A stretch of DNA of 64,000 nt from Lama glama (GCA_028534125.1 CM052816.1:29514001-29578000); one strand, 5' to 3'; shown: positions 1 through 64,000, counted from the stretch's first letter. The notes: generated by a model from the sequence alone, not told the origin. Numbers and translations: made by a program.

Positions 1-34
1 ACATTTATACACATATATTTTAATTTTTACATAC

Positions 35-176
35 CACAGATGCTCCTCTGCCAGTCTGTGTGCTACCAAGCCATGGCATGTTTATTGGAGTACCAGGATT
101 GCTATGTGTATATGGGGTTGTACCTTGCACAGCTGTTAAATCATCACGAGCATGTATAACCAAGAAATCTTCTGAC
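35..176 (-). CDS. DMXL1: DMXL1 exon 32 (142 nt) SEDFLVIHARDD...QTGRGASV
   Basis: tttgtag|GTCAG...TCTGTG|gtatgt; ORF 20..208. Confidence 0.95.
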
Positions 177-543
177 CTACAAAGGAATGCCAACCAGAAT
201 GAAAGCAACTCATCAGTTGTTTATTTCTTCTCTTATACCTGGAAGCTCTAACACATGACTGTATTTCCCTATAAAATTAATTTTCTTCAGCTCTTCACTC
301 CTAATTTGTAAACAATTGTTTCATACATGAACCATTTCAGATCCTTTCACTTATTTTCTTCTAAACCTCAACTCCTTTCTTTAAAACTCCTGCCATCCCT
401 TCTTTACTCTTTAGCATTATCAGCTTCTACTTTGCTTACAATCTAGAAATATTCCTTTAAAAAAATCATTTGAAAATTATAGTTCTGTGGGTATCATCAT
501 TCATACTGCAATGTCATTGAATAAAAACCAAGTATAACAGTAC

Positions 544-665
544 CCTTTGGTTTCCATTTCTATATCATCATCTACCCAAGTATAGATCTGTGTGGCCAGA
601 ATTCCAGAAACATCCAGTTCTTGAACATCATGGCTCGAAGCAATTGCTATGCAGTTTCTATTTGC
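544..665 (-). CDS. DMXL1: DMXL1 exon 31 (122 nt) ANRNCIAIASSHDVQELDV...DIEMETK
   Basis: ttttcag|GCAAA...CAAAGG|gtactg. Confidence 0.95.
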
Positions 666-1622
666 CTGAAAAATAAATCATACAGTAATCTTTAAATAAA
701 AAAGCATAATATGTATATGGGCTACTTTTGAAAATGGAGACTACAATAGTGTCTCCATAAATGATAACTTTTAAGGTACAAAATACATACTAGTCTCACA
801 AATCAGCATTTTAAATTAATTTTAATAATTAAACTTTGAGTGAAATAATCATCAGCTTGAGCTTAGAGATATGTTTATGTTCTAAGAACTCAAGAGTATC
901 CAAAAGAAAGCCAGTTATAAGTGAAATGCATGTGCAGCTTTATTTCTTCTTCCAGCATTGTCTCTCTAGTGTACTAAAATGGTACAATCTCCCTAAAGTT
1001 TGCACAGCTCAGACATGTAGAAGGAGATGTTGAGGAAGACAGGAGCCCTGGAAGGCACAGAAAAGTGAGGGAGATAAGGAACACCAAACTAAAGAAATAA
1101 TTTTTTAGCAAAAATGTGAAAAAATTAAATGACACACTCTTATACAGTCAATAGCAATCTTTGTATATATGGGCCACTGTTCATTACTAGTTACTTATAC
1201 ACACCCAAATAAAAGAAAAAACCCAGTTTGTTTTATTGCAGAGAATGTTTAAAATAATATTTTCTTCAGGGGAAGGAAGGTACTTATTGGGTGTAGATAA
1301 TAATTTTGTATTTCACATGTATATATCATATTTATATCTATTACATCATGAGAACTGCCTGGCTAAGGGCTAATTTCAGCCTCGACTGTCTTGTATCTAT
1401 AGTATTCAAGAGTGTCTATAAGGAAAATGAGACAAAGAACACAGGGAAAGATGAGGCCAGAATGACAAAGGAACTATCTAGGAGAAATGAAAGAAAAGAT
1501 AGACACAGCAAAGGAAGATAAAGAACCAACTGGTGAAATGATTATTAAATGGGTAATGCCATAGGATATGTATATAAATTTTATTTTTAAATTATTTTAA
1601 GAATAGGAATAAGTGAAAAAAA

Positions 1623-1654
1623 TGTGTGTGTGTACACACACACACACACACACA
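1623..1654. repeat. (TG)n(CA)n compound microsatellite
   Basis: tgtgtgtgtgtacacacac... seen directly. Confidence 0.9.
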
Positions 1655-2271
1655 TACATATCCTTTAAGTTAATGGAAATAAAAGGAAACAAGTAACTAG
1701 AAGTCACCGTACATTTTACACTAAGGCAACAAGGGGAAAATGAGTATGACAAATTTTAACCTTGGACCACTGTACCTAAGGCTATCTCTTCTGCGAGTAG
1801 CTTAGAGATTCTTCTAAGAAGAATGCTGATTAGAAAGCTAAAGAATACTAGCTGGGCAGGTATTGTAGCTGAAAGTCAAAGAGGGAGAATGTCTGTGAGT
1901 CATATATAAGCTTAATTTTGACCTATATTAAGAATCAGATTCAACATATTCATATAAGGAAAATAGAAAACATTTTCTTTGGATTACTGTTACAATCTGT
2001 TGTAAAAATTCTAAAGGCTATCAAATACATAAAAACTCGATACTTCTCTCTGTGTAGTAATGAAAGATTTTATCTGCTATACATCCAAAATCAAATAAAT
2101 TATCAAACAATATAATCATTTTATTTTAAAAGATTATTCAGATTACAAACTGAGGAGTAGAAAGTAGCTTTAGGAAAGGGAAATACTGATACTGAATAAA
2201 CTGATAGAACAGGAGACATTCTCCAACTATGAATACTTAATCAAAGAAAAGAAAAATGTCTATGTACTTAC

Positions 2272-2358
2272 TTTATTAACAGCAAAGGCAGTAATGATGT
2301 CAGATTCTTTATGAATAATTCTTGCTTTACCTCCAGGATATCCCAAATCTGCTTCTAT
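2272..2358 (-). CDS. DMXL1: DMXL1 exon 30 (87 nt) IEADLGYPGGKARIIHKESDIITAFAVNK
   Basis: catttag|ATAGA...AATAAA|gtaagt. Confidence 0.96.
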
Positions 2359-2699
2359 CTAAATGAAGGGAAAGAAAATATAAAAATAATTGATTTTAGT
2401 AATAGAAAAAATTAGTATATGTCAGTCTTTCATTTAACAATGGCATAAATTAAGAAACTTCTTAGATATTTCAAGTCCAAGGGTAACATTTTACATGCTA
2501 ATTATTTCTAAAACAAACAAAATTTGGCAAGAGGAATTTAAAATTTTCTAACTTGCTTTTTCATATATAAAGATTGATATACAACTTCATTAACTGCTTA
2601 TGTTCTTAAGCTGCAATGAGTTAACTGTAAGACGCTCTAATGATTAAAGTAAGTTTACCATGTTTCTTGGCATTATAATCCCTTGATAATATTTTATAA

Positions 2700-2868
2700 A
2701 TATTAAAAGATCAGAAGGTAAACGTTCTAGGTTTTGCAGACCATAAAGGGTCATGTTGCATATTCTTTTTTTTAACAACCTTTTAAAAATATAAAGACCA
2801 TTCTTAGCTCGTGGCCTATATAAGAACAAGTTAGATACAGCCAGTTGAATGAATTTTACTGACTCCTG
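2700..2868 (+). mobile_element. MER58-family hAT DNA transposon fragment
   Basis: ctaggttttgcagaccata...aaaaatataaagaccattcttagctcgtggcc...actgactcctg resembles recalled consensus. Confidence 0.55.
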
Positions 2869-4109
2869 TCTATAATAACTTTTAATTTATAGAAGAAACC
2901 TGAAACCCTGAAAGGCACAGTAATTTGCCCAAGTCAGTAATCATTTTAATAACTGAATAAACCACAGTTCAATGTATCTTAGATGAGGGAAATATATTTG
3001 ATCTTTTGCTTACCCCTTTAACTCAGGTGTATACACCTTTCAACTCAGAAGAGAGTACTGTATAAAATCAACATTTATTAAAATAAACACAGGTAAAATG
3101 AAGAGACAGTTGTTAAGAGTTAGAGATGTTACTTAATGTAGGACATTGTTTCATTTTATTTTATTTCCTTAACCTTCAATCTCTAAAATACATTACTATA
3201 AAATGTTTCACAACTCACTGTGAAGTGCAAAAGTTGCTAATTTGAAATTAGAAAATAAATTTACGTCCTGTAAAATTTGGATAAAAATATCAGTAATCCC
3301 CATCCACTGTCTGACCACAGAATTGAGCAGGGTTAGCAGTATTTTTAAAAATGGCAACTAAGGTGACTGTTCATTTGCAAAGTTGAAAGAGGCTTATAAT
3401 ACAGCCAAACAGAAATAACCATATGCAAACTAAACTCATAGTCACTAGATGCAAGAATGTCAAATATATGCTAACCCAAAATGCAACTTGATTACAAACA
3501 TAAAAGAATTTCACTGTTCATAACAGCATTTTGGTTGATTTGAGGGTCAAATTCTTTTCTAAAGAAAGTCTTAGCTCTGGCTGAGACCTACCATGCAGTA
3601 AGAATGTCTAAGTCAAATTGTGTCATTTTATGGCAAAAAACCAATTTAACCACCTATCTGCCTGGTATCTAAAGCATACTAAGTGTCCACTACTGGGTTC
3701 TGAAGACATTGGAAATAGAGACAAATGGTATTTCTATGGAATAGAGGAATATGCTATTTGCTGGTAAAGAATGGGTGGGTGGATAGGGGAAACATAACAG
3801 TTTCCCTGGCACCACTTCTTCAAACTTTACAGTCATGGGAAGGAAAGCTGCAGGCATGGACTTCAAAAAAGCTTCTTCAATGCGGGAAAATCTTCCTGTC
3901 CTCATATTTTCTAGATTTTCTAAAATACTGTTTCCTAATACTGTGGTTCCAAGATAACCTGCATGAGAATCAATTAAAGGCAGTGGGAGAGGAGGAATGG
4001 AGTCTAGCATCAAGAGTTTACACATATTAAAAAAATGCAAACACCTCATAGCTTGAATGAAAACGTGGAAAGTAAAAAAAAAAGTTTATGCATATTTAAT
4101 TTTGAGAAT

Positions 4110-5030
4110 AACTGTAAGTGATAGGAGGTGAGATGGGAGAAGCAGGCAGGGTTCAGTTTGTACAGGTCCTTAAAAGCCATAGTAAATAGCTCAGATTTTA
4201 TTTTAAGGCTAATAAAACTACTGGAGGGTTCTGATAACTCTGGATGTTGTGGACCAAAACATAAAGGGTACAAGAATGGCTACCAGGAAACTAGTTAAGA
4301 AGCTACTACAGTAGCTAAAGTGAGAGGCAGTTGGGGATCTGATTAGGGTAGCAGGAATGGTGGTTGTGGTTAAGTGGCTAGAATTATGATGAATTTCTGT
4401 AACAGCTGAAACTGCAGTATGAGTACAAGAAAGGAAGCAAGGATGACTCCTGGTTTTCAGATCTGTCTCAATAAATGGTGTGAGACAAAAATGAAGGAAA
4501 GAGTGGGTTTAGGTTTAGATGAGGGGAAGACAGAAAATTCTGTTTTGGCATTCAGAGGGAGGTAACTATTAGATTATATATGCAAATATGGAGTTCATAA
4601 CGTGAGTGAGGCTAAGGAGATTTAAGAATTATCAGCCTATGGATGATATTTAAGCCGTAAGATAATCCAAAGAGAAAGTAAAGATAGGAAGAGAAAAGGT
4701 TAGAGAACTAAGTCCTGGAGCACTCAACATTTCAAGGGTGGGAAAAAAAGACTGGCCAATTCAGGAGTGGGAAAGAGAAACAGTGACACTAAATAAACTG
4801 ACAGGAGACATTCTCCAACTATGAATACTTAATAATCAAAGACAATGTTATGGGAACCAAGTGAAGCATGAGTTCCAAAAAGGCAGCTAGAGTCAACACT
4901 AACAAAGGATACTGAGAAGGTGAATTAAAAAAAGGCAGAATTGATTGCTGAAGTTAGCACAGTCATACACTGGAACAATTTCAGTGGAGTGGGCTGGAGA
5001 TAATACCTAACTAGATTAGGGAAATGTGTG
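4110..5030 (-). mobile_element. LINE-2 fragment (degenerate)
   Basis: Purine-rich antisense L2-like motifs (gtccttaaagccatagtaa...gattttatttta; gatgactcctggttttc; boundaries approximate). Confidence 0.65.
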
Positions 5031-5060
5031 ACCTCTGGTAAATAGGGAGGGAAGTCCCTT

Positions 5061-5340
5061 AGAGACATAGAAAACAAACTTCTAGTTACCAGGGGTGGGA
5101 GGGGGTGGGAAGGGGTAAATTATTGGGAGTTTGAGATTTGCAGATACTAACTAATATATATATAAAATAGATGAACAATAGGTTTATACTATATAGCACA
5201 GGGAACTACATTCAATACCTTGTAGTAACCTATGGTGAAGAAGAATATGAGAACAAATGTATGTTCCTATGTGACTGAAGTATTGTGCTGTACACCAGAA
5301 ATTGACAAAACATTGTAAACTGTCTGTACTTCAATAAAAA
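5061..5340 (+). mobile_element. L1 3' end fragment (relatively young)
   Basis: agacatagaaaacaaactt...tgctgtacaccagaaattgacaaaacattgtaaact...caataaaaa; closely similar to copies at 5850-6130 and 34745-35025. Confidence 0.85.
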
Positions 5341-5359
5341 TATGTTTTTTAAAAAGTAC

Positions 5360-6130
5360 ATGAATGATAAATGCTGGAAAGGGTATGAAGAAATGGGATC
5401 ACTCCTACATTGGTGGTGGTAATGTAGTTTGGTGCAGCTGTTATGGAAAATAGTATGGAGATTCCTTAAAAGACTAAAACCAGACCTAACCATACGATCC
5501 AGCAATCCCATCCCTTGGCACATATCTAGAGGGAACCTTAATTCAAAAAGATACATGCATCCCGATGTTCACAGAAGCAATATTTACAATAGCCAAGACA
5601 TAGAAACAACCTAAATGTCCATCAATAGATGACTGGATAAAGAAGTTATGGTATATTTATACAATGGAATACTACTCAGTCATAAAAAATAATAAAATAA
5701 TGCCATTTGCAGCAACATGGATGGACCTGAAGATTGTCATTCTAAGTGAAGTAAGCCAGAAAGAGAAAAAAAAATACCATATGATATCACTTATATGTAG
5801 AATCTAAAAAAAAGACAAATGAACTTATTTGCAAAACAGAAAGAGACTCACAGACATAGAGAACAAACTTGTGGTTATCAGAGAGAGTGGAGATGTGGGA
5901 GGGTATAAATTGGGAGTTCAAGATTTGCAGATACTAACTAATATATATAAAACAGATAAACAACAAGTTCATACTGTATAGTGCAGGGAACTATATCCAG
6001 TATCTTGTAACTTATGGTAAAAAAAGAACATGAAAACAGATACATGTATGTTCATGTATGACTGAAGCATTGTGATGAACACCAGAAATTGACACAACAT
6101 TGTAAACTGACTATACGTCAATTAAAAAAA
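5360..6130 (+). mobile_element. L1 3' fragment including ORF2 C-terminal remnant and 3' UTR
   Basis: Remnant VQLLWKIVWRFLKRLK; aatggaatactactcag; gcagcaacatggatggacct; A-rich tail. Confidence 0.9.
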
Positions 6131-6159
6131 TATATATACATGTATATATATACAAAAAA

Positions 6160-6730
6160 AAAGTTAACCATACACCTACAATATGATCCAGCCATTCCAT
6201 TCCTAGGCATCTATCTACACAAGAGAAATGAAAGCAAATGACTACACAAAGAAATCTGTGCGTGAATATGATAATTAGTCTTACTTGAAATACCCTCAAA
6301 ATGGAAAAACCTCAAGTGTTCATCAATAGGTAAATGGACAAACAAACTATGGTATAGCTGTACAACTGAATATATCTTAGAAATAAAAAGAAATGACCTA
6401 CTGAAATACACAATATGGAGGAATCTCAAAATAATTATGCTAAGAGCAAGGACACTGGGAAAAAAAGACATACTGTATAATTCCATTTACATAAAATTCT
6501 TGAAATGCAAACTAGTCAATAATGTCAGGAAGCAGACTGGTAGATGCCTGAAGAGGAAGAGGGCAAAGGTAGGAAGGGGTTAAAGTTTTGGGGGTGATGG
6601 ACATATTCATTATTTCATTGTGGTGATGGCTTCACCAGTTTACACATTCACCAAAAGTGACAAAACTACACTTTAATAAACATATGCAGTTACTTTAAGT
6701 CAGGTATATCAAATAAAGATGCTTAAAATA
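6160..6730 (+). mobile_element. Older L1 (L1M-type) 3' end
   Basis: ccagccattccattcctaggcat...gaatctcaaaataattatgct...aataaagatg. Confidence 0.8.
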
Positions 6731-7780
6731 AAACATAGCAGAAATCTTGGAAAATTCTGGCCAAAAATAGTTATGATGTTAACCAAAAAGAATGACTGTC
6801 TTTTGATATAGTTTGATGACTATAGAAATATATTCTAATTATTAACATCTCATAAATAGTGTCAAAAAGAAGTCTTAGGATAAGAATTTCTGATAATGTA
6901 CAGACTGCAGTATTTAATGATTACACAGGAAAAGAATATTGTTAACCAATTAAATACATGAATTACATTGTCTCAAAACTTCCAAAGGCTATTAGAAATT
7001 TCCAAAGTATGAGCTGCCTATATTTATTTTGCCAAAATTATAATTATAAGATACACTTGACATCAAATCAGTCTTTTTTGTTTGTATTAATTGCATAGAA
7101 TCCTTTGGGAAAGAAAAAGAAGTGGGAATTAGCAGCTTTAAAAAATATTTTGAGAAGTTTTCCTCCTAAAAATTACTCTTTCGAGATTGTCTTAAAATCA
7201 GAATATGAAACACATGAGTTAAAGATCAACTTAATATAACTTATATTTGAATGTGTGATCATACAACATTTGGGAGTTATCCATGATTGTACAAATTCTC
7301 ATCCTTTTTGTTCCTGTTCTCAAGTACTTCGAGAATACCTGTATGCACCAGGCAATGTGTAATCTGCTATTGGTACCACAGTAAAATAAATGCTACATCT
7401 GATATATTTTTAAGAAATTAATATCAGAGGAGAGAATTTTAACTTCAAAAGTGATAGTTGCAAAAAACAGATTACGATAGTATACTTCTATAATACCTAT
7501 TGTAATTACACTTGATTAAGAACTTTAGTTTTATTTACCCAGGAAAATCTGTAGCCAAAACAAGATACATTCAACTCCCTTTAAAATTGCATTCTCTTAA
7601 TAAAAAAAGAGAAACAATTCTTATGATTGCAATATTTAAGTTGTTAAAGAAAGAATAATTTGAAGAAACAGTAATTTAATCACATTGGAAAAAAAGTCCA
7701 GATCAAAGCTGAAATGCAAACACTTACTTTTTCTTGTTAAAGAATGCAATTTCTAATTTCAGTTGAATGATATTTTGTAC

Positions 7781-7843
7781 CTTATTGATGTTTGGCTCCT
7801 CCATCATAGAATTTTTGATGGTTTCACAGCTGTCGTCTAATGA
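7781..7843 (-). CDS. DMXL1: DMXL1 exon 29 (63 nt, phase 0-0, likely alternatively spliced) SLDDSCETIKNSMMEEPNINK
   Basis: ttgatgaag|TCATT...AATAAG|gtacaa; resembles the 21-aa insert I recall from the longer human isoform. Confidence 0.85.
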
Positions 7844-10800
7844 CTTCATCAAGAAAGAATAACCACATGACAAAGAGTAAAGATGAGATGTAACATGCAA
7901 AACACTGGGGATATTCTTTAAAATTTTATTTTTAATCAGATTTACCAGAAAAGAACACTGGACTGAGTTACTATTTTCTAAAATTTCAAATATCTTAAAA
8001 GAAGCATGTGTGGGATACATGATTAGGGGTTAGGGAAAACTTACTCCCTCAGAACTCATTTAACCATCACTATAACTTTTATTCTATTTCCTAAGAAATT
8101 TTTACTAAATTCACCCATTTCAAATATTTACTTTAAAGCAAGACTGAACCCAAAATACTTTATATTACAAAGTTCAGAGCTACTGGTGCCAGAGTACTAG
8201 CAACTGAAAATTAAAGTCAAATTGTTCTCTTACAACTACATCTGTCTCTATTATGATACCGTATTCCTCAAGGAAAACCTCCTGATTAGAAAATTTTGAT
8301 TTTTAGGTTTCTAATTCTCTTCTCTTGATTTAGCCAGACATAGGCAATAAAGTGCTTAGAGGAACATATCCTCCTTCAAAGGGGATATTAGTATTTGTTA
8401 AAGAAAGAGTTGGTTTAAGGCTTTTAGTTCTCAGAAAATGAAAGAAAACAGAAAACAGAACTGGGCATAAAGATGACAGCTGCAAAGCATGTTTTTGTTG
8501 GGAATGGTTCAGCTATAGTCCACTTGTTTCCAAGTAAGTAAAAACAGGGACGAATTTCTATATTAAAAATGCCTGTGCCAGCAAACTACATTACGCAGGA
8601 AAATAAAAGATCTGAGGATACACCAAAACTTTAATGTCAGATGAAGAAAGTTTCATTTCCAAACACATAAAGGAATAAAGAAACAGGAGCACTCCCAAAA
8701 TACTCTCCATCGTCTCCACTCAAAATAGAGGGCCTGTCGCTTATCTATTTCCTAACCGTCTGAAAAGTCACAGTGACCTGAACTCAACTAAGTATAATTA
8801 TCATTTATAAAACAGAGAGGTGAAAGGTAATTTTGTTAATACCAAAAATAGGCTGGACAACTTTCTAGTAAAGATGAAATAATTCTGTATCAACTCTATA
8901 AAGTTAATGTTTAAAAAATTCCATCTATTCTATGTTTCATGGTGTAAAATTTTTCTTTTCATATCCTCTTTATCAAAATGTCACTAACTTTAAGAGTACC
9001 ACCATCAAGAGTAAAACAAAAAAGCAGTAACAATAAATTTCTAGTAACTACCATTAGTGATGACAGGTTTTAAATAAGTTAAATTTGCTTATCAAAGTAT
9101 TACAAAGTGCATCATATTCATTTTGGAGATTAAAAAAACTATAATTAGAGAAAATATTTAGTTTACTGATAGCTATAAATCTTAGTCCAACATTCACATT
9201 CATGCTTTTGATTAAAATAATTACAAAATAAAAATACCTAAAATTTTCTTCAGATAGCATGAAACTTCTAAGAAAACTAAAAATAAAACAGGAATTTAAA
9301 AGGTAAAGTTGTACTCATTGATCTGCTATCCTTTCATTACTCATGCTGGCTTGATTATACTCTTCTATTCCCTTAATGATTTTATTTTGTAATTCAACTA
9401 GGCAATCTAATAGTACAATAGATTTTTGTTTTGTTTGTTTTGGGAACGATTCCATTTCCCAAATGTACTAAATATATCAGCATTAGAGAAATGTTTTTAT
9501 TTTCACAACTACATTAATCAAATATGGCAATGTTTTTAAAAAAATGATTTTGTACTTGACATTATTTTGCCAAACGTGCATGTTCATGTTACAAGGTAAC
9601 ATTAACGAAGCCAAAGAAACGAGCACAGTGAGCATGCTTTTTATACAGAACAATACAGCAGTGCTTTATATACCATTATCAGAATGCCCTGATTTGTAAT
9701 AAATTATTTTTTGGCAAAGATATATTTAAAAAAAGAAATATTGCCTCACCAGCAACATATCCTAATTAGTCTGACACTCTTGTCTAGCACATTCATTTTA
9801 AGTTTTATTTATCCAAAAATTTTCTTGAGCTGTTTTAATAGTAATTCATATGCTAAATATTTAAGATATAACTCAAATAAAGTTAAACAGAAATACATTA
9901 ATTTGTATTGTATCTAACTGCATCTACCGATTGCCTAGATTTCAATGTTACACTAGGTACCCCTGTGAAAAGTCTTCTAAGTTAGCAAAACACTATATAT
10001 TTTATTTCCTGGCTTGGCTAATTCAAATATATTTACATAATCAAGCCAAAAGTAAATAACAGCACATGCAGTTGCCTCTCATAATTAGTTCTTAAACCCA
10101 GAGACAATGAAATACAGGTAATTTTCCTTTTTCACTAAGGTTAGACGACATCTTGCCTTTTGATAACTTGTCTATTAAGAAGCCATTCTATTTCCTTATT
10201 TTTCCAACTGAAATATCTTTCTTTTTCCCTCCCACTTCAAAAACAGCAAAAAGCTTGCTTTCAGATTAGTCCAGTTCTTCTCAAAATGTGATTCACAGAA
10301 CAGCTGCCAGTCTTGAACTCTACTGATCCATGAGAAGATCAGGAACTAACTACATTAGGTTTATATGTTTTAATAGCAAAACTATTTCAAAAAAGAAAGC
10401 AGTATGTCAATTTACGTTCTGGTGCAAGTTCCTCATATCATCAAACTAGAACTGATTAGTATCACTGAACTTAATGAGAAACATAATCTTTATGATGATA
10501 ACATCAAGTTACAAATCAACTATTATAGTATAATTATAAATTAATTTGAGTTTATAAAATTTCACTAAGAAGCAAAATCAACATAATAAAACATGTATTT
10601 GAAATATTTTCAGTATACAAATCTAGTTTCAATTAAAATTCCTTTTTTTTTCAATTAAACTTCTAAGATAAACTTTATCACATGAAAATAATGGGAAATT
10701 TCTTTTTTGTCTCTTAAAATGGTAATCTTGACAACTCAAAACATAGGAAAAAGGATACAGAATCTTAAGTCAAAGAGTATATTTTTGGGGAAAAAAAGCC

Positions 10801-11017
10801 CCCAATACATCTGAATAAGTTACTTTCATTTAAATTGGTTAGGAAAATAATTACCCTATCCTTTTCAATCACTTTTCTATGCATTAACTGCATAATATAT
10901 GTTTGTGATATAAAAAAAGTTTTTTAAAAGTCTGTAAAATGTAACTTTTTCTTTACAGTTACAAAATACAAATGAATTCAATAATAAAATAACAAATAAG
11001 TTTCAATTTATACAGAC

Positions 11018-11135
11018 CTCATTTAGACACCTTTTCTTTGTGAATATATTTCTAATAAAGGTTTCTTGAATTTCTTCCTGTTTCACCAAGTACTGCCAGA
11101 GTCTCTTCACAGACAGTGCCAGATGGTGTTTTGAT
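11018..11135 (-). CDS. DMXL1: DMXL1 exon 28 (118 nt) SKHHLALSVKRLWQYLVK...KKRCLNE
   Basis: tctatag|ATCAA...AATGAG|gtctgt. Confidence 0.95.
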
Positions 11136-11259
11136 CTATAGAGAGACAGTATATTTATACACTCCAGAGATTTCTACTTAACCCGACTACCATTTCCTTG
11201 GTGCTATTAAGAATGCTTATAATAATAAATTAACTAGAATGAGACCACATCATCTAGGG

Positions 11260-11492
11260 CAGCAATCAGCAAACTTTTTCTTAAAGTTTCAGACAGTAAA
11301 TATTTTAGGCTTTGTGGACCATATGGTCTCCCTTACAACTACTTAACGTTGCCACTGAAGTGGGAAAGCAGCCATTGGAAGTAGTAAAATAAATGGGCGT
11401 GGCATGGCTGTGATCCAGTAAAACTTTATTTACAATGCAGAAAAACAGGGGTGGATTATTTGGTCCCATGGGCTACAGTTTGCTGATTCCTA
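11260..11492 (+). mobile_element. MER58A-like hAT DNA transposon
   Basis: cagcaaactttttcttaaag...gtaaatattttaggctttgtggacca...aaaactttatttaca...agtttgctgattcct. Confidence 0.85.
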
Positions 11493-11804
11493 ACCTAAGA
11501 CCACAAAATCTAACAAAGAGGTGCACTTCCTATAAGAGATTAAGAAGCAGAGCTACTCAAAGCGTTGTGAACACATACTGGACCATGAAGTCCATTACTG
11601 ATGCACAATCAGGTAAGAGCTTGTGAAAGAATGTTAAGTCAATCATGTCACTAAGCCATTAAGTACACTGTTTAGTTCAGTTAACATTTTTTGTAGTGAG
11701 ACTTCCTTAATGAAGCAAGCATTGAACTGATTTACCCTTTTGTGCACATGCTTTATCTCCTCACATGCTAACTGACTATTCTGAATAGCTCTGCTAAAAT
11801 GTAA

Positions 11805-12023
11805 ATGTCAGTAAACACCGCGCCATAGGTCAAATCCAGCCTCCCTTTCATATTCTAAAATAAAGTTTACTGGATCACAGACATGCCCATTCACTTACTT
11901 ATTGTCTATGATTGCTTTCACTGTACACTGGCAGGGTTGAATAGCTGCAACAAGGATTGTAGGGGCAGCAAAGCTTAAAATATTTACTATGTGAATATTT
12001 GCAGGAAATGTTTGTTAACATCT
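11805..12023 (-). mobile_element. MER58A-like element, inverted relative to 11260-11492
   Basis: aaataaagtttactgga...aaagcttaaaatatttact...aaatgtttgtt, reverse complement of the same motifs. Confidence 0.75.
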
Positions 12024-12163
12024 ACAACACGTACCACACAAAAATACAGATATAAGCCTAGAACAGCAAATTAAACACAGAAGCACTTAAGTAGCTTTTC
12101 TTTAAACACCACCTGATTTAGTAAAACTCATACTTAAAAAACAGTACCCATAAGAAAACCTAC

Positions 12164-12365
12164 TTGAAAGGAGTGTTTGTAGGTTCCAGCAAAGCTTTGT
12201 GGCGGAGAATTGCAGGACCTGCAGACACACTGTCTTCAGAGGTATGACTTGCAATATAGTTTTGAGGTGGACCACCATGGATTTCAAGTCGTCGTCGAAG
12301 AACTTGTTCCCAACACTGTAGAGTTTTTAGAACAGCATGACAAAGTGGTGAACTAACTGGAAGCT
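12164..12365 (-). CDS. DMXL1: DMXL1 exon 27 (202 nt) ELPVSSPLCHAVLK...LEPTNTPF
   Basis: attttag|AGCTT...TTTCAA|gtaggt; ORF 12160..12408. Confidence 0.95.
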
Positions 12366-13502
12366 CTAAAATGAGAAAATAAAATTGACTCATATTTATC
12401 TTCTGCAATAAAATGCTATATTCAATGGTAAGAATGACTGAAATAAGGTACTAACACACATTTTGGCAGATTAGATATGGAAGAGAGGTGGGCATAGAAA
12501 TCCAGAGGATTGAAAGGAAAGATGTCATAAATTTGTATAGCATTTCAACATAATTAGGTGGCCTTGGACAACAGGAAAAAAAGAGGGCAATCTAAGACAA
12601 AACTGTACTACTAGAACTTGAAATAATATTTATGACTTGTGATTTAAATAACTGCTACATCAATTACTGCTTTTGACTTAAACTTTACATAAAAAAAGTA
12701 CCTGAATATTGTAAAAATATGTCTGGGAGGAAAATTAATTGCTTTAAACCTTTGTATCAGGCCAATTTTGATATGGATATAACTAGACTTATTTTGAAAA
12801 ATTAAAATACACAAATTGAAAAAAAGTAAAATAATATTACAAAACTCAGCACTTTTCAGTTCTACACTCACATACTCCTGAGTCCTGATCCCACTTTCAA
12901 CTGTCAGCTATTCCTACCATTTACCTTCGAGAATCTAAGTAACATGCTTATTGCAAAATCATTTTTTTCAATTTTAGAAATGATCCACTGATTTACTACT
13001 ATGGAATATGAGAGTAAACTTCTCCTCTCTCCATCATTCCAATGTAGTCACATAATAACCGTTGGTTAAATTGGTTATTTTAGTGTCTACCTTGTTGTAT
13101 ATATGTAAATATAGATCACAGCTGAACTGCTTGATATACTATCACGCCCCTTTCTTTCCTGTACAACCTTTTCCTCCCTCAGAGCTAGTAATTACTAAGT
13201 TTTTGCATTTGTTTAGTTTCCTATGCATCAGCAACTACTAAATTCCCAATACCTTAGCTAGAGCTATAAATACAGTCTCAATACAGTCATTTATATCAGG
13301 CTCAGATACCCTGCTTTCCTGGATGCTGTCCTCCTAACAGCACCTAACAATATGACAGACCCATTCACAGATGGGTGCTTTGGTTAAAAGAACCCTATCT
13401 TCTACACCAAGAAGTTACTAAACTTCTTCACTATTTGAAAAAAATACAAAGCAGTAAATCAAAAGCAATTGCGATATTAGTGCATGTTAACATATTTATT
13501 AC

Positions 13503-13588
13503 CTGAAAGATCATGACCTGCAAAGGGATAGAAAGTCTTCAAATTGCTGAGTACCAACTGCACCATTGCCAAACGCATCAGTGACCAA
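13503..13588 (-). CDS. DMXL1: DMXL1 exon 26 (86 nt) WSLMRLAMVQLVLSNLKTFYPFAGHDLS
   Basis: ttttcag|TTGGT...TTTCAG|gtaata. Confidence 0.95.
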
Positions 13589-13619
13589 CTGAAAATAAAG
13601 CAACAGTAGGTCTGTTAAA

Positions 13620-14080
13620 AATTTACTTAGAGATTTAGAAGAGTACACCACTCTTCGTTCCAAGAATTCACTATTAAGAATCTACCCTGAAGATGTACCT
13701 CCACAAAAACATGTCAGTATTCTCCACAACAGCAAAAGAATAGAAACAATCAAATTACCCATCAGGAAAGTAATGGCTGAATAACTACAGTTTTGAATCA
13801 TGGAATATTACAGTAGCCATAAAAAAAGATCAAACAAGGATCTCTAAATGTTAATATGGAGTGAACTCCAGCAGGTATTAATAAATAAAAACAGGTTATA
13901 AACATTACATATAGTATCCTACCCGTTATCCTCTGTGTAAGAAAGAAGGGGAAGTAAGATTTTACACAGACACACACATATTTTTGAAACCAGAAGGATA
14001 AACCAGAAACTAGTGTAGAGGGTGTAGAGGAAGACTTGGGTGGAAGAATTATATGAGACTGTGGATTTTATATTTTCATA
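13620..14080 (+). mobile_element. Old L1 (L1ME-like) fragment
   Basis: aattcactattaagaatctaccctgaaga; atggaatattacagtagccataaaaaa. Confidence 0.6.
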
Positions 14081-14204
14081 TATATTCCTTGTTTTGGGGG
14101 GGGTGGTTTTCTTTTTTTAGCCAAAAAAAGCTACTTCGGTTTCTTTTGTTTTTTTTTCCAAGCAAAACATTTATTTCTTAGAGTGCTGGCTTTTTATTAA
14201 TCTA

Positions 14205-15085
14205 AATTCTGGTAAAAATACACATGACAAAGTTTACCATCTTAACGATTTTTAAGTGTATAGTTCAGTGGCAATAAGTATATTCACACTGTTGTGCAAC
14301 CATCACCATCATCCATTTCCATAATTTTTTTCATCTTGCAAAACCGAAACTCTATAAACATTGAACAATAACTCCCATTTCGCCTTCTCCTGGACCTGGC
14401 AATCCCCATTTTACTTTATATTTCTATGAATCTGACTATAGTAGGTATCTCATGTAAGTGGAATTATGTTAAGTACTTGCTTTTTGTGACTGGATTAGTT
14501 AACATCCTCAAGATTCACCCATGGTGTACATGTATCTGAATTTCCATCCTTTTAAATGCTGAATAATAATCTACTCTATATATACCACATTGTTTATTGC
14601 ATTTAATCTGTCGGCAGACACAGACACTGGGTTGCAGTTACCTCATGGCTATTATGAATAATGCAATTATGAACATGGGTGTATTGATACCTATTCAAGG
14701 CTGTGCTTTCAATACTTTTGGGTATATATCCAGGAGGGAAACTGCAAGGTCACATGGTAATTCTATTTTTAATTTGCGAGGAACTGACATACTGTTTTCC
14801 ATAATGTTTGCACCATTTTACATTCCTATGAATAGTGCATAAGGGTTTCAACTTCTCCACATCCTTGCCAACACTGCTATTTTCTGAGCTTTTTGATAGT
14901 AGCCAACCTAATGGGTATGAGGGGATCTCTCACTGTGGTTTCGATTTGCATTTCCTTAATGATTTGTGTTGTGAACATCTTTTCATGTGCTTTTTGGCCA
15001 TTTGCATATCTTCTTTGGAAAAAACATCTGTTCAAGTCATTGACCCATTTTTTAAATTGCGCTATTTTGGGTTTTTTGTTGGTGA
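14205..15085 (-). mobile_element. L1 (L1MA/MB-like) 3' fragment, antisense to + strand
   Basis: tttaagtgtatagttcagtggc...gtgcaaccatcacc; cacatccttgccaacact; gatttgcatttccttaatga. Confidence 0.9.
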
Positions 15086-15779
15086 GTTATACAGTCTGAC
15101 TTTTGAGCCATGTAAATATTTCATATATTCAAAAAGAAATTGAGGTAAACAGGGGAAAAAAACAAACAGTACACCAGGAAGTAAAAAACTCGATTTCTCT
15201 TTTCAATAAAGGAGTACTTCATTTTCCCTAATATAGTTACTGGTTTCTTTTGGAAAATTTATATTTTTCTGTCACACAATTTACATAATCATATTGTAAT
15301 AAAAATATATACACTTTTCAGATATAAACAACTTGTCAGCAGAGACAGGATAATACACCCTCACTGATGAATGTAAGGACAATGCAGCACTGAAGTTGAG
15401 GGTGAGCATTTTGAACATTTATGATTTTCATACATAGAAGCCATTTTCAAGACAGTAACCATTGACATCTTTGAGTACTAGTGTTTTACTGAAAAGACAT
15501 TAGATTTTTTTAGGCTAAAACAATGGGGTTTAGGGAGCAAAGGGAAAGAAATAATAAGATAGTAAGATCCGTGAGAATTGAAAAAAAGTATAGACTGTCC
15601 ATTCATGAATAATCAAAAATAAACTGTGGAATTATTGTCAAATAAGGAACTTAATAATTTCAACTAAAGAAATCTGAATTATAACGTGTTATAATTTACC
15701 AAGCTATTAATTTCATGTGTTATTTAAAAAAATACATAGTCAATTTTTAAAAAGAAGCTTAAAATTAAATATTCCATAC

Positions 15780-15910
15780 CTATATGAATTTGAATTAGAG
15801 TGCTCTTGGAGATGAAAATCTGAAGCTAAAACATCTTCATCTTCATCATCACTTTCCAGACTCTCCTCTGAATCATATTCTGCTCTACTTTGAGAAGGGG
15901 GTAGAAAAGG
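15780..15910 (-). CDS. DMXL1: DMXL1 exon 25 (131 nt) PFLPPSQSRAEYDSEES...EHSNSNSY
   Basis: attctag|CCTTT...ATATAG|gtatgg; acidic stretch. Confidence 0.95.
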
Positions 15911-16759
15911 CTAGAATAAAAAAGTTACAGAATTTATCATCTAACCATCTGATTAAATACATTCGATTATACAGTCTGGTATCAGCAATTTAAGCCATTT
16001 TCAGGCACTGCATTCTAAGAAAGCAAAGTAACCAGTATTTGGCTGTTGTTTCTTTAACATTCTATGCCTTCAACGTCACTTTACACAATTCCCTTATTTA
16101 CTTATCCAATCAAAGGAAAATTTTTAAGTATCCACTATGTATCAAAAGTATACCCAATATAAGAAATCTTAAGACATATACAGAGTCACTGCCCTCCTTG
16201 AACTTTTATTGTAGTGGAAAATAAAACAGGCAAATAATAGAAAACTAAACATAAATAGTATTTAGTTGTGTTATTAAAAAAGTAGTGTTGACAGAACGGA
16301 TGGGATTACTGTGAACTGGGAAATACTGTCAGAAACCAAGTTTTGTATTAGAGGGCAGAAATTTTACTATTATCCAAGTTTTATCACCTAGATAACTGAA
16401 TAGGTAGTTTAATATGTAAAAGTCCTATAAATTTATGTGTTTTTTTCAAAATATCATTACAAAATTTGTCTAATTAGAAGACTGTCTCTATCAATAATAG
16501 ATGTGTGTGTGCATGCCAATAAAACATGCACAAGTGTGCATACACACACACTCACAACAAGCCATTAGAGAAGTTCTAGTTTTCACTCCAGTTAATGGAT
16601 GACCACTCTCCTGCTTCGATTTTTGACATCATGGTGCTTGATAGGTCCTGTGGTTCAGGTTCTTCTAACTTACAGCGTTAAAGCTTTGAATAGATAAACA
16701 AGTGCCAAAAATAAATACTCTGCTTTCTTAAAAAAATAGTGCTGGGATTGAAATATTAA

Positions 16760-18150
16760 AAAAGTTGAGGTAAGCTGATTATGAAAGTTCTCTTTGAAAA
16801 GTGGCATTTAAGTGAAACCTAAAGGGCAAGAAGGAATAAGCAATATAAAAAGAGGGAAGCAAAGCATTTTAGGTAGTAGAAAGAAGATGTAGAAAGGTTT
16901 AACATGTGGAAGTGTGTGGTATGAAAAAATTAGTTTGGCTGAAGCGTAACGAAGAAAGAGGATAAGTGTTGGGAGAAAGCTGAAGAGAACAGCAGATGAT
17001 ACATTAGGTAGAGTTTTCATACAACACAGTAAAGAGTGTAACAGAATGCCACTAATGACTTTGAAGTAGAGGACAGGTATTGAGATTTATGCTTTAAGAA
17101 TATTACGATTATCACTATCTTATGAGAGTCAAATGGCAAGACTAGAAATGGAGACATCAGTAACTAAGGCAGGAACTGGCAGTCTGGATACAGGTGTTAA
17201 TGATGGAGATGGAAAGAAATAACACATTCATGGTGTATTTGGGGGGGAAGCATCGACAGATTTGCTATCAATTTGGAGAGCAAGGGAAAGAGAAGGAAAA
17301 GATGATTTCTGGGTTTCTGGTCTGAGCAACTATAAGGATGAAGATGTCATTTACTAACCTAGAAGGACTTTGGTTGTGAGAGGAGAAGTACTGCAGAAAA
17401 TAAACATCAAAAAGCCAAATCTTGAACAAGTTTAAGATTCACACACAGGTCAGGTAGAACAGGAAGGGTGAAAGGAGACTATGAAGGAATAAATAGTAAG
17501 GTTGGGGGAAGAAACAAGAAGACACTGGTATCAAGAGAATAAGAGAGAAAAGTAATTCAAAAAGGAGGAAATGATCACATGGGTTGAATATTGCTAAGAG
17601 GGCAAACAAGATAATGATATAGAAATTTGTTATATTTGATAATAGGATGCCACCTGGATCTCAACAACAGCAGTTTCAGTGGGTTAGCTGTATCAGAAGT
17701 CATACAATGAGTAAATATGAAAGGGACCAATGGTAATAGAAGGAAAATGTGTACACCATTTTGAAAAGTTGAATGAGGATGGGAAGCAAAGTAATGGGAT
17801 AATAGCTGGAAAAAGTTTTGGAGTCAAAAGCAAAATTTGGAATGGGAGACAGTAGGGCACATTTCCAGTCTGATGGGAAGGAGCCAACAGAGAGAAAAGA
17901 ACTGAAGACATACTAAAGAGTAGAGAAGAAAAGCAAGGATGGGATTCAGAATAGCACTGGAGTCTCTGATAGGAAGGACACTTCCTCGATAATAATGGGA
18001 GGAAAGTATAAAGTGGGAGCTTCACGACAGAATGATGAAAGAGTTTTGTCTGGTGTTTTTTTTTTAATTAAATGACTTACAAGATGAGGTCATCAGTTAA
18101 GAGTGAAGATGAAAGAGGAGAGGTGGGATGTTTGAAAAGAAAACTTACAA
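16760..18150 (-). mobile_element. LINE-2 fragments (degenerate)
   Basis: Purine-rich L2-like motifs (gatgatttctgggtttctggtctgagcaact); approximate limits. Confidence 0.6.
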
Positions 18151-19012
18151 CTTATAAAATCTTGGGTTCAAGGAAGCCCAATAAGAAACACAGGGAGGAC
18201 AGAACTGGAAAAGCTGAGTGAGGAGCTTAGTAAGTCCTCTCCCCTAAAAGTAGTAATAAAACTAAGTAATTTGTTGAAAACAATCATTTATAGATATTGG
18301 AAACTGACCAAATGCATACAATGTATAGAGAAGCATTTATTTAAGAAAAATCTACCGAATCAATAAAAGTGAGCATTTGGCATTTTGGCCAGGGGCTACT
18401 GCTACCCCCACCCCTGCCCTATGTGGCCCATTTGTCCTCTCAAGGCCAGCATGGCAGTTTGCGAGGACAAAGAACTCTGCTGCCAGACTAGTGGGGGCTG
18501 ACTTTAATAAGAATTCCGTGTCTAGCAGCTTTGTCAAAAATAAAAGAGTTCTAAGTAGCAAACAATTAGGGGAGGCTAACATCTCAACTAGCCTGAGGCT
18601 GTGACAGAGACTGGAGCAAGGGCAGATCAGTCGAAATTTAACAAGATCCAGGAACAAGACAACTACAGAAGGCTTTGCTAATCAAGAATCATATACACAG
18701 CAAAACTGTGCTTTAAAAAGAAAGATGAAATAAAGATATTCCTATATAAAGTACTCAATAAACATTCAGTGAATGAATCAACGACTCTGCAAAAGACAAT
18801 GTGCAACAAGGTGATATAAATGCCTTTCTTTATCCTGAAGCATGCAGGATACAAGATAAATAAAATATACTGCTTAACAGGCCTCAGGGATTGGTTCATC
18901 AGGAAATAGTGAGGTGTCAATTAATATAAGGAAGTAAGTAAGGAGAACATCCAGAAATTCAGGATGTGAGGGATCTGGCTGATCACAGGAGAAGCGTAAG
19001 AGATACACATAT

Positions 19013-20063
19013 AGGCAGTTCTTCCTTGGCTTGGTAGTGCAGGAATGTAAAAATAATGACACAAGCTGAAACTATGAAAAGCAACCTTAATAATTCATGA
19101 AAAAATTACAGTTGTTCTGTGACCATTCAAAAAATTTGTCAAAACACTAATAACCTTTACAGTCAGTTATAAATGTACAGGAAATTCCATAAAGTAAAAA
19201 TACTAGTATTTAGTACACTGTAACCAAAATATTAGAAACACTGAGAACTAAAGTGTTTTATTTCTATGAAATTTATCAAGGGTACTTTGAATAGTGCTTG
19301 CCTTCTTCTAACTTTATAACTCAGAATAGAAAGCAAGCATCTCTTTTAATCCTTAGCAAACTGTCATACTCCCTTTTAAGTTTGTATCAGCTTCCAACTT
19401 TTTACGTTTTGTACTTTCAACGTTGTGAAATATTACTTAAAGTTCCTTTAATGTGAAGTTTTTTGTCTATTTCACTTTCTTCGGGATATCTTCATCCTCT
19501 TGTCACATTTTCCTCATTTATGCTGATAAGGTGTCCTTCACTAGGTTCCTCTGGCTTCACATCTAAAGTCTCTCAAATGACAGCAACGGCAATATTCCCA
19601 GTTAGCTTCCTCTTCTATAGCTTTACTTACAGTGGGTTGCAATTTTACTTCCAGTGCTATCGCTTTTCATTTTTTGGTTCCCCTTTCATCTTTGTCAGCC
19701 AATTCCCTCTTCTGATTAACAAATTTTGTGAAATGTGACTTGGGTATATCACAGGAGATAAGGAGGCAAGACAATGACATGCTCTTCTGTCTGTGTATGA
19801 AATGAATACTGAGTAACAGGTACCAAATGACCAATCACCAACAGACTTTGGAAGAACGGTTGTGACTAGTCACTGATTGTCCGGTGCCTCTGTTACTTAC
19901 ACACAGATTTGTAGACCAAAGAGATAGCACGAAGTTTGTATTTTATGGGGTTAATCATATTTAATATATTGTGGTAACTTCAAATTTTAACTATGTTGTT
20001 GAAGTATTGATGTTATTTAACTAAAAACTGAAACCTCTGTATATCAGAACAGTGCAGGACTGT
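19013..20063. mobile_element. TcMar-Tigger-type DNA transposon (about 1 kb)
   Basis: Ends ggcagttct... and ...aggactg resemble degenerate terminal inverted repeats; interior resembles a recalled Tigger consensus. Confidence 0.7.
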
Positions 20064-20381
20064 GTGGAGTACAGAAAAGGAATTAGAGAATGGATGGTAC
20101 TTTGACTTCCTTGATTGTTAAAGTGTTAATCAACCTATTCTTTCATCTTACTAGGAACTTTGCTTTCTTTAAAATGCAAAAGTCATAATTTTTAAAAGAA
20201 CTGTATTAAATACTGGTTGAAATATGGCCAAAATATTTTAGGGTATATTTTGTCATAATGCAGCCTGATGAAAAGAAAATTTTCTAAACCAGTGTGAGAA
20301 AATATTGGGAAACACCAACAATTATGCTAACTTTAAACATTTTCATTTCTGTTTAAATGATCTGTATAACACTTCTATTAC

Positions 20382-20560
20382 CTTGGCAATGAAGTAGTCC
20401 CAGATACTGAGCTCAGGTGGGATGAATTTCTCTTTGACTGTCAGTGACTCCTGGCTTACTGGTGGTGAGGAAGAGGTCACTGGGGCAGATTCTCTGCAAG
20501 ACATTTTTGATGGCCTAAAACGTTTGCTCTGTTTCTCTCCTTCTTCCACTAGTGAAGAAA
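20382..20560 (-). CDS. DMXL1: DMXL1 exon 24 (179 nt) VSSLVEEGEKQ...SIWDYFIAK
   Basis: ttattag|TTTCT...GCCAAG|gtaata. Confidence 0.95.
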
Positions 20561-21356
20561 CTAATAAGAATAAAATAAAGTATTAATAAAATAAGTACTA
20601 TTTACCTGTACTGATTTCACTTATTTTTACATAAGACCTAAGATTAAATACAAATAAGTATATATACAAAACTGAGATTATTATTATGATAGGTAAGATG
20701 GTGTGAGAGAAAAATTACCTTGTATAGCAATTTTTGATTTTGTCTCAACTTGTCCCTTACTCTCTGAATGTAGTTAACAGGGTATAATATCTGCCTGTAA
20801 ATGAGCCTGTAATTTAGCTAAGACCCATGACAGAAAATTATCTACATGTTTCTAGTCTTTTTTTTTTAAGAATATCATGGGGGGTTGTGGAAAGAGTATC
20901 ATGAGATGTCAGCAGTAATTAAAGGCAACAACTCACTTATCAGATTCTTCACTAATCACTTGGCCTTCTATCTACTACAAAACTACATTTTTCACTGCTA
21001 ATGTAAGAAAAATTTAAACACCATAACTACTTACTAAACCGATTCAGACCTTTAGAAATGGCTTGAAGACAGAATTTTCTAGTCAATGGAGTAGCAAAGA
21101 AGGAGAAAATCCAATCTTTATTGTTTTAACTTCTAAATATTTAACAGTTAGCCAATATTCTCTTAGTATTTTACCTTAGAATATAGAATTACAAATAGAA
21201 TTACAAATCTGTAATCAACACTAAGCCACAAGATGCAAAACACCAGTAGAGAATCAAGGATCTCATGGACATAGGCATGATCTAGTAGAAAAGTAAACAA
21301 CTCCATATTGACACACCAGTATTCTCCTTCAATGGTTCCAGTGAGAATTTACTTAC

Positions 21357-21413
21357 CTTCCAAAGGAATACAAGTATTTGTACTGTAATACGATTTTGTT
21401 TTACTGCTTGAAG
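21357..21413 (-). CDS. DMXL1: Candidate alternative exon (57 nt phase 1-1, or 47 nt from 21403 phase 2-1) (ASS)SKTKSYYSTNTCIPLE
   Basis: Consensus donor AAG|gtaagt; open frame in phase with the next exon; weak acceptors; upstream TGCATG/GCATG. Confidence 0.4.
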
Positions 21414-24254
21414 CTACTCAGCTTGCATAAACAGCATGCTCATGCATTATATCAAGCTACAGCCAAGCCAAGTTTAACAGAGTAATTATTTCAGAAAAAA
21501 TGAAATTAACATCAATAAAATTAGTATACTAAGAGACTGCTAAAAAGTGGTATGATTAATACATAATCTTTCAAATGACTTTAAAAGGAACCATCAGATT
21601 CAATGTGTAATTTTTTTCTCTGTTCTTATAAGCAATTGATAAAAAATAATCATGCTTCTAATATCTGTTGCATGCATTTACATACATTCTAAAACTTGAG
21701 CACTGGTTTTACCAAATTCTCACTAAGTAAAAAAATTTAGAATACAGAGGTATTTTTTTATCTGTCAAAAACTAATGCTTTAAGATAAATTTATCATTTC
21801 ATTTTCACATTTCAAATTTATTATTTTACTGTTTTGCCTGTTTTGGTTTTAGATTATTAGAAGGCATGTAACGTGAACATAGATTCTTAGGAAAAAATAA
21901 AACTTACAAACAATGCTAAATTCACAGATTTTTACCAAGATTGCTATGTCATAATAAAGCAGAGTTTTCAAAAGCAAAACATAGGAAAAAGTTTGTTTAC
22001 AGAGAAAAACACTTGAAAGTACAGTGTGTAAACCCAGACACATGACAAGAAAATAAAAGATCAACCACACTGCGGGGAAATGTCTAAAATTTCAAACTCA
22101 ATTGCAGGAGTATAAAACTACTTATCAAAATACTTGTGATGAAAGGACAATAGGGGGAAAACGGCAAACAGGTTCATAGTACTGAATGTTATATTACGTG
22201 AAATGCTACAAGTAGAACGACCTAAGTGACACCTCTCAGCAAACAAGAAATGATGTGTGGCCTGGCATTGGGGTAGATCCCCCTTCTCCTTCAAACTGCA
22301 GTTAGACTTGAGACAGCTTTATGCTTAGGTCATGCTGGGTGTATCATGAAGCGCAGGGACACCAACAGAGACTGTACAGCTCTGAGTGCTTGACCATTTG
22401 TCTCTGAAAAGAGCTAGTAATAAAATATCAAGAACTGTGCAACTCCTTGGATAAAAACTGACTACTGTTTATTGTTAAGGTAGTGAATGGCCACTTTACT
22501 AGTAATAAAAGAAAAAGTCAGTATTAGGGAGAAATAAAAAGGAACACGGGTACAGATAGAGCTTAGGAATTGTAAGGGGCATGAAGATGCTAGAAAGTGG
22601 GTAAAGAAAAACTAAGGTATGCATCGGAATAACAATTCTTATAACTGCAAATATTATTATGAAACAATAAAAGTTCTTTAAAGATTTTGTTTCACTTTAC
22701 CATATGTAATAAAAAGTGAAAGTATGGATTTCTGTTTGCAGAAAAAAAGTAAGTTTTTGAAAACTGCTATTATTTAGCTGATTGTCCACTTTAAAAATTA
22801 ACCATAGCAACAAAATAATTCAGAACTTCATGAACATACGCTCACATTATAGTTTAATTAATTAGAAAAAATAAATCCCTCGTTAACAGGTAATGTGGAA
22901 ATCACAAGGTAGATTAAAATTAAAAAATAAGTTACTAATTTATGTACATTAACATTTTTGTTAAGAATTCTAACCTGCCAAGCTAAAGTCTAATAAAAAT
23001 CAACTGTCATGTTCCTATATTATTAAACTTAAGTCATATTTAAATTTGTCACTAAAAGTACATTAAGCATACAACATACATGCAGAGAGAAAAATAATTT
23101 AGTTCATAAGACCATCACTGTAAGAAAATTAAAATCAGAATTTACATCAGAACAAGGAAAACAAATGGTGATTTTTAAAATCCTCTTAAAGTACCAAGTT
23201 TAAGAAAACACTTTTTAAAAGACAGATTTTTAGGGGTTCTAAGCATGTATTTCACCTTCAATATACAATACATTGATACTGAATAAATTGTCAGGAAAAT
23301 GAAATATTCTAGACTTCTCAGTTTTCATTTGGCCAATTTTAAATACTAGAAATTTATATATATACATAAAAAGACTCTTGGCTGAATTCAGATCAACTTT
23401 TCTAAAACACACTATTTTACTCCCTTGGTCAACAATGTATACTGAATATTATTGAGTGAAGTTACACTCCTGGGACATCATGATTACGTTTTGCAATAAT
23501 TCAAACATGCAGGGTTGCTGCTTACTTATAACCTAAAATTTATCAAGCTGCCATGCTGCTGTAGTTGGTGTGCTTTCAGAACAACATAAGAATGCCTTCA
23601 AACCCTGAGATTTCAGAACTTTGCCTTATATTGAAAGCCATCCTTGCTTGTCTCCTGTCTTGGTTGATTTTCTATTCTTAGATTTTGTCTCTCCAACTGT
23701 CAGTTTATCCACTTCACAGGACTACTACTCCTAATTACTATTACTACCTTTACTATCTACCATTGCACTTTTCCTTTTTCTTTTGTTTTTCTATTTCTTT
23801 CTTTTCTGTCTGCTCTTACACAAACTAGATCAGCTTTAGAAACAGCAGGCCTTTGGATTCATCATTAAATGAATATACTCCTTTTTCCTGGTTAGCAAAC
23901 TGATGAATCAAATCATTCATGTTTTCTATAAATGCTCCTTTAGTTACATCCATGATTGATTGTATTCAGAAAGGTTCCTGGGTTCTCACAGACAGATGAC
24001 CACCATATAACCTGGGATGTGCTATATCCAGCCCTACCACTAAGTAAACCACATGTTTAAAGTATCCTATATTATTTGACTATCATGTTTCAATCCAAGA
24101 GATTAAATGTATAGATGCAGATAATTTTGTTCATTTTGATTATTTAGGATTTAATAAGTGGTGAGATAGAGTTTACGATATGGTATTTGTAATTATAGCT
24201 AAATCTGAGTGGTTAAACGAACAACCTGGACTTTGAGTAAGGTTGCTTATTCAC

Positions 24255-24294
24255 CTGTGCTCAGAAATGCTCCAGGAGTTGTTGAAACTGAGAC
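24255..24294 (-). CDS. DMXL1: Candidate alternative exon (40 nt, phase 1 to 2) GLSFNNSWSISEH
   Basis: tactaaccagtcagcag|GTCTC...CACAG|gtgaat; open in phase 1; weak pyrimidine tract. Confidence 0.35.
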
Positions 24295-25239
24295 CTGCTG
24301 ACTGGTTAGTAAGAATGTATTTTTAATTTTTTATAGCTATATAGACATTTGGTATCAAGAATTTATCCCTTTTTAACATTTTACATCAACAAGATCAGAG
24401 TCTTAAATCATTTTTTCTTAGAACATACTACAAAATAGGGCAAAATTTACCTATCAATTATTTATTTAAAACTAATTTTAGTAGACTTTATAAATCTTAC
24501 TCCCTCTTAGACTTTGAAAGTTTTTCTTTAAATGAATTCAAATATCTGAAGTTAAGTATATGTTCCAAGGTAAGTGTCTAAGTTAGCTTTTCCTTTTTTT
24601 TAATCCATATAAAAAATAAAACACAGGAAATTACTCTTTAAAAATCATAAAGAGGATGTTACACAAATTAAAATATTGTTAAAAATTTGAATACCAAGAT
24701 TATCACATATGGGTTAATAAATTACAAAAAGAAAACTTAGGCAGAAATCATCATGAAGATGTATAATACATATTGTTTCAATATTAGAGACTTTAGAAAA
24801 GAGGATACAATTGTTTAAAATATTTATTTTACATGGTATTATGAACACTTACAAATCTAAAACCCCTAATGGCTGGAATCATAATATGCAGAACATAAAG
24901 CAACCTTATTTGAAATGTTTTCCAGTCACTTCAAGTCATAGTCTGATTTATTCTGGTTAGCACTGACATTTCTTTATTTCTACACATTTAAAAATGTTAA
25001 AGTCTAAGGAATAGAAAATACCAAAACAAGTAATTTAAAAGCAGAATAAAAGAGCAGAGATGGTTTTCTAAAATGCTAATTGTTCTAAATCAAGAATATG
25101 GCTTGATTAACGGAAATTTTTCAATTCTCTGTTATAAATGCCAAACAAAATAAAACTTGCCCACTGTACCCCCAACCCCTCCAAAACAACACAAAGCAAG
25201 CTGAACTATAAAAGCCTATTTCTAAAGCTAATATCTTGC

Positions 25240-25353
25240 CTGCAAGACTGGGAGGGCTATGAGAACTGATGGTTGAAAGAGCTTTGGAAAAGCCCACACA
25301 TTCCATGGAGAATACCACTACCTGGTGGGGACTAGGCATAGCAAAGTACCTTC
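25240..25353 (-). CDS. DMXL1: Candidate alternative DMXL1 cassette exon (114 nt, phase 1-1, GC donor) GRYFAMPSPHQVVVFSMECVGFSKALSTISSHSPPSLA
   Basis: Acceptor cttctctcttctttctttggcag|G, donor CAG|gcaaga, stop-free in the frame set by the flanking exons; no transcript evidence. Confidence 0.55.
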
Positions 25354-25698
25354 CTGCCAAAGAAAGAAGAGAGAAGCTGTATTTGGGACAGAACAAAAAC
25401 CAGTGTTACAGTATATTTCAAAACAAAAGAAAATTTCAATAGTAAAAGGTTTAAAATTATATTACATAGTTCTAATTACTGGTGCACAAGTATTTTAAAG
25501 TTTGAAAATTACACCAGAAATTTTATAGTGCATTTCTACCATGGAACAATTTGTTCATGCTTTGAGAAAATGGTCTATAACAAGAACTTTCTGTGAATAA
25601 ACTAAAATGTAATTACTTTTAACAAAGTTATCATTCACATGAATAAATAAAACTTCAGCCTAAAAAAAATAAGTAAATAAAACAGATTAAAAACTAAC

Positions 25699-25947
25699 CA
25701 GGTACAGCTTTTGAGTGCGTCTGTTCTTTGCTGGGGACATGTGCACCTCCACCAAATACAGCAGACCACATTTTTTCATTTAGAGGATGGGCCACAATCC
25801 GAAATAGTTCGTTACTAGAATGTGTTGCCAAGCCATGGATGAAGAGACTAAGATACACCGCTGTGAGAATCTCACAGAGTAAGACTGTAAGCCCTGACTG
25901 GGCTTCTTCCCCGGAAGAATTCAGAAGTCGAATTAGAGAAGTTATTC
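25699..25947 (-). CDS. DMXL1: DMXL1 exon 23 (249 nt) GITSLIRLLNSS...THSKAVP
   Basis: ctcctag|GAATA...GTACCTG|gttagt; ORF 25694..25963. Confidence 0.95.
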
Positions 25948-26458
25948 CTAGGAGAAACAACAAATGTAGTTACCATTGACAATAAACTTAAAAAATTTAA
26001 AATTAACCATATTTTCTAATTTTTGAAAAAAACTTTATTGCATCAGGATTAAAACATTTTCTTCTCTAAATTCATAGACAGGTAGCAATTACTGTAGTTA
26101 ATGCATAAATGCTGAGCTATTTGCTGAATTTAGAGAAACGCTAGAAACCTAATCTGATTCAAATCAGATAGATAAAATTTAGTTGTCACAACAAATGTTT
26201 TTCTATTACAACAGAAGTAAAATTATAAAAAGTGATATAACAAGACATTTGAGTTATTATAATATGACAAGCAAGGAAAAACTAATGTTATGTAACTAGA
26301 TAATTTATAATGAGTGGTGAATAATGAACTGGTATCAATTCTAATAATACTTAACAATAATGATCACATAGCAAAACCAAACCAAAACTACTTTTTCCTC
26401 ATCTGATTAAGTTCAATAAGGCTAATAAAAAACTCACACATATATAAATTATTTATAC

Positions 26459-26586
26459 CTGGCCACTGAGCTGGTGATGTATTGGGAGTGATGGCTTCAT
26501 CTAAGCTTCCTGTTTTCAAAGAATGTCGTCGGGGAAGCAATACTGTCTGATACACCATTCCAGTAAACTGATTTGTTTGAAATGAA
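26459..26586 (-). CDS. DMXL1: DMXL1 exon 22 (128 nt) SFQTNQFTGMVYQ...PNTSPAQWP
   Basis: ctcttag|TTCAT...GGCCAG|gtataa. Confidence 0.95.
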
Positions 26587-27499
26587 CTAAGAGAAAAAAA
26601 ATTAATAATAATAATCTACAATGATAATAAAAACAATATAATAAAACAACAGCAATAATAATAATATATAATGAACTAAAATAATTTTCACATGTAACAT
26701 TTTCACGTCTTTAGATCTAACTTCTAGGATACCTTAAATACAAAATTTTGTGTATTAGTTATACTGCTTTACATTTAAGTACTGTACTTTACAGTCTAGT
26801 ACTATAATACAACAAAGTGTTCTTTAAATTATCTAAATTAAAACAGATATGAAAGCTTTTAAATATATTTACTAAAAGACACAGAATATGTACAAATGAG
26901 AGAATCAAATCATTATTGACCACAAATAGCAAGCTTATATATCACAATTTAAAACAAGGTTATTGAATTGAATATAAAGCCAGTTTAGGTTCAGTGTGAT
27001 ATTTAATGGCTATTCTACCCTACATCATGCTAGGCTACATTAGATACATGCACCAGGTAACCAGGCATTTAATGAAAAACCTGGTTTGTCTTCCTGTGAA
27101 ATTTACAGTCTGATAGGGAATCAGACACACATAATTTTATCACATTGCTTTTAAAGACAAAAACCTGTGCTCTGATAGCCAAAGAGTAGTATTCACACAA
27201 TTTGGGAATTCAGGGTAAGCTTCTCTTAGTAAATGGCTAAAGCTAAAATAAACTAAATAAACAGATAAATGAACTAAATAAATTACAGCTTGACATAAAC
27301 TATGAAATAAATCTGAGAGAAAATGGTATGAAAAATCTGTTAAATACTGTCAGTAGTTCCTATATAACACGTTAGGTAAATGAATATAATATTTAAATAT
27401 AGCATATTTATTGGTTTAGATCTGTGCTAACTGTCAAGTCTTACTAGTCACAACATTTTGATGCATATGTAAATGGTTCTCTTGCTTTACTTTCCATTT

Positions 27500-28290
27500 T
27501 CAAGGTGGCAGAGTAACAACAAAAGAATCCCCCCTGCTAAAGTAAGTATAAGGAAATAATGAGAAGGATTAAAAATAGGTTGATGAAAATAAATTCACAT
27601 TTAATAACACGGAAGTGAACTTTTGGAGGACTAAGTTAAAGAAAATCAGGATGAAACTACCACGGGATTCCATAATCAGAGTTGTAAGCTGAGGTGACTC
27701 ATGGGAGAATTCAAACACATAAGATAAATAATCAAAAATCAACACAAAGGAAGGCTGACATGTTAAGAGACAACAAACTCAGAGAAATGCCTACACTTGA
27801 GGAAGCAGACTTAGGAGAACATTAAAGAAAGTGGTTAATACACAGAGAAGGTAAAAAAAGAAACTCAAGAAACAGTAAGTTACAAAAAAAAGTGGCTACT
27901 TAAATCAATAAAGAGATATTAAAAATGAAAAATAGAATTTCTAAAATATAAACTCAAATAGCTAAATAAAAGATAGGACATTGCTGAAGAATGAATTAGT
28001 ATCTGGAAAATGAAGCTAGGATTTATTCTTAAATGAAGCAAAAAGAAATAGAGAAGAGGATCATTTGAGAGGAAAGCTAAAAGGCAAATAAGAGGGACAC
28101 ATACAAGTTCTAATATCTATCTCATAGGGAAGGAAAGAGAAGAGTGAAGATAAAATATTTAAAGAAATAGAGTAAGGGAATTCCAAAGAACTAAAGAAAG
28201 ACACAATATCCCAGTGTCAAACTATTTTTTAAAAGCCTAGATAAATTATAGTGAATGTGAAACCTTAGGACATAAAGAGAAAAATCATAA
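27500..28290 (+). mobile_element. Old L1 5'/ORF1 region remnant
   Basis: ttcaaggtggcagagtaa; gctgaagaatgaattagtatctggaaaa; gaagataaaatatttaaagaaata. Confidence 0.55.
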
Positions 28291-28751
28291 ACATCAAATA
28301 TCGTGTAAAATTTTTCTCAATTCCAAGTCAGTCACTCCCTTCTCTGTGCTTCCTGAGACATTTACTATCTATTATTTTATAAGACGTATCATTTAAGTAT
28401 TATGTCATGCTACATATCATTAATCAGTTCACATGGTTGTCTCTAATTAGACAGACCTTAAGGAAGGAGACCTTATTCCAGCATGTATCACAATACCTAA
28501 CACTAGGCAGTGAAAAATAAAAGGCTGCTAAATAAAGTTATATTGTGAAGAGTTTACTTGAGATGCATTTGCCATAAAGACATAAGCTAAAATTTCAAAG
28601 ATGGAAACAAAAAAGACTCAATACCTCAGCCATATGCTTTTGCATTATTTAAAGTGGACTGCTGTGTACAGTATTTCTAAATCAAAATCCTACAAATTAT
28701 CAAACCTCATCAGTTACTGCAAACATTCTTAAATTTCACAAAGATATTTAC

Positions 28752-28828
28752 CTGTAGTTATGACTACCACAAAGGCACTGATAAATACAAGCAGAAAGTG
28801 AAGCTGCTAAAGTATGCATTACATATAC
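28752..28828 (-). CDS. DMXL1: DMXL1 exon 21 (77 nt) VYVMHTLAASLSACIYQCLCGSHNY
   Basis: ccccag|GTATAT...CTACAG|gtaaat. Confidence 0.95.
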
Positions 28829-29569
28829 CTGGGGGAAAAAACAAAAAATTACTTTAAGTATAACTTTATTAAAAATTTATTTTCAAGATCCAATATAACC
28901 AGCATTTTTAAAAAGATGAAAAAACTATTTTCCCCTTATAAACTGTTTCCTTTTTCCCTTAATATTAATTTCTGTCTGGAGAGGCCTTGCTACAAACAAA
29001 ACCTGAGGCCTCTGGCAGAAATTATAAAACACACATCTGCCACCTAATTTCTATTTCAAGCACAAATGAGAACAGACATTAGATATTCAGTAGTGCAATG
29101 AACCATGCATTAAAAGCAAGCCCCCCAAGACTCAACGTGCTCCTTCCTCAAGCAAAATATGAAGCCCAGCCTGATGATGACAGTTCACTTACAAACAGAT
29201 CACTGAAGAATATGCTTCTGCACATTCAAGTTACTAAAGAAAGCAATTTGGAGAGTGGCATTTCAGAGAAAGAGGAAGGTATGAATGACAGCAACTGAAA
29301 GGCAAATATTTGAAAAGGAAAGACAGGACTCTTAATATGGCATGAGAAGAGAAATAATAGAAATAGATCTGAGGATGGAGACGCTTAACCTAGGTAAGAA
29401 AGTAGACTAGACTCTTAAAAGGCCAGGTTCTTGATCTGATGATGAAGAATGATACTCTTACGTGCAGATTAAAATCTAATTGCCATTTTTCCTTCTATTA
29501 TGAATAGCCATGTGATATGAATTAAAATCAAAGGTAGCATCATATAAAGGAAGACAGCAAAGGCCTCAT

Positions 29570-30606
29570 ATAGGAGACTACAAAAATAATCATAATATTT
29601 TCCAGCTTCTCCAATCAAAAGGTGAAGTCTATTTCTCCATTTATTGAATCTGGGCTGACTTGTGATGTGCTTTGCCTAAAAGGACCCAGCAAAAGTGATG
29701 TGTGATTTCTGAAACTAGTTCTCAAAAGTCCTTGCAAATTCCACTCTTGCTCTTTAAATTCCTGGAACCACTATGTGAAATAACCTAGGTGAAATGGTTA
29801 ATTTTATCTGTTTACTTCATTAGGCCAAGGGTGCCCAGACATTTGGTCAAACATTATTCTGTGTGTGCCTCTTAGGGTGATTTTGTATGAGATTAACATT
29901 TGAAATGGTAGACTGAGTAAAGCAGATTGCCCTCCCTAGTGTGAGTGGCCTCATCCAACTGAAGACCTGAGTAGAACAAAAAGGCTGAGTATGAGGGAAA
30001 TTCTGCCTGGCTGCACTGAGCTGGGACATTGGTCTTTTCCCACTTTTGTACTAGAACTGAAACATTGGCTCTTCCTGGGTCTCAGTCCTGCTGGTGTCTG
30101 GACTAGAACTTACACTAATAGCTCTCCTGGTTCTCAGGCGTTTGGACTCGGAATGGAACTACAGCATCTGTTCTCCTGGGCCTCCAGCTTGCCATCTGAA
30201 GATCTTGAGACTTCTCAGCCTCCATAATTAAGTGAGCCAACTGCTTATAATAAGGCTCTTTCTACACACACACACACACCCCCTATTGGTTCTACTTCTC
30301 TAGAGAACTCAGACTAATACCCTAGGGTTGCCCGCTGGTGGATAAGACACACATGACCCAGTCTCCTGTCAGTCCTGCAAACAGTCTGCCAACCACCAGA
30401 AAAGTAAATAAGGCCATCCTATGTCATCCAGAATCCAGTCTATCTGCCAGCTGACCAAAGACAAGTGAAAGTAACCAGCTATCAGTCGAGCTGACTCAAA
30501 AGAGAACTGATGAGCCAATCCGCAGAATCATGAGCAAAATAAATCATGGCTATTTTGAGCTACTTATGTTTCAGGATGGTTCTTTAAGCAGCAAAAGCAG
30601 ATATAC
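29570..30606 (+). mobile_element. MLT1 (MaLR) LTR interrupted by nested MLT2
   Basis: ggtgaagtctatttctcc...ttgaatctgggctg; 3' cagaatcatgagcaaaataaa...gcagcaaaagc. Confidence 0.75.
29790..30321 (+). mobile_element. MLT2 (ERVL) solo LTR with 5-bp target-site duplication CTAGG
   Basis: tgaaatggttaattttat...ctattggttctacttctctagagaactcagactaatac; ctagg at 29785-29789 and 30322-30326. Confidence 0.88.
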
Positions 30607-30861
30607 CAGGGGCCTACTTATTATTAAAGTTAAATACAGAATAAAGTTTGGTTAAAATGAGCACAATCTGAAGAAAATTAAATTTCTAACTGTATAATAC
30701 GCAATGTGGGCATTTATACTACTGAGCAGTATAAGAAATAAACTGGCAAAATTAATTTATAAAAGTTAAGGTTACCCAAGAGGGTAAAACTATAGGAGAA
30801 GCCAACATTAGACAAGAAGAAAATGGAAATGGCGTGATATCACAGCCATCTGATTCTCTCC

Positions 30862-30932
30862 CAGATGACAGATTATGCAGAGAAAAAAAAAAGAGAATCA
30901 GATGACAGATTATGCAGAGAAAAAAAAAGAGA
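30862..30932. repeat. About 35-bp tandem duplication cagatgacagattatgcagag(a)ngaga
   Basis: Two copies starting at 30862 and 30899, seen directly. Confidence 0.92.
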
Positions 30933-31316
30933 GACACTTACACACTAGTACTTTTACATGATATTAAGTTTCTGTCTCTAAAACACCACCAAATTTTTCG
31001 CTAAGTTTACTGCTAAAGAATTACTCATACATGTGCATACACACTTATTACTCTTACCTTAATGAAGTGGTTAAATAAAACTAAATAAAAATTAAAATTT
31101 CAAGTACCCTATTAGGTATAAGTAACATAAGTAAGATGAGCCTGGCCTATAACCAGAAATTTTCTTTGATCAAGATCAATAAAAACCTGGTAATGTAACA
31201 ATCTGAATGTATAGTCTGATGTTTAACATTGTTTATAAAAAGCCTTAACACTTATCTTTTCGTTTTATCACACATAGTATACAGGAAATTAAATGTCTGA
31301 AACCAAGCATACTTAC

Positions 31317-31508
31317 TTTATTGCTCTGGACATCAGGATGGGGTGGTGAATCAAAGTTTATGATGGCGTGTAGAATATCATGTGTTAAATTACTAAGGTG
31401 CAATAACGGATTGGCAACTACTGTTTTGGCACTGGCTGTACAAGCAAAGAGAAGAGGTACTGAGGTTTGTTCTGACAGAGGGCTAGAAAATATTGGTTCT
31501 GCTGTTTC
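31317..31508 (-). CDS. DMXL1: DMXL1 exon 20 (192 nt) ETAEPIFSSP...PHPDVQSNK
   Basis: ttttaag|GAAAC...AATAAA|gtaagt. Confidence 0.95.
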
Positions 31509-31986
31509 CTTAAAAACAAAGCAAAAAAAGGTTAATTAATTATTTATAGTCACAATCCATTACTTAAGTAATTCAGGGGTCTCTCTGAAAAACTTCAGAA
31601 CAGTTAAAATTGAAAGCATAACAGAAACTTTCACGGGTAGAAGTGACCTGAGGAGGTCAACATTCTACCCATTACAATGAAAAATGATGGGACAATACTC
31701 TATTATCACAAGGAGAAGCTCATAACCTCACAAGGCATTCATGTAAGAATGTTTAATATGAATTAAGTAGTTCATAGGGTCTGATAACAAACTGTCCTTA
31801 AACCACAATACATACATAACTCTAGAAATTCGTAATATGAATTTCACAAAAAATTTTGGAGCTTTACTTAAAGGAACCATAATTAAGAAAATCAACAATT
31901 TTAATACTTAAAAACTAAAAGAGCAATCTCAAAAACTGTTTTTCATATATGCACTATTTTGACTGGTTATCACGTAAGTTACATAC

Positions 31987-33077
31987 CTGCTGAGATTCTT
32001 GTAGAAGCAAAATCAGTTCCATTCTCACAGATGCAAGACCCCCACCGTGGGACCCATGCAGTATGCAGTAACTAAGAAACATCCTCAAGAGTGACTGATA
32101 CTTCAAAAGCCACTGTCTTTTTTCCTGAAAATTTTCTCTCAGTTGTTTCACTTTTGTTTGGTGAAGCAAATCTTCAGCATCTTCATTTAATCCAAATTCA
32201 TCTCCATTTTCACCAAATGCAGACTGTAATTCTTCAGGATCTGAACAATAGTCACAAGTCCTCTGAAGAGCGATCACCTCTTTTTCAAGCCAGTGGTACA
32301 GCTGATACCGCAATTTCCCACCATCTATTTCATAACCAGTAGATAAGGTACGGAGTTCTACTGTGAGAATCTTTAAACATGCTCTAAATTTTAACTGAAC
32401 TGCAATTATATCTTCTGATGGATCTAAAATGTCATTTTCATCTAGTGTGCTGAGAGATTCTGAGTAATTAGAACTTGTTTCATCTATTTTTTTCCCTATT
32501 TTTCTCTGTAAAGGTTTTAATTCTTTCATTGAAATAGGGAGATCCTCATTTTCTTCATCATTATCACTGTCCCATTTTAATTCTAAAGAGTCATCTTGAA
32601 ATACAATACTTGGTTGGCTCCAGTCAAAAGAAAGAGTGGAATTTGACTGCTTCTCTGAGGAACCCTCTGAAGAAGATCCAAAACCATTTAGCAGTGACTG
32701 TGACCAATCAATAGCAGAAGACTTATCCTCCTTTGCATCCAATTTTAAGGAAGAAGGCGAACACACTTTACTAGTATCCAGAAAACTAGATGTTCTACAA
32801 AAGGGTTTCGTTTTCTTGATGACTTTTGGCATCTTGGATAATACTTCCAAAGCCAACATGGGGCAGCCAGCTTTTAAATGAGCACTCGCAGTAGTAAAAA
32901 ATAATCTTCTTTCACTTAAATTAATTGTTCCTGCCAGTCCACTTTTTCCTGTTAAACTCATGTGTGTGGAAAATGCATCAGATGATCCGAAATGACGTCT
33001 CAGCAAAAGAGGATGTGTTCTTAGATAATTGTAGAAATTAAAAACTGCAGGATTACAGGCTGACATCATGACGTGAT
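31987..33077 (-). CDS. DMXL1: DMXL1 exon 19 (1091 nt) DHVMMSACNPAVFNFY...LLLQESQQ
   Basis: ctttcag|ATCACG...CAGCAG|gtatgt; ORF 31954..33150. Confidence 0.96.
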
Positions 33078-33299
33078 CTGAAAGTAAATTCATTTTATGA
33101 GCCAAGAAAAATTCTCCAAGAGTTGTCCTGTAGTCATTTTTCTCTATCATGGCATCTTACCCACCTGGTCTTGTGAGAAAAATTTAAGGCAACACGAATA
33201 CATAGCATCAAAGAGACAAGAGCACATTTATAATAAGAATGTTCTAACACAGTCAGAAATGCTGATTTCACATCTCTTCAGGTAAAAATCTAACACATT

Positions 33300-33940
33300 A
33301 AAAAATATCCAGTTACACACTCTTAGTTCTTTTTCTCCTCCTTCCCTGGACACTCCTCAGTCTGCTTTGCAAGATCTTCCTCATCTTTTCTACTTTTAAA
33401 TGTGGAGTGTCCTAGAGTTCAGTATTTGCCTTCTTTTCTATCTACACTCCCTGAGTGAACTTCTACAGTCCAATGGCTTTAAACACTATCTATATGCTGA
33501 TAACTTGCACATCTCTATTTCCAGTCTCAACTTCACCTTGTGAATCTAGAATACTATATCCAAAGGCTTACATTTCTATTTACATGTAAAAATCTCTTGC
33601 CTCAATGCCCTTTTTATTTAGTGTGCTCTTGGTCTAAACCACTCTTTACCCAAATATCTGCACTGACTCATCCATTTCAATTAGGTCTCATTTTAAAGGT
33701 CACCTTATTGAGAAAGTCTTCTCTATGTAAAGCAACACTCTTCAAAATCTGCTCCTAGCTTTCCCCATATCATTTATCTACTGCTCAAATTAAAAACCCA
33801 GGAGTTAACCTTGACTCTTAATTCCTTCACATTCCATATCCAATCCAGTGCTATCAAATCAACCTTAAATTTATATTCCAAATCCAACCACTTCTCTCTG
33901 TCTCCACTCCTACCATCCTGATGCAAGCCACTATTACCTT
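33300..33940 (+). mobile_element. LINE-2 fragments
   Basis: atggctttaaacactatctatatgctgataact; aaaaacccaggagttaaccttgactct. Confidence 0.65.
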
Positions 33941-34559
33941 TTATTTTTTTCTTTTAGAATATAGGTTTAATTGGCTCTAAAAGTATATGATCATGTATGA
34001 ATCCCAAATCAAAACACATCTTTGACATGAAAATGTATAGGTATAAAAAAAGTGACTGGAAAAGGCTTTTCTTTTCCCTTTTCATTATACATAGGCCAGT
34101 TGGAAAATCTTCAGTTCCAATGGCTAGGAGACTTAAAAAACTGAGTAACATGGCTTCCTCGTAAGTCTCTCCTAATAAAGACACACATTACTTCCTGATT
34201 AAATGATGCTACGTAAAAAGCTATGAACTTTTTATTAACCTTTTCCAATTAGTACACCAAATGATATGACACCTGCTATACTCGCTAAATATATACTACC
34301 CATGGAAAAATATTTGAAAAGCATAGCCCATCATTTTTATATTAATTTAAATAAAGAATTTCATTTTATATTAGCCTCTTGAAAAGCTTTAGCAAAGAGG
34401 ATTTCTAAAACAAAAGGCAGCAGTAGAACTCAAATGGGTACATTAAAAAAAATTCCCTACTTTATTTATCTCATGAACAAGACAGTCAAGAAGTTATTTA
34501 GCTTATTCATCACATCAACTTTCTCTATACTGAATATATTTTTACTATAAAAATTATAA

Positions 34560-35027
34560 TAGGATATTACTCAGCCATAAAAATAATAAAATAATGCCAT
34601 TTGCAGCAACACGGATGGACCTGGAGAATGTCATTTTAAATTAGGTAAGCCAGAAAAAGAAAGAAAAACACCATATGATATCACTGTATGTGGAATCTAA
34701 AAAATGAGACAAAAGAACTTATTTACAAACCAGAAGCAGACTCACAGATATAGACAACAAATTTAGGGTTACCAGCGGGGAAGAGGGTGGGAAGGGGTAA
34801 ACTGGGAGTTCGAGATTTGCAGACACTAACTAATACATCTATATAACAGATAAACAAGAAGTTTATACTGTATAGCACAGAGAACTGTATTAAATATCTT
34901 GTAGTAACTTACGGCGAAAAAGAATATGAAAACGAATATATATATGTACATGTATGACTGAAGCATAATGCTGTACACCAGAAACTGACACAACATTGTA
35001 AACTGACTATACTTCAATTACAAAAAA
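34560..35027 (+). mobile_element. L1 3' end (same family as 5360-6130)
   Basis: atattactcagccataaaaa...gctgtacaccagaaactgacacaacattgtaaactgactatacttcaat. Confidence 0.9.
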
Positions 35028-35378
35028 TATATATATATATAAACTGATAACAAATACACTAACTTCCACCTAAGATAAACTGACTTTATATCATTATCTT
35101 CTTCAAAACATTTATATTGAAATGTTAATAACATCTATGTTCAATACATCAATTACATAAAAACAGAAAATCCAAAGTCCTTGGTTTTCAAAGGATTTAG
35201 TTTCACAAGGAAAAAAAAAACAACGTGTATATATAACTCTGTGTCCCCAACTAAACCATAAATCTTAGATCATGCTTCAATTTGCTTTGTATTATCCCTT
35301 AGCACCCAGTGGTGTGTTCTGCACCTAGCAAACACTAATAAAACTCCTGATTATTAACATCTTAGAAGTGTAGCTTAC

Positions 35379-35640
35379 CATCATCCTCTCTGATAGGTTG
35401 GTTTATTAATGTTTCCAGAGCATTACTATAATCTTCCAAAATCCAATATGCCATACTCCGAAGAAAAGGATCATAATGCATATTTATATTCAATGAATTG
35501 AGTTCATTGATAGGAGAATCAATTCCCAAGACTTTTTTACATAAAATAGATTTGTATGTTGCAGATGCATCAAATTCAGACTCATAGAGTCTTGCTATTA
35601 CAAGAGCCAACTGAATGTCGTTCAATTTCTCAAGACATAC
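35379..35640 (-). CDS. DMXL1: DMXL1 exon 18 (262 nt) VCLEKLNDIQLAL...QPIREDD
   Basis: tttgaag|GTATGT...GATGATG|gtaagc; ORF 35362..35646. Confidence 0.96.
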
Positions 35641-36451
35641 CTTCAAAACAAGAAATTTTGCTTATAAATAAGCAAGGGTATCTTTTGTTTTAAGGTAAAC
35701 TCAATAACTAGATGAACACAAAGTTTTATTAATATCTGAAATTAGTGAAAAAGGATAATTGCAAACAAAACAACCTTCAGCAAATTTACTTGGCAATATT
35801 TATGCTAATCTAACAGTAGTACTAAATATGTATTTGTAAAAAGAATTAGCCTAACAAGGAAATACTGAATAATTCTTAACAGCATCATTTCAGATGACAT
35901 ATTTTGTTGTATTCTTGAACTTTTACTCTTCCCCATCTACCTCAGCAGACTATAGTGTTTCCAAATCAAAAAGTTGTTTTGAGTTACTTGCATGAAACTG
36001 AGCAAAAGGATAATTTGAGAAAAATGTTACATTTTAATTTTAAGTGTTTATAATTTTTTAAGGTTTACTGAGAAATAATCAGTTAAAAATTTGCTAAGGT
36101 TCATCAACTAACACAGAGACAAATACAGGTTCACACATGATAAAAGTGATAGGACAAACTTTTTATTTCTTTAATTTGTTCATAAATATTCTTAAGAGTC
36201 AAATCAACAACCTATCTCTACCAACCAACATAGGCTGGTGAATTTTAATTCTGTATAAATATCATTCAAGCTAAAAGACAAAATTTTAAAGTAACTATTA
36301 AATATTACCAGTTACTACAGGCATTAAGCCTTGTGTTATCTCCACTATATCTAAACTGAAATTAAAAAATAAAAATTTAGGCTATGGCTTAAAAAAATTA
36401 AAAGAGCTTAAAAGGATGACAATGCTATTTTTAAAAATATTCATTCATTAC

Positions 36452-36617
36452 CTCAATTGCATCTCTGAGGCAACCAGCTAAAAGAAAAAATGCTGCAGAG
36501 TGTTCAAATCTTTGTTTTCCTAACAAAGAAAAAGCATTCTTTAAAGCTGCTTTACGCCATCTTTCATCCTCAAAATTGTGTCCGAAAAACTGTGTCATCT
36601 TGGAATCTTTTTGGGAT
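36452..36617 (-). CDS. DMXL1: DMXL1 exon 17 (166 nt) SQKDSKMTQFFGHNF...GCLRDAIE
   Basis: ttgatag|ATCCC...ATTGAG|gtaatg; ORF 36431..36655. Confidence 0.96.
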
Positions 36618-37612
36618 CTATCAAGAAAAAAGAAAGTATGAAAATTCTGGAACACAATGTTTCTACATCAGACCCAGTAAAGCCAGTCACTTAAAAGTTA
36701 AGACTCTAAAGAAATATTTACCACTTTATAAACTACTGTGTATCTGCTTCTTTTCTGAGCAAAAGGACACTTATGGTAAACATTTGCTTTTCCATATAAA
36801 TTCCAGAGATTACTGAAAAAATTTATTTCAAACTACAAAGAAAATTGCATTAGCAGCACTGTGAGAAATTATTTTTAAGCCCATGCAAAATATATAATTT
36901 ATATTAACTTCTGTACTATTTTACCATTTAAACTTAATCAATCACCTTTACCCCAAATGCCCATCTGAAGATGACTTCAATAATCAAAATGCAAGGAATC
37001 TGTCCTGATTCAAAACAATCCTAAAATACCTAGTCTCTCAGAAAACTGACTGATACCATGATTTTCCCCCAAAGGTTGCAGTTCATATGGATACACCTAC
37101 AGCTGAACCCAAAATGAATAGTGGAGTATTTATGGTAATCATGTTCACTAAGTCTAGCTGGGAACAAGCAAAAGAGAAAAATTCAAAGTGACCCCAGCCC
37201 AAGAATGGGGTCAGGGTCCTTAGGAAGAGGGGGTAGTTTGGAGAGAGAGCCTGATCCACGAGCTCTTGACAGGGCAGAGAGTAGATGTGTTTTCCAGACT
37301 CCACCAATTCATCTTCTTCCCTACTCCAGATAAAAGTTGCTGGTTTAGTTCTTTGTTCCATAGGAACATCATGAGAATTATTGAAATAAGCAAAAAAGTG
37401 TTTTGCTGGACTAATAAACTTAAAAAATCTAATGCAACCTCATGTAACTAATGTAACCAGGTGTCACTAGAAGACATCTGGGCTTCTTCCATATAAAATA
37501 CAAAAATAACTAAGAATCTACATAAATCACACTTACAAGAACAACAAATCGTTATTTCATACATTTACTCTTTATGAAAGGTTTTTCATTTTGAAGCAGT
37601 TTTCTTACCTAC

Positions 37613-37710
37613 CTGTATAATCCCCAAATCACAGCTTTCTTTTTCATTGCAAGGTAAAAAATGGCAGCATCTAAAGGATCATTCTTTTTATAAAAGGCTG
37701 CTTTGGCTAC
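37613..37710 (-). CDS. DMXL1: DMXL1 exon 16 (98 nt) VAKAAFYKKNDPLDAAIFYLAMKKKAVIWGLYR
   Basis: attatag|GTAGCC...TACAG|gtaggt. Confidence 0.95.
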
Positions 37711-38231
37711 CTATAATTAGAAAATTTCGGTCAAAATTTCACAGAAACAGTTTTTAAGTAAACAAATACTTTCCCTCATATGTAAGACTGGGATACATTC
37801 TCTATTTAGATGTTCAATAAGTTTTTTTTAAAAGTGTATGAATGCATGCACTCATATGCAAATTTATTTATTCATTCATTTTATAATTATAAAAATAATC
37901 ATGGTAGTGGCCTACAAGATTACAGAGAGGTGTAAAGAGGAGTATGTTTTTTATTACAAACTCTTCTGTACTGTTTTATTTTCCTAAATGTGTATATATA
38001 TTATTTTGTAAAAACCAGACGTATACTACTAAACAAATATGTCAACTAACAATTTAAGAACTAGATTCTAAATTTTAAAAACTTATGCTAACATGATATT
38101 GTGAAATATAAAAGCTATTTAAAAGCAATTTACTGCTTAAAAAAAAGAATCAGGAGAGAAAATATGGAATATCAATGAAAGAAACATGCAAAATATATTA
38201 ATTCATTTTTATATCAAAATGAAATACCTAC

Positions 38232-38401
38232 CTTTTCTATGCATTTGCGTAAGATGCGGGTATTCCGGACCCACCATCCCACTCCCATAGCTCTAAGTTC
38301 AGACCATGTGGGATCATCTTTCTGCATTGCTGGCAACATGTTCAGCAGTTCTTCTTCTGCTACTGAATGAAATGCCCAGGCAAAATGACTAGTAGACAGG
38401 C
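38232..38401 (-). CDS. DMXL1: DMXL1 exon 15 (170 nt) GLSTSHFAWAFHS...GWWVRNTRILRKCIEK
   Basis: tcttcag|GCCTG...GAAAAG|gtaggt. Confidence 0.96.
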
Positions 38402-38779
38402 CTGAAGAAATGTCAAAATAACATTTATAAGAAATATAAACATCATTACATAATGGTAATCAGAAATATGTGTTCCATATTTGCAATAAAATGCCTAAAC
38501 TTTATATGAGACACACAGAGTTATAATTAAGTGTTTGGGGTTGAAGGGAATATGGATTATTTTTTTTCTTGCTTCTCCAAACAATGAGATCACATCAGTG
38601 TTTTCTACAATGAATATGTATTTTCTATAATTAAAATATGTATTTTTTTAAAAGATAAGAAAAAATGCTTATGCGCAAATGTCACTGTGCTGAGTATTTC
38701 TGTTCTCTAGTATGTTTAGTCTCCTATGGTCAACATTTGTTGCATGGAGTTAATTCCATGGAATTAAAAAAGCATCTAG

Positions 38780-39210
38780 GAGACAGTATAACTGATGAAC
38801 AGAACGTAAGAATGCAAAAACTCTGGAATCAGAATCCATAAATTAGGGAGGGAAGGTATAGCTCAGTAGTAGAGTGCATGCTTAGCATGCGCAGGTGCTG
38901 GGTTCAGTCCCCAGTACCTCCATTAAAATAAATATGCAAATAAAGCTAATAACCCTTCCCCAAACAAACAAAAAAAGCAAACATTAAATAAATGAATAAA
39001 ATATTTTTAAAAACTAAAAAAAATGCATAAATTAAATTCCAACTCCATCTTAACTATATAACTTTGGTCAAGTTATTTAGTCTCTTGATTCTTCAATTCC
39101 CTTATTTATAAAATGTGAATTATCATGGCACCTACCTTATTATATTGTTGTGAGGATTAAAAGAAATAATACAGTTACCAGTATTTGGGATAGTACCTGG
39201 CACATAGTAA
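38780..39210 (+). mobile_element. MIR SINE split by the younger SINE
   Basis: actctggaatcaga...actttggtcaagttatttagtctct...aaaatg...gttgtgaggattaaa...agtacctggcacatagtaa. Confidence 0.75.
38846..39021 (+). mobile_element. tRNA-derived SINE (Vic-1-like) inserted in a MIR, with 13-bp TSD
   Basis: A box tagctcagtagtagag, B box gggttcagtcccc, A-rich tail; TSD aatccataaatta (38833-38845) and aatgcataaatta (39022-39034). Confidence 0.85.
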
Positions 39211-40431
39211 TTTTTATTACCCCATATCTTCATATTAATAAGATACTTTTATACTTACAAAGCATTACTTATATCAGCAAGTCTCTCAACTCACTGGCTC
39301 ACATATGTGGTGTTTATTGTTCAGTTTCTATTTTGTTTACTTTACATTTTGTTTAGTATTGCTGGATGAAGTAAATGATTAATTATAAGATGTGACTTTG
39401 ACTTATACGAACATAACAAATTCAGATTTTTAACCTTATAAACAGTGTCAAGGAATCTGAAATGCCCACTACACCCAAGTTTTTGGAAATAAACTAATTA
39501 AACAAACAAACATCTATGCTTTGAATGGACTGTTATTCTAAATTATTTTTAGATTGCTATTATCTCTCAACCAAGTTTAATCATTTTTCATAAATAAAGA
39601 ATCTGACTTAGAATTTTAAACTTCCCTTTTCCAAAGCTAAATGCAAAATGAGGGGAAGGAGGAAGCAGAAGGAGAATCAGAGACAGAAAGGAAAACAGAA
39701 AACAAGAGACAGAGACCAATGAGCAGAAGCTAACCTGTGGAGTCCCAATAACACTGTTTAAACCTTCAGATCCAATAATGCTGGAAGCCAGCTCTATCTC
39801 TTGAACTTGCTGGGCACTGAGCCAATAATAAATATTTTGTTTTGCTTAAGGTTACCTTAAATTTAAGTAAAGTATTTGTCACTTTGGGAGTCTTGGCTAA
39901 CAATATAAAAGTATCTGAGATGTTATTAAACTAGTATCTGAAATACATGTTAATGTTAAAAGAAGTTTTGGTGGTGAGTAGATTTTTATTTTCTATGTTC
40001 TGTACCTTTTTGGAAAACAATTAAAATATAAGTATGTATTATTTTTACAACAAAATAATATTCAAATTTTGTGGAAAAATGATTTTAGATAGATGTCAAA
40101 AAAAAGAAAAATGAAAATTTAAAGAAGAAATTAAAGAGAACAAAACAATACCAACTGGCTTTTAATGTATAATGCATTTGAAAACATAACACATAATATC
40201 CATTGCCCAAATTCTATTTCTTCACTAGCTCTTTCCATCTAAAACAAAATTCTAGTATTGTAAACAAAGAAGATGAGGTTAAAATAAACATTTTTAAAAT
40301 AAATTAAGGAAATTTACAATGTGTCAAATTTGTCATCATTATCATGTCTGGCATAAAACAACCTTAATTTTCTCAAGCCTCTCTTTTTCTACTCGCCCAA
40401 CTTTCTTTTAATAGATTACTACCAGAATCAC

Positions 40432-40539
40432 CTTGGTGAAGCAGTTGAGCTCGATAAGCTGGAAGAGAAGTTGTAAGAAAAGTATGAAGTCGAACAGCCA
40501 AAAGAAATTTTAACCCACATTCATCAAGAGTTTCTCCAC
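40432..40539 (-). CDS. DMXL1: DMXL1 exon 14 (108 nt) GGETLDECGLKFLLAVRLH...AQLLHQ
   Basis: tttatag|GTGGA...CACCAAG|gtgatt. Confidence 0.95.
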
Positions 40540-41792
40540 CTATAAAAAAGAAAAAAATTGTATTTTTATTTGTATTTTATTTTATTTGTAAGTGTATACT
40601 TTTTTACTAGTAAAACACAAATAAATGCTAATAATTCTGGCAAGCAGCATGTTACAGCATCAAATACAATGACAAAGACTGTAAAACTGACAAAGTTATA
40701 GTCTAAATATTATCTAATATATCTTTTTTCTATACAATTATATATTACAAAAAAGTTGCATAGTTAATGTAAAAAACAACAAAGAGAAGAATGAATTGAT
40801 TCAGGGTCTTTGACTTTTTAAATAATATTATTTCCTCTGATATGAATACTTAAATTAAAATGTGACTCATTTTTCAAATAGTTTAAACTTCTCTGCGGTA
40901 CATGTTACAATACTTTACATAGTCATTCAAGTCATATACCCATTCCGATAATCTGCTAACACTGGAAGAAATGGCTATACGGTGGAGGGCCTGATTTCTA
41001 CTTTAGGTAATTAAAAACATAAAGCACGTGTAAGACAGTGGCATCAAAAATAATGTCTACTAGTAATATTTCATTTCACAATTCATTACCAACTTATTTT
41101 TTCTTAAATTTTTTATTTTTATTATTGTTATTTTTTCTTAAATTTACCCCATATTTTCCTTTCAAGCATAGTTCAAAGAGTGCATCCTACTGACCTACAT
41201 CTGGTGCACAAGGTTGGACTGTTAATTTCAGATCTTATTCGAAATTTGATGAAAATTCTACAAATCTGTTCATAACTTAGGAGATTAAAAAGAAAAAAAT
41301 GCTCTTTGAGTGACAAAGAGACCTAATTTTTTTATGCTTGTTTCTGCTATTGTAGGAAGGAGTATACATTAATGCTAACTTTAAAGAAATCCTCAATATT
41401 AAAAAAAACAAATTAATAGTGAGTTGTTACAATGTGAGAAAAAATAATAAAGGAGAAAGCATATTTTATTTTCAAGTATCTAAAGTAATTACTTATTAAG
41501 AATGTTAAATTTTGCTAAACTTAAAATCGAGTAGTTGAATTTTTAACATAATATTAAGAAGACAAGTAAAAATGACTTGGGATATTGAATCTTTGTGCAT
41601 TTTCTTAGGGTACTATGATTTATGAGATAAACAGTATATATTCAAGTTAAAACTATTATGAAGGCCATAATGGTTTACAAAAACATTCATGGCTATCATT
41701 TTTATAAAAATTAAGATTATTTCCTATGGAAAAAAAAAGTAAAAATATTATCATTAGTTTTTCCTCTAATCTTATACCAAATTTAGTATTAC

Positions 41793-43478
41793 CTTGGCTT
41801 CTGTCTCTGCTTTCTCCAATATCAGTGCTGGTAGTTGCAATTGTATCCGCTAAAGCCATCAAAGACATCTGCTCCATCCGGCTGAGTCCTGGTAAACTAG
41901 AATGAAGTAAGTGGCCAGAAAGAACCTGAGCATGCTCAGGACCAAAGTAAGTTGGACTGTACTGTGAAAGGTCAATGACTCTGGGCTTTGTATTTTCTTC
42001 ATCTGTCTCTAACACATGACTATCAGTCGTTAAAGCTGAGACCTGAAAAAGCTCATCATAATTTTCTTTTGACAACTTGTTTGAGTTATTTAAGGTACCC
42101 TGATTACTAGATTTCTCCAAGGATGAGTAACAGCTATCATCATCTGCAGCAAGTAAGGCATATAAGGGAAGTGGAGGGACAGAATCAATTTCTGTGTAAT
42201 CTGTATTTTCACTCTTGTTGAATGCCTGAGGGTCTCTGGTAGTGCTTCCACTAGCACTGATGGTGAGAGACCTGAGTCGGCGCTCATGATTAGATTCAAC
42301 TTCATTCAGAGCCACAACTTCCCCAGCAATGCACTTGACAAGATGAGATAAGATGGCCTTTGCTCTCCGAACTTTTCCAAGATCCATGAGTTCTAAAAGC
42401 TGCAAAGGATGGTACTGAGGTAAAGTTGGGGAAAGAACATGAGCTGCTTCAAAAAGTCCCGAATCTTCCATATCCATAGAGGGATCTAGTGCAGTTTTCT
42501 TTCCACAGATTTTCTGTGCAAGACTGGTCATGGACCGAGTCAGAGTTTTCTTCGGAGGATGTAATCCAGAACTTGATGAGTTACTCTGTTTTATTAAACT
42601 TATTATAGATGGAGTGCTCCCATTGTATGAATCTGTTGTAACAGGTTCTTGTTTAGAAGATGGCTGCCACTGGGAATACACGTGCATTTCACAGTCCATT
42701 CCTACCACCAAGATGCCATCCCGGACCCATGATAAAGAAACAGGAAAAGGTGGAGAGCCTTCTACAGAAGAAACCAAGTCCACACTTCGTAACAGTACAA
42801 ATTTAGAAAGAGGCACAACTTTAGTACTCTCCCAGAGAGGGAATGCCAGGCTTTCCTTACCAGTCTGTTCTTGTACCTTGCCAGACAGGGGTCCATACAT
42901 AAAAAGTTTTGATCCAATTCCTACAGTCAGAATATGAGAACCATCTTCTCTAGACATCCAGTCTAAGTGAACTAAATGCTTTGTGTTTGATGTGATACTC
43001 TCTTTACTGGATAAATATACCTCTTGTTTATTATAAGCCACTAAATTGCTATCAATACTAATGCCAGAATCCAACACTGTATTTAACTCATCTAAATGAA
43101 TTGTCTGTTCAAGGACCCAACATGAACCTCCTGTAGACTCACATTCGAAAATACTCACATGCATCACAAAGTCCTGAGAAGATCTACTACTAGATGCAGG
43201 CTGCTTATACGCCACTGCTAAACGATTTGTGTGTGCACAGCTGACTTCTATAGGCCTACCAGGTACAGTTATACTACTATTGCTCTGCAGTCCGTCTTCA
43301 ATAAGTAATGGCCATTCTTCCCAAATGTACGTAAGATTCATTTCTCTATTCTTTGATGTGGCAGATTCTCCATCTGTTACTCTGCATCTCCAGAATCTTA
43401 CTTTCTCATCTGAGCATGAAGTTGCCAATAAATAAGGAGCACTGCACATGGGATATATGGAAGAAGAACTCAGATGTC
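41793..43478 (-). CDS. DMXL1: DMXL1 exon 13 (1686 nt) GHLSSSSIYPMCSAPY...IGESRDRSQ; WD40 repeats and start of Rav1p_C region
   Basis: attttag|GACATC...AGCCAAG|gtaata; 597-aa ORF 41656..43449. Confidence 0.97.
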
Positions 43479-44119
43479 CTAAAATAAGAATAATCCATTA
43501 ATAAAATGTCAAATTTGGTTAAATATATCTGTTTTCATGTACTAAAGATTTCAGTCTTTTGTATGGATTAGTGTTAACATGACAGTCAGTACTTAGTTTA
43601 AGGATCAGTGAGATCAGTAAGAAGATTTTAATGACATCAAAAAGGTATATAAAAAGGACATTATTACAAAAACCTAGAGCTGAAAGAGAATTCTGAGATA
43701 ATTTACTTCAATTCCTGTACTTTACAGGAACAGCCTCTGTTAAAAATTAGAATTCAGTAGTGAAGATTACACAGCACTAGCTAAGGATAGTTCTTAAAAC
43801 TGTGTCAATATAAACGTCACTCTTTTTCAAACTTTACCTTTCCTTGCATTGATGCCTCTTTTATTGAAATATTCAAACAAAAACCCCAGAATGTAAAAGT
43901 TATCAGAACACTGTTAATACTCCAACTCCTGCTAACTTCACCAAAGAGAAAAGATTAAGTACCTGATAACATGGCAAACTGAAAAGCATTCAAAAGTAAT
44001 TAGTCAAAAAAATGATAAAGAAGTAGAAAAGATCAAAACCCCACACTTTGACTATGAAAATGAAAGAACTTGAGTGACAAAAAGATGGATTTTGCCTTGG
44101 TGTTCTTAATACCCTAGAA

Positions 44120-44306
44120 TAGGGGTTCTTGGATCTTTTGTGTACATTGGAATCACCTGGAAGGCTTGTTAAAAGAAGACTGCTGGGTCCTGTCCTAGAG
44201 TCTGTGATTGAGTAAGCCTAGGGTATGACCTAAGATTTTTATTTCTAACAAGTTCCCAAACAGTGCTGATGCTGCTGGTCTGGGGACCACATTTTGAGAA
44301 CCACTG
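44120..44306. mobile_element. MER5A hAT DNA transposon
   Basis: ggaatcacctggaaggcttgttaaaa...gctgatgctgctggtctggggaccacattttgagaaccactg. Confidence 0.85.
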
Positions 44307-44708
44307 CCCTAAGATAAGGATAATAAATATGTATTGGGAGCCACACACTCAGAATCCTTCACAGCACACAGCTCCAGGCAGTCACTACCAGTATTATCAA
44401 AACTGGCAAATAGGGTGCAACCCTATTATTACCTTTGCCATGGAAACTTTTACTCTGTCTTCACAAAAGGATAATATAAATTTGTTTTAGAAATCAATAT
44501 TTAAGACTACAACTGGCTAACAAAAGTCAGAGTAATCTGAAAACATAATGAGAAATTTAAAATTTCAATTTAGAGTACTTAAAGACATTCTTTCCATTTC
44601 TGCTTCTGTGTGGATTTAAAAAGAGGGAGATGCCCCTATTTTTAAATACACAGTAAACACTCATGTATTACAAAGTTTGATTAGCCTCTTTTCACAAAAT
44701 TTACATAC

Positions 44709-44924
44709 CTGCTGATGGCTTAACACTTATTATTTCAACTCCTTCTGGCAAATCCAACTCTTGGCTATAAACCATTTCTGAAGACAGAGTCAGCTTGCTG
44801 GTACTCTGGAGATTTGCTCTGCAAGCCTGATACTTTTGTGAAAAAGGGGACAGGATCTTCTCTGGAGAATAGTGTTCTTCTGGCTGCCAAACTGCTTCAG
44901 ATACTTTTGTATCTGCCTTTTCAT
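44709..44924 (-). CDS. DMXL1: DMXL1 exon 12 (216 nt) DEKADTKVSE...EIISVKPSA
   Basis: tttatag|ATGAA...TCAGCAG|gtatgt. Confidence 0.94.
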
Positions 44925-45181
44925 CTATAAAACATAAGAACCAAAAACTGAGAGGGAAATCCCATAAACATTACAATTGCTACATTTTATAACTCAAAAC
45001 TGTCTTACAAAAGATAAATAAGTGAACATATTAATGATTTTTTCAGCAAGAAAATCAGAGAAGTGTTTTTTTAATTAACAGAATAAACCACAATTATTCT
45101 CTCTCAAAAAGAACAGCTTTTAAAAATACTCACTGAACAATCTAACCATACATAATCTAAGTTAAAAAAAAAAAAACTCAC

Positions 45182-45301
45182 CCAGTGAGACAGGAATGGA
45201 CTTTAAATGTAAATTCCACATGTGTAACAATGAACGATTGTCTTGGGCACTCTCCATCACAATTAGGTAGAATTTTTCAGAAAATCCATTAGATGAGTTG
45301 C
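45182..45301 (-). CDS. DMXL1: DMXL1 exon 11 (120 nt) GNSSNGFSEKFYLIV...LKSIPVSL
   Basis: caacag|GCAAC...CACTGG|gtgagt. Confidence 0.94.
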
Positions 45302-47549
45302 CTGTTGGTATAAATGATATATTTCGCTATTAACGTGAATAAATGTGATAACATTAAATATCCCTAGTTAACCAAAATTTTTAAAAATTCAAAATTCTTA
45401 CCTAAAGTTCCAAATAAAAAGTGGCATTACAGAATGTAACCAAATTCTTTACCACATGAATTACTTGAAATTTTAACAATTATATTCGTGCTACGCTTAA
45501 ATTTCATGTTTGAATTGACAAGCTTAAAAAAATTAACTAGTCATCGCTATCACATTGTTCACACAGATTAGATCATACCATATGAAGTAGGAAATTTCTG
45601 AACAGATATGAACTATGTGATAGACACTGTAACTCAACATATCATGATGAAAATTGTGTTGCCAAACATTCTGAAGTCAGTCAGTCCCTTAATGAAATGA
45701 CCTATTAATGATGTTTATCTAACATCAAAATTTAAGTATTTAATATACAATGCATTATTCAAAAATTATTTTCTTAGTCACATAATTTAAGCAGCACACA
45801 GGTTGGTCAAAGTAGACTAAAAAAATGAATCTAGCTAAAATATGTCATAAAATCAGTGGCTTATTTTGACTTGAAAAAAAAGAACTTTTAAAATGATAAA
45901 CTTTAATCCAAGTTTTCTTAATTATAAGCTGGTCTTCATTATGTACAAAATTATGTAAAGAAAAATCACATAAAAATTACATAAATCATAGAACATATAA
46001 AAAATCAGAGAGCAACTATTACTAATGTGCAATGATTTTGTACTTTGAAAATTTACAAAGCAAAAACAGTTTTCACAGGAACATTAGGAAAGAAAGATAA
46101 CCACAAATATTTTAAAATATATTATGTTAAGAGACTAAATGAAAAGGTAACTTCGGTAATGTGTTCTGGCTGAGTTAGGCATTTAAATTACAAGAATTAA
46201 GAGGAAGGACAGGATAAGGGATTATAACAAAAGAAAAAAGTACAGAAATCAATCTACTTCTGATAATTTTACTAACAAGAAAGAATGCTCCAATAATGAA
46301 AATATCTGTAAAACATTTCTTTTCTTCTTGACATTAGAACAAAAGATGAAAACATAACTCCCTGGGTATTTTCTGGGAAACTCTGATAATGAAAATAATA
46401 GTTCTGAAGAAAAAGTTGATAAGAATTCCCTGAGTATTTGAAGAAAAACTAGAAAAAATAGTCTTAAAGAGAAAAAATTAAAAATTGAAGAATCATAGAA
46501 AAGGAAATACTGGAATAGATGAAGAGCATAGCAAAACTCAACCTTAAGCACAGGAAAGTAATTTCTTTAAAAAGTCTTAAAGAGATTCGAATCATTAACA
46601 ATATCAAATTCTTATTAATGTTTTAATATAAAAAGGAAAAATAAACAACATTTTGTTAATATAAACAACTCTATCCTGTACCTGACACCTTTATTTCTCT
46701 TTTTTAGCATCTTCCCATCATTATATTTAGAAGTTACAAAAGAACTGCAAGTATTTTGGCACAGTTCATGAATTCTCAGGAAAAATGACAGAAAACTAAG
46801 AAAGCAGTGGTAAAAAATTAGACATTTAACATAAAAATGCAGAATTCAAAAACATACTTCTCAAAGGAGAAGAAAAACAGAAAAAAGGCAGAATAAAGAA
46901 ATGATGTGCAAGAAAAGAAAAATAATCTAGAAAACAGAATGCAGTTATTAATGTAACTTGAGGTTTGATAACTGACTTTTAAAGCAAAAGGCACATATTG
47001 CACAGTTCTTTGGTAAGTAAAGTCATTTTGAGTTCAGTTTGGCTCTGTAACTGAAACTGATAACTAACACACTTTAGCTTTATTTTGCTCTGTTTTCCTT
47101 TATGCAAAGTATCAATTAATACCAGGTGAAGGAGTTAAATATAATTTTAAAAATTGTTTAATTATAAAAGCATTAATTAAGACACTTGGCCTTTATAACT
47201 TTAAGTTTGAAGCTAATGCTTTAAATTATAGATTTTTAAAAGGTTAGGTGTCCATACTACCTAAATTGTCAGGGCAGGACCCCTCCCATGCAAAGAGTAC
47301 TCACACATTAATGATAAAGAATATGTCTATTAAGCTTTTTAAAAAACATAACTGACAAACCCCTTTAATTTTCTGTTATTTCCTTGTTAAGAATAAAAAT
47401 ATACTGATACTTATGATAAATGAGATCACATATGTATATAGGAAAAATTTAACCTCAAATAAATATGAAACATTATATCAACTTATCTTTATTAACTGCT
47501 TAACATATTCTACATTTCATTTCACATTACATATAAAATTCTTCCTTAC

Positions 47550-47652
47550 CTTCATCAGATAATAGTCTGCCTTTTCCCAGACTTTTCTTCTCAAGGTTAT
47601 TCAAAATGAAGTCTTCTTGAAAAACATGAAGCAGCTGTGTTTTTCTGCCTTG
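47550..47652 (-). CDS. DMXL1: DMXL1 exon 10 (103 nt) QGRKTQLLHVFQEDFIL...LLSDE
   Basis: attcag|CAAGG...GATGAAG|gtaagg; follows an 80-nt intron. Confidence 0.94.
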
Positions 47653-47732
47653 CTGAATATAAATAAATACCAACATAAGCTGACATACATATTATTTACC
47701 TAATGCTAAGCAGCCAGAAAAATAACACTTAC

Positions 47733-47822
47733 AAGTTTGGTAATGGGATCTAATGCAATGATGCATCCTGGCCGGGCTGTTGACTGTTGACTTACGATGT
47801 TAAACACTTCACCAACATATTT
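47733..47822 (-). CDS. DMXL1: DMXL1 exon 9 (90 nt) KYVGEVFNIVSQQSTARPGCIIALDPITKL
   Basis: aaacag|AAATAT...AAACTT|gtaagt. Confidence 0.95.
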
Positions 47823-48209
47823 CTGTTTTGGGGAAAACAGGTAAGTCCTTTATTAAACAATAAATTAAAAAACAGTAACAAATGATGTAAAATTTCAAGC
47901 ATAATAGATAAATAAATTCAAGTGAGCCTAAATAAGTTCCCACGTCCCTTTCATTATAAACATTCTAGGAATTTACTAGGAAATTGCTAGGAAATTACAT
48001 AGGAATGAATAGAGTTACAGATCAGTTGGTGCAGAGAAGAACAGAAGCAGTGCTTGGTAACTGTTAAGGGGAAAAAAGTATTGTATATTCGTAAGTGTGA
48101 AAGACAGACTTCAATCTCATGGAAATGTTCTAAGATTCAATGCTTTTTAAGCATTAATTTTGACTAAGACAAACGAAGCTAAAGTTGCAATGCTATCTAC
48201 ATATATTGA

Positions 48210-49530
48210 TTTCTTGAGCCATTTATCTTCTGATTCCTCTAGTCAGGGTCACACTGTTAAATTCAATCTTCATCATACTTATCTATCAATAGCAACTGAT
48301 TCTGTTGATTACTCCCTCCTCTTTGAATTAGTTTTCTTCACTTTGGCTTCCATTATACACCAAGCTCACCCTACTTTTTTTTTTAAATTGAAGTGGCTTG
48401 ATTTAAAATGTTGTGTTTTACCTCACTTTTAACAATGAAATGTCCCAGAGTTCTATCCTTACATCTTTTCTACTATCCAATCATATCCTTTCCCTCCGTG
48501 ATTTCATTCAGCTCCATAACTTTATGTTCTGAGAACTACTTATCTTTTATCTTCAGACCAGGCCTTCGTCTAAACGCAAGAAACCAGCCTACTAGAACTC
48601 TTGGTTATCAAACAGGAATTTTAAAATTAACATATTCAAAGCCAGGCTCTTCTTGAATCCTCCAGCTCCTGAAAATATGCTATTTATACACTCTTCCCAT
48701 CTCAACTCAAGGCAATTCTATTCTTCCTAGTGCTCAGACACAAACCCTAGGAGTCATCATCTTTTCCTAACACAAATCTCATATCCATCCAATCCTGACT
48801 ATTCTGTTAAAAACACAACAAGATTTGACCAATTCTTATCATCTTGTCATCTGGTAGCTACCACTTGCTACCATTCTCAGTCCCTTTGACTCTTTCCTAG
48901 ACTACTGTAACAGCTTTCCGAATTGGTCTCTCTGATTCCACTTCTGCTTCCCATATCTAATCTATATACACCCAGAGCAATTCTTTCAAAATCTGTGAGA
49001 TCATATTACTGTCATTCTCTTTATTAGTTTATGTGTTATTAAAAGTAAAAGCCAAAGTTACTACAGTGACCTATGAGGCCTTTAATGATCTGGCCAGGCT
49101 AACTTTCTGACTTCATCTCTGATTATTCTCCATCTCACTTACTCTGCATGAATCCACAATGGACTCTGTGCAGTTCCTTACATACTAAACATGATCTGGC
49201 CTCAGGATCTTAGCACTGGCTGTTCATCCTCCTGGAATACTCTTCTCTCTAAACATTCACATCCTTCATCTCCTTCAGGTCTTTACTCAAAGGGTACCAC
49301 TTCCGTGAGGCTTACCCTGACCAGCACTTTACTTGGCACTCCCTTCTACTTCTGCAACACTGTTTCTCTTCAAAGTATTTACTAATACATTTTTACCTTT
49401 TTTCTATATTCCTTCACTAGAATATAAGCTTAGATATTTGTCTGTTTTGCTCACATCTAAATCCCCAGCACTTAAACCAATTCCTGAAAAATAGAAGGCC
49501 CTCAAGAAATACACGTTTCTATTGAAACAC
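48210..49530 (+). mobile_element. LINE-2 3' fragment
   Basis: aaaccctaggagtcatc; ctagactactgtaacagc; ttgtctgttttgctcac...ccccagcactta...ccctcaagaaata. Confidence 0.75.
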
Positions 49531-50252
49531 TTTATATATGTTTTGAAATAAAAATAACTTAAGGAAAAAACAGGATTGGAGTAGACCAATGACACCTATG
49601 CAATTCTGCAATCAAAGCATTACCAAAGACCTTAAATGGTAGTTAAGGAGATAGCTTGAATCTCCTAAATAGGAAGCTCAGTCCAGCCAAAGATTGCCTC
49701 AGAGCATATTTTAAACACCAAAACCCAAAGAATGGAAATACTGGCTTGCTGGCGGTGCTGACACAATGCAGATGATGGGTTGCTATTAGTGGGTCACAGG
49801 AAAAAGTGCCCCCTGTCACAAGACAAAAGCTTTGCAATGGTGTTGAAAGGACTCCTGCCTATACTGCAACCAAGCTGAAAGCTTTTTTCTTTCCTGGTTA
49901 AGATTAAAATTCAACTCCTGATATTGCAGCTTCCCATACCTAGAAAAATCAACATAACTTCCACATTATATTGCCAGTAGTCTCCATTTATCTTTGAGCA
50001 AAGAAGTATTACAGAAACACATATGGTAGGACACTAAACTACTTTTGGAATGAAAGAAAGATACGGTTTCTTTTTAAAGGAGCTTAGAATCACTGTATGG
50101 GTACAATGCAAATGTGAAAAAAAATAACTAAAAAAATTCATATTTTATTACAAATTCTATGTCACAATTTTAGAACATGCCCAATAGGTATAAATTAAGT
50201 ATGTAAAAACATCATGTTATAATATTACTAGTTTTAAAAGCCATTTACTTAC

Positions 50253-50374
50253 AGAAATTTCAGGACTGGAAAGCTCATATAGAAGTTTCTTGGCATCAAT
50301 AACCGCTTCATATAATCTAAGATATTGTCCATCACTTGCTACAAAGCATGCACTAGGAGAGTTGCAGTATGCAC
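50253..50374 (-). CDS. DMXL1: DMXL1 exon 8 (122 nt) GAYCNSPSACFVASDG...SSPEIS
   Basis: cttctag|GTGCA...ATTTCT|gtaagt. Confidence 0.95.
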
Positions 50375-50506
50375 CTAGAAGTATTAAAAATTTTTTGAAA
50401 TTTAACCCTTAAGGGGTTAATAATGTTAGAAAATATAAATTCCTTTTTCTTTTTCAAGAAAATCTACACTTCCCAAATAAAAATCAAGTAAAAAAAAAAT
50501 ACTTAC

Positions 50507-51191
50507 CTAGACAGTAACTGGGTATAAGAGTAGGCAGCCATGCCACATTGGAAAATGCAGAAACATGAAGAGAATTAATCCGGGCAAGCTCAGAAACGCC
50601 TCCAGAAAAAGACAATGGCCCGACTGGATCAACTCTCCAAAGAATAAGCTCACTATAAACTGCACTGGGATCCTGAAAGGCCATGTCAGCAGTGCTTTTA
50701 TTCTGTTGTGCCAAAGAACATCCTTCAGTATTCACAGCATCATAAGGCTCCTTCTGGTTATCAACATCTGGTGTCCTTAATGCATTATGGTGTGACGTTG
50801 TTAGCAATAATGGTAACACTGAGTGACAAGCTAAATCGTTAAGATGAAAGCGATGACCACAATATCTGGATTTGTGGGAAATACTGAGAACTGTAGAAAA
50901 AGCAGATTCTTCAGCAAAACTGACCAGCCATTGATTTAGGGAGCCATCAGCATGCTTTGAAATCATCATAACATTAGGGGTAAAAATACTTAATTTTAAA
51001 CTATTAGTTGATTTACTGTGACCAGAAGAGATAAGCATTGACGTGGAACGCGTCAGGCTGGAAGGTTTTTGTTTCCCTTGCTGAATAGCCAAGTCAACAT
51101 TCTTGGTACAGGCATACATCACTATGCTTTTACAGAGAGAATTTGCATCACCTGTGGGGAAAGCTACCGGAATTCTGGAAACAAAGGACAC
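50507..51191 (-). CDS. DMXL1: DMXL1 exon 7 (685 nt) VSFVSRIPVAFP...WLPTLIPSYCL
   Basis: attttag|GTGTCC...TGTCTAG|gtaagt; ORF 50484..51191. Confidence 0.97.
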
Positions 51192-51293
51192 CTAAAATTA
51201 AGAAAGCGAGCATTAGAATCGATGAAATTATATGAAGAGGTTTTACAAAACAAGTTCCAAGAAGTAGCTCTCCAGAGATCATAAAAACAGTAC

Positions 51294-51523
51294 CTGTACT
51301 TGACGAAACATACCAGGCTGGTATTCATCCAGCCAATCCACATGCCAGACCAGCAAAGAACCATCCATTGGATGAATACTGAATAGCATGTCTGCATTTT
51401 TACTCCATTCAGACAGAAGCAGTTCAATCTGATGATCAATGGCAGCTGATGGTATCAATTTATCACCACCCAATTCCTTCTTTTCATGACTTATTTTCAG
51501 ATCATCAACACCATCATCCATTT
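51294..51523 (-). CDS. DMXL1: DMXL1 exon 6 (230 nt) EMDDGVDDLK...EYQPGMFRQVQ
   Basis: cctatag|AAATG...GTACAG|gtactg; within ORF 51279..51545. Confidence 0.95.
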
Positions 51524-52259
51524 CTATAGGCAAAAAGGTCCACAAACCAAGTATATATAATCAAGCTACTACTATAAATTAAGAAATATCTTTATAACTG
51601 CATTCAAAATAAAAAAATCAAGTTTTCATATAAACAAGAAATGGGATTCCCTCTAAAAAGAACTTTGCTCCAGGAATATAATGCCACTGGAGCTAACTCA
51701 GTATCAGAAGGTCTATAGGGCTGAGTCAGTGGATTATTAGCAGAAGGACTAATATTGGACTGGAAAATAGGTAAACTGGTTTCTAAACCCAAATGACCCA
51801 GATGTATGACAATTAACAACTCAGAAGAAAGACAAAGTAGTTTTCTGGACCTTGGTTTTGCTCATGTTAAAATTAAGGAGTTGGAAATGGGCTGAATTTT
51901 TTAAATATATTATTGGAATGTAATTTGTATTTTCTTCAAAAATGAAATTCATAAAACCTGAGTGTACTACACTAGCTATCCGCTAGGTATAGGCACTTAT
52001 AATTGTTAAGACATTTTAAGGAAACCATTTTGAAGAAATACATTTATAGTGCCCGATTTCCAGATCTCCTTCAACACATATGTAATTAAAAATAATCTAG
52101 TAAGCTAACTTATTAATACAGTTAAATATATATATCTATATAGTCTTAACTCTGTGTCAAAAATACCAGCCCCTATTCGTGGTTAGGAATATAGTCTTTC
52201 TTAAAACAGACTCTCAAAAAATGTTAGGCTGTTTACCAGATTTTAAAAATTAGCCAAAA

Positions 52260-52990
52260 CATACAAATAATTCAGAAAAAGAAAAATAACTAAACAGAAG
52301 ATTAGGCAAAAAGCATGAAGAGGTAAACCACGGAAGGGCTAAGATATTTCTGTTCAATTTAACTCAAGAAAATGCAAAGTAAAACAAGATGCCATCTTGC
52401 CCATATCAACTAGCCAAAAAGTAATATAGTAAAAAAAATTCAGTGTCGGCAAGGATATGAAAAAAGGACATTTGAATATAATTGGAGTATAACCTGGTAA
52501 AATGTTTCTGGAGGGCAATTTGGCAGAAGTTATTGAAATTTAAAAATATTTACACTCTCTGCTAATTCCCCATCTAGGAATCTACCTTACAGAAATTGTC
52601 ACACAAAGATGAAGGCATGTGTCATGGTATCATTATCACTATGTTGTGAAAAACAATTTAAATCAATTTAAATGTCTATCAACAATGCTCAAGTTTTCTC
52701 TTGAGTCTCCTGACTCAAGAGCTGTTTAAAACAATGAGACAGAAAAGTGCCCAATACTGAATTTAAAAAGCAAACTGCAGAACACCATTTTTGTTTAAAA
52801 ATGAACTCCTATAGTACAACTTTATAAAAAAAAACTCTTTATACATATATTTGTATGAGTATAGAAAAGAATAAGTCTGGAAGGACACTCATCAAACTTA
52901 ACAATATGGAAACTTAGTATCTGTCTACTGTTTGAATTCTTTTTTTCTAATAAGCATATACAATCTTGTAACTAATACAAAACTTTTAAA
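52260..52990 (+). mobile_element. Old L1 (L1ME-like) 3' fragment
   Basis: tttctggagggcaatttggcag; aattccccatctaggaatctacct. Confidence 0.7.
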
Positions 52991-53437
52991 AAACAAAACC
53001 ATTTTTGATCTCTCTCTCTACCTTACTGAGGCTAAATGCATAGAGGCTGAAGGCCCTACTGTAATTCTTCTCAAACGTTAATATGTACACAAATCATCTG
53101 GGAATTTCATTAAATTACAGATTCTTGTTTGTTTAGTAGCTCTAGACGGAGCCTGAGACTGTGCATTCTAACAATGCCAACGCTGCTTGTCCACAGAGAG
53201 TCCTAGTGGCCGACAGAAGCTTAAGTATGGAGAATTCTAAGTCCCTATAACAACTGGAAGAATGCCACCTGGAACAGGAACATCCATCTACACTGGAATA
53301 TGAAATGAGCTAGTCCAAATCTGTATTATGCCACTGCAGTTTTGAAGGTTATTTCTAACAGGAGCTGGTATTACCCTAATATAAAAATCTTTGCCATTTT
53401 TAACAAAATTTTCTATTTTTTATCCTTAAAATTTTAC

Positions 53438-53650
53438 CTTCATCAGATTTTACATCTGTCTGATTAGAGTCTTCTACGCTGGCCTCAGAACACGGCTGTT
53501 CAAAACTTTTTTTAAGTTGCTGTAAAAAGACTTCCATGGACAAAGTAAAATGCAACTCTTTATTATTTAGCCAGTGTACCACAAAAGGTCCACTCTTCTC
53601 TTCACTTTCACTTAGACTCAGAGATGTAATAGAAGGAAGAAGTGGAATGT
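53438..53650 (-). CDS. DMXL1: DMXL1 exon 5 (213 nt) DIPLLPSITSLS...DVKSDE
   Basis: tttacag|ACATT...GATGAAG|gtaaaa; within ORF 53400..53675. Confidence 0.95.
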
Positions 53651-54193
53651 CTGTAAAGAACAACAAATAACACAATTAAAATTTCTATCATTCTAGCAAC
53701 AAAACATCCAGGTCTCTTATTTTTATTACTGGGTGCTAAATTTATTTTCAAACCTATTCCATACATTTTATTTGACTTACAAATAATACTCCCAGCATAA
53801 TGGTTCCCACAATTACTACTAATGAAAACAGACTTAAATGGTAAATTTAACGTATTTATTATAAAGATAATATAGATAGATAACTTATCTATACATACAT
53901 ACATATTTTCTTTAATTCTAAAAAAAATTCTCATTAAAAACATGTTTATAATTTGTAGACATGTTAATAGGATAGTCTTCTTAATTTACATACAAACTCT
54001 GGTTAGAAACATATTTTAACCTGATCTAACATTAAAAATGCTATTATCATGTTGTCAAAGAACTACTGACATGTTTATCTCAATAGCAACAAACTTCTCC
54101 TACTTAATGAACTGACATATTAACTTTTTTAAAGACATACTTACCTAAGAAAGATACTGCTTATTCATTAGCATCAAGATTGAAATTGGAAAG

Positions 54194-54736
54194 TGTAGAG
54201 ACGGCTGACACTCTCTGAAGCCGTTTTCAGAAAAACCCTTACTCCTGGGCTCTCCAAGTGCCTGGATTCTATTGACACCTTAACCTCCACTTCCCACTGT
54301 AGGACCCTTAGCATACTTGCACTTCTTCTTTCGATGTGTGTTTACTCTAACAAAGCTAAACCACCCCAAGAAATAGCCCATCTCATAATACCCTAGGTAG
54401 ACAGGCCTCACATCCTTCCCTTATCAAAGTCATAAATTCTAGTATTCAGAGTAATCCCTGACAGATCTTACAACCATCCAGGTACCTGTGCAGGAATTGG
54501 TCATGGAGCCCCCTACTCCTTATGTTCACAGTCCCTTCCTCCCGCCCCCACCCCAGTAAAAGACCCTGCACTGCTCACCCTGGGTGCTCACATAGACACC
54601 TCTCATCTGTGTGGCCTGCTGTTGCCTGTAGCAGCATATCTATTACATCTTCCCTTTGTTCTTAAATCCTTGTGGTCTTTGGTCCTTGGTAAATTCTTTT
54701 GACACCAGTGCACTGGCCCGCCTGTGACCCCCAACA
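54194..54736 (+). mobile_element. Solo LTR, probably ERV1 class, antisense to DMXL1
   Basis: TG...CA termini; flanks gaaag and aaaag; TATA-like gtaaaagacc; U5-like ttggtaaattctttt...cccaaca; higher GC than its surroundings. Confidence 0.65.
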
Positions 54737-57075
54737 AAAAGTATGAAATTGAGGCTCCCTTCTAATATTCAAGAATGGCAGTCAAGATAAACCAACTCAA
54801 ATAAAAAATTGTTCCTTGGTATTTCTCTTGTATCACTGCAAAATTAAGTATATTGAAGTACAAATTCAGAGTAAACTGTGGAAAATGATAATACTTAATT
54901 AAAAGAGGCAAAGAAAAATTTACCTATCATATTAAATCCAGATCTAGATCATGCTGCTGTCTGCTGAACAGTAAAGGCTAGAATGAATTCAGGGAATGTA
55001 AACAATTCTCTCCAGAACAAATCTACTGATTTTTTAAAAGGAAATATAAATAATTTGAATTAATTATTTGTTCAAACACTTTTCTATTGTTGAACACCAA
55101 TAGAAATATTATTATAGGGGATGAATGGCAAAAAAAAAGGATAAAAGAAAATTTTTCCTGTCCCTTCTATTGGAGGTAGGTTCTAGGAGCTGATGGATAC
55201 TATCGAATCCAAGAGCTCTCTTTATAACTATATACTCACTAGTAATACTTACTTGATTATTAATTATCTATCCCCTGCCTGGTTATATGCTTCACGAGAG
55301 CAATGATCACACTGTTTTGATCACCACTGTATCTCCAGTTACTACCACTATTTCCAGTTCCTATACTGGCACAGACTATAAATATTCAATAAAAGCCTCG
55401 AGGGGCTGAACTGTCGATCCCACTGTTCCTAGGCGGATACACAATTGTGCCAGGGACTGAGAGAGTGCCTACAAGGAAATAGATAGGATTTTTTTATTTT
55501 CAGCTTACAATCAACCCAAAAAAGGTAAGCAATGCCTCCAGCAGATCACAGGCCTAGCCGTTAAATACACAAGAAGGAAGACTTATGCTTTCAGCAGCCA
55601 CATTCTGGCTAAAAAGAAACTCACATTTCTTCTGTCTCCTGACCTTACTCAAATCATTTGATAAAGTCATTTTTTATGAGAAATCTCAGTGGAAAGGATT
55701 TAAGAACTAGAATTATGAGGACATAATATTATGAAATCCTCTCCTGTATCTATTTCTACTGATGGATAAATAAGTGAAGCCAAATCTGGCTTGGGCCTTA
55801 AGTAAGAAACAGAACATCAGAAAGGTGGTTCTAACAGATCTAATTTAGGGAAAGGAATTCTCCACAGGGTCTAATATAGCTCCTAATATTATTATTTTGC
55901 TTTGATTTGCTCTACATGTATTAATTGTTCTTAGAAACCTATCAATCTAGGAGAGGTTTTAGAATTTTCCTTACTGGAAGGTAGTCAAGGAGATGACACA
56001 TTAAAGTAAGAATTCAAGCTTTATTTTTTTCTCAAAATATTGCCCTTTACTCAGCAGAGACTTTAGAAATTATTCCATTAACCTTACAGTTGCCTCTGGG
56101 TAATACAAACACTGTCAGTGTATGACTTTTGGGGAGGACTGTTGTTAACCAAATAAAAATTAAAAAATATCAGCAAATATTCTTCATTCCTATCACAAGT
56201 ATCTCTGCACTTTCACTTATCAAAGCATTTCTCACTTTGATTCAACTAACTAATGGTTCCTATGTATTGCTATGTTTCCTTGAAGAATGGAGTACTGTAA
56301 ATTCAGTATGTTATATGGAAAAAGGTTATGCTTAATTTATGTTTAAGAATATCTCAAAATATACAAAAGCTCATCAATAGTGGTTATATTCTAGGTTAGG
56401 ACTAGGGTGAAACAGAGGTGAAATTCTACTTAACACTTTCTGTACAGATGGCATTTATCATATGCGAATTATTGTTTTTAACTTTTTTCCTACTAATACT
56501 CTAAGGTTCTACTTCAAATGCACCAACTATGATCACTTGGTTTTTAAACTCACAGAAAATATTTACTAAAATGGTTAAGTACTTAAATCTTCAAATTCAT
56601 AGACAAATCCAGATATTCTAAAATTTTCAAACTATCTCAGAGTACATATTTGACTACAGAGTTAAGTTTCTTAATTCTTCCAGTTAGAATTACTACTATT
56701 TCAGCCCTATTTCTGAAATGGCTCCAAAGATCAAATGCGAAACACTCTGGTTTTATTTTAACAATAGTTCAATAAACATAAAATACTACTCTGAGTTGTT
56801 AGCCTTTATGTTAAATATTAGCTCAAATCTCAACTTTTGAATAAACAAATTCAGAATTTCAATGACTTATCAAGATCTAAAATCTCAGACAAGATTATAG
56901 TCTTAAAAAGTAAACAAACAAAAACTTTTAATCATTGAGCTAGCTATAATGAAAAAATTAGCTTAAAAAAGTCACTTCCAATTTTTTACTTATTGAAAAA
57001 CTAAAAGTATAACTTATTTGTTATAAGATCAGTCTACTCAATTTGAAAATAATTTTCTGAACAGTGCTTTCTTAC

Positions 57076-57244
57076 CCGTGGCTGGGTTGATGCTGGCTGC
57101 AATGTGAAAGTGGCAAAGTGCATTGGCATGCAGTGGAGCGTTCCTGTGAACGCGATGAGGATCTTGCTGATGTGGCAGGTATCCGGTATGTGCCACAACT
57201 GCAAGTGATCTCCTATGACCTTTACGAAAATGTTTGAGATTAAC
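57076..57244 (-). CDS. DMXL1: DMXL1 exon 4 (169 nt) VNLKHFRKGHRRS...HFHIAASINPAT
   Basis: cgcacag|GTTAAT...CCACGG|gtaaga. Confidence 0.95.
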
Positions 57245-58443
57245 CTGTGCGAAAAAAAACCAAAGTCAAACAATGCAAAACAAAGTAAAACTAATGCCTA
57301 TATTGTCATAAGCGTATGTACAGGTTACATAATGACTGTTAGACATTACATAGATCCTATTTCATATGAGTTTAAATGTACAAATATCTTGCAGTATTTT
57401 TGTACAGCAAATTTGAAACCTGAAATAAGTTTGGAACTTAAACTGCCTTACTCTTCTTTTAACCACCACACAATCCTTTAAATTTTTATTTGGTATTTTC
57501 TAATAATTAACTTCCTGAACTTGAGAACAGTTTACAATGTGTCTGTGGAAAATGATGTCTCAATGTATACTGTTCTCTTTATAGCTATATTTTACTCCCT
57601 ATGACCACAAAGCATACCTTAGGATGATATTTCATGGTTTATGAAGCACTTCCACAGAGATCATCTCATTTGACCCATAAGGCCAACAATGCAAGTATTG
57701 TTATTCTCATCTTTCATATGATAAAACAGTTTATACAAAACCACAAGGTCACCCAAGAGTGTAACAAGAGTCTTCAGATTACTAGCCAACCATTCTATCA
57801 GTTGTTGAGTCTGTATACACTGTATACCTAATTATATTCTGTGCCATAAGAATACAATATAAATTTGAGAAATAGTTGTTTCATAATCACATAACACATT
57901 CTAAGATAGATCATTTTAGATCCCTTACCTTCAATATTAAGAAAATAATAAGAATCTGTGTTACTAGTCTATGCCTACTTTCCACATTATAGTAATTAGT
58001 AAAATAAGTGTATCAAGTTCTTTGGAAAACTCTTGAAAAATAACAAATGTAGAACAGAGTCAGATAAACTATTCTAATCATTCCTGTAATTATGACAGAA
58101 CACACCAAGCTTTAAAGAAAGAGAAATAATAAATTATTTTTACAGTCACATCTTTGCATTCTAAGATTTTAATTTGTTATTTTAGCTAAGTATAATCATC
58201 CATTGCTATCATCAGCTAATCTAAGATTAACTTCATAATTATAGGCAGTTTTATGCTAGACAAAATCCTTAAGATTTTTGAACCCAATAAAATTGAAACT
58301 TTTCTAATAATTGTTTTCCTAAGACATATATTATTTTTTCATAACTATCCATGACTTTGAATATTAATTAACATGAATATTTCAAAAAAGGCCAAGTACA
58401 CTTTTAAAACTTGTAGGAAATAATATCTAACAAAAACACTCAC

Positions 58444-58633
58444 ATCTAAAGCATTTTGAACTCGTTCCTTACTGGAAGCATTTCTCTTGAAGTTATTTGT
58501 TAAATTAATTGGTTCAGTCCAATGGTTGCAGTCACCTCCATAGAGCAAACAATCATTCGGTAAAAATGTCTCTACCCATAGACGACATACATTATCTTTG
58601 CAGCAAGTCAACAGTACATTACATACAGAAGCC
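58444..58633 (-). CDS. DMXL1: DMXL1 exon 3 (190 nt) ASVCNVLLTCCKDNVCRLW...VQNALD
   Basis: ccttag|GGCTT...TTAGAT|gtgagt; within ORF 58345..58650. Confidence 0.95.
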
Positions 58634-59559
58634 CTAAGGAATAAAAACATGTTAGAGGCAAAAATATAAATTTCCTAGAGTATCACATTCTACAATGTTT
58701 CTATAGTAATTTAAATGTATACAACTAAGGAATCAATGAGGAAAATGTCAATATACACTTATGCAATGTATTAAATCAAAACCATTACAATTGAGTAGAT
58801 ATTTAATCACAGCAAATACTTGCCAACCTATTTCTTTCCTGCCTAGAACTCAGTAGTTCCTGTTCCAATAATCTAAAATTCTTCTTACATCTAAAGAACA
58901 AAAACTGAGATCATGATATAATCCCTGTTACCAAAAAAAAAAAACCCTACATCTTCTATTAAAATTTTCTAATTTATTCAGTAGATATTTATTTGAATTA
59001 TTTCATAATGCTTCATTTTCACTTTCTATAAAGATACAAGCATAATTATCACTAATAAGCTGCAGTAATTATTTAGTACCTTTATTCTCTAACATATGCC
59101 TAACATATACCAAAAGTAGTCAAGTGCAAGAATAGAATATTCATGATAAAGTAAGTATTCACCACCTCCTTCCTTCTTGACTTTCAATGAATTTACTGTC
59201 TTGTCACCCCACAAAATAAAAGCAAAACAATTACAGATATGTTAATAAACCTCGTAAGCATAAAGAATCAAGAGCTCAAAAGCTGAAATCCTATCAGCAA
59301 AGGCTACCTTTCTACTGGATAACTCAGCAAATTTAGGAAAAAAAAAAAAAAGGCTGCAATATCCTAAAACAGACACTTATTCAAAAGTACCTAACTGATT
59401 TAAAAATGAACAATCAATAGAAGGTTTCCATCAAGTAACTCAGTAAGTTAAAGAAAAAAATTAAATTAAAATATTCTGTAGTAGTCACTTTTTAAAACAA
59501 ACATATCTACCTGATTTAAAAAGAACAACAGTAAAGGGGAAGAAAAGGGAAAACAGCAC

Positions 59560-59917
59560 GTTGTCTCTGTAGCTCTCCTTTAAGTTCCCTCTGTTTTCTC
59601 ACCTCCCTCCCTCCTTCCCCTCTCCCTCTACCTCTCTGTCTACTCCCCTGCTTTCCTCCCCTCTTTCCATCCACTCTCCGGGCTTCTCTCACTCTGCCTT
59701 CTCCTACAATTTTCTGCTTCTCAGCCTCTTCAAGCCACCTTCCCTTTCCACCTCTCCCTCTTCCTAAGGCCTCTCCTTCTCACCTCTCTAAACCCTCTGT
59801 TTCTCCTTCCTTTCCCCATTCTTATGCCTCTCCCTCCTCCTCCTCCTCCTTTCTCTTTTTTTCCTCTGTTTCCCTCTGACCTTTTCCTACCCTCTTTCTC
59901 TCTCTTAATTTCTCTCC
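59560..59917. repeat. Polypyrimidine/polypurine low-complexity tract
   Basis: About 350 bp of mostly C/T on the + strand. Confidence 0.9.
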
Positions 59918-61485
59918 AGTACATTGACATACACACAGACAGTGGCAATGAGATTAAAAGTAAACAGAAACAGAAGAAAATACATCGAAAAGTAATACGG
60001 AAAGTACAAGGTTGACAGTGTCAATTAGTAAATGGTAGAAAGGGAGGGCTTATAGACAGGGCAAGCCAGAAAGGTCCACAATTCAGAAGCACAGACAGGG
60101 CTTCCACTCTGGAGTGTGGGTAGCCCCATGTGACTCTCTTTAGGATACCAAGCCTGACAAACAGTGTAAACAGCTAACAGGTAAAATAAGCAGGGCATGG
60201 AAGAAACACCCTGACATATTTGAGATATTTTTCAGACAATACCTCCCTTCCTCACTTCTTCATCAAGGTATGTTATTCTCTCTTGAATAAGCATATCATA
60301 TTCAGGTATAGTGCCTCCCCCCACAAATATATATATACAAATGAATGACCTTATAGAGGGCAATCATGTGATTGGTAAGGTCTGTAACACCTGTCCTATC
60401 TTGATGTAACAACTGGCTAAAAGGCTAAGATGGTTTTGAAACTAGTTATGTATAACCAATTTTTGGAGGTTTTAAAGGATATAATCAAACCTTCCAATCT
60501 GTCCTATATTCACCAATTTTTAATTTGTAAACAAGTGTATGCTCATTACAAACACTTCTCCATCCTTCTCTCTCATTCCAGCAGACCCGTTGCATAAAGT
60601 ACAACCATTTGGTTGAGCATCTTAATTTTACATGAAAAACAAAGCATCTAAATCACTCAGTGAAAATGCCATATAGAAGGAACAATAGTCTTTGATGGGA
60701 TCTCATTCTCAAGAGAAAGGGGCAAACTTCCCACTATGTATCTGCAGGCAGCTGGTGAAACAAAAATGAAAATTAAAAAGAACTAAGGAAGGTTATTAGC
60801 TGGCTTTTTATGCTGCAGAATTCAGTTGATAAGAGATAAAATGAACATAAGCAGAGGGGGAAAAACTAGTATGCCTAATTTTTACTGTCATCAGGCATTC
60901 ATAATGGCCCAATTTAAGGTATCTGCCTCTGCCTCCACTGTAATCACTTTCGCCAACACAAAGTAAACAAGGGTCAGGAGATGTGACTGTCCTGTCTCAA
61001 AAGATACAATATTTCATAAGCTTCTTTTTTAGTATTCTGGTGGTCTAACCAGCTGCATATGAAAATACTTGGAGTACCGGAAGAAATTAGTCTTTGAAAT
61101 GATGTAATCTTCTGATAGTCCTATAAGGTTCACAGTTTGTGATGGCAGTTAATTTTATTGGGGTCATTTACAACTTTAAAAGGAGAGGTAATGTATACCA
61201 TAGCTCATTCTATTCTAAACACATTTTTATATATATGGGCAATGGTCTCAGAGGTACTAGAACAACAGTTCTCAAAGTGAAGCTTGGATGAGGGTGATTT
61301 TGCTAACAATATATAATGTCCACACCACTCTCCTTTAGCCCAAAGACTGGGACACATCCACCAAACAAAAGGAATTGTCACTGTTCCTGGAGTATCCTGT
61401 TCCTATGCTTTGCCAGATTGGAGAGCTAGGGTAGGAAGTACAGTAACTACCACACTAGAAAATAGCTCCAAAAAACCTAGGTATA

Positions 61486-61764
61486 ACAATGAAGGATATG
61501 TCATTATACACTTGTCCACACCCACAAAATGCACACCAGGAATGAACCATATTGTCAACTATGAACTTTAGGTGATGATAATGTGTTGATGTAAGCATCC
61601 ACTGTAACAAACGTACCACACTGGTGGAGGATGTTGATAACGGGGAGGCTGTGCCTGTGTCTGGGCAAGGGTTATATGGGAAATCTCTGTACATTCCCCT
61701 CAATTTTGCTGTGAACCTTAAACTGCTTAAAAAAAAAAAAAGTCTTAAAGTAAAGTAATTTTTC
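61486..61764 (+). mobile_element. L1MC-like 3' end with 15-bp TSD
   Basis: gggaaatctctgtac...caattttgctgtgaaccttaaactgct plus poly(A); TSD aaaaacctaggtata (61471-61485) and aaaaatctaggtata (61765-61779). Confidence 0.85.
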
Positions 61765-62623
61765 AAAAATCTAGGTATAGTCTGTTGGCTCAGAAGAGTA
61801 AAACTAAAGTCGACAAGTGATCCAGTACCATCGATCAGCTTAAAACATCTCAGGTGACAAAACGATAAGGGAAAAACTGTATTGCTCCACAGTATGGACA
61901 AACTGAAAATGGCCATGTGGGAACAAAAAGGAATTTCTACCTATACTTAAGTAATATAAGTATACACTTAAATAGTATCTCTGTAACTTACCAAGTATAG
62001 GCAAAAATTTAATGGGATATCAAGTCTTGCAAGGACAATAGGAAACAAAAGAAGAACTACAGAAACGAAAAGAGGTACTAACAGTGTGTTTGTGCATGCA
62101 TGCGTAGGTTAAACTAATACCTAGTTCAGGGCATCATAATGTATTAATTCAAACACTTTCCCTCAAAGCTGCTGGGTGCAGTTAAAGAAATACTTGAGCC
62201 CTCATGGTAAACTCTGTCAATAAAGCTGTTTTTCTTTCTTTTTTTAATTAAAAAAAAAAAGGAAACCAGAGGAGATACACATAGAAGGTAGAAGATAAGG
62301 GAGTTAAATGTGAAAAACAGCAATTTGGAGAATGATTAAGAGATTAAAGAATTGGATACCCAACAAAGGGAAGAAAAAGATGCCCTACTCTGTCACTTAA
62401 GGACATCTGATCTCAATTATCATTTCACGTGGCTCTTCTGTTAAGCATCAACCACAGCTGACCCACGGCCAGAGGTTTGCAGGGAAAGAACTATCTAATA
62501 TTACTTGAATCTTCATAGGCAAAAATCCTATAGCAATGGATTCCCAAAGTGAAAAAAAAAGAAGTCAAAGTCACAAAGATGATGTTCTCTTAATATACGG
62601 GAAAAAAAGACTAATCCACTGAC

Positions 62624-62799
62624 CTAGGCATGTATTTACTTGTTTTACGCCAGGAAAATCCATTTACAGCTCGAGGATGGGCCAGATACACGAAAGAAAA
62701 GTCAATTTCTCCTTCGGATTGTTCTGAATTTTTATCTGGAGAGGTAACAGCTGTCCGCCAGTTTTCTACATTATACCATATCTTTAAAAGACAGTCATC
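62624..62799 (-). CDS. DMXL1: DMXL1 exon 2 (176 nt) DDCLLKIWYNVENW...FSWRKTSKYMPR
   Basis: cccttag|GATGAC...CCTAG|gtcagt; open frame, phase 0 to 2. Confidence 0.95.
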
Positions 62800-63519
62800 C
62801 TAAGGGAAAAAAACCCCAAAAAACAGAAAAACATAAGATCAGAATTTAAAATATAAAAGTTAAGTCAAATAGCAATAGATTTTCTCCCTAATTAAAGGAA
62901 CTTAGGGATGTGAGGAGGGGTTGGGCATGGAGGAATTAAAAAGAAAATCTCTGATTCTGATAATTCTCTATTAGCATTCCTTAACTGTACTTTAAGAATT
63001 AAAATATATGAATGTGTATATTTTGCAAGGATTATTTCAAGGAAAATGCTACTGGCCATACAGAATGGAAAAATACAGTCCTTTGGGAAAGACCTAAACA
63101 TGAAGTTAAGGGTTCATTCTCCCACTTAGCCAACTATCAAGTAAGAAAGCATTGCCACTAGCAGACTTGGAAAGACTGCTACTTCTTGAAATCAAAGAGT
63201 AGTTTTTTATATCATGTGAATGTTCAAAGAAAGTGTTGAAAATCTCCTAAAAAAAATAACTCTCACTGAGGATTTAGGGCATATCTCATAGTCTACAGGT
63301 TTTGAGTCCTGGGAACAATAATTTCAGACTATTAGTTATACGCAAACTGATCTGTGAACCAATGATAAAAAATAAAATAATTTCAAGGGAATACATTATT
63401 CTGAAATCAACAGGTAATAACAAAGAAAATGGTTACAAATGTCTTTCTAGAAAGTCTGCAAATTCTTCTACTTTAAATACATCCTATCATGGCTGTCAGC
63501 TAAAACAGAATATAAAAAG

Positions 63520-63760
63520 TAGCTATAGTTTATTACTGACAGTATACTACATCCAAGACACTGTGTCAGTCACTTTACATATACTGTCTAAACTAATCCT
63601 ATGATCAATGACCTATGAGGTCATTACCATCTTCAGTTTGCAAATGAGAAAACCAAGGCTCAAAGAAATTAACATGTCCAAGATCAAAAAGTTGGTGAAT
63701 GGAAAACTTATACCCAGATCTACCTTTAGTCTCTGCTGTTTCAATTACACCATACTGCCT
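63520..63760 (-). mobile_element. MIR SINE
   Basis: cctatgagg...attaccatcttcagtttgcaaatgagaaaaccaaggctcaaagaaattaacatgtccaagatca. Confidence 0.75.
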
Positions 63761-63904
63761 TTTAACACAATAATATGGAGCCAATTTTTGCTGTATCATA
63801 TTTTTAACAAAATGTTTCAACTTAAATAATGAAGTCAGCTACTGTTTTTGAAGTTTCAAAATACACCATAAACACAATGTGACAACAGCAATTTCACAAA
63901 TTAC

Positions 63905-63971
63905 CTTTCCAGCAGTGGCAAAAAATTCTCCATCTGGTGAAAATTTCATTAAATGAACTTGGGAAGCAGTT
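63905..63971 (-). CDS. DMXL1: DMXL1 exon 1 of window (67 nt) TASQVHLMKFSPDGEFFATAGK
   Basis: tttatag|AACTG...GGAAAG|gtaa; WD40 motif. Confidence 0.95.
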
Positions 63972-64000
63972 CTATAAATTAAACAGACAAGGAATAATTT

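Follow-up and report, generated by a model that had tools for sequence, protein, structure and literature searches.

A probable 114-nt cassette exon in a repeat-poor intron of llama DMXL1

The intron and its flanking exons

We asked whether alternative exons are hidden in an intron of 5138 nt (20561..25698, minus strand) within a 64,000-nucleotide stretch of Lama glama DNA (GCA_028534125.1 CM052816.1:29514001-29578000), referred to here as the window. A sequence-only reading of this stretch had named five exon-like islands in the intron and proposed that they form a combinatorial splicing module. Judged by protein-to-DNA alignment, the gene across the intron is DMXL1 (rabconnectin-3 alpha type, a homologue of Rav1), encoded on the minus strand, as that reading had recognized. 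With tblastn, P0075 and P0278 (Vicugna pacos DMXL1 X1) align to one exon after another on the window's minus strand, the largest exon of the window is 99.8% identical to P0278, and the exon upstream of the intron shows 94-95% identity to mammalian DMXL1. PF12234 (the Rav1 C-terminal domain) and PF00400 (WD40) are precomputed annotations on the matched full-length proteins; the two short flanking exons on their own gave no match in Pfam, and a search for solved structures found none that includes the flanking exon.

The borders and reading frame of the intron also proved to be as first described. The constitutive exon on the 5′ side (25699..25947, minus strand) ends with ...SKAVP plus one base, in phase 1, and is followed by the donor CTG/GTTAGT, where the slash marks the splice point. 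The acceptor reads ...TTCTTATTAG/TT, and the constitutive exon on the 3′ side (20382..20560, minus strand) starts with VSSLVEEGEK.... The terminal dinucleotides on the minus strand are thus GT at 25698-25697 and AG at 20562-20561, both flanks are in phase 1, and the spliced junction reads ...SKAVP/VSSLVEEGEK. We note that the downstream exon carries a second acceptor 12 nt inside (AG 20550-20549, exon start 20548). Both of its acceptors score 0.9, and forms without VSSL are annotated in elephants, Rhinolophus, Nannospalax, Monodelphis, and Sarcophilus.

The intron contains no recognisable interspersed repeats, and its description as repeat-poor was correct: a search against the window's own genome returned one first-look candidate, the intron itself, compared with 4069 and 336 candidates in the same search for the neighbouring stretches 27000-32000 and 15911-20381, respectively. 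An Rfam search over 20300-26000 gave 0 matches at E<=1.

The 114-nt exon: splice sites, annotation, and conservation

We put at close to nine in ten the probability that the intron holds one genuine alternative exon, a cassette of 114 nt that spans 25353..25240 (minus strand). The exon is in phase 1 on both sides and comprises 38 codons with no stop between the flanking exons, so its inclusion preserves the frame and puts 38 residues, GRYFAMPSPHQVVVFSMECVGFSKALSTISSHSPPSLA, between ...SKAVP and VSSLVEEGEK. An ORF at 25121..25405 spans the exon, and tblastn with P0190 and P0278 lands on the same place. The acceptor, with a CU-rich tract that reads TTCTCTCTTCTTTCTTTGGCAG (25354..25376, minus strand) and G as the next base, scores 11.6, a value that matches the top score among the real acceptors within the window. 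The donor, CAG/GCAAGA (25234..25239, minus strand), has GC rather than GT, otherwise fits the consensus, and scores 7.2 with position +2 ignored. On this scale, given by a rough position matrix, the two sites sum to 18.8, while sums reached at most 13.5 among 200 shuffles and 8.8 among the 19 other introns that are 900 nt or longer. TCTT/CTCTCT motifs, which we take to be PTB-type binding sites, lie at -20 to -10 of the acceptor, and G-runs are found at +61 to +80 past the exon; UGCAUG does not occur within 300 nt on either side. The element occurs once in the window's own genome, where the next best match had E=0.046 and no paralogous copy was found.

The exon is already present in the automatic annotations of many species, including a V. 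pacos protein that is letter-identical to the window over 106 residues between FGGG and WDYF (P0278, X1), in which the insert corresponds to residues 2369-2406 of 3089 aa. Among 217 stored DMXL proteins in which both flanks can be read, 23 predicted models include the 38-aa insert, with a length of always exactly +38 aa, and 194 skip it. The carriers comprise eight placental species (Bison bison X2, Panthera leo X6, Myotis yumanensis X1, M. daubentonii X2, Pipistrellus kuhlii X1/X5, Microcebus murinus X1, Manis javanica X1, and V. pacos X1), four marsupials (Macrotis, Monodelphis, Sminthopsis, and Sarcophilus), platypus (four UniProt models), and two ducks (Oxyura and Anas X1). Both forms are annotated within one species in P. 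kuhlii, where X1/X5 include the exon and X3 skips it, and also among the Macrotis, Monodelphis, and Oxyura isoforms. The annotated 38-aa isoforms (for example V. pacos X1, XP_072813924.1; Macrotis lagotis X1/X2/X5/X6; Anas platyrhynchos X1) have the same junction, codons, and boundaries as the exon in the window and do not differ from it in substance; they contain the same exon. All of the exon-carrying models are automatic predictions, and they came from cluster members and from a region search that used a long query; a first protein search with the island ORF left out proteins of >2000 aa and matched only a turkey model, P0011. The suggestion that some islands might already appear in predicted transcript models was therefore right for the 114-nt exon and for none of the remaining islands. 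Likewise, the insert is absent from the major isoform, as had been supposed of the canonical protein, but not from the annotated +38 isoforms.

How often the exon is used can be gauged from the forms that lack it. The exon is present in 1 of the 120 cluster representatives listed, and 13/13 long Logan-source proteins that cover the junction (2480-3023 aa, from contigs of ~8-11 kb), which are probably assembled transcripts, are without the insert. Because these 13 proteins lack the exon, its inclusion is likely to be minor or restricted. Twenty of the 24 sequencing runs listed contain part of 25100-25950; for two runs recorded as RNA, the share of sampled words, taken over this interval as a whole, is 0.62 and 0.44.

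A search of 1.84 billion representatives with the island ORF yielded five genuine clusters of genomic ORF fragments and two spurious repeat proteins (P0057 and P0061, rejected as internally repetitive). Across 26 sequences, representing 14 distinct peptides, there were zero indels within the exon, and 23 of its 38 columns were invariant among the 8 full-length distinct peptides. The core, MPSPHQVVVFSMECVGF, was identical in 13/14 distinct peptides, the bird-like fragment P0060 having Q for H. The exon boundaries are alike in placentals, marsupials, platypus, and ducks. By these alignments the cassette exon dates back to the amniote ancestor or beyond, which corresponds to >300 million years of exon retention.

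Conservation does not stop at the exon borders. In all genomic ORF fragments, the residues directly after the exon are Gly-Lys (GGY AAR), as would fit a conserved G/GYAAG donor, and the acceptor tract in the fragments from other species reads FSLLSLAG or CFLSLAG. In the intron flank 3′ of the exon (25121..25239, minus strand; frame open up to the stop at 25123-25121), sequence conservation continues over the first ~33 nt, the peptide reading GKILALEIGFY in the window versus GKILDLVIGLY in the bird-like fragments. Conservation thus extends ~33 nt beyond the donor and across the acceptor tract, and part of the signal is therefore at the nucleotide level; the comparison was made on peptides and does not separate coding from non-coding constraint.

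Alternative readings of the locus

The best surviving of the other explanations, although an improbable one, is that the element is not spliced in llama at all, being either a conserved non-coding regulator or an exon disused through its GC donor, with the annotated isoforms as prediction artefacts. The GC donor itself, the conservation shared by both intron flanks, and the skipping of the exon in all 13 long Logan-source proteins would agree with such an element. However, identical boundaries have been drawn independently in ~15 species by two annotation sources, and the 38 codons are fixed and indel-free from mammals to birds, whereas the flank gains indels ~50 nt past the donor. GC donors in the context CAG/GCAAG are functional in mammals. 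As for a regulator that acts as RNA, the element folded with a z-score of +2.0, 199/200 shuffles folding at least as well, and Rfam gave no match at E<=1. Since it folds less well than its shuffles and has no Rfam match, a snoRNA, miRNA, or other structured intronic RNA is unlikely. We rejected a poison exon. The 114-nt exon resembles poison exons in being a deeply conserved alternative exon within a long intron, but it differs from them in that inclusion brings in neither an in-frame stop nor a frameshift, and it would for this reason not send the mRNA to decay.

Less probable still is the combinatorial module, in which several islands would be spliced in varying combinations to generate a family of insert isoforms with up to 67 additional residues, or truncated isoforms. 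What speaks for it, besides the unusual freedom of the intron from repeats, is the reading frame and one splice site. The combinations of 114, 57, 40+47, and 114+40+47 nt are indeed all in frame and stop-free, as claimed, if the 47-nt piece is 21403..21357, but not if it is 22371..22325, which introduces a TGA. In addition, the 57-nt island (21357..21413, minus strand), of which 21403..21357 is the 47-nt version, has a perfect donor, AAG/GTAAGT, scoring 7.8. The acceptors of the 57- and 47-nt versions are poor, however, at -4.1 and -4.9, and the 79-nt island (22325..22403, minus strand) has an unusable donor, TAA/GCATAA, at -6.9, all of these falling short of the scores that well-mapped real sites reach in the window. 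The combination 40+79 is out of frame, with a stop at its end. The 40-nt island (24255..24294, minus strand) is bounded by AG..GT with an acceptor of 2.2 and a donor of 4.8, shifts the frame when alone, and is contained in no insert among the 217 stored DMXL proteins. For the broad "exon-like" stretch at 23450..24011 (minus strand), the sequence-only reading gave no splice sites, and nothing was found: its GC content is 0.36 versus 0.31 for the intron, it is not repeated in the window's own genome, and its longest ORF had no match in Pfam. Taken together, the 114-nt island and two ORFs in and just beyond this stretch gave no meaningful Pfam match (DUF5985 at E=0.087, far below its cut-off).

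Stop-free, frame-keeping segments of 24-300 nt bounded by AG..GT/GC number 257 in the intron, 215 on the antisense strand, and 196±31 in 200 dinucleotide shuffles, and their density, 50 per kb, compares with 28-96 per kb in the other introns of the window. They are no more frequent than expected by chance. Moreover, 12/28 AG..GT/GC-bounded segments of 47 nt located 3′ of the 40-nt island likewise continue its reading frame without a stop. Inserts of +19, +29, or +67 aa were found in 0/217 stored DMXL proteins, and all 23 carriers are +38 aa. The only other inserts at this junction are in a shark DMXL1 and an eel DMXL2, and both are apparently unrelated; the shark insert (P0017) gave no BLASTP alignment with the island ORF at E<=100, and the eel insert was judged by eye only. 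At the level of annotation, the module is largely refuted. Of the five candidate exons, the 114-nt island stands, while the 40-, 47/57-, and 79-nt islands and 23450-24011 are unsupported and look like ordinary intron sequence in which AG and GT dinucleotides and open frames occur by chance.

Least probable of all is an alternative last exon, in which the donor would be ignored and 39 more codons read to the stop at 25123-25121 before a nearby poly(A) signal, giving a DMXL1 without its C-terminal WD40 part. The window and all genomic ORF fragments found keep the frame open as far as 25121, there are AATAAA/ATTAAA hexamers at 24978 and 24952, and P0011 reads through the donor, but the donor is used in all 23 exon-carrying models in which both flanks are readable, such hexamers occur at 2.1 per kb all along the AT-rich intron, and the read-through peptide diverges with indels after 11 residues. 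The openness of the fragments is moreover a selection effect, because an open frame was how they were found, and P0011 was rejected as evidence on splicing, since it runs from the island into the gene's central region (the part with the family's Rav1 C-terminal domain) and looks mis-joined. Overall, these data point to one already-annotated, functionally uncharacterised alternative exon and to no combinatorial module.

Relation to other DMXL1 isoforms and possible role of the insert

The 114-nt exon has counterparts in kind elsewhere in the gene. A 21-aa insert of placental DMXL1 (SLEDSSEIIKNSMMEEPNINK, rabbit X6, mapping near 7775-7852) and a 17-aa insert located further 3′ likewise come from cassette exons that preserve the frame and belong to the C-terminal third of the gene, but they are located in other introns and have no sequence in common with the 114-nt exon. 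The two curated human DMXL1 isoforms (3027 and 3048 aa) presumably differ by the 21-aa exon and not by the 114-nt exon. With the class of regulated GC-donor cassette exons, the 114-nt exon shares a strong acceptor, a non-canonical donor that is otherwise consensus-like, a conserved flank, a length that is a multiple of three, and skipping as the major outcome.

DMXL1 is essential in mice and required for V-ATPase assembly, and mouse Dmxl1 has 43 exons and encodes 3025 aa; the passages of that study available to us do not discuss Dmxl1 isoforms (PMC11237898). A DMXL1 splicing event has been validated in prostate cancer cells, in a report whose available passages do not name the exon (PMC12974184). 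In literature searches on DMXL1 exons and splicing, we found no paper describing the 114-nt exon.

From the splice sites and composition of the exon, we infer how it may be regulated and what its product may do. Skipping would be the default and inclusion would be regulated, as a CU-rich tract with PTB-type motifs and a non-canonical donor are both characteristic of exons under default repression. The exon stretches flanking the insertion point are hydrophilic and serine/proline-rich, with Kyte-Doolittle means of -0.5 and -0.9, and the mean of the cassette exon is +0.31, rising to +1.55 in its core. A hydrophobic insert that splits these hydrophilic flanks might alter a binding surface of the V-ATPase assembly factor rather than its fold. 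It is conceivable, though we would not bet on it, that the insert of 38 residues acts as a functional switch within the RAVE/rabconnectin-3 scaffold of mammals, changing its partners or the V-ATPase pools that it serves in the cells that include the exon. If so, the repeat-free state of the 5.1-kb intron would reflect splicing-regulatory constraint.

The result is a modest one, as the exon is already drawn in annotations and the more exciting combinatorial module fails. Nevertheless, an alternative exon kept for so long offers a natural entry point to the question of whether the DMXL1 assembly factor exists in functionally different forms.

The DMXL1 intron and its surroundings

Most of the DMXL1 gene lies within the window on the minus strand, and the window aligns exon by exon with full-length DMXL1 proteins. 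The exon ending at 25699, which encodes ...LNEKMWSAVFGGGAHVPSKEQTHSKAVP, shows 94-95% identity to mammalian DMXL1 proteins. The intron that follows, 25698..20561 (-), begins with GT at 25698-25697 and ends with AG at 20562-20561. Because one base of the split codon precedes the intron and two come after it, each flank is in phase 1; SKAVP|VSSLVEEGEK is read across the join, in agreement with the boundaries and phase put forward by the sequence-only reading. Scored with a rough position matrix that had been tried on the splice sites of DMXL1 itself, both constitutive sites of the intron come out weak (donor CTG|GTTAGT at 25698-25693, 2.3; acceptor at 20561-20582, 0.9). The downstream exon opens with two acceptors separated by 12 nt (20548-20562, minus strand), AG 20562-20561 and AG 20550-20549, which score 0.9 each. 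Annotated forms that lack VSSL occur in elephants, Rhinolophus, Nannospalax, Monodelphis, Sarcophilus and wombat. The arrangement suggests a conserved tandem acceptor producing a 4-aa difference.

The intron had also been described as repeat-poor, and this was borne out. When the whole intron was used as a DNA query against the window's own 2.35-Gb genome, one first-look candidate came back, the intron itself, compared with at least 4069 for 27000-32000, centred on a ∼500-nt repeat, and at least 336 for the next DMXL1 intron downstream (15911-20381); candidate counts are lower bounds because very common words were skipped in the search. Tandem Repeats Finder reported just one 26-nt array. Neighbouring introns carry, at 29795-30320 and 19010-20050, interspersed repeats that number hundreds to thousands of copies across the window's own genome, at 66-79% identity.

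Splice-site strength against the chance level

To gauge the islands against chance, we enumerated all of the intron's AG..GT/GC segments 24-300 nt long that keep phase 1 and are stop-free. The intron contained 257 of these; the antisense strand contained 215, and 200 dinucleotide shuffles gave 196±31. Their density was 50 per kb, compared with 28-96 per kb for the window's remaining introns. Stop-free, frame-keeping segments are therefore uninformative in themselves.

Splice-site scores set one island apart. With the rough matrix, under which DMXL1's own sites have medians of ∼3 for donors and ∼2 for acceptors, the acceptor of the 114-nt island at 25353..25240 (-), TTCTCTCTTCTTTCTTTGGCAG|G, scored 11.6, level with the strongest genuine acceptor of the window, and its donor, CAG|GCAAGA, scored 7.2 with the GC ignored. 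The two scores add up to 18.8, which exceeds every sum in the 200 shuffles (highest, 13.5) and that of every segment of 19 other introns (highest, 8.8). Both sites score much above the constitutive sites of the surrounding intron. The 57-nt island (21413..21357) combines a perfect donor (7.8) with an acceptor of -4.1, its 47-nt version (21403..21357) has an acceptor of -4.9, and for the 79-nt island (22403..22325) the donor comes to -6.9. The 40-nt island (24294..24255) has passable sites (2.2 and 4.8) and shifts the frame when included alone. The proposed 40+47 combination is stop-free under one reading alone, with 21403..21357 as the 47-nt piece, and among the 47-nt segments bounded by AG..GT/GC that lie further downstream than the 40-nt island, 12 of 28 would reopen the frame. 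Of the five islands that the sequence-only reading put forward as candidate exons, one, the 114-nt island, is on sequence grounds a real and ancient alternative exon; the other four, including that at 23450-24011, had no support.

A 38-residue insert in amniote DMXL1 proteins

The first hint came from a turkey DMXL1 model (P0011) containing ...KTKTGRHFPMPSPHQVVVFSMECVGFSKSLTAFSTHSPTKSAGKI..., 74% identical to the window's island. As a witness to splicing this model is poor, because past the island it continues into the gene's central part. Querying 1.84 billion representative proteins with the island ORF yielded five clusters that are genuine, made up of short genomic ORF fragments of mammal-like and bird-like type; two further matches were spurious repeat proteins. 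A region search with a long query across the junction found the exact 38-aa insert in 1 of the 120 proteins listed (of 1417 DMXL proteins), Macrotis lagotis X6. Cluster representatives conceal many isoforms, which were seen once the clusters were opened: among listed members whose junction could be read, 8 of 13 in the marsupial cluster and 15 of 70 in ten further clusters had the insert. The 15 carriers in the ten clusters are the placentals Bison bison X2, Panthera leo X6, Myotis yumanensis X1, M. daubentonii X2, Pipistrellus kuhlii X1/X5, Microcebus murinus X1, Manis javanica X1 and Vicugna pacos X1, as well as four platypus models, Oxyura jamaicensis X1 and Anas platyrhynchos X1. Altogether, 23 of 217 stored proteins with both flanks readable had the insert, invariably at +38 aa; inserts of +19, +29 or +67 aa occurred in none of the 217, which leaves the suggested combinatorial splicing module unsupported.

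The 114-nt exon is already in automatic annotations. The Vicugna pacos X1 model (P0278), with the insert at residues 2369-2406 of 3089, matches the window without a difference all the way between FGGG and WDYF. Annotations hold both included and skipped forms, and the majority of stored models skip the exon, as do all 13 long Logan-source proteins at the junction, which are presumably assembled transcripts. In the literature searched on DMXL1 exons and splicing, we found no published description of the exon, which is ordinary in kind.

A read-through from the island past the donor is improbable: the frame does stay open as far as the stop at 25123-25121, with poly(A) hexamers at 24978 and 24952, but hexamers of this kind are spread through the intron at 2.1 per kb, and the donor is spliced in 23 of 23 complete models. 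Other readings gained nothing from an Rfam search (no families at E<=1), RNA folding (worse than shuffles, z=+2.0), the window's own genome (no second copy or paralogous exon), a Pfam domain search (none found) or a search for a solved structure of the flanking exon (none found).

Conservation is consistent with an alternative exon. Twenty-six sequences, aligned at the peptide level, gave 14 distinct exon peptides. None of the 26 had an indel within the exon, 23 of 38 columns were invariant among the eight full-length distinct peptides, and the core MPSPHQVVVFSMECVGF was constant save for one fragment with Q for H. Mammals and birds diverge far more in the adjoining constitutive sequence than in the exon. 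The acceptor tract and ∼33 nt past the donor are conserved as well (GKILALEIGFY versus GKILDLVIGLY), and beyond this the flank diverges with indels; the signal is therefore partly at the nucleotide level. Conserved flanks are the usual picture for regulated alternative exons in general, which the 114-nt exon resembles in this respect. Gly-Lys follows the exon in all fragments, compatible with a conserved G|GYAAG donor, GC and GT alike.

Inserts of ∼35-40 residues are found at the same exon junction in sawshark DMXL1 (P0017) and eel DMXL2 (P0051). BLASTP gave no alignment of P0017 with the island, and the eel insert, considered as a relative of the amniote exon, looks unrelated by eye. Gain of alternative exons at the SKAVP|VSSL junction seems to have happened more than once. 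Elsewhere in DMXL1, Vicugna pacos X1 and Macrotis X1 share a 69-aa stretch at 31305-31511 (-) that Camelus X5 lacks; it lies inside the shorter form's intron, 31986..28829, and is therefore another alternative exon. A short alternative exon at 7775-7852 (-), in the 8.7-kb intron 11017..2359, is matched by P0278 residues 2643-2668 and by residues 2665-2690 of a second stored protein, P0190, and is probably the 21-aa insert that distinguishes rabbit X6 from X7.

Proposed working of the exon

The 114-nt exon is a frame-preserving unit of 38 codons, conserved across amniotes, whose acceptor is strong and whose donor is GC. Skipping would be the default, and inclusion may be regulated via the CU-rich acceptor tract, with TCTT/CTCTCT motifs at -20 to -10. 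The noncanonical donor could form part of this control, and G-runs at +61 to +80 perhaps also regulate inclusion. PMC11237898 assigns DMXL1 a role in V-ATPase assembly. Kyte-Doolittle values are +1.55 for QVVVFSMECVGF and -0.5 and -0.9 for the hydrophilic, serine/proline-rich flanking stretches. The insert would thus place a hydrophobic segment amid hydrophilic stretches, and in doing so may alter a surface through which this V-ATPase assembly factor interacts.
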